From Candidatus Eiseniibacteriota bacterium (GTDB lineage: Bacteria > Eisenbacteria > RBG-16-71-46 > JABDJR01 > JAWXBZ01): a DNA stretch of 30,073 nucleotides. A program made the position numbers and the translations under genes. Position 1 is the first letter of the stretch. The number at the start of each line of letters is the position of its first letter. The stretch lies in NCBI GenBank assembly GCA_034440375.1, contig JAWXBZ010000184.1, forward strand, positions 1-30,073. Direction: 5' to 3'. The notes beneath the pieces were generated by a model that ran no database searches, was not told the origin of the DNA, and saw only the letters and a program-made list of their open reading frames with translations. Below, piece after piece: positions 1 through 30,073 of this stretch.

Positions 1-71
1 ACCGAGCCTCTAATACTTCCCTGGAATCAGGGGCGATCAACTCGTAGCGGAACGGGATGTGTTAGTTATCG

Positions 72-168
72 CTAACACAACTCGCACCGGTGCGAGTTGG
101 CTTGTGGTCAATTCTTGATGCGTGTGTTCGGTTAGACATCCCTAACACAACTCGCACCGGTGCGAGTT
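72..168. repeat. Two identical 27-bp direct repeats (72..98, 142..168), each containing the perfect 20-bp palindrome AACTCGCACCGGTGCGAGTT (REP-like element or operator)
   Basis: CTAACACAACTCGCACCGGTGCGAGTT read directly at both positions, 70 bp apart. Palindromes are at 79..98 and 149..168, and the second touches the stop codon of the adjacent gene. Confidence 0.9.
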
Positions 169-854
169 CACCGCCCATCCCGGCGGGCCGGCTCCAGCAT
201 CGCCAGGTTCTTGAGATTTCGGATCACCCGGCGTGACAGCATCAGAATCATTGCGATGACACCGACGATGCCGCCGATATCGAAGAGGGTCATTTGCGTG
301 TTCAGAAACGTGAAGGGCAGGTCCTTGCTGAAGTAGGCCAGCGTGTTGAGCCCAATCAGCAGCAGGCGCGCTTCCGTGGGGCCCATCACGCCATAGCCGT
401 ACCGGAATTCCTTGAAGACGTGTGTTTCCAGATACACGTTGATCGACATCAGGTAATACCCGATGACGATGGCCAGGCCGACCGAGAGGAGCATGAAGGG
501 AGAAAGGCCAAGGCCAAGCCCCACCGCGAGCGTCGAGTAGGCATCGGTCAGATGATCGAGATAGAACCCGTACTTCGGTCGCTCGATTTTCCGGACCCGG
601 GCCAGCGTGCCATCGAGGCTGTCACCAAACCAGTGGACGACGAGGGCCAGATTGATGGCCCAGAGCCAGGCCGGGTCCCGATTGGAAAGCATGTAGCCGG
701 CCGCGATGAACGTGGCGGCCACGACACCGAGAAACGTCAGCGTGTCGGGAACGATCCAGAGGGGCAGGCGGGCGGCCACGCGAGGCAACGCCCACTGTTC
801 GAAGCGGGTCGTCACAAAGGTCGAGCGGCGTTTGGCTTCGTCGGGTTGGCTCAT
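168..854 (-). CDS. CDP-alcohol phosphatidyltransferase family protein
   Basis: Signature DSLDGTLAR...GFYLDHLTD and several hydrophobic segments. ATG 854 is preferred, but the ORF is open to GTG 926, which overlaps the upstream stop. Confidence 0.9.
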   Translation of the reverse strand: MSQPDEAKRRSTFVTTRFEQWALPRVAARLPLWIVPDTLTFLGVVAATFIAAGYMLSNRDPAWLWAINLALVVHWFGDSLDGTLARVRKIERPKYGFYLDHLTDAYSTLAVGLGLGLSPFMLLSVGLAIVIGYYLMSINVYLETHVFKEFRYGYGVMGPTEARLLLIGLNTLAYFSKDLPFTFLNTQMTLFDIGGIVGVIAMILMLSRRVIRNLKNLAMLEPARRDGR

Positions 855-922
855 GGGAGTGAAGAAGACACCCGGGCCGGCACAAGCGTCAAGGCCGGGC
901 CTGCCCCCGGCCGGCACAACCG

Positions 923-2317
923 TCACCCCCGGGCCGTGTCACCGCCCGACATCCCGGCAAACCCTTCCACAATCCGCGCGGCGTGCTTCACCCCCCGAAT
1001 GTAGTGCTCGAGCACGAAGTGCTCGTTGGGGGCGTGGACCTGGCCGCCGGGGTAACCGATGCCGCACATGGTGATGGGGAGGTCGAGGACATTGGTGAAC
1101 GGCCAGTTGGGTCCACTGCCGCCGACCATCGGGGCGATAATGGGTGGTTTTCCGTATGCGTCGGCCGCCGCCTCGTTGGCCATCCGGATGAATGGATGAT
1201 CGGGGTCCGTCTTCGCCGGGCGACCGCCCCCGAGATACGTGATGGCAACGTCGGAAAACCCTTCGGCATCGAGGTGTCGCCGCAGATTGGCCAGAACCTC
1301 CTCCGGCGATTGATCCGGCACCAGGCGAAAATCGACCTTGGCCTTCGCCGACGCCGGGAGAACCGTCTTCGAGCCCGGTCCCTGGTAGCCCGATTCCAAA
1401 CCGCAGATCGTGCAGGTCGGCTCAAACACCTCGGCGCGCCGAAGCTCGATGCCGCCGGTCATTCCATCCAGAAAGCCCTTGATCTCGAATCTCGAGAGCA
1501 TTTCATCCGAGTTGTCCGGCATCGCCGCCAGCAGTTCCATGTCACGCGGGGAGGCTGGCTTGACCGAATCGTAGTGACCGGGGATGCGAATCCGCCCGTC
1601 CGGACCTTTCAGCGTGTTCAATGCCCAGATCAGCCGCCAGGCCGCGTTCGGAAAGATGGAGCCGGCCATGCCCGAGTGCGCGTCGATGACGGCGGTGCGG
1701 ACCGAGAGCTCCACGTAGCAGATGCCCCGAAGGCCAAGATACTGCTCCGGGCGACCATTCTCATCTTCCCCGCCGAACTCCCACACGCAGGCGTCGGCGG
1801 CGAGAAGCTGCTTGTTGGCCTCGATGAATGCCGGCATCTGCACGCTGCCGACTTCTTCCTCTCCTTCGATGACGAACTTGACCCGGCAGGGAAGGCGGCC
1901 ACCATGAACCTTGCGAACGGCGTCCAGCGCATGAAGTCGGGAGATGAAGTGCCCCTTGTCGTCGCTGATCCCGCGTCCAAAGACCTTGCCGTCTCGCCGG
2001 GACATCGTGAAGGGCTCGGACTCCCACAGGTTCAGCGGCTCGGCCGGCTGGACATCGTAGTGATTGTAAAACAGGAGCGTCCGCTCCGAGTCGCCATCTC
2101 CTTCGGCGTACACCACCGGGTTTCCGGCGGTCGGCATGATCTGGGAACGATACCCACGTTCGGTGAGAAGATCGCGCACCAAAAGCGCACATTCCTCGAT
2201 GCCGCGATTCTGGGCCGCCACGCTGGGGATGGCCACCAGCCGGGCCAGATCGGCCATGTTTCGTTCGAGATCGGCAAGGATGGCGGCATCGATTTCCGGA
2301 AGTGCATCACGATTCAC
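923..2317 (-). CDS. M20/M25/M40 family metallopeptidase (ArgE/DapE-like)
   Basis: YNHYDVQP, GRGISDDKG, EGEEEVGS and HAPNE motifs, with a GAGGAG RBS before GTG 2317. Confidence 0.93.
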   Translation of the reverse strand: MNRDALPEIDAAILADLERNMADLARLVAIPSVAAQNRGIEECALLVRDLLTERGYRSQIMPTAGNPVVYAEGDGDSERTLLFYNHYDVQPAEPLNLWESEPFTMSRRDGKVFGRGISDDKGHFISRLHALDAVRKVHGGRLPCRVKFVIEGEEEVGSVQMPAFIEANKQLLAADACVWEFGGEDENGRPEQYLGLRGICYVELSVRTAVIDAHSGMAGSIFPNAAWRLIWALNTLKGPDGRIRIPGHYDSVKPASPRDMELLAAMPDNSDEMLSRFEIKGFLDGMTGGIELRRAEVFEPTCTICGLESGYQGPGSKTVLPASAKAKVDFRLVPDQSPEEVLANLRRHLDAEGFSDVAITYLGGGRPAKTDPDHPFIRMANEAAADAYGKPPIIAPMVGGSGPNWPFTNVLDLPITMCGIGYPGGQVHAPNEHFVLEHYIRGVKHAARIVEGFAGMSGGDTARG

Positions 2318-2334
2318 GTTGGTGATTCTCCTCT

Positions 2335-4152
2335 TCAGTCGATTTTCTTCTGTTCCTCGGTCAGGCGCTTGAGCAGAGCCTCGGCGGTCCGCCGAAGCTG
2401 GGGATTGCCTGACCCCTCGGGCGCCCGTTTAATCTCCTCGAGCGTTTGATTCAATTCCTCGATGGCTTTCATTCGCTGGTTGTTCGACGCATACAGAACG
2501 GCCCGGTGGTAGCGGATTTCGGCCACGTCCGAGAGGCCGATCTTCGCGGCCAGTGCCAGCGAGCCGTTCAGCGTTGCCTCGGCGTCGTCGTAGCGCTTCA
2601 TGCGTACCTGGACCCAGCCAAGCGTGTCCTGAAATCCCGGATTATCGGGCGAGGCGGCGTTGGCCTTCCGGGCCAGTTCGAGCCCACGCTGCAGATTTTC
2701 GCCGGCGTCGGCGAACGCCATCGCCAGGTTGTTCATGTAGGAGGCATTGTCCGGTTCCTGCGTCACCAGGTGCTCTCCCACCACGATGCCATCGCGATAT
2801 TCACGGCTGGCCATCAGCACGAGGAATGCCACTTCAAACAATTGAGCCTGGTTGATCGAGTCGGCGGGCATGCTGGCGAAGACGCTGTCGGCCCGGATGG
2901 CGGCACGAAAACGGGCCGCGGCGGAATCGGGTTCATCGAGCCTGAGCCAGCCGACACCCACCCGAATCAGGACCGCCGGCGATTTGGGCTTGATGTCGAG
3001 AAAGTCCTCGAAGTGATCCAGCGATTCTTTCCAGCGTCCCTGCTGATCGGCCACCAGGCCGAGGCCCAGGCTGGCCGCCGGGTGCTTCGGATTGGCTGCC
3101 CGGCAGTCTTCGAAGCTCTTGCCGGCCTCATCCCACCGGTGCAGGCGGACGAAATGTTCACCAATCTGGCAGGGGAGATCGGGATCCGTCGACCCGTCCG
3201 CGATGGCCTGCTCGAGATACTTCAGCGCCACCTCGTCATGAACTCCAACCTGGGCCAGCGCCAGTCCGACCATGCGCGCCGCCTCGCCCCGATAGAGGTG
3301 TTGCTCCGCCACGGGCAGGAGATGCTCCAGTGCCGGTTGCCAGTGTCGCAGCTCGAAGAGCAGCGAGCCGATGTAATAGCGGACATCGGGGTCGGTCGGA
3401 TCGGCTTCCTCGATCGGCTGCAAATAGGAAAGCGCCTCGGCGTACTTCTCCTCCTCGAACAACGCGATGCCGTAGTACTTGCGAAAGGCGGTGATGGTCG
3501 AATCGGCGTTCAGACACTGCCGGAACCGGGCGGCGGCCTCGAATGGACGCCCCTCGGCCAGGTCGAGCCGCCCCATGTAAAAAGTGCGCTCCGGCTCGGG
3601 CGCTTCGTCTGCCAGACGCCGTGTCAGCTGGCCAAGACGCTCACGCACCACGGCACTGGTATCCGACAGTTCGAAGGCGATTCGGAGGTAGTTCTCGGCG
3701 AGTCGATCCTGGCGGCTGGATTCCGCCGCTCTTGCAAGTCCAAGGTAGCGCCGCCATTCATCGGGAGCCAACCGTCGAACGCTGGCCAGCGCCCGCGGCT
3801 GGCGCGGGTTCTCCTCCAGAAGGCGCCGGTACAGAGCCAGGGACACCTCCCGCAGCGAATCGGGGTCGGCACCTTCGATTTTTCCCCAGGCCTGCCACGT
3901 TTCCGCGAGGCGTTCGAGCGCCTCCTCGTCATCGGGATCGGCCTTGAGGAGAGCTTCGAGGTGCGAGACCGCGGTCGGAAAGTCGCGCTGCCGCAGCGCA
4001 ATGTCGGCCTCGAACAGGAGGATGTCGCGACGGGCGCTGGAAGTGGCTTCCGGTTCCGCGGCCGCGGCGGGAATGGCGGGGGTCAAGCCGGCCAGGAACA
4101 GGGCCAACACGATGATTGCGGAGCCAATTGCCCCGGGTCGACGAGGTGACAT
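2335..4152 (-). CDS. Secreted tetratricopeptide repeat protein
   Basis: Signal peptide (IIVLALFLAGLTPAIPAAAA), many TPR-like helical repeats, and the C-terminal NNLAM...DTLGWV pattern typical of TPR proteins. Confidence 0.85.
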   Translation of the reverse strand: MSPRRPGAIGSAIIVLALFLAGLTPAIPAAAAEPEATSSARRDILLFEADIALRQRDFPTAVSHLEALLKADPDDEEALERLAETWQAWGKIEGADPDSLREVSLALYRRLLEENPRQPRALASVRRLAPDEWRRYLGLARAAESSRQDRLAENYLRIAFELSDTSAVVRERLGQLTRRLADEAPEPERTFYMGRLDLAEGRPFEAAARFRQCLNADSTITAFRKYYGIALFEEEKYAEALSYLQPIEEADPTDPDVRYYIGSLLFELRHWQPALEHLLPVAEQHLYRGEAARMVGLALAQVGVHDEVALKYLEQAIADGSTDPDLPCQIGEHFVRLHRWDEAGKSFEDCRAANPKHPAASLGLGLVADQQGRWKESLDHFEDFLDIKPKSPAVLIRVGVGWLRLDEPDSAAARFRAAIRADSVFASMPADSINQAQLFEVAFLVLMASREYRDGIVVGEHLVTQEPDNASYMNNLAMAFADAGENLQRGLELARKANAASPDNPGFQDTLGWVQVRMKRYDDAEATLNGSLALAAKIGLSDVAEIRYHRAVLYASNNQRMKAIEELNQTLEEIKRAPEGSGNPQLRRTAEALLKRLTEEQKKID

Positions 4153-4158
4153 CACGGA

Positions 4159-4167
4159 ATGGTATCA
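4159..4167 (-). promoter_or_regulatory. Extended -10 element TGATACCAT 6 nt before ATG 4152 (probable leaderless start)
   Basis: Minus strand reads TG-A-TACCAT-tccgtg-ATG, with no SD sequence. Confidence 0.5.
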
Positions 4168-4183
4168 GACACCGCCGCCAACG

Positions 4184-4768
4184 CTACGGCGCCGCGGCCT
4201 CGAGAATCATGTTCTTCAGCGTGGCGAAATTGGCCGGATTGGCCAGATCGTGGCTGGTGAGGTTGTACACGTCGACGATCCGGTTTTCCTCGTCCAGGAT
4301 GACGACATCGCGATAGGTGATTTCCCATGACTCCCAGGCCATCCACTCCGTCGTATCCTGAAGCCATGGAATCATCCGCCTGATCACGATGGTATCGTTC
4401 CCCGAGCCGTCATCAACGCTGGTGAGGCCCAGGATGGAGGCTGGCCGCTCGGTCGCATCGATTGCGTCAAGAAGCGTGTCGATCTCGGCCTGCATCCGGT
4501 TCAGGTAGCCAAACTGGCTACGACAGTAACCTCAGGTGGAGGAGCCGAAGTACCAGGCGGAGATCCTTTCCCGGTAATCGCGCGGCGACACCTCCGTATT
4601 GAAGGTGGCCGAGTTCGGATTCACGTCGGTGAGCGCAAAGTCGGGGACGATTCCCGGGGCCGGTCCGCCGTCATCGTCGCTTCCGCAGGCCCCGAGGGCC
4701 AGGGCGAAGGCGAGGGACAGCACCAAGAACGATACGCCGGGCGAGAGGCTTGAAAACCGCGTCATCAT
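4184..4768 (-). CDS. Predicted selenocysteine-containing redoxin (AhpC/TSA/TlpA-like thioredoxin fold) lipoprotein, 194 aa, with Sec79 encoded by in-frame TGA at 4534..4532
   Basis: ORFs 4532..4813 and 4184..4495 share a frame and are separated by one TGA. Read-through gives WYFGSST-U-GYC-RSQFGYLNRMQAE, a UxxC motif preceded by PDFALTD...VSPRDY. Lipobox LGAC (Cys28) and a downstream SECIS-like hairpin are present. Confidence 0.85.
4498..4531 (-). promoter_or_regulatory. Putative bacterial SECIS element
   Basis: mRNA after the UGA is GGUU-ACUGUC-GUAGCCA-GUU-UGGCUAC-CUG-AACC. This gives a perfect 7-bp upper stem, an apical loop beginning GU after a 17-nt spacer from UGA, and a GGUU/AACC lower stem. 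Confidence 0.7.
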
Positions 4769-4775
4769 GCTGAAA

Positions 4776-4806
4776 AGAATACCCCAGACCCCATGGGGAA
4801 CGTCAA
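4776..4806 (-). promoter_or_regulatory. Putative sigma70-type promoter for the selenoprotein gene: TTGACG-19 bp-TATTCT, 7 nt before ATG 4768
   Basis: Minus strand reads TTGACG TTCCCCATGGGGTCTGGGG TATTCT TTTCAGC ATG. Confidence 0.45.
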
Positions 4807-4875
4807 TGTCCATGCCCGCAGCGGGTCTCGATCCCGGTATCGGTGACGGGATTGTCGGTCCTTCTGAATCCCGCG

Positions 4876-6675
4876 CTACCGAAGCTGAATCAACGCTCCC
4901 GCCCCGGGCGGCACGTCCTTCAGAAAGAGCTCGCCGCTTCGCAGGGCATGGCGCGAACCGCTCAACAGGTCGATGGCGTCACGCTGGCGAATCTGGCCGA
5001 GGCTTCCGGGCATCGGAATGCGGGCGCTGAGCGGCTGATCACCGCGGTTGATGACGACGAGGAACATCTCGTCCGAGGTGCGTCGGAGAACGGCCCACGC
5101 CGATTTCAGCTGGAGGACGGTATCGAAACTGCCGCGGCGCAGTGACGCGTGTTCGCGCCGAATCTGGATCATCTCGCGCAGACGGCGGCGTTCGTTGGCT
5201 TCGAGTGGCACGAGGGCGTCGATGACCGGCACCCCTTCCGATGTCATCTGGAGCAGGAGGGCCAACCGTCGGCCGGGGTCATCGGTCCGATCGGTTGACG
5301 TGAGAGAATTCCAGGCGGTCCGCGTGAATGGCTCCGGCGTGTCGATCCGGACCCGGTCGAGTGATCGCGCCAGGTGCACCGCATCGTCGTCTTCGCCCGT
5401 GGTGAAGAGGCTGACCGCCCGACCGAACGCGGCGGTGTCGAGCGCGTCGACCAGTTCGCCGGTGATCCAGCGGACCGGTGCCTCCGCGCTGACGCCGATG
5501 ATCCACGCGGTCGGATCGAGTGCCTTCATCGTGGCGGCCATCGATAACCAGAATTCCCGGGGCTGATCGTCAAGATCGGGGAGATACCAGCCGTCCATCC
5601 GCGTCTGTGACCATAGATGGACCGGAGCCAGCATTTCCTCGACGACTTCGGGGTTCGAGCCGTTCCACGGCACGCTGCCCGTCGTGTCCGTCGTGGCAAC
5701 AGGTTGGCCGTCCGCGGTCTCAGGCAGCATGAAAAAAGATCGAAAGGCCGATTCCTCCTTCCACTCAACAGCATCCCTTACCCACGGGTGGGCGCGGCTG
5801 ATTCGCGCCAGCGGGAGCGTGCCGATGACCTTCATTTTTCGAGCATGCGCCCGTTCCACCAGCCGGCGGAACTGTGCCAGGTCGCCGAAGCGGGGATCGA
5901 CCGTCATGAGGTCGAGCACCGCCGCCGGGTCATCCGCCGCGGTGCGCACCAGTGACGACAGGATGAGCGTGGTCACTCCCAGGCTGTCGAGGGACGGGAG
6001 CCCATTGATGAGGCCGGCCAGGTCACCGCCCGGAGCGCCGTTTGCCGGGTCGTTGGACGGATCGCCGTTGGCGAAACGACTCACGTCGATGCGCATCGCC
6101 ACCGCATCACAAACCCAGCCCGGCACCAGGATGACCCGGTCCGAGATGGTCTTCGTCTTTTCCTCACGCCGAAACAGTTCCTCGAATCGGCCGACGCGGC
6201 TCTCGCGTGTCGTGGTCGAGTCGCGACCGCACCAGATGAGGCGGTCCCTGTCGTCCAGCCAGATACGATAGCCACGCCATCGGCTGAATTCGGGACCGAC
6301 ACGGGGATCGTCCGGAAGCGGGATGGTGAGCGCGCGAAACTCGATCGAGTCGAGGCGGGCCCATCGCGTGGCGTCGTGATCGCGGAAGCCTTCGAACCCC
6401 TGGTCGTCGAGCCGGTAGATGCGCACGCCGGCCTTGTCGATGGCGTCCCCCGCGCCAACCGCGAAGCGGAGGGACAGGAAACGAATCGCCGGGCTCTCGG
6501 CGGTGGCCCAGACCACCTGGTCCGGACCGTTGGGGTCATGGCGGAAGGAGCCGGGCGTCAGAACACCGTCACGCCCCAGCGCGGGCGTGCCAACGAAAAG
6601 CCACGACGTCAGGCTGATCCGGATGACGAGCATGGGGAAGACACGGCGCGTGGCCGGCCCCCATTGACGTGTCAT
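4876..6675 (-). CDS. Alpha-amylase family (GH13, neopullulanase/cyclomaltodextrinase-like) protein, apparently catalytically degenerate, with N-terminal signal-like segment
   Basis: RFANGDPSND, GGDLAGL...LDSLGVTTL, VDPRFGDLAQFRRLVERAHARKMKV and RREHASLRRG are GH13 hallmarks. ATG 6675 lies 4 nt after the rhodanese stop, and the track's longer start (7011) overlaps the rhodanese gene. Confidence 0.8.
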   Translation of the reverse strand: MTRQWGPATRRVFPMLVIRISLTSWLFVGTPALGRDGVLTPGSFRHDPNGPDQVVWATAESPAIRFLSLRFAVGAGDAIDKAGVRIYRLDDQGFEGFRDHDATRWARLDSIEFRALTIPLPDDPRVGPEFSRWRGYRIWLDDRDRLIWCGRDSTTTRESRVGRFEELFRREEKTKTISDRVILVPGWVCDAVAMRIDVSRFANGDPSNDPANGAPGGDLAGLINGLPSLDSLGVTTLILSSLVRTAADDPAAVLDLMTVDPRFGDLAQFRRLVERAHARKMKVIGTLPLARISRAHPWVRDAVEWKEESAFRSFFMLPETADGQPVATTDTTGSVPWNGSNPEVVEEMLAPVHLWSQTRMDGWYLPDLDDQPREFWLSMAATMKALDPTAWIIGVSAEAPVRWITGELVDALDTAAFGRAVSLFTTGEDDDAVHLARSLDRVRIDTPEPFTRTAWNSLTSTDRTDDPGRRLALLLQMTSEGVPVIDALVPLEANERRRLREMIQIRREHASLRRGSFDTVLQLKSAWAVLRRTSDEMFLVVINRGDQPLSARIPMPGSLGQIRQRDAIDLLSGSRHALRSGELFLKDVPPGAGALIQLR

Positions 6676-6679
6676 GCCA

Positions 6680-7048
6680 TCAAGCCTCCGAGGGGAGGTC
6701 GTTTTCCTTCCAGACCCGCCAGCCGCCGGCCATGGACAGGACGTTCTGGTAGCCCATCTTCTGGAGATTGTCCGCGGCGAGGGCCGATCGAAAGCCACCG
6801 CCACAATAGAGAATGATCTCGGTTCCGTGATCGGGGATTTTCTTCTCGATATCGCGTTCGATGACCCCCTTGCCGAGGTGGATGGCTCCCCGGATGTGTC
6901 CGCCCTCCCACTCGCTCTCCTCGCGGACATCAACCACACGGAACGGCGTCCCGGCGGCGTATCGAGCCATGACCTCATCCACCGTACACTCCCGAACGCG
7001 CGACTTGGCATCCTCCACCAGTTTGAGAAATCCGGCGTGATGTTGCAT
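6680..7048 (-). CDS. Single-domain rhodanese / sulfurtransferase
   Basis: DVREESEW..GHIRGAIH, active-site loop YCGGGFRS, and MAGGWRVW. Start is MQHHAGF at ATG 7048. Confidence 0.93.
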   Translation of the reverse strand: MQHHAGFLKLVEDAKSRVRECTVDEVMARYAAGTPFRVVDVREESEWEGGHIRGAIHLGKGVIERDIEKKIPDHGTEIILYCGGGFRSALAADNLQKMGYQNVLSMAGGWRVWKENDLPSEA

Positions 7049-7165
7049 TTTTCCCCCCAGTAGGCCGCTTGGCCGTGTCACCATGGCGCGGGCATTCCTG
7101 CAACCGTAGTGGATCGACCGACATCGAATCAAGCGGCTCCGAGAGCCGCCGCCCAGGGGGGGCAT

Positions 7166-7915
7166 ATGAGAGAGTCAAAGGAGACGCGCGATGCACGTTC
7201 ACTCCGCGAGATGTTCGAAATGATCGGCGACCGGTTTCTGGACCTGCCGTTCACCCAGGGCACCGCCCAGGAGGTCGAGTTCCTGGTGGACATGCTGGAA
7301 TTGAACCCGCGCCACCGGATTCTGGACCTGGCGTGTGGGCCCGGTCGTCACTCGGTCGGGCTCGGAAAGCTGGGCATGCAAGTGACCGGCGTCGACCTGT
7401 CGGACCGACTGCTGGCGCTGGCGAAGCAGACCGCCGAACTGGAAGGGGTCACGACCGTCGAGTTCGTGAAGGGGGACGCCCGCGAGATTCCGTACAACGA
7501 GGAATTCGACGCGGCCATCTGCCTCTGCCAGGGGGCCTTCGGCCTCCTGGAGAGCGATATCGAAAACGAGCGGGTCCTGAATGCCATCTTCCGAGCGCTG
7601 AAGCCCGGTGGAAAGATGGCGTTGACCTGCCTTTCCCTCTACAACCTGCTCAAGAAGGGGGGCGACCTCTCCGAATTCGACCCCCAGACGAACATGTACG
7701 AGCGGGAGGAGATGATCCAGGTGGAGGGGGGCGCCGAGGAACTGTTCCGCTTCCACGAGCGCTACTACGACTTTCCAGGCATCAAGCTCCTGCTCGAGCG
7801 AACCGGCTTTCGACACATCCTCGGCTTTGGCTGCCGTGCCGGCGAGTATTCGCGCCGCGCGATCACGCTGGATGACATCGAAATCCTCGTCTATGCGGAG
7901 AAGCCCGCCCGCTGA
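7166..7915 (+). CDS. Class I SAM-dependent methyltransferase
   Basis: ILDLACGPGRH motif I, VTGVDLS, GDAREIP, FDAAI, and LKPGGK. Confidence 0.92.
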   Translation: MRESKETRDARSLREMFEMIGDRFLDLPFTQGTAQEVEFLVDMLELNPRHRILDLACGPGRHSVGLGKLGMQVTGVDLSDRLLALAKQTAELEGVTTVEFVKGDAREIPYNEEFDAAICLCQGAFGLLESDIENERVLNAIFRALKPGGKMALTCLSLYNLLKKGGDLSEFDPQTNMYEREEMIQVEGGAEELFRFHERYYDFPGIKLLLERTGFRHILGFGCRAGEYSRRAITLDDIEILVYAEKPAR

Positions 7916-7967
7916 CGGCAACGCCCGGGCGGCGTCCGTGCGGCGCCATCCGACACTGGAAATGACA

Positions 7968-8005
7968 AAGCCGGAGGCGCCTCGCGGAGCCCCCGGCTTC
8001 GTTTT
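7968..8005. terminator. Probable intrinsic (possibly bidirectional) terminator between convergent genes
   Basis: AAGCCGGAGGCGCC-TCGC-GGAGCCCCCGGCTT (14-bp arms, 2 mismatches) followed by CGTTTT. Confidence 0.6.
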
Positions 8006-8075
8006 CCCCCAGCGTTGATACGGAAGACGCCGGCTCGAATGTCACGGCGCCTTGCAGCGCCGATCGTCCGCAGTA

Positions 8076-8582
8076 TTAGTAGAGCGTAATGCGATCCCTC
8101 GACACCATCGAGGTTCCTTCAATCTTCCAGATCTTGAACTCGCCCTTGCTGCGAGCGATGATGCGGTCACTGGGGCCCAGGAGATCGACCGAACCGTCGC
8201 TCAAGTAGTCGAGGGCGTAGGTGACGTCACGGCCGTCGACACCCTTGACGGTGAAGGTATCGCCGGTCACGGTCAGAACCTCTTCCTTGTGCCTCTTGAC
8301 CAGGTCGCTGCCGCTCATGGCATCCGAGCGACGATCGATCAGGACCACGGCCTTCACGCCGTCCAGCGAACCGACGGCGCTTCGCGCGATGCGGACCGAG
8401 GAGCCGGACAGGAAGGCCTGATCCCGGGTCACCTGGACCGGGGCGCCGTCGGCCAGGAGGCCGTCGATTGCCTTGATCCGGATAACGGCGACACGATCGG
8501 ACGACTCGGCGTTGGCAAATGCCGGCAGGAAGAGTCCGGCCGTAAGGAGCAAGAGTGCAGTCTGCACGACGGGGTGTTTCAT
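8076..8582 (-). CDS. Secreted hypothetical protein, beta-rich
   Basis: Strong AAGGAGG RBS before ATG 8582 and signal peptide MKHPVVQTALLLLTAGLFLPAFANA. No family recognised. Confidence 0.8.
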   Translation of the reverse strand: MKHPVVQTALLLLTAGLFLPAFANAESSDRVAVIRIKAIDGLLADGAPVQVTRDQAFLSGSSVRIARSAVGSLDGVKAVVLIDRRSDAMSGSDLVKRHKEEVLTVTGDTFTVKGVDGRDVTYALDYLSDGSVDLLGPSDRIIARSKGEFKIWKIEGTSMVSRDRITLY

Positions 8583-8636
8583 CGGTGTAGTCCTCCTTCT
8601 AGGATGTTGGGCCTGTGCGGGCCTGTTACAAGGACA

Positions 8637-8667
8637 ATAGTAGGACCCTAACTTCAAGCGGTACAAT
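8637..8667. promoter_or_regulatory. Overlapping divergent promoter candidates
   Basis: Minus strand has TTGTAC-18 bp-TACTAT. Plus strand has TACAAT at 8662..8667. Both lie in an AT-richer intergenic region. Confidence 0.35.
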
Positions 8668-8710
8668 GTGTTATTTCACCCATCCGCCTAACGCACTGGA
8701 GCATTTGAAG

Positions 8711-9988
8711 ATGGAGTTGCAAAACGCACGCACGATTCTCGGGGGATTGCCGGACCACCGTGCAAAATTCATTGCGGGCGCCCCGGTCGCCCTCCGGCTG
8801 ATGCTATTGCTCTCGCTCTTTGCCACCCCGGTTCGGGCCTCTGAGCCGGGAAGCGGTGTCCGGATGATGGAGGCCGAACCGACGACGGCCGTCGAGGCCT
8901 ATGACCTGGGCGTCGCGAAACTCGAACTCGGCGACCTGAAGGGAGCCGAGGCCGCGTTCAAGAAATCGGGAGCGCTGGCCGGCAAACTCGGCATCGACTT
9001 CGCGCCGCCTCACGAAGGGATGGCCCGCGTCCTTCTCAAGAAGAACAAGCTGATCGAGGCCGATTTCGAGGGACGCACCGCCACCGAACTTGATCCGGCC
9101 TGGCTGCGCGGCTGGTGGGTCCTGGGCAAGGTGGCCGAGCGGGCGAAGAACGACGAAATGGCACTGGTCTACTACGAACGGGGCCTCCTCATCGACCTGA
9201 CGGACGAGGAACTGGGGTCGGCCGCCGTCGACCTCCTGCGCCGACTGGGTCGGGAGCAGGGAGCCCTCGCGCTCGAAAATCGCCAGCGGGCCGCCCAACG
9301 CGCCGAGGCCGGACGAGCGAATCCCGAAATGGCTGTCCGTCCGACCGCGGCAGCCACCGAACCCGTCGAACCCGACACGCCCGCCGAATACGCCGAACCG
9401 GACCCGTTTGCAAACGCCCGGCGGCGCCTGGCCCCCTTCCGCTCCGACGAGGATCCGCTGGATGAACCGGCGCTGCTGGCCGTTTTCGCACAGGAGACGC
9501 TCACCCGCGGCGCGCTGGCCGTGCTGATCACCGGCAACGGCAAGAGTTCGCTCTCCAAGGCACTCGACGCGGAGGCGGGTCTCCTCGACGGCTCATTCCG
9601 CACGCCGAACGACGTGACCGGGCGCCCAGAAGCCTACTGGATCAACCGGGCGCTCACCCAGGGCCTCATGGAAACGCTCCCCGACGGCTCGTTCCGACCC
9701 GACCAGCCGGTCACACGCCAGACGCTGTCGCTCTGGGCCGAGGAAACGATTTCGCGGCTGCGCGGAAACTCAAAGGTATTCAGTCTCTACAAGGGAACGC
9801 CGACTCCCTTCAGCGACCTGAAGTCAACTCACTACGCCTACAACGCCGCACGCATCGCAGTCGATTTGAAAATGATCGCGCCAGGACCCAACGGCGAATT
9901 CGAACCCGACCGGCCCCTTTCAATTGACGAAGGCGTGGCGGCGGTCCGCAATTTCGTGCCGGCGCTGGTGGGGGCGCGGGGGGAGTGA
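8711..9988 (+). CDS. TPR plus S-layer homology (SLH) domain protein, probably exported
   Basis: N-terminal TPR-like repeats and C-terminal SLH motifs (GLMETLPDGSFRPDQPVTR; FSDLKSTHYAY...GEFEPDRPLS). Start uncertain (8711 or 8801). Confidence 0.75.
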   Translation: MELQNARTILGGLPDHRAKFIAGAPVALRLMLLLSLFATPVRASEPGSGVRMMEAEPTTAVEAYDLGVAKLELGDLKGAEAAFKKSGALAGKLGIDFAPPHEGMARVLLKKNKLIEADFEGRTATELDPAWLRGWWVLGKVAERAKNDEMALVYYERGLLIDLTDEELGSAAVDLLRRLGREQGALALENRQRAAQRAEAGRANPEMAVRPTAAATEPVEPDTPAEYAEPDPFANARRRLAPFRSDEDPLDEPALLAVFAQETLTRGALAVLITGNGKSSLSKALDAEAGLLDGSFRTPNDVTGRPEAYWINRALTQGLMETLPDGSFRPDQPVTRQTLSLWAEETISRLRGNSKVFSLYKGTPTPFSDLKSTHYAYNAARIAVDLKMIAPGPNGEFEPDRPLSIDEGVAAVRNFVPALVGARGE

Positions 9989-10058
9989 TGCGGGACGGTT
10001 GGGCCGAGGCCGGCATCGCAGCACCCGCCGGCGAGCGGGAGCGGGTTTCGGAGCAGGC

Positions 10059-10358
10059 GTGACGCTGCCACCCTGCTATTTCAAGCTGGCCACCGACCTC
10101 CCCTGCCCTTCCTGCGGCATGACGCGAGCAACCGTGGCCCTGATCCGGGGCGAATGGTTGACCTCGGTCGCGCTTCACCCTCTGACCCTCGTCTTCGCGG
10201 TCGAGATCGTGATTTTCACACTGATCCTCGCACGACGTTATTCGATCGGCCTCCCGATCCGCCCCCCCCAGCCGATCCTCGACCGACTGATCGCGGCCAA
10301 CGTGGTCGCGTTGCTGGGCATCTGGGGGGCGCGCTTGATCGGTGGGTGGAGGGGCTAG
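10059..10358 (+). CDS. DUF2752 domain membrane protein
   Basis: CYFKLATDLPCPSCGMTRA...HPL matches the DUF2752 CxF...PCPxCGMTRA pattern. GTG start at 10059 follows GGAGCAGG. Confidence 0.8.
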   Translation: MTLPPCYFKLATDLPCPSCGMTRATVALIRGEWLTSVALHPLTLVFAVEIVIFTLILARRYSIGLPIRPPQPILDRLIAANVVALLGIWGARLIGGWRG

Positions 10359-10456
10359 CAGGGGCACCAGCCTTGAGCGTTTGGACTTGCTTCCAATGGC
10401 GATCAGTAACGCAGCGGAACTCACGGTCTTTGGCGGCCATACAACTGTCACTTTAA

Positions 10457-10783
10457 TTTTCCATAAGGTTGGGTGATCGACTTGTCGTCTCCAGGAACAT
10501 AATTGCATTTACTGAGGACGGCAGCGGCATGGCATGCACTGAAGGGGGAGGCGTTGAAGTTCGAGACAATCTCTTCTGGCCACCCCAACAGCGCCACATC
10601 GCCGGTTGTGATGTAATCATGGGCACTAGTGGAAACGTGGAGCTGGATCCGCAATTCTGCGACACTTCGGATGATCGGTGGGCGATTTCAGATCAATCGC
10701 CTGCCCTCACAAATGGGGCAGGGAGAATTGGAGCGGAGACCCCGGTAGGGTGTGTATCTCCTGGTAGTCTGGTCCGGAGATGA
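10457..10783 (+). pseudogene. C-terminal remnant of a right-handed beta-helix repeat protein
   Basis: NIIAF...NLFW...GNVELDPQFCD...SPAL...IGA..VGC is the usual C-terminus of such proteins. There is an in-frame TAA at 10454, no proper N-terminus or RBS, and lower GC than the flanks. Confidence 0.55.
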
Positions 10784-10838
10784 TGCCTCCCACAACCGGG
10801 GGACTGGTCGGACTGCGGGAAGAGGCCCGTCCTTTTCC

Positions 10839-12296
10839 CTACTCGAAAATGTTCCCCGGTGCCAGGATCCCAGCCGGGTCGAGGGCTCGCTTCACACTTC
10901 TCATGGCGTCGATGACCCATCCCGGATACTGAAGCCCCACGTATTCGCGTTTCAGCTTGCCGACCCCGTGTTCGGCCGTCACCGTGCCTCCGAGGGACAC
11001 TGCGTGGAGGCACATCGCATGGATGGCTTTTCGAGCCTTCGTGAGCTCGGCGGCATCTTTCGCCAGCAGGTTGAAGTGGGGATGGCCGTTTCCGAGGTGG
11101 CCGTAGCGGATGTAGAAACCGCCGAAGACCTCGTTGGCCAGCCGCGTGGCCTCCTCGATCATCGGCCCCACCGACTCGAGCGGCACCGCCCAGTCGGTGC
11201 CGAGTTTCATGCCGCCAAAGGCTCTGGCGGCCCGACCTCGTTCGTTCATCAGGGAGGGGAGCGCGTGGCGCAGGCGCTTCAGTTCCGACTCCTGAGCGTC
11301 ATTGGTGACCACGATCGTGTCGTCGGCCAGCCCCTGGCAGGCTTCAATCAGCGCGAGCCATGATTCGAGGCGCTCGTCCAGCGACTCCGGTTCGCACTCC
11401 TCTTCGAAGTAGATGGCCGCACGGGCGGCCGCCGGTACGTTCAACGATCCGGCCTCCGGGCGAATCATCGCCAGCGAACCCTCGTCGAACAGTTCGAGGC
11501 AGCGCGGCTGCGGGACGCCGCTCTTTCCGCCCATGCCCTCGATCTCCGCCCGATGCCCGCCGCGTAGGGCCTTCCGATCCGCCTCCTGCACGAAGACGAC
11601 CGCGTCGGGCAATTCGCGGAAAAAGGCCATGCCGGCAAGGTGCCCCGGTGGTTCGGGAAGCAGGCGCACAACCAGCCGTGTCGCCACGCCGAGCGTACCC
11701 TCGCTGCCGACAATCAGGTCGACCGGGTTCTGGAAGCCGAAGTATCCGACGGTATTCTTGGTGGTGTGACTTCGCGTGATCGTGGTCGGCCGGCCGTCGC
11801 CAAGGATCAGATCGATGGCCTCGACCCAGGGGCGGATGGCGCCGTAGCGATAGCTGCGTGCCCCCGAGGCGTTGGTCATGACCGCGCCCCCGAGGGTGCA
11901 CTCATTTTCGCTGGTCGGGTCCGGGGGGAAGAAAAGTCCGGCCTCGGTCACCGCTTTCTTGAAGAGACCGAGGTTTATCCCCGGCCCGGCCGTGGCCAGC
12001 CGTCGCACCGGATCGATATCAATCAGCCGATCGAGCTTTTCCAGCGATAGCGCCACGCCCCCCATGGCCAGTGGCGATCCAACCGTGCTCGAACGAAGTC
12101 CCTGCGGCGTCACCGGCACGCGCCGGTCGGCGCACCAGGCAATCAGGTCGGCCACCTCGCTCGCCGAAGCTGGCCGGGCCACCGCATCGGGAACGCCGAT
12201 CAGGCCGGAGGCATCTTCCGAATAGGCCTGTCGGATATCGGCGTCGCGGGTGAGGGATGGGTGCGACAGGTCATGTTCCCCGGCGGATGGAGTCAT
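10839..12296 (-). CDS. FAD-binding oxidoreductase, GlcD / D-lactate dehydrogenase family
   Basis: FPPDPTS..CTLGG..TNASG..SYRYG, GSEGTLGV, GHLGNGHPH, AEHGVGKLK and LDPAGILAPG motifs. Confidence 0.93.
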   Translation of the reverse strand: MTPSAGEHDLSHPSLTRDADIRQAYSEDASGLIGVPDAVARPASASEVADLIAWCADRRVPVTPQGLRSSTVGSPLAMGGVALSLEKLDRLIDIDPVRRLATAGPGINLGLFKKAVTEAGLFFPPDPTSENECTLGGAVMTNASGARSYRYGAIRPWVEAIDLILGDGRPTTITRSHTTKNTVGYFGFQNPVDLIVGSEGTLGVATRLVVRLLPEPPGHLAGMAFFRELPDAVVFVQEADRKALRGGHRAEIEGMGGKSGVPQPRCLELFDEGSLAMIRPEAGSLNVPAAARAAIYFEEECEPESLDERLESWLALIEACQGLADDTIVVTNDAQESELKRLRHALPSLMNERGRAARAFGGMKLGTDWAVPLESVGPMIEEATRLANEVFGGFYIRYGHLGNGHPHFNLLAKDAAELTKARKAIHAMCLHAVSLGGTVTAEHGVGKLKREYVGLQYPGWVIDAMRSVKRALDPAGILAPGNIFE

Positions 12297-12353
12297 CAAC
12301 TCGGATTGTAACGAATACAGTCGATTGGAATCGAGCGTCCGGAACCGACCGCG

Positions 12354-12382
12354 TTGACACCCCCCCGGGCCTGGCCTAAAGT
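12354..12382 (+). promoter_or_regulatory. Sigma70-type promoter for icd
   Basis: TTGACA-17 bp-TAAAGT ending 64 nt upstream of ATG 12447, with RBS GAAAGGAAG. Confidence 0.65.
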
Positions 12383-12446
12383 TTTGATCTCCCAATCAAG
12401 AGTAGCGTCGAACAACTCCACGGCCTGTCCGAAAGGAAGAGATCCC

Positions 12447-13907
12447 ATGAACGCCACCAATTCGTCGGGTGTCGTCCCGATCACGGTTGCCAGAGGTGAT
12501 GGCATCGGCCCCGAGATCATGGATGCCACGCTCGCGATTCTCGAGGCAGCCGGTGCCCGACTGGCCTATGAATACATTGAAGTCGGCCAGAAAGTTTACG
12601 AACGCGGCATCTCGGCCGGCATCGAACCCTCGGCGTGGGAGAGCCTGCGCCGGACAAAGGTCTTCCTGAAGGCACCGATCACGACACCGCAGGGCGGCGG
12701 CTTCAAGAGCCTGAACGTGACCACTCGGAAGACCCTGGGCCTCTTCGCCAACGTCCGGCCGTGCGTTTCCTACGCGCCGTTCGTGGCCACCAAGCATCCG
12801 ATCATGGATGTCGTCATCGTGCGGGAGAACGAGGAGGATCTGTACGCCGGCATCGAGTACCGGCTGAGCGAGGATGTCATGCAATCGCTCAAGCTGATCA
12901 GCCGGCCCGGCAGCGAAAAGATCGTCCGTTACGCCTTCGAGCAGGCCCGTCGCACCGGTCGCAAGAAAGTGACCTGCTTCACGAAGGACAACATCATGAA
13001 GATGTCCGATGGCCTCTTTCATCGGATCTTCGACGAGATCGCCACGGAGTATCCGGACATCGAAAACGAGCACTGGATCGTCGACATCGGCGCCGCCAAG
13101 CTGGCCGATACGCCGGAAGCGTTCGACGTCATCGTCATGCCGAACCTGTACGGCGATATTCTCTCCGACGTGGCCGCCCAGATTGCCGGATCCGTTGGCC
13201 TGGCGGGCTCGGCCAACATCGGCACCGGCGCGGCCATGTTCGAGGCGATTCACGGCTCGGCGCCGCGCCGCGCGGGGCAGAACCTGGCCAATCCCTCCGG
13301 CCTCCTGCTCGGCGCCGTCATGATGCTGGTCCACATCGGACAGACGGACGTGGCCGAAAAGGTGCACAACGCCTGGCTCAAGACGATCGAGGACGGCGTG
13401 CACACCTACGATGTCTTCGATGAAAAGGTCAGCAAGGAGAAGGTCGGCACGAAGGAGTTCGCGCAGGCCGTCGTGGCCCGGCTTGGCCAGAAACCCGCTA
13501 CGCTCAAGGCGGTGACCTACGAAGCCGGCCACACGATGGTCATTGAGCCCGGACCCCGAACGACCTCGGCCCGCGAGCTGGTTGGCGTCGACGTTTTCCT
13601 TCACTGGGCCGCCGGCACCGCCAACGATCTGGCCGGAGCCCTGACCCGGCTGAATGGCGACGGCCTGACGCTCAAGACGATTTCCAACCGCGGCCAGAAG
13701 GTGTGGCCGGACGGACTACCCGAGACCTTCACCACGGATCTCTGGGGCTGCCGCTTCCAATCCGCGCAGGCCGGTTCTCCGATCCAACATCGCCAGATCG
13801 TGAGCCTGCTGTCGCGCATCCACGAATCGGGACTCGACTTCGTCAAGACCGAGAACCTCAACACGTTCGACGGCAAGCCAGGCTATACACTCGGCCAGGG
13901 GGAGTAA
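12447..13907 (+). CDS. icd: NADP-dependent isocitrate dehydrogenase (long form with C-terminal extension)
   Basis: GDGIGPEI, KAPITTPQGGGFKSLNV, RENEEDLY, KDNIMK, NLYGDILSD, EAIHGSAP and a C-terminal ISNRG...GYTLGQGE. Confidence 0.96.
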   Translation: MNATNSSGVVPITVARGDGIGPEIMDATLAILEAAGARLAYEYIEVGQKVYERGISAGIEPSAWESLRRTKVFLKAPITTPQGGGFKSLNVTTRKTLGLFANVRPCVSYAPFVATKHPIMDVVIVRENEEDLYAGIEYRLSEDVMQSLKLISRPGSEKIVRYAFEQARRTGRKKVTCFTKDNIMKMSDGLFHRIFDEIATEYPDIENEHWIVDIGAAKLADTPEAFDVIVMPNLYGDILSDVAAQIAGSVGLAGSANIGTGAAMFEAIHGSAPRRAGQNLANPSGLLLGAVMMLVHIGQTDVAEKVHNAWLKTIEDGVHTYDVFDEKVSKEKVGTKEFAQAVVARLGQKPATLKAVTYEAGHTMVIEPGPRTTSARELVGVDVFLHWAAGTANDLAGALTRLNGDGLTLKTISNRGQKVWPDGLPETFTTDLWGCRFQSAQAGSPIQHRQIVSLLSRIHESGLDFVKTENLNTFDGKPGYTLGQGE

Positions 13908-13914
13908 CGAGGGG

Positions 13915-15012
13915 ATGAGGCGAGGGGTGGGCGTCAACGTCGCCAGACGATGCGGCGCCAGCACTCGGCTCGGCCTTGCCATCATCGGTCTCCTGGTGAC
14001 GATCGTCGCCGGATGCCAGCGGCAGCCGGCGCCCGAATCGCAGCCGCTCCCCGTCCGGGATCTGGCGCTTCCACGCGATGCGTCGGCCCCGCCCGCCTTC
14101 CTGGCCGGCGGCTTCGACAAGCACCTGGCCCTGCTCTGCGGCGGCACGATGCATCGCATCACCGCCGGCAACGAAGCGATGACCGTCGTGGATCAACCGG
14201 CGCCTGATATCCGCGCCGTCTGGTTCGGGCCCGAGTCGATCATCGACCGCTGGCTGGTCCGCACCACCGGCGGTGCCGCCGTGGCCTCGCGAGATGTGGC
14301 GATCGCGTTGGCTGATTGGCCCTCCGGTGCCGACATCGGTCCCGCCATCTTCGCTTCCGGTGGCACCGCCCTGGCGGCCGCTCCCCTTTCCGGCCCCGAT
14401 CGCGATGTCCGCCTCTGGGAATTCAAGCCAGGCCGCGCCCAACCCGGTTTCCTCCCCGGACGCCCCCTGATCGTGCCGCTCACCGAGGGGCGAACCGCCC
14501 GCTTCCTCGACCTCGACATCACCGGCAGGTACCTCATGGTCATCGATGACGGCGGCCGTATCGCCATCTACCATGCGCCCGACAGAAAGCCGGCCTACGA
14601 ACAGACGCTCGACCCGGCGACCGAGGGAGCCATTCGTACCGCCGACCTCTCGCCGGAGGGGGATTGGTTCGTGGCCGCCGCGCGGACCGTGCGGGTGCGC
14701 GCCTGGCGACTCCCGTTCATGTCCGCGCCACTTTCGAGTTTCGGCGACGTGGAGCAGGTCTTTTTCGCCGGCGGTGTGAAGGCACTCATCACCGTCGACG
14801 AACACGGCCTCGCGATTCGCTGGCTGCTCAACTACGGCGATGTGAAGGCGGAAGCCACGGCCCAACTCGACAGCATCAACGTGGCGGTGGCGCCCGATGC
14901 GGCCGGGCTCTCGTTGTTTTCGCTGACGAGGGATGGACGCGTACGCGGGTGGGCCACGGCGGACCTGGTTGAGCTGGAGGCGCTGGGGGCGGCGTTGTGC
15001 GGAGAGCGGTAG
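13915..15012 (+). CDS. Hypothetical lipoprotein with WD40-like beta-propeller segments
   Basis: Hydrophobic stretch ending in lipobox VAGC, plus repeats such as DVRLWE, LSPEGDWFVAAARTVRVRAW and DGRVRGW. Confidence 0.6.
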   Translation: MRRGVGVNVARRCGASTRLGLAIIGLLVTIVAGCQRQPAPESQPLPVRDLALPRDASAPPAFLAGGFDKHLALLCGGTMHRITAGNEAMTVVDQPAPDIRAVWFGPESIIDRWLVRTTGGAAVASRDVAIALADWPSGADIGPAIFASGGTALAAAPLSGPDRDVRLWEFKPGRAQPGFLPGRPLIVPLTEGRTARFLDLDITGRYLMVIDDGGRIAIYHAPDRKPAYEQTLDPATEGAIRTADLSPEGDWFVAAARTVRVRAWRLPFMSAPLSSFGDVEQVFFAGGVKALITVDEHGLAIRWLLNYGDVKAEATAQLDSINVAVAPDAAGLSLFSLTRDGRVRGWATADLVELEALGAALCGER

Positions 15013-15096
15013 AATCAACTGGCACCTGAATGTGCGAAGCAACGTTCGCCGATGCGAATCCAGTGACGGGGTCTACGAAACGAGGCAGAACAACTG

Positions 15097-16074
15097 ATGT
15101 CCACACCGCTCGAAACCATCCGCCCCATCGAACTCAGCGAGATACGAGCCGCACGTGAGCGCATCAAAGGGACAATCGTCCGCACACCGCTGGTTCGCCT
15201 GGAATTGGGGCCGGGATTCCCGGACATCCGCCTGAAGCTGGAGAACCTGCAGCCGATCAACGCCTACAAGCTGCGCGGCGCGGTCAATGCCGTGGCCATG
15301 CTCACCGAGGCGGAACGGCAGCGGGGAGTCTGGACGATCAGCGCGGGAAACGCCGGACAGGGCGTTGCCTACGCGGCGCGGCAGGCGGGCGTGTCATGCA
15401 CCGTGGTCGTCATCGAATCGGCGCCGATCGCGAAAATCGAGCGGATGAAGGCGCTGGGCGCCACGCTACTTCCGGTGGCCTATGACCGGGCATGGCAGGC
15501 GCTCGAGGATCGCTCGTTTCCCGGCGCACCCGGCACGTTCATCCACCCGTTCGACGATCACAATTTCATCGCCGGCCATGCCACGCTGGGACTGGAAATC
15601 CTGGAGGACGCGCCCGACACCGCCGCCGTCATCGCCGGCATCGGCGGCGGGGGCCTCGTGGTGGGCGTCGGCAGCGCCGTCAAGGCGATCAAGCCCGACA
15701 TCAAGGTCTGGGGCGCCGAACCGGAGACGGCCGCACCCGTGGCGCTGTCGATGACGATGGGATCACCCCAGGCGTTCAAGGAGTGGCAGGCCTCGTTCGT
15801 CGACGGCGCCGGCGGCCAGAGCGTCTTCCCGCGCATGTGGGAGCGCATGCAGCCGCTGCTCGACGGGAGCATCGTCGTCACCCTCGACGAAACGAAGAGG
15901 GCGATGCGACTCATGGCGGAGAAGGCGCGCGTGATCTCGGAAGGGGCGGGGGCGCTGCCGCTGGCGGCCGCGTTGACCGGGAAAGCGGGTCCGGGGCCGA
16001 TCGTCGCGATTGTCTCGGGCGGGAATATTGATTTGATGAAGTTCTGTGAGTTGATCGCGTCGGTGGGGGAGTGA
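15097..16074 (+). CDS. PLP-dependent threonine/serine dehydratase family protein (no regulatory domain)
   Basis: LKLENLQ...YKLRGA (PLP lysine), SAGNAGQG, IHPFDD, GIGGGGL and SGGNID. Confidence 0.92.
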   Translation: MSTPLETIRPIELSEIRAARERIKGTIVRTPLVRLELGPGFPDIRLKLENLQPINAYKLRGAVNAVAMLTEAERQRGVWTISAGNAGQGVAYAARQAGVSCTVVVIESAPIAKIERMKALGATLLPVAYDRAWQALEDRSFPGAPGTFIHPFDDHNFIAGHATLGLEILEDAPDTAAVIAGIGGGGLVVGVGSAVKAIKPDIKVWGAEPETAAPVALSMTMGSPQAFKEWQASFVDGAGGQSVFPRMWERMQPLLDGSIVVTLDETKRAMRLMAEKARVISEGAGALPLAAALTGKAGPGPIVAIVSGGNIDLMKFCELIASVGE

Positions 16075-16090
16075 GGAGCCTGCCGACTCC

Positions 16091-18346
16091 ATGCCACTGA
16101 CCCCCGGAACCCGCCTCGGCTCATTCGAAATCGTCGCGCCGCTCGGCGCCGGCGGCATGGGTGAGGTCTACCGTGCCCGCGATACGAAGCTGGGGCGCGA
16201 GGTCGCCATCAAGGTGCTTTCCGAGACGTTCGCCGCCAGCCCGGAGCGGCTGGGGCGCTTTCGGCGGGAGGCCCAGACGCTCGCCACGCTGAACCATCCC
16301 AACATCGCGGCCGTGTATGGGCTGGAGGATATGGATGGCGTTCCGTACCTCGTACTGGAGCTCGTGGAAGGGGAGACGCTCTCGGCCCGGCTATCGCGGG
16401 GGGCGTTGCCACCGCGCGAGACGCTCGCACTCGGAGCCCAGGTCGCCGCCGCGATCGAAGCCGCGCATGCCGGCGACATCGTTCACCGTGATCTGAAGCC
16501 TGGCAACATCATGATCACGACGGCGGGGGTGGCCAAGGTGCTCGATTTCGGCCTGGCCAAGACCAACCCGGCTCTCGCCAGTGCGTCGGACTCGTCGCAG
16601 GCGGCCACGGAGCAGCTCGGCGCCACGGTGGCGGGGATGATCCTCGGCACGGCGGCCTACATGAGCCCCGAACAGGCGCGCGGCAAGCCCGTGGATCGGC
16701 GCAGTGACGTCTGGTCGTTCGGCTGCGTTTTGTTCGAATGCCTGGCCGGGGTGCCCGCGTTCACCGGTGAGACGGTGTCGGACCTGATTGCCCGCATCCT
16801 GGAACGGGAACCGGACTGGAGCGCACTGCCGGCGGGCACGCCGCCGCGGCTGCGCGAGCTCATTCGTCGCTGCCTTCGCAAGGACATGGAGGCACGGCCG
16901 CGCGACATCCGCGACGTCCGGCTCGAGATGGGCGAGATTGCCACCGGGGGCGCAGCCAACACGGCCACGCCGGAAAAGTCGATCGCCGTCCTCCCCTTCG
17001 AGAACCTGAGCAGCGCGGATGACGAGTACTTCGCCGACGGCGTCACCGACGAGATCATGAATGCGCTGTCGCATCTCGATGGGCTCCGCGTGGCGGCGCG
17101 CACCTCCTGCTTTGCCTTCAAGGGACGGCGCGAGGATCTGCGGTCCATCGGGGAGAAGCTCGACGTGACCACCATCCTCGAGGGGACCGTGCGTCGGGCC
17201 GGCTCACGCCTGCGCATCACCGTGCAGCTGGTCAACGCCGCCGACGGCTACCAGCTCTGGTCGGAACGCTACGATCGTGAGATGACTGACGTGTTCGAGC
17301 TCCAGGAGGAGATCGCCACCACCATCGCCACCCGCCTCCGGGGAACGTTGCGCGGCGAGGCCGAGCATGGCCGGGCCCGCTCCGGCACCAAGAACCTGGA
17401 GGCCTACGAGCTGCTGCTCAAGGGGCGCGCCCTCCAGAACCGGCGGGGACGATTCATCCCCGAGGCGATCGCCTGCTTCGAGAGGGCGATCGCGCTTGAC
17501 CCGAACTATGGACAGGCCATCGCCTGGCTCTCCGACTCGTATCGCCTGAAGGGGACGTTCGGCACGGCGCCCTTCGCCGAGGTGATGCCGAAAGCCAGGC
17601 AACTGGCCGAGCGGGCGCTGGCCATCGACTCCGGACTGGTCGAGGCCTGGGCCACGCTGGCGGCGGTCGAGGAGCAGTTCGAATGGAACACGGCGCGCGC
17701 CGAAGCCATGTGGGACCGCGCGATGGCGGCCGATCCTCGGCATGCCACCTCGCGGTCCCACCGGGCCCTGTGGGGTTTCATGCGCGGCGTCATATCGGCG
17801 GAAGCGGCCATTGCCGAGTCACGTCGAGCCATCCAGGACGACCCGTTGAGCGCCTGGATCCGCGCCGTTCACTCGCACCTGCTCGGGTCCATCGGCCGCC
17901 ACGAGGAGTCGATCACCGAAGCGGAGCGGGCGATCGAACTCGACGCCGATTCGTTCATGGCGCACTGGAACCGTATGCGGGGATATGCGTGGGCCGGTCA
18001 GTATCAGCGCGCCATCGATCTCGCGCCCTCGGTGATGGGAATCTCCGGCCGCCACCACTTTGTCCTCGGCACGCTGGCCTGGGTCTACGGCAAGGCGGGG
18101 AAGCCGGAGTTGGCGAGGGCCGTGTACGACGAATTGGAGGCGCGTTCGCGCCACGAGTTTCTATCGCCCTTCTGGCTGGCCGTGGCGGCATCGTCCGCCG
18201 GACTCCCGGACCGGGCCATCGAGCAGGTGGCGCGCTGCGTGGCCGAGCGCGACCCGCTGGTCTGCTGGGGACGGGCCGTCCCGTTCTGGGAGGCGATTCG
18301 GGCCCATCCGCGATTTGCCGAGATGACGCGCGAGGTCTGGGACTGA
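16091..18346 (+). CDS. Hanks-type Ser/Thr protein kinase with TolB-like N domain and TPR repeats
   Basis: LGAGGMGEVY, VAIK, HRDLKPGN, DFGLAK and YMSPEQ, followed by SIAVLPFENLS...YFADG...LWSERYDR and TPRs. Confidence 0.95.
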   Translation: MPLTPGTRLGSFEIVAPLGAGGMGEVYRARDTKLGREVAIKVLSETFAASPERLGRFRREAQTLATLNHPNIAAVYGLEDMDGVPYLVLELVEGETLSARLSRGALPPRETLALGAQVAAAIEAAHAGDIVHRDLKPGNIMITTAGVAKVLDFGLAKTNPALASASDSSQAATEQLGATVAGMILGTAAYMSPEQARGKPVDRRSDVWSFGCVLFECLAGVPAFTGETVSDLIARILEREPDWSALPAGTPPRLRELIRRCLRKDMEARPRDIRDVRLEMGEIATGGAANTATPEKSIAVLPFENLSSADDEYFADGVTDEIMNALSHLDGLRVAARTSCFAFKGRREDLRSIGEKLDVTTILEGTVRRAGSRLRITVQLVNAADGYQLWSERYDREMTDVFELQEEIATTIATRLRGTLRGEAEHGRARSGTKNLEAYELLLKGRALQNRRGRFIPEAIACFERAIALDPNYGQAIAWLSDSYRLKGTFGTAPFAEVMPKARQLAERALAIDSGLVEAWATLAAVEEQFEWNTARAEAMWDRAMAADPRHATSRSHRALWGFMRGVISAEAAIAESRRAIQDDPLSAWIRAVHSHLLGSIGRHEESITEAERAIELDADSFMAHWNRMRGYAWAGQYQRAIDLAPSVMGISGRHHFVLGTLAWVYGKAGKPELARAVYDELEARSRHEFLSPFWLAVAASSAGLPDRAIEQVARCVAERDPLVCWGRAVPFWEAIRAHPRFAEMTREVWD

Positions 18347-18456
18347 CCGGTGGAGACAGCCAGGAGGGGGTCTCCGGCGTGCCACCCGGGGAAGACGCTG
18401 CCGAGCCAGACTCTCCACAACTCAAAGTGACAAGTTGCCTGACGGGGTCACGCTGA

Positions 18457-18474
18457 TGTACCTTTAGACGTACG
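18457..18474. promoter_or_regulatory. Candidate antitoxin operator: two GTAC-centred sites 12 bp apart overlapping the -10
   Basis: TGTACC (18457..18462) and CGTACG (18469..18474), within promoter candidate TTGCCT-18 bp-TACCTT. AGGAGG RBS follows. Confidence 0.45.
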
Positions 18475-18490
18475 TTAGGAGGTATGTTCA

Positions 18491-18772
18491 ATGGTCAAGA
18501 TCCCTGAAGTCATTCCCATCACCGACCTGCGGCAGGATGCCGCCGCCGTCCTGCGGCGAGTCCAGGGTCGCAAGCAGCCCCTGATCATCACGCAGAGGGG
18601 GCGTGCGGCTGCGGTGATGCTGAGCCTCGATGCGTACGAACGGGCCGAACACGAGCGCCAGCTACTCCTGCTGCTTGCGCGAGGGGAGCGGGAGATTGCC
18701 TCGGGCAAAGGCCATGATCTGGATGCGGTCCTGGCGGAAGCGGACGCGTTGCTGGATCAAGGGGAACGGTGA
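18491..18772 (+). CDS. Type II toxin-antitoxin antitoxin, Phd/YefM family
   Basis: IPITDLRQ...PLIITQRGRAAAVMLS, acidic C-terminus, and GTGA overlap with the toxin gene. Confidence 0.92.
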   Translation: MVKIPEVIPITDLRQDAAAVLRRVQGRKQPLIITQRGRAAAVMLSLDAYERAEHERQLLLLLARGEREIASGKGHDLDAVLAEADALLDQGER

Positions 18773-19059
18773 GGGTTCGTTTCACCCCGTCAGGACGAAC
18801 CCAGTTTCTGGAAGCAGTTGAGTACATTCGCCGGGATCGGCCCCCGGCAGCGGCAAAATTGCGAAAGCGGGCCGAGAAGATCCTGCGTCGCCTCGAGAAG
18901 TTTCCGAAGTCCGGGCGGGTCATCCCCGAATTTCCGGAACTCCCCTATCGGGAGGTCATCGCACCACCTTACCGGTTCTTTTATCGTGTCGAGGGTGAGA
19001 CCGTCTGGATCGTGGCTGTCTGGCATTCGGCCCAGCTACCGAACGCGTCCGAGGAGTAA
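18769..19059 (+). CDS. Type II toxin-antitoxin toxin, RelE/ParE family
   Basis: 96-aa basic protein with LEKFPKSGRVIPE...YREVI..PYRFFYR...IVAVWH. Confidence 0.92.
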   Translation: MRVRFTPSGRTQFLEAVEYIRRDRPPAAAKLRKRAEKILRRLEKFPKSGRVIPEFPELPYREVIAPPYRFFYRVEGETVWIVAVWHSAQLPNASEE

Positions 19060-19143
19060 AGACATCCGCGTGGGCGCCGCATCACCCGCCCATCGTCCCC
19101 GCGTGAGCGATCAACTGATCCAGCGCCTTTTCGCGGTTTCCGA

Positions 19144-19980
19144 CTATTTCACGAGGCCTTCGGGTACCCCGCCCGGAAACATCTCCTGAATCAATTGCTC
19201 GATCCTCTCCGTCCGATTGCCCGGGTCCGGATGCGTGCTCATCATCTCGGGTGGCGCCTGCCCCTGTGAGGCCTGGGCCAGCACCTCCATGACCCGCAGC
19301 ATGGAGCGAGGATCGTAGCCGGACTTGGCGGCGTATTCGACGCCGAGGCGGTCCGATTCGAGTTCGTCGTCGCGGCCGTACTTCATGTTGATCATCTGGC
19401 CAATCATCTGGGCCACGGCGGCTGTGTTACGGCTGCCGGGATCATTCGGGTCGTAGGTGGCGATGACGGCCGCGCCGGTCAGACCCTGGGTCAGCTGGGC
19501 CTTGGCCATGTGCTCGGCGCCGTGGCGGCCGACGACATGGCCGATTTCGTGGCCGAGGACGCCGGCCAGTTCGCCTTCGGTTTCGAGCTTGTTCATGAGG
19601 CCGGCAGTGATGAAGACCTGTCCGCCGGGTAGGGCGAAGGCGTTGATCATGTTCGGGTCGGCTAGGAGATGAAACTCGAACGGATAGCCGGACTGAGCGG
19701 CGGGTGAGCCGGCGACGAGCTGATTGCCGACCCGGTCGACCATGGCCTGAGCCTGCGGATCCGAGTGGAGGCCGCCATGCTGCGCGGCCATCTCCGGAGC
19801 GGCCTGCAGGCCAATGGCCACTTCCTGCTCCGCGCTCATGGAGATGTGCTGCGTTTCGCCGGTGACCGGATTCTTCTGCTGCTGGCTGAAATAGGTGATC
19901 ACCGAGATGACGACCAAAACGAGCGCGATGATCAGCCGACCACCGCCGATACCGCCGCGACCGCGGAGTGGAAAGCCCAT
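19144..19980 (-). CDS. M48 family zinc metallopeptidase
   Basis: INAFALPGG, HEIGH zinc motif, ELESDRLG and STHP, with an N-terminal membrane anchor and GGAGG RBS before ATG 19980. Confidence 0.94.
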   Translation of the reverse strand: MGFPLRGRGGIGGGRLIIALVLVVISVITYFSQQQKNPVTGETQHISMSAEQEVAIGLQAAPEMAAQHGGLHSDPQAQAMVDRVGNQLVAGSPAAQSGYPFEFHLLADPNMINAFALPGGQVFITAGLMNKLETEGELAGVLGHEIGHVVGRHGAEHMAKAQLTQGLTGAAVIATYDPNDPGSRNTAAVAQMIGQMINMKYGRDDELESDRLGVEYAAKSGYDPRSMLRVMEVLAQASQGQAPPEMMSTHPDPGNRTERIEQLIQEMFPGGVPEGLVK

Positions 19981-19990
19981 TGTTGACCTC

Positions 19991-20773
19991 CTATAAACGA
20001 TGACGGATCGCCCAAAGATCGGCGAAGATCGGGCGGAACAGACTTTTCTTGAGGAACTCGACTCCCAGGGAACCACCGGTGCCCTGCTTGTTGCCGATGG
20101 TGCGCTCGACGATCTTGACGTGCCGGTATCGCCACTCCTGTAATCCTTCGTCGAAGTCAGTCATCAGCTCAAACAGGATAGCCAACTCGGGCGATGTCTT
20201 GTAAAGCCTGAGAATCTCCTCCTGCAACCCGGGGCTGGCTACCGCAGATTCGCTGACCGGCCGGGCACGAAGATCTGCGGGGATCGAGACGCCCCGGAGT
20301 TCAAGGAACAGATAGAACTTGTCGATCAGCGATGGCTCGTTCAACCGGCGCTCGGCGGAGGCAAAGGCCTGGGACTCCGGATCGCAGAAACGGAGCATGT
20401 CCGCTCGCTTGAACCCCAGGACGTACTCGAATTCACGGAACTGGCTGGACTGGAAGCCCGATGACGTCTCCAGGCGATCGCGGAAACTGGTGAACGACAT
20501 GGGCGTCATCGTTTCAAGGATGTCGAGCTGGCCGACCAGGGTCTTCATGATCGTTCGGTTGCGTTTCAGCGTGTGGATGGCGCCGAACAGGTCGCCGGCC
20601 TCGAAATCGCGGCCGATCTTGTCCATCTCATGCAGCAGCAGCTTGAACCAGAGTTCGTAGACCTGATGGATGACGATGAACAGGAGCTCGTCGTGTTCCG
20701 CCGGCTGGGAACGGGCCTCCTGGAGGGACAACAGATCGTCCAGATTCAAGTACTGCGCGTAAGTGAGCGGCAT
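19991..20773 (-). CDS. kynA: Tryptophan 2,3-dioxygenase
   Basis: YLNLDDLLSLQ, HDELLFIVIHQVYELWFK, SGFQSSQFRE and WRYRHVKIVERTIGNKQGTGGS. Confidence 0.95.
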   Translation of the reverse strand: MPLTYAQYLNLDDLLSLQEARSQPAEHDELLFIVIHQVYELWFKLLLHEMDKIGRDFEAGDLFGAIHTLKRNRTIMKTLVGQLDILETMTPMSFTSFRDRLETSSGFQSSQFREFEYVLGFKRADMLRFCDPESQAFASAERRLNEPSLIDKFYLFLELRGVSIPADLRARPVSESAVASPGLQEEILRLYKTSPELAILFELMTDFDEGLQEWRYRHVKIVERTIGNKQGTGGSLGVEFLKKSLFRPIFADLWAIRHRL

Positions 20774-20995
20774 GTCCCTATGCTACGTGACGAACGACCG
20801 GTCGGACAGGCCCGCCGGTTGCCCTGGGCCGGCCGGGTCAATCCCCCCCAACGGTCGGGCATTTTTCTTGCACCGAATCTCCGCCGTCCCTCTATCATCC
20901 CGGAGCCGGTTGGTTTGTTGAGACCGTGCCAGACCCCGCGGCCGCAGGGACTTGATCCGACGACGAACCGACGAAGTACCCACCGGGAGCGGCTC

Positions 20996-22762
20996 ATGAC
21001 CCGAACGCGCAGGACGTCTTTTTGCACGGCCCTGCTGGTCATAATGCACGTTGTGTTTGTCGCGGCGCCTGCCCTGGCCCTGCCCCATGCCTCGGCCCTG
21101 GTCGAGGGAGAGAGCTGGGTTCGCGGCCGCACCACGATTCATGTGGTGGCCCCCGACGACCCCCGACTTCTGCGAGCCATCGCGGCCATGGATGCGGCGA
21201 AGCGCTATGGCCACCCCCGGTCGGCGCGGGAACTTACGCCGGAACTTCTCGGCCGGGGTCGGGATGCCTCCGGCCGCCGGCTTGATTCGGTTCTGGCCGG
21301 CAAATCGACACCCACGGTGACAACCCCGCTGGGGTGGGCCCCCTTCAGCGGCGCGTTCCAGATCGACGAGGCGGCGCACCTGCTGCATCGCGCCATGGTC
21401 GGTCCGCGGTACGAGGAAATGTCCGGCGTCGTGACCGGCGGCTTGAGCGCGACGCTGACCTCGTTGCTCACGCCGCGACCCCTGCCGCCGCCACCGGGCG
21501 CCTGGGTCAACGAGGCGGCGCCTGACTGGGAAAACCTGACCCAGGAGGAGCTCGATACGCTGAACGACAACTACCAGGAGCGGCAGCAGCTCATCCGGCT
21601 CTGGTGGGTCGAGCGGATAGTCAATCATCAGACGCTGAACATGACCGACGCCATGGTGCTCTTCTGGCATGATCACTTCGCCACCGGCGCCGACGCGGTT
21701 TACTACCCCATGGCCATCTACGGACAGATCGAACTGCTGCATCAGCACGCGCTGGGCAACTTCAAGACACTGGCCACCGACATGTGCACCGACCCGGCCA
21801 TGCTGATCTGGCTGAACGGCAACTACAACACGAAGTATGATCCGAACGAGAACTTCGCCCGCGAGCTTCTCGAGCTGTTCACGATGGGGGAAGGGTCAGG
21901 CTACACGCAGGAAGATGTGGAGGAGGCGGCCCGCGCCTGCACCGGCTGGCGTACCGACGGGCGTGATGTCTTTTTCGTACCCAGCTGGTACGACAATACC
22001 AACAAGACCTTTCTCGGCCAGACCGGCAACTGGGACATGGCCGACCTGATCGACATCATCGGTCAGCAACCGGCCACCGCCGAGTATCTCTGTCGGAAGC
22101 TCTACAAGTACTTTCTTGATGACGAACCAGATCCGGCTGATGTGGCGATCCTGGCCACCACGATGCGAAACAATAATTACGCGATCGGGCCCGTGCTCTC
22201 CGGGATGCTCGGGAGCAATCACTTTTTCGATCCGACATTTCGGGGCAGCCTGGTCAAGGATGTCATCGACCTTTATGGCGGCCAGGTCCGCTCGCTGCAT
22301 GCCATCGGCTTCGATCCTCTGACCACCACCAACGACTACGAACGCTACTGGATCGACTGGCAAAGCTATGACCTGGGCCAGATGTTGACCATGCCGCCAA
22401 ACGTGGCCGGCTGGCCGGGACACCACAACTGGATCAACACGGCCACGCTGCCGCTGCGCAAGGAATACAGCGGCATGATCCTGTACGGAAACATGTGGGG
22501 ATGGCCGCTCGGATTCTCGGTTGATTCCATGGCCGAAGCGAACCGCTTTTCGAACCCGAACAACGCCGGGGCGCTGATCGACGATGTGGCGCTCCTCCTG
22601 CTCGGCGGCCCGCCGACGACGGCCGTCCGCCAGGAGATGCTCGATGCACTGCTCCAGGGGTCGCAACCGAACCAGTGGTCGCTGGCCATGCCCGGCGCCG
22701 CCAATCGCATCCGTGATGTGCTGCATTTCACGATGCGGCTGCCCGACTACCAGCTGAAGTGA
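20996..22762 (+). CDS. DUF1800 domain protein with N-terminal signal-like segment
   Basis: AAHLLHRA, LFWHDHFAT, ALGNF, DPAMLIWLN, NENFARELLELFTMG and PPNVAGW. ATG 20996 follows GGGAG. Confidence 0.9.
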   Translation: MTRTRRTSFCTALLVIMHVVFVAAPALALPHASALVEGESWVRGRTTIHVVAPDDPRLLRAIAAMDAAKRYGHPRSARELTPELLGRGRDASGRRLDSVLAGKSTPTVTTPLGWAPFSGAFQIDEAAHLLHRAMVGPRYEEMSGVVTGGLSATLTSLLTPRPLPPPPGAWVNEAAPDWENLTQEELDTLNDNYQERQQLIRLWWVERIVNHQTLNMTDAMVLFWHDHFATGADAVYYPMAIYGQIELLHQHALGNFKTLATDMCTDPAMLIWLNGNYNTKYDPNENFARELLELFTMGEGSGYTQEDVEEAARACTGWRTDGRDVFFVPSWYDNTNKTFLGQTGNWDMADLIDIIGQQPATAEYLCRKLYKYFLDDEPDPADVAILATTMRNNNYAIGPVLSGMLGSNHFFDPTFRGSLVKDVIDLYGGQVRSLHAIGFDPLTTTNDYERYWIDWQSYDLGQMLTMPPNVAGWPGHHNWINTATLPLRKEYSGMILYGNMWGWPLGFSVDSMAEANRFSNPNNAGALIDDVALLLLGGPPTTAVRQEMLDALLQGSQPNQWSLAMPGAANRIRDVLHFTMRLPDYQLK

Positions 22763-22772
22763 GGTGCCCGGG

Positions 22773-24296
22773 ATGAAGCGACGCCAATTTCTGAACCGCA
22801 TGTCGGGTGTCCTTTCGGGGAGCCTGCTCGGGAAGTCGATCTGGTGGCCCCTGACGCGCGAGGCATTGGCCGGGACACCGTCGAATGACCAGCGAATCAT
22901 GGTCATGATCGTGCTGCAGGGCGGCAACGACGGATTGAATACCGTCATCCCCGTGGCGGATCCACTCTATTACTCAAAGCGGCCGACGTTGGCCGTGCCG
23001 CAGGCGTCCGCGCTCGGCGTCGGGCCGGGCGTCGGGTTGCACCCGAACCTGGCACCGCTCATGGATGTGTGGGACACCGGACGAATGGCCATCGTCCGGG
23101 ACGTGGGCTACAACGACATGAACCTCTCGCACTTCCGCGCCACCGACATCATGTTCTCGGGCTCGAGTTCGAACGGCGTCATCCAGACCGGCTGGCTTGG
23201 CCGGTGGCTGGAAGCCAACAATCCCACCTTTCCGGCAGTTTTGCCGCCGGACCCGCTGGCATTGCAGCAGGGCCTCTCCGCCGGATTGCTGCTCCAGGGC
23301 GATCGGGGCGTCACCGGCGTCGTCGTCAATGACCCCGGAAGTTTCTACTGGCTGGTAAACAGCAACTACACTGGTCCATTCAACGATGCGACCCCTGCCA
23401 CACGCGGCGGGGGGGAACTTGATTTCGTGCGGCAGATCGACCGCGCATCCTTCGAGTATGCCAATGCCATCGAAGTGGCCGCCGGCGCCGGCACCAACAA
23501 GGTGCCGTATCCGGTGAACAATGAACTGGGCGATCAGCTCAGCGTGGTGGCGCGCCTGATTGACGGTGGAATGTCGACGCCGGTTTACGTGACCAGCCTC
23601 GACGGATTCGACACCCATGCCTATCAACTCAACTCGCATCCCGAGTTGCTCTCGCAACTGGCCCAGGGCGTGGCGGCCTTCGTGGCGGATCTGCGGGCCA
23701 TGGGACGATTCCAGGACGTGCTCATCATGACCGTCAGCGAATTCGGGCGGCGGGTAGACGAGAACGGTCAGGATGGCACGGATCACGGCACATCGGCTCC
23801 CTGGTTCCTGATCTCGGACGGCATCGACGGCGGGCTGTACGGCGGCGCACCGGACCTCGGCACCCTCGACGACAACGGCAATATCGCGATGCAGTTCGAC
23901 TATCGCTCGATTTACTCGTCGGTCCTGACCGGATGGTTCGGCACCGACCCGGCCACCACGACGCAGGTCCTCCAGGGGAGCTTCCCGATGCTCCCATTCA
24001 TGACACAGGTCGGGGTGCCCGACTGGGGTGGCGCGCCGCGCACGCGACTCCTGCCGCCCACGCCAAATCCGGGGCGTGGCCCCCGGACCATCCGGTTCGA
24101 CCTGGCCCGGGCCAGCCGGGCGCGGGTGTCGGTCTTCGATGTCAGCGGCCGGATGGTCGCCATGGTGGCCGAGGGAACATGGCCGGCGGGATCGAATGAA
24201 ATCCGCTGGGAAGGGGCGGGCATCGCACCCGGCCTTTATTTCATCTCCCTTGACGCCGAGGGCGTGCGGCAGACCCAAAAGTTGATCCAGCAGTAG
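22773..24296 (+). CDS. DUF1501 domain protein with Tat signal and C-terminal FlgD/T9SS-like Ig domain
   Basis: MKRRQFL twin-arginine motif, GGNDGLNTVIP, SHFRATD, GFDTH, SEFGRRV.EN...GTDHG, and C-terminal PNP...FDVSGRMV...GLYF. Confidence 0.9.
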   Translation: MKRRQFLNRMSGVLSGSLLGKSIWWPLTREALAGTPSNDQRIMVMIVLQGGNDGLNTVIPVADPLYYSKRPTLAVPQASALGVGPGVGLHPNLAPLMDVWDTGRMAIVRDVGYNDMNLSHFRATDIMFSGSSSNGVIQTGWLGRWLEANNPTFPAVLPPDPLALQQGLSAGLLLQGDRGVTGVVVNDPGSFYWLVNSNYTGPFNDATPATRGGGELDFVRQIDRASFEYANAIEVAAGAGTNKVPYPVNNELGDQLSVVARLIDGGMSTPVYVTSLDGFDTHAYQLNSHPELLSQLAQGVAAFVADLRAMGRFQDVLIMTVSEFGRRVDENGQDGTDHGTSAPWFLISDGIDGGLYGGAPDLGTLDDNGNIAMQFDYRSIYSSVLTGWFGTDPATTTQVLQGSFPMLPFMTQVGVPDWGGAPRTRLLPPTPNPGRGPRTIRFDLARASRARVSVFDVSGRMVAMVAEGTWPAGSNEIRWEGAGIAPGLYFISLDAEGVRQTQKLIQQ

Positions 24297-24321
24297 CCGC
24301 GATGTTTCAATCGTAGTCCGG

Positions 24322-24330
24322 TGCTATAGT
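24322..24330 (+). promoter_or_regulatory. Extended -10 promoter element TGCTATAGT upstream of the PP2C gene
   Basis: TG-C-TATAGT in the intergenic region, ending 67 nt before ATG 24398. Confidence 0.45.
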
Positions 24331-24397
24331 CCTCACCCATTAGAAGTGGCTCCGATCCGAGGGGCCTCGTGCGGAAGCACCCGCCCGTGGGAGAGAG

Positions 24398-25159
24398 ATG
24401 CCCGGACAATTGCGGATCTGCGCCATCAGCGACCCAGGCAAGAAGCGCCCGGGAAATGAAGACTCATTCGAGTGGTGGCCAAGGGAGGCTGCCCTGGCCG
24501 AGGGCCGCGACACCATCCTCATGGTGTGTGACGGCATGGGTGGCGCCCAGGCCGGCGAACGCGCCAGCCATCTGGCCGTGCAGACGATCTTGAAAATATG
24601 GCGTGATGCGCCGGGCGGCGATCCCGAACTCATCTTGAAGACAGCGTTCGAGGCGGCCAACACGACCGTTCATGACGAGAGTCGCTCCGACCCGGCGCGG
24701 CGGGGGATGGGAACAACGGGCACCGCGGTCGTGATCAGCGGCACCGATCTGATCGTGGCCCATGTCGGCGACAGCCGGGCCTACCTGGCCAACGGCGAGC
24801 TGCTCACCCAGCTCACCAACGATCACTCGCTCGTGGCACACCTGGTCGAGCGGGGACAGATTACGGCGGAGGAGGCTCGCAGTGATCCCCGGCGCAACGT
24901 CGTCACCCGTTCGATCGGTGTCACGGCGGAGATCGAGGTCGACGTCCACCGGTTCGTCGATATCATGGTGCCCGGCTCGACGCTGCTGTTGTCGTCCGAC
25001 GGGCTTCACGGTGTCATTACCGACGAGGAAATCGGCCCGCTTCTTCAAATGACCGAGCTGGACCAGGCCGGCCAGAAGCTGATCGACGCCGCCAACGACA
25101 TGGGCGGGCCGGACAACATCACGGTGCTCCTGGCCCGGCGGTTGGCCAACGACGCATGA
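24398..25159 (+). CDS. PP2C-family Ser/Thr protein phosphatase (Stp1/PrpC-like)
   Basis: NEDS, VCDGMGG, GMGTT, HVGDSRAY, DHSLV, SDGL and GGPDNIT. Confidence 0.95.
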   Translation: MPGQLRICAISDPGKKRPGNEDSFEWWPREAALAEGRDTILMVCDGMGGAQAGERASHLAVQTILKIWRDAPGGDPELILKTAFEAANTTVHDESRSDPARRGMGTTGTAVVISGTDLIVAHVGDSRAYLANGELLTQLTNDHSLVAHLVERGQITAEEARSDPRRNVVTRSIGVTAEIEVDVHRFVDIMVPGSTLLLSSDGLHGVITDEEIGPLLQMTELDQAGQKLIDAANDMGGPDNITVLLARRLANDA

Positions 25160-26706
25160 CGGCACGGCAACGCACCGCCGGCCGTACCTCATTCGTTTCG
25201 GTTGTCCTCCAGATCCTGACCATGGTCCTGATGGCCGGCAGCGGACCCGCCTGCTCCGGAAAGGAAGTCGGGCCCCGCGTCGGCAATCTGCGACTCACCA
25301 TTCAACAGACACCGGCGCCCATTGACATCGACCTGGGTGATATTGATTCGCTTCTTGTCACCATCATGGGCGCCACGGATGGCCAGGTCGATTCCACCTA
25401 CCTGATTTCGCCGCCGCCGCCGTCCTTTGGCGGGGTGATGCTGGTCGACCTCGAGCTCCCCTCGGCGGCCGATCGATCCGTGGTTGTCCGGGCCTCAGGC
25501 GGCCGGCCGGTTGGGGGGGCGGCCGTTGCCACGTCGTCTCGCGGCGTCCTGTGGCGGGGCGTTTCAGAATCCTTCGATATCGACACGGGTGGATCGAGCG
25601 GCGTGACCATTCCGCTCTCGCCGTTCGTGGCCGCCTTTCAGTCGGTTCAGTTCATGGACGACGGGGCACGTCACCGAATTTTCTGGAATCGCGTGCCGGG
25701 CGCGACCCGCTGGCGGCTGTCGATTCGCGAGGACGCCATGCCCCTCCGCGACACGCTCCTGGTTGACACGACTTTTGCCGCCACCCGCCTGCCCGTCGCC
25801 TACCAGGTGATCGCTTTGGACGCCACGGCCGCCGCCGGCGCTCCGGGTGACATCCTCGAGCCGGGGCTGCTCCTGCCCGGTGTGCCGGTCAACCTCCGAT
25901 TGACGCCGCGCAGTGGCGAGCGAGTTGACGTCCGCTGGGCGACCGGCGGTGGATTCGTCGCGGCCTGGGAACTGGAACGCCGCGCCGAGGAGGCGGGGTT
26001 CCTTCCGCGGGTGACGCTCGCTGTTGACACGACGAGCTTCGCCGATACGACGGTGGTTGATGGCCGACGATTCGAATACCGGGTCCGCGCCCGCAACAGC
26101 CGGGGCGTGTCCGGCTGGACGAATAGCGTGGCCGCCGTGGCTCCGCTCAACGAGCCGTCCGACATGGTCCTGACCCGGACAGATCTTGAAATCGCGCTGG
26201 GTTGGGTCGATCGCTCGCTGTCTGAAACCAGCTATGAAGTGGAACGTGCCAATGGCGGCGGCGGGTTCGGGCCCCTGGTCACCCTGTCGGTCAATGCCTC
26301 GGGCTGGGTCGACGCACCCCTGGCTGAGAATACCCGTTATCGGTACCGGGTCCGGACGGTTCGGGGTCTGCTCGAGTCCCGATGGTCCGACGTGGTGGAA
26401 GCCACGACGCCTCTCTTCGTTCCCTCGTCGCCCGGGGGGCTCCTTGCACAGGCGATCACACCGAGCCAGATCAACCTGGGCTGGGGACCGGCGCGAGGGA
26501 TCGTGGCCGGATATGAAATCGAACGCCGCGTGCCGGGTGGGGAGTTTGGCTACCGGGATACCGTTGCGGGAGATATCGTCGTCTACGCCGACTTCGGCCT
26601 CGCGCCGGCAACGACCCTCGAATATCGGGTTCGGGCTCGAAACGCTTCCGGCGCCGGCGCGTGGAGCAACGTGGCCGCGGCCACCACTTTTCCCGCGCCG
26701 CGCTGA
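25156..26706 (+). CDS. Fibronectin type III repeat protein, probable lipoprotein
   Basis: Hydrophobic N-terminus ending GPAC and three clear Fn3 repeats (W...YRVRARN..G.S.W). ATGA overlap with the PP2C stop. Confidence 0.82.
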   Translation: MTARQRTAGRTSFVSVVLQILTMVLMAGSGPACSGKEVGPRVGNLRLTIQQTPAPIDIDLGDIDSLLVTIMGATDGQVDSTYLISPPPPSFGGVMLVDLELPSAADRSVVVRASGGRPVGGAAVATSSRGVLWRGVSESFDIDTGGSSGVTIPLSPFVAAFQSVQFMDDGARHRIFWNRVPGATRWRLSIREDAMPLRDTLLVDTTFAATRLPVAYQVIALDATAAAGAPGDILEPGLLLPGVPVNLRLTPRSGERVDVRWATGGGFVAAWELERRAEEAGFLPRVTLAVDTTSFADTTVVDGRRFEYRVRARNSRGVSGWTNSVAAVAPLNEPSDMVLTRTDLEIALGWVDRSLSETSYEVERANGGGGFGPLVTLSVNASGWVDAPLAENTRYRYRVRTVRGLLESRWSDVVEATTPLFVPSSPGGLLAQAITPSQINLGWGPARGIVAGYEIERRVPGGEFGYRDTVAGDIVVYADFGLAPATTLEYRVRARNASGAGAWSNVAAATTFPAPR

Positions 26707-26735
26707 GCTTCGGAGTCGTATAATTCCGGCGCATC

Positions 26736-29054
26736 ATGATGCCCCTTCGAACACGACTCCAAAAGGCCGGCCCGGCGCTATTCCTCTTCCTCCTGGCGTA
26801 CGCTTGCCCGGCGGTTGCCAATTCGCCCCCGGCCGCCCCGGTTTTCATCGAACCCGATCCATCGGATGTCGTTTCGGCGTTTGATCCGCACTTCAACCTC
26901 TTCCCATTCGCCGATCCCGATCCACTGGATCAACCCGCGCACTCCGATTGGGAAGTGTGGGACGACCTCCTGAACGTTCGCGTCTGGGCCGACCTGGCCG
27001 AGTCGGTCAGCGTCGAACATGTCCACCTGCGGGACGGCCTTCTGGAAGGGGCTTTGGCCGGGGAGAGCCACTTCGCGGCCAGCCGCGCCTATCGCGTGCG
27101 AGCCCGCTATGTCGACGACAGTGGCCAACCCAACGCTACCGGGGCCTGGAGCGCCTGGGTGCCCTTCACGACCGACTCACTCGACGCCGTGTTTCCGCTT
27201 CGCGTGCAGGATGTCCTGGCCGATACGACGCTGATCTTCCGCAAGGAGAACGGCGAACCTGTCGACCTGCCGGACGGTGGGACGCCGGCCACGCTCACCA
27301 TGCGAACATCCGCCGGCCGACTGCTGACCCTGACCGGCACGCCCGACAGTGCGTATGCCATCGACAATCCACTCATCCTGTTTGGTGACGAGCCGGTCCG
27401 GGTGGTCGTCCGGAGCGGGAGCGCGCCGCTGCTGCTGTCGAACACCACGCTCGAGTTCGCCAACCAGAATGCGGATCGCCGCTCCATCTACCTGCCTGTC
27501 CTCTACCTGGCCGCGAACGATTCGCTCCACTTCTGGGTCAGCGAGACCGGAGCCACCTGGTTCGGTTCGGCGACCCAGCCGAATCCGGTCTTCAACATGC
27601 CGGCGCGCGATGTGCCGGTTCCCTGGTTCCTGACCCGCGCCGGCGATCGGGTCGAGCGGGTGGCCTCCGGTTTTCATCTCCCGGTGAACCTGGCCTTCCT
27701 GCCGGACCCGGCGCCAGGATCCATGGATGCGCTGTTCTACGTGACCGAACTCTACGGACGCATCCGGGTTGTGACGCGGAACTACACGGTGATGACCCTG
27801 ATCGACGGACTCCTGAATTTCGATCCCGTGGGCGGATTTCCCGGTTCGGGTGAGATGGGTGTGAGTGGCATCGTTTACGATCCATCCCTTCGCTCACTCT
27901 TCGTGACGCATGTCTATGACTCGCTCGGAATCAAGTACAACCGGGTGATCCGGTTGGCGTTGTCGCCCGACCGGAAGAGCGTGACGGGTTACCTTCGCCT
28001 ATTTGAAGGGGTCCTGGCCTCGGCCAGCCACCAGATCAGCGCGGTGACCATCGGGCCGGACAACCATTTGTACGTCAACATCGGTGACGGCTTCGTCTCC
28101 TCCTCGGCCCAGAATCCAGGCGACCTTCGGGGCAAGATTCTGCGCATGACGAAATCCGGCGCCATTCCGTCCGATAACCCGTTTCCCGGCACCTATCTTT
28201 ATGCCATCGGATTTCGCAATCCGTTCGGCGCCGCCTGGCAACCGGAAACGGGACGTCTTTTCATCAGCGACAACGGCGACAACGCGAACGATCGCCTGGT
28301 GAAGGTCGTGCCGGGATCGAATTACGGCTGGTGCTGCGACATGACGCGTGGCGCCATCATCAACTTCACGCCGACGGTGGCCCCGGTGGCGCTGACCTTC
28401 CTGCCGCCCGGGATCCTCTCGGCCGGTTGGGAGAACCGCCTCTTCCTCAACTGGTCGGGGCCCGCCTATCGACCGGGGCCGTCGACGCGCGGCAAGCAGA
28501 TCTGGACCTACACGCTCAATGACACCGGCAAGGTCGTCTCCTCCGAGCGATTCCTCCGCTATGTCGGCAACGGCTACGCCACCTGCCTGGGCCTGGCGGT
28601 CGGGCCCGACGGACTTTACTTCTCCGACCTTTATGGCGAGGAAGGCTTCAACGAGGCCGGCGTCACGAACGCCAGCATCTACCGAATCCAGGCGGGGAAC
28701 GTGTCGAGCTTGCCGGTCGATCCACCGCCGGGGCTGCCGGTCGACCCGCCGGGAGGGAACCTGCCGCCGCGCATCCGGCTGACGGCGGCGCCGAATCCAT
28801 TCGGTTCGAGCGTCGATCTACACCTCGTGCTCACGGCCGACGTGGAGGGTGAGCTGTCGATCCTTGACGTGGCCGGACGGCTCGTCCGAAAGGGAGATGC
28901 CGGCCGCTGGCCGCAAGGCGACTCACGCTGGACCTGGGATGGCACCGACGATCGCGGTCGATCGGTGGCGGATGGCGTCTACTTCGCGCGGTTCACGACG
29001 ACGGCGGGAGAGCCGACGGCGATCAAGATCTTTCGCGCCGCCCGGATCCGCTGA
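26736..29054 (+). CDS. PQQ-dependent sugar dehydrogenase (GSDH-like beta-propeller) with N-terminal extension and C-terminal FlgD-like Ig domain
   Basis: GPDNHLYV.IGD...AQNP..LRGKILR...PSDNPF...AIGFRNPFG and NYGW, signal peptide, and C-terminal PNPF...DVAGRLVR...WDGTDDRGRSVADGVYF. TATAAT lies at 26719..26724. Confidence 0.88.
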   Translation: MMPLRTRLQKAGPALFLFLLAYACPAVANSPPAAPVFIEPDPSDVVSAFDPHFNLFPFADPDPLDQPAHSDWEVWDDLLNVRVWADLAESVSVEHVHLRDGLLEGALAGESHFAASRAYRVRARYVDDSGQPNATGAWSAWVPFTTDSLDAVFPLRVQDVLADTTLIFRKENGEPVDLPDGGTPATLTMRTSAGRLLTLTGTPDSAYAIDNPLILFGDEPVRVVVRSGSAPLLLSNTTLEFANQNADRRSIYLPVLYLAANDSLHFWVSETGATWFGSATQPNPVFNMPARDVPVPWFLTRAGDRVERVASGFHLPVNLAFLPDPAPGSMDALFYVTELYGRIRVVTRNYTVMTLIDGLLNFDPVGGFPGSGEMGVSGIVYDPSLRSLFVTHVYDSLGIKYNRVIRLALSPDRKSVTGYLRLFEGVLASASHQISAVTIGPDNHLYVNIGDGFVSSSAQNPGDLRGKILRMTKSGAIPSDNPFPGTYLYAIGFRNPFGAAWQPETGRLFISDNGDNANDRLVKVVPGSNYGWCCDMTRGAIINFTPTVAPVALTFLPPGILSAGWENRLFLNWSGPAYRPGPSTRGKQIWTYTLNDTGKVVSSERFLRYVGNGYATCLGLAVGPDGLYFSDLYGEEGFNEAGVTNASIYRIQAGNVSSLPVDPPPGLPVDPPGGNLPPRIRLTAAPNPFGSSVDLHLVLTADVEGELSILDVAGRLVRKGDAGRWPQGDSRWTWDGTDDRGRSVADGVYFARFTTTAGEPTAIKIFRAARIR

Positions 29055-29073
29055 TCGAAGCGATCCGATCGAA

Positions 29074-29574
29074 TCAGTGCGGCTTCGGCGCCTGGAACGC
29101 CAGCCAGCGCAGCGACATCGAACCGACGCCCAGTTCCTCGCCGTCGGGCAAATCCTGCCAGGCCAGCTTGCCGGTGGCGGCGAGGCGCCGGCAGCTCCGA
29201 ACGCCATCCGGGCGGACCAGGATCCGGATGTTTCCCTCGTTGGAGGCGCCTTCCACCAGCCGCAGGCGACCGGGTGCCGCATCAACGAAGCCGAGCATCT
29301 CACCGGTGTCGCGCAGTTCGATCCAGCTCCGGGTGATGTTGTTCGGCAGATCGAGCTGCGCCCCGGAGAGCAGCAGGACGCCGCGGAGCATCGGCGGACC
29401 GTTCCAGGCGGGGGCTTCAGGCCAGGTCTGTTTTGGACAGGCGGCGCATTCCCGCTCGCCCGGGGCCAGGATGTGGCCGTTGTCGCACAGTTCGATCGGC
29501 GTGACCGGGCGTCCGCAGTTCAGGCAGGCGGCGGTCCAGGCGGCGTTGTCGGCGTAGCACGATTCGCACTTCAT
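29074..29574 (-). CDS. Zinc-ribbon protein with a degenerate FHA-like C-terminal region
   Basis: CESC...CLNC and CDNGH...CAAC metal-binding pairs, C-terminal LPDGEELGVG, and ATGA overlap with the upstream FHA gene. Confidence 0.7.
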   Translation of the reverse strand: MKCESCYADNAAWTAACLNCGRPVTPIELCDNGHILAPGERECAACPKQTWPEAPAWNGPPMLRGVLLLSGAQLDLPNNITRSWIELRDTGEMLGFVDAAPGRLRLVEGASNEGNIRILVRPDGVRSCRRLAATGKLAWQDLPDGEELGVGSMSLRWLAFQAPKPH

Positions 29575-30073
29575 CGGGTGGCTTCACCGGGGACGGGAAT
29601 GATCTCGACCTGGAACCGGTCGGTCTTTTCCTTCCAGTTCGGATCCTTGAAGGAGTTGTCGTCGAGGCCGAAGACGATCGAATCGGCTCCCTCGAAGGTG
29701 TGGACCTCGGGGGGCGCGCCACTGGCCCGGCGGGAGTGTCGCCGGGTCTTGACGAAATAGAGGCCGTTAGTCGAGAGATCTGTCACCCGGATGGTGCCGT
29801 CTTTGCCGATCCGGATGACGGCGTGTCGACGGGAGATGTGCGAGTAGTCGCTCGTGGCAGGGAAGAGGTGGTGGCCGGTCGGCGCCGCCGTCAGCTCGCC
29901 CTCCACCGGCACTTCCTCCGGCAGCGGGGCCTTGCCGACGAAGAAGACATCGGATTCCCGCATCGGGTACATGCGACCGAGCCGGGGATCGGGGAAGCCG
30001 CTCTTGGCATCGCCCATTTCGGAGTAGAAGACCAGGAACCCGACGACCGGGTTGAGTTCGGGCTCGGTCGCAT
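29571..30073 (-). CDS. FHA domain protein (5' end outside the window)
   Basis: FVGK...ISRRHA...DLSTNG FHA motifs. The frame stays open to the window edge and reads ATEPELNPVVGFLVFYSEM upstream of the track's start. Confidence 0.8.
   Translation of the reverse strand, partial: ATEPELNPVVGFLVFYSEMGDAKSGFPDPRLGRMYPMRESDVFFVGKAPLPEEVPVEGELTAAPTGHHLFPATSDYSHISRRHAVIRIGKDGTIRVTDLSTNGLYFVKTRRHSRRASGAPPEVHTFEGADSIVFGLDDNSFKDPNWKEKTDRFQVEIIPVPGEATR

Follow-up and report, generated by a model that had tools for sequence, protein, structure and literature searches.

A TUGYCR-motif gene divided by gene callers reads as one probably exported thioredoxin-fold selenoprotein in Candidatus Eiseniibacteriota

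Among bacterial selenoproteins, the commonest type is the thioredoxin-fold protein with a UxxC redox motif (U, selenocysteine or Sec). Within the fold, the extracytoplasmic thiol:disulfide oxidoreductases TlpA, ResA and CcmG (DsbE) and the pneumococcal lipoprotein thioredoxin Etrx2 are the closest structural counterparts of the protein reported here, and its family already has a name, given by a curated model of NCBIfam release 20.0, NF053656.1 (redoxin_TUGYCR), titled ‘TUGYCR motif thioredoxin fold (seleno)protein’. We found no paper naming TUGYCR or NF053656 in the literature, where selenoproteome supplementary tables may use another name, and no experimental work on the family; the literature matches for ‘UGYC’, among those listed, were all unrelated by title. 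NF053656 was likewise not found in the accessible part of Table 1 of PMC13188914. The Fig. [quoted passage not shown] We analysed a window of 30,073 nt, the whole stretch of contig JAWXBZ010000184.1 presented above, which carries a gene of this family on its reverse strand.

The gene occupies 4184..4768 (-), with 194 codons and a TAG stop at 4186..4184. One frame runs from 4768 to 4184 and contains a single in-frame TGA at 4534..4532 (t4534, g4533, a4532). Translated with this TGA as U, the read-through has 194 residues, residue 79 being U, and meets no further stop (...ISAWYFGSST-U-GYCRSQFGYLNRMQAE; GSST-U-GYCRSQ around U79). PDFALTD...VSPRDY lies upstream of U79, and WEITYRD forms residues 148–154 (nt 4327..4307). 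Gene callers report the two halves as separate ORFs, 4532..4813 (-, 93 aa) and 4184..4495 (-, 103 aa). An earlier sequence-only reading had placed these two small ORFs in one frame broken by a single TGA, and both the sequence and the 194-residue translation bear this out. We prefer the start at 4768 to that at 4813. A terminator-like hairpin with a T-rich tail at 4782..4798 (-), between the upstream glycosidase-family gene and the ATG at 4768, bears on this choice, and is weak evidence at one site against 0.6 expected.

The read-through scored 201.8 bits (E = 4.5e-60) on NF053656, whose cutoff is 100 bits, and the match joined residues 41–191 to the full length of the model (1–146 of 146). 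Residues 78–83 are T-U-G-Y-C-R, the exact motif in the model's name, with U supplied by the TGA at 4534..4532. By sequence, the window protein is a divergent member of this known, uncharacterised family, and nothing sets it outside. The suggestion that it might represent a poorly described selenoprotein family needs correcting: the family is not undescribed, because a curated model named for the exact motif exists. Since the UxxC type is so common and the family is already modelled, the discovery is also unsurprising.

Scanning genome contigs with a five-sequence alignment yielded 80 related loci from several phyla, and the family is widespread. Public protein sets store most relatives as halves, which makes the family easy to overlook; among 34 shorter database homologues examined, 28 end exactly one residue before the U79 column and 5 start after it. 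The window copy has two features that set it apart among 82 family copies, a unique five-residue insertion at 99–103 and T116 where 81 of the 82 have N, and on these grounds it could be less active than typical members.

Both halves of the gene are conserved across the 80 loci, so the in-frame TGA is not a chance occurrence. Codon 79 is TGA in 75 loci, a Cys codon (TGC/TGT) in four and masked (N in the codon) in one, and Cys also stands at this column in 7/14 full-length database homologues. Invariant residues flank codon 79 on both sides in the 82 family copies. The homologue search proposed in the sequence-only reading, which looked for Cys or TGA at residue 79 with conservation on either side, returned the pattern anticipated there.

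A hairpin follows the TGA at 4505..4521 (-), GUAGCC-AGUUU-GGCUAC, within codons 83–88 (R-S-Q-F-G-Y) and with its loop at 4515..4511. The stem begins 10 nt past the UGA, and 16 nt precede the apical loop. The hairpin has a folding energy of -9.6 kcal/mol (z = -4.28), matched by none of 200 shuffles, and it agrees with the legend of PMC13188914 Fig. 2 in loop (AGUUU), stem (6 bp), spacing (16 nt) and energy. The 71-nt context around the TGA was no more stable than its shuffles (z = -0.44), and the local hairpin alone stands out. In an alignment of 76 copies, 74 of them distinct, pairing across the 6-bp helix reaches 96.4%, against at most 47% in slid registers, and five of the six pairs show compensatory changes on both sides. 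The covariation score was matched by 0/500 shuffles, a control that leaves phylogenetic relatedness in. The resulting family SECIS consensus combines a 6-bp stem and an AGUUY loop starting 16 nt after the UGA, and 64/75 relatives reach an MFE ≤ -7.5 kcal/mol.

The four Cys-form genes lack the hairpin. Each keeps just 3/6 pairs, with energies of -2.3 to -4.7 kcal/mol, and in three of them CAA replaces the invariant CAG, so that the loop G is lost. A candidate lower helix (alignment columns 12–15 with 45–48) was 89.9% paired, with one of its four pairs changing on both sides, in two sequences; we rejected it because the conserved Cys and Met-Gln codons account for the pairing. Rfam at gathering thresholds gave no match anywhere in the window, the SECIS hairpin included.

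Two other readings of the TGA have to be weighed. It could be a true stop, separating two independent small genes or marking a nonsense mutation that has inactivated the gene. A standard ORF listing does yield two ORFs, TGA is the commonest stop in the window (the ordinary stop of 11 of the 18 genes with family support), and we found there none of the Sec machinery that the sequence-only reading inferred for this genome: selA, selB, selD and tRNA-Sec were not detected within the 30 kb or in the regions flanking the 80 loci. ARAGORN called no tRNA at all in the window, and in those flanking regions it called no tRNA-Sec. A 97-nt ARAGORN ‘tRNA-Trp’ call in one related locus (L062) was dropped, having no Rfam support. 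A true stop is nonetheless extremely improbable, given that 75/80 loci, drawn from several phyla, share this TGA and preserve both halves, that four others have a Cys codon, that the hairpin covaries and is lost in precisely the Cys forms, that a curated family model spans the TGA, and that the two halves jointly build a single predicted thioredoxin fold.

The second reading, a genome-wide reassignment of TGA (code 4 to Trp or code 25 to Gly) that would make residue 79 Trp or Gly, can draw on database homologues with W (P0002, P0068 and P0085) or G (P0012) at this column. The simplest explanation for these letters is that gene callers translated the genes under another code. The 11 window genes that stop at TGA argue against reassignment, as does the uniqueness of the U79 TGA, which is the sole internal TGA among the 18 genes, the other 17 having none; in genomic DNA, moreover, column 79 alternates with Cys, not with Trp or Gly. 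We give reassignment practically no credence. Recoding as Sec, the central claim of the sequence-only reading, is supported by the TGA/Cys pairing, the two-sided conservation and the covarying SECIS hairpin, and the TGA at 4532..4534 (-) is accordingly read here as selenocysteine U79, which opens the U-G-Y-C redox motif.

The N-terminus of the read-through protein, MMTRF...LAFALA-LGAC-GSDDD, fits the familiar lipobox pattern. The segment at 4685..4768 (-) encodes a putative signal peptide with a lipobox-like L-G-A-C at residues 25–28, where the lipobox had been reported, and the codon of Cys28 is 4687..4685. At least 33/82 family copies have the strict lipobox pattern after a hydrophobic run. 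Export is read here from sequence pattern only: the protein is probably exported and lipid-anchored, its mature form presumably beginning with a lipidated Cys28.

An AF2 model of the read-through (pLDDT 84.8, pTM 0.76), the structure prediction that had been proposed as a check, has a thioredoxin fold. U79 sits just before a helix spanning 80–102, which places U79-G-Y-C82 at the N-terminus of helix 1. The top Foldseek matches in the PDB were ResA, DsbE, the Etrx2 lipoprotein thioredoxin, Sco1 and CcmG, with E-values down to 2e-9 and target TM up to 0.80. The predicted fold is of the extracytoplasmic TlpA/ResA/CcmG thiol:disulfide oxidoreductase type, including the N-terminal beta-hairpin extension. 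With hhalign, E. coli CcmG aligned at a probability of 95.1% and U79/C82 fell on Cys80/Cys83 of its CPTC, which agrees with the claim that U occupies the nucleophilic first position of a CxxC. The second position of the pair, Cys82 (TGT, 4523..4525, -), is the resolving cysteine of UxxC and is Cys in 82/82 copies. The Pfam thioredoxin-type families scored below cutoff (AhpC-TSA 16.5 against 26 bits, Redoxin 12.7 against 26.6), and a PDB sequence search with the family profile returned nothing at E ≤ 1.

The cis-Pro region differs from that of the TlpA/ResA/CcmG type. Residues 149–153 (E-I-T-Y-R) contain no Pro, and the cis-Pro loop of that type is absent. The hhalign alignment with CcmG stops at residue 141, and the placement of Arg153 therefore depends on secondary structure and a manual register to CcmG ‘GAPETFLID’, by which the invariant Arg153 would occupy the usual cis-Pro place. 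The Arg153 codon (CGC, 4310..4312, -) lies directly before strand beta3 (154–158), and R153, D154 and W148 are each found in 82/82 family copies and Thr78 in 77/82. The proposal that WEITYRD replaces the cis-Pro loop is upheld to this extent. Cys79 and Arg153 occur together in 65 of 89 whole database domains and are both missing from 16; three have Cys without Arg and five have Arg153 without Cys79, three of these five with W at column 79.

Taken as a whole, we consider it very probable that 4768..4184 (-) is one gene for a 194-residue NF053656 selenoprotein that would act as an exported, TlpA/ResA/CcmG-like thiol redox enzyme; the two small adjacent ORFs are really a single gene for a probably exported and lipid-anchored thioredoxin-fold selenoenzyme. 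In the mechanism we propose, SelB-GTP-Sec-tRNA(Sec) would bind the hairpin and insert Sec at the UGA, and the signal peptide would direct export, with a lipid anchor at Cys28. The Sec79 selenolate would act outside the cytoplasm and attack an oxidised substrate, which could be a disulfide in a protein or else a sulfenic acid or a peroxide. Cys82 would resolve the intermediate as an Se-S bond, and a CcdA/DsbD-type membrane thiol electron carrier would re-reduce the enzyme. The invariant Arg153 and Thr78 may form part of the active site.

Those two residues also invite a different chemistry for the same selenoprotein. Peroxiredoxins have a catalytic Arg in a YRGxFIID-like strand, which resembles YRDVVILD here and counts in favour of a peroxidase-like enzyme, one in which Sec79 would reduce periplasmic peroxides or sulfenic acids, Thr78 and Arg153 would act as in peroxiredoxins and Cys82 would resolve a selenenic acid. 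Arg153 is kept in 82/82 copies where TlpA-type reductases keep cis-Pro, with Thr78 in 77/82; Arg and the redox residue are lost together in the 16/89 degenerate domains; and AhpC-TSA is the sole Pfam family that matches several members (6/15, best E = 1.1e-6). On the other side, hhalign gave E. coli AhpC a probability of 0.3% against 95.1% for CcmG, and the 31 PDB matches listed (to rank 50) included neither a peroxiredoxin nor a glutathione peroxidase. The motif is UxxC, against TxxC/TxxU for peroxiredoxins in the accessible part of PMC13188914 Table 1. We regard peroxidase-like chemistry as a tentative and rather unlikely alternative. The bolder proposal that TUGYCR proteins are a distinct class of exported selenoenzyme, with a catalytic Arg for cis-Pro combined with Thr78/Sec79 and working as a periplasmic, lipid-anchored selenoperoxidase or sulfenic-acid reductase and not as a classical disulfide reductase, strikes us as unlikely. 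If true, an exported selenoenzyme of this kind would be spread widely through Eisenbacteria, Krumholzibacteria, Planctomycetota, Myxococcota and Gemmatimonadota, at times in tandem arrays that include degenerate, non-redox copies.

The structural matches also include Sco proteins, which have CxxxC and a distal His. Sco1/ScoI appear among the fold matches listed at ranks 27–50 (E ~1e-7), and a Sco-like metallochaperone, whose U/C pair would bind copper for oxidases with no thiol-disulfide exchange, might be read from this. They rank below the ResA, DsbE and Etrx matches, the spacing in the family is invariantly UxxC and not that of Sco, and genes for cytochrome oxidase or copper handling were not among recurrent neighbours; we judge this role very unlikely and retain a thiol redox enzyme as the preferred reading.

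Downstream of the selenoprotein gene, a gene for a TPR-repeat protein with an N-terminal signal-like segment (2335..4155, -) starts 28 nt after the selenoprotein stop and may be co-transcribed with it. The TPR gene is not a conserved neighbour in the related loci. When 3253 ORFs lying within 8 kb were compared all against all by BLAST, no neighbour cluster was present in more than 10 loci, and the largest cluster, Ser/Thr kinases, was scattered in position and strand. On the downstream side, a Pfam scan that covered the closest ORFs on the same strand at 61 related loci, together with the window TPR gene, found no recurring family. MsrA lies downstream in one related locus. Because no neighbour gene is conserved, the proposed substrate and reductant have no genomic support.

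For annotation, this is another selenoprotein cut in two by ordinary gene callers, and the gene points to a host that probably uses selenocysteine. The analysis adds a well-supported SECIS consensus for the TUGYCR family. Common in poorly studied phyla, probably exported and with an invariant Arg in the presumed cis-Pro place, the family is a reasonable target for first biochemistry.

Among described systems, the window protein can be compared with the peroxiredoxins (AhpC/TSA). It resembles them in an Arg that starts the strand after the active-site loop, a Thr beside the redox residue and a weak AhpC-TSA match. It differs from them in the hhalign result for E. coli AhpC (0.3%) and in Pfam scores below the gathering score, falling under the cutoffs of both PF00578 and PF08534, and the family motif is A/S-T-U-G-Y-C and not PxxxTxxC. 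Like the UxxC entries under cd02966 and PF08534 in the accessible part of PMC13188914 Table 1, it has UxxC on a thioredoxin-type fold. TlpA/ResA/CcmG(DsbE) (cd02966-like) and Etrx2 have the same fold and are its best structural matches, and with E. coli CcmG the N-terminal half is homologous (95.1%) and the redox pair aligned. The TlpA/ResA/CcmG type and the window protein share a PDFxLxD N-terminal strand and probably also export or membrane anchoring. Unlike that type, the window protein falls below the cutoffs of the Pfam models, and it has Sec for the nucleophilic Cys and Arg153 at the presumed place of the cis-Pro.

A single TGA at 4534..4532 interrupted a (-) strand frame running from ATG 4768 (or ATG 4813) to TAG 4186..4184, and a plain ORF listing split the gene into ORFs of 93 and 103 aa. 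With the TGA read as U, the frame yielded a 194-residue product with U as residue 79, ...ISAWYFGSST-U-GYCRSQFGYLNRMQAE. The sequence-only reading had joined the same two small ORFs across a lone TGA, and the motifs it quoted were all found in the read-through: PDFALTD...VSPRDY 5' of the TGA, L-G-A-C at residues 25-28, and W-E-I-T-Y-R-D at residues 148-154. The only terminator-like site found (0.6 expected) was a hairpin with a T-rich tail at 4782..4798 (-), separating the upstream gene from ATG 4768, 14 nt upstream of that ATG and inside the longer ORF from 4813. Its position mildly suggests 4768 as the real start codon, with weak statistical support.

The read-through matched NF053656.1, [quoted passage not shown] (NCBIfam release 20.0), at 201.8 bits (E = 4.5e-60; curated cutoff 100 bits), with residues 41-191 spanning all 146 model positions. 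Pfam matches were all sub-threshold (TraF 17.8 bits, AhpC-TSA 16.5 bits, Redoxin 12.7 bits). The gene therefore adds a divergent new member to a family already treated by curators as a selenoprotein family.

Four lines of evidence, namely the comparative pattern, the lack of reassignment, a SECIS element, and a Cys-form control, indicate that TGA 4534..4532 is decoded as selenocysteine. A GTDB scan using one genome per species returned at least 139 relatives among at least 599 pattern matches. The best 80 loci were kept, and came from Eisenbacteria, Krumholzibacteria, Planctomycetota, Myxococcota/Polyangia, Gemmatimonadota, and Latescibacterota. The window protein shared at most 54% identity with these 80, and its closest relatives among them were Eisenbacteria MAGs. 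The sequence-only reading had proposed looking for Cys or TGA in homologues at residue 79, and that column held TGA in 75/80 loci (one of which, L011, carried two tandem copies), a Cys codon in 4/80 (L048, L069, L070, L071), and a codon containing N in 1/80 (L076). Of 48 protein-database matches, 14 were full-length homologues that we aligned, and 7/14 had Cys at the column; among the remaining 34, 28 stopped exactly one residue before column 79 and 5 started after it. Proteins P0002, P0068, and P0085 (W) and P0012 (G) retained C82 and R153 but had another residue exactly at the Sec column, most likely because gene callers applied code 4 or code 25 to the TGA on short contigs. Among 1.84 billion cluster representatives searched, 1520 relatives scored E <= 0.001, of which 272 reached <= 1e-10 and 17 reached <= 1e-30. 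The matches listed included 148 new representatives: 35 held the motif region, mostly CxxC by eye, 7 stopped just before column 79, and 106 fit no motif pattern used, being mostly C-terminal halves by their matched ranges.

The SECIS hairpin, GUAGCC-AGUUU-GGCUAC at 4521..4505 (-), begins 10 nt after the UGA. Folded alone it had an energy of -9.6 kcal/mol (z = -4.28), equalled by 0/200 shuffles. All four published bacterial SECIS rules given in the Fig. [quoted passage not shown] In a gapless 57-nt alignment of 76/77 TGA-bearing copies (L052 left out), 96.4% of cells in the 6-bp helix were paired. Changes on both sides occurred in 5/6 pairs, with U-A becoming A-U, G-U, or C-G at one and G-C becoming C-G, U-A, or A-U at another. 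The covariation score was reached by 0/500 column shuffles, and shifting the 3' arm 1-3 columns out of register lowered pairing to 23%-47%. Several covarying pairs couple the synonymous third position of codon 83 to the non-synonymous second position of codon 88, so protein selection alone would not produce such pairing. Among the 75 Sec copies from the loci, 62 had 6/6 pairs, 10 had 5/6, and 3 had 4/6, with a mean energy of -9.15 kcal/mol and 64/75 at <= -7.5. All four Cys-form genes had just 3/6 pairs, and their equivalent segments folded at -2.3 to -4.7 kcal/mol. The Gln codon was CAA in 3/4 Cys forms, with loss of the loop G, and CAG in 76/76 aligned Sec forms. A second, lower helix seen in some folds was left out of the element because it lacked real covariation (2 sequences at 1/4 pairs) and conserved codons account for its pairing.

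Reassignment of TGA was rejected, since TGA was the stop of 11/18 family-supported window genes and codon 79 held the only internal TGA across those 18. As in the E. coli fdhF system, SelB with Sec-tRNA(Sec) would bind the hairpin as the ribosome meets UGA79, leading to Sec insertion, and the source genome would be expected to encode the Sec machinery. The 30-kb window contained no tRNA and no Rfam match, Pfam and NCBIfam identified no selA, selB, or selD there, and tRNA-Sec was not found in the flanks of the 80 loci. At locus L062, ARAGORN called an unusually long 97-nt "tRNA-Trp (cca)" at 11167..11263 (+), some 1 kb 3' of the selenoprotein gene; Rfam gave no match there at E <= 0.1, and it is probably a false call.

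An AlphaFold2 model built with a 15-sequence alignment (mean pLDDT 84.8, pTM 0.76) predicted strand 69-74, helix 80-102, strands 110-116, 135-137, 154-158, and 163-169, and helix 178-192, plus an extra N-terminal strand at residues 46-48. U79 sat at the N-terminus of the first long helix, the usual position of the CxxC nucleophile. Foldseek against the PDB ranked extracytoplasmic TlpA-type reductases, namely a Bacteroides disulfide isomerase, ResA, and DsbE, at the top (E 2e-9 to 1e-8, target-normalised TM at most 0.80). Below them came Etrx2, a surface lipoprotein thioredoxin of pneumococcus, then Sco1/ScoI and E. coli CcmG. Profile comparison with E. coli CcmG gave 95.1% probability (E = 3.1e-8, residues 39-141), aligning Cys80/Cys83 of its C-P-T-C to U79/C82, while E. 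coli AhpC gave 0.3%. The protein is therefore, in its ancestry, a TlpA/CcmG-like redoxin and not a peroxiredoxin. The structure prediction and the CcmG alignment bore out the thioredoxin fold with U at the nucleophilic position anticipated by the sequence-only reading.

We counted 82 copies, comprising the window copy and 81 gene copies from the 80 loci. C82, Q85, F86, W148, R153, D154, D48, S53, P62, and R63 were present in 82/82, T78 in 77/82, and column 79 contained 77 U, 4 C, and 1 masked residue. The window copy had Thr116 (codon 4421..4423 (-)) where 81/82 have Asn, and a 5-residue insertion, LLDAI, at residues 99-103 (4460..4474 (-)) found in none of the other 81. Model confidence dipped nearby, and the window copy may be a divergent or weakened member. 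The cis-Pro loop appears to be replaced, as first suspected from WEITYRD, because residues 149-153 contain no proline. R153 directly precedes strand 154-158, and aligning V-V-I-L-D-x-x-N to CcmG F-L-I-D-G-N-G, a register set manually because hhalign stopped at residue 141, put it on the Pro of G-A-P-E-T, the cis-Pro of that family. Among 89 whole domains from database proteins (120 further partial matches set aside), 65 had both Cys79 and Arg153 (counting the window protein, with C for U), 16 had neither, 5 kept Arg153 without Cys79, and 3 had Cys79 without Arg153; the association is suggestive and not statistical proof because the domains are mutually related. Three of the 5 showed W and 1 showed G at the column, probably TGA translated under another code. 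Arg153 appears to belong to the active site.

The proposed catalytic cycle is that the Sec79 selenolate would attack an oxidised substrate, Cys82 would resolve the adduct as a selenenylsulfide, and, by analogy with TlpA, ResA, CcmG, and Etrx, a membrane thiol electron carrier would re-reduce the enzyme. We slightly favor a role as a disulfide or sulfenate reductase. A peroxidase-like role, to which the Thr78/Arg153 pair points, seems rather unlikely.

The N-terminus, MMTRF-SSLSPGVSFLVLSLAFALA-LGAC-GSDDD, resembles a lipoprotein signal peptide, in keeping with the lipobox noted earlier, and the protein would be exported and anchored by Cys28. A strict lipobox pattern fit at least 33/82 copies. 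Eisenbacteria and Krumholzibacteria homologues mostly had the same hydrophobic run followed by x-G-C-(G/K/S)-D-D, Myxococcota members had long low-complexity linkers after a similar Cys, and planctomycete members differed in their N-termini and also carried C-terminal extensions, with matches to dockerin and PEP-CTERM. The domain was tandem in database proteins P0050, P0004, P0005, P0007, and P0014, and at locus L011, where two adjoining Sec-bearing genes lay in different frames around 10214 and 11053. P0050 (612 aa) starts right after one presumed TGA and ends right before another. In its three inner domains the Sec column is occupied by Q or D, and the Arg153 column by G or N. In P0004, P0005, and P0007, a non-redox domain comes first and the second domain is cut at the Sec column. 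Judged from these sequences, NF053656 occurs in tandem arrays mixing Sec-bearing and degenerate domains.

No neighbor was conserved across the 80 loci, the largest neighbor cluster being Ser/Thr kinases (10 loci), and no Pfam family recurred among the closest downstream ORFs at 61 related loci. At 1/61, the Myxococcota locus L023 (10913..11662 (+)), the next same-strand ORF encoded an N-terminally extended methionine sulfoxide reductase A, a pairing that would suit an Etrx-like role for the redoxin. The gene's neighbors in the window are a glycoside-hydrolase-13-like gene at 4876..7011 and, starting 28 nt downstream, a TPR protein (2335..4155 (-)). Elsewhere were a DUF1800/DUF1501 pair (20573..24296 (+)), with a T9SS Por_Secre_tail sorting domain at the end of the DUF1501 protein, and a glucose/sorbosone dehydrogenase-like protein with a FlgD Ig-like C-terminal domain (26736..29054 (+)). 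In combination with the Eisenbacteria MAG relatives of the selenoprotein, they hint at an organism of the FCB group. A Ser/Thr kinase with TPR repeats (16091..18346 (+)), a Stp1-type PP2C phosphatase (24398..25159 (+)), and an FHA-domain protein (29571..30071 (-)) form an ordinary eukaryote-like signaling set unconnected with the selenoprotein.

The selenoprotein reading was essentially right and the finding is real. Its description of a poorly described family stood in that a literature search on TUGYCR, NF053656, and UGYC found no paper naming the NF053656 family (the UGYC titles listed were unrelated) and the family is uncharacterised, but a curated model on this very motif exists. Because of that model, and because UxxC thioredoxin-fold proteins are the commonest kind of bacterial selenoprotein, this is a good annotation catch and not a discovery. 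It is of mild interest as an uncharacterised, putatively exported family, widespread in little-studied phyla, with an invariant Arg in the cis-Pro place and mixed tandem arrays. Table 1 of a 2026 review of prokaryotic selenoproteins (PMC13188914) includes several UxxC thioredoxin-fold families among its entries, cd02966 "thiol-disulfide isomerase-like" and PF08534 "redoxin family" among them, and either of these may be the same family as NF053656.
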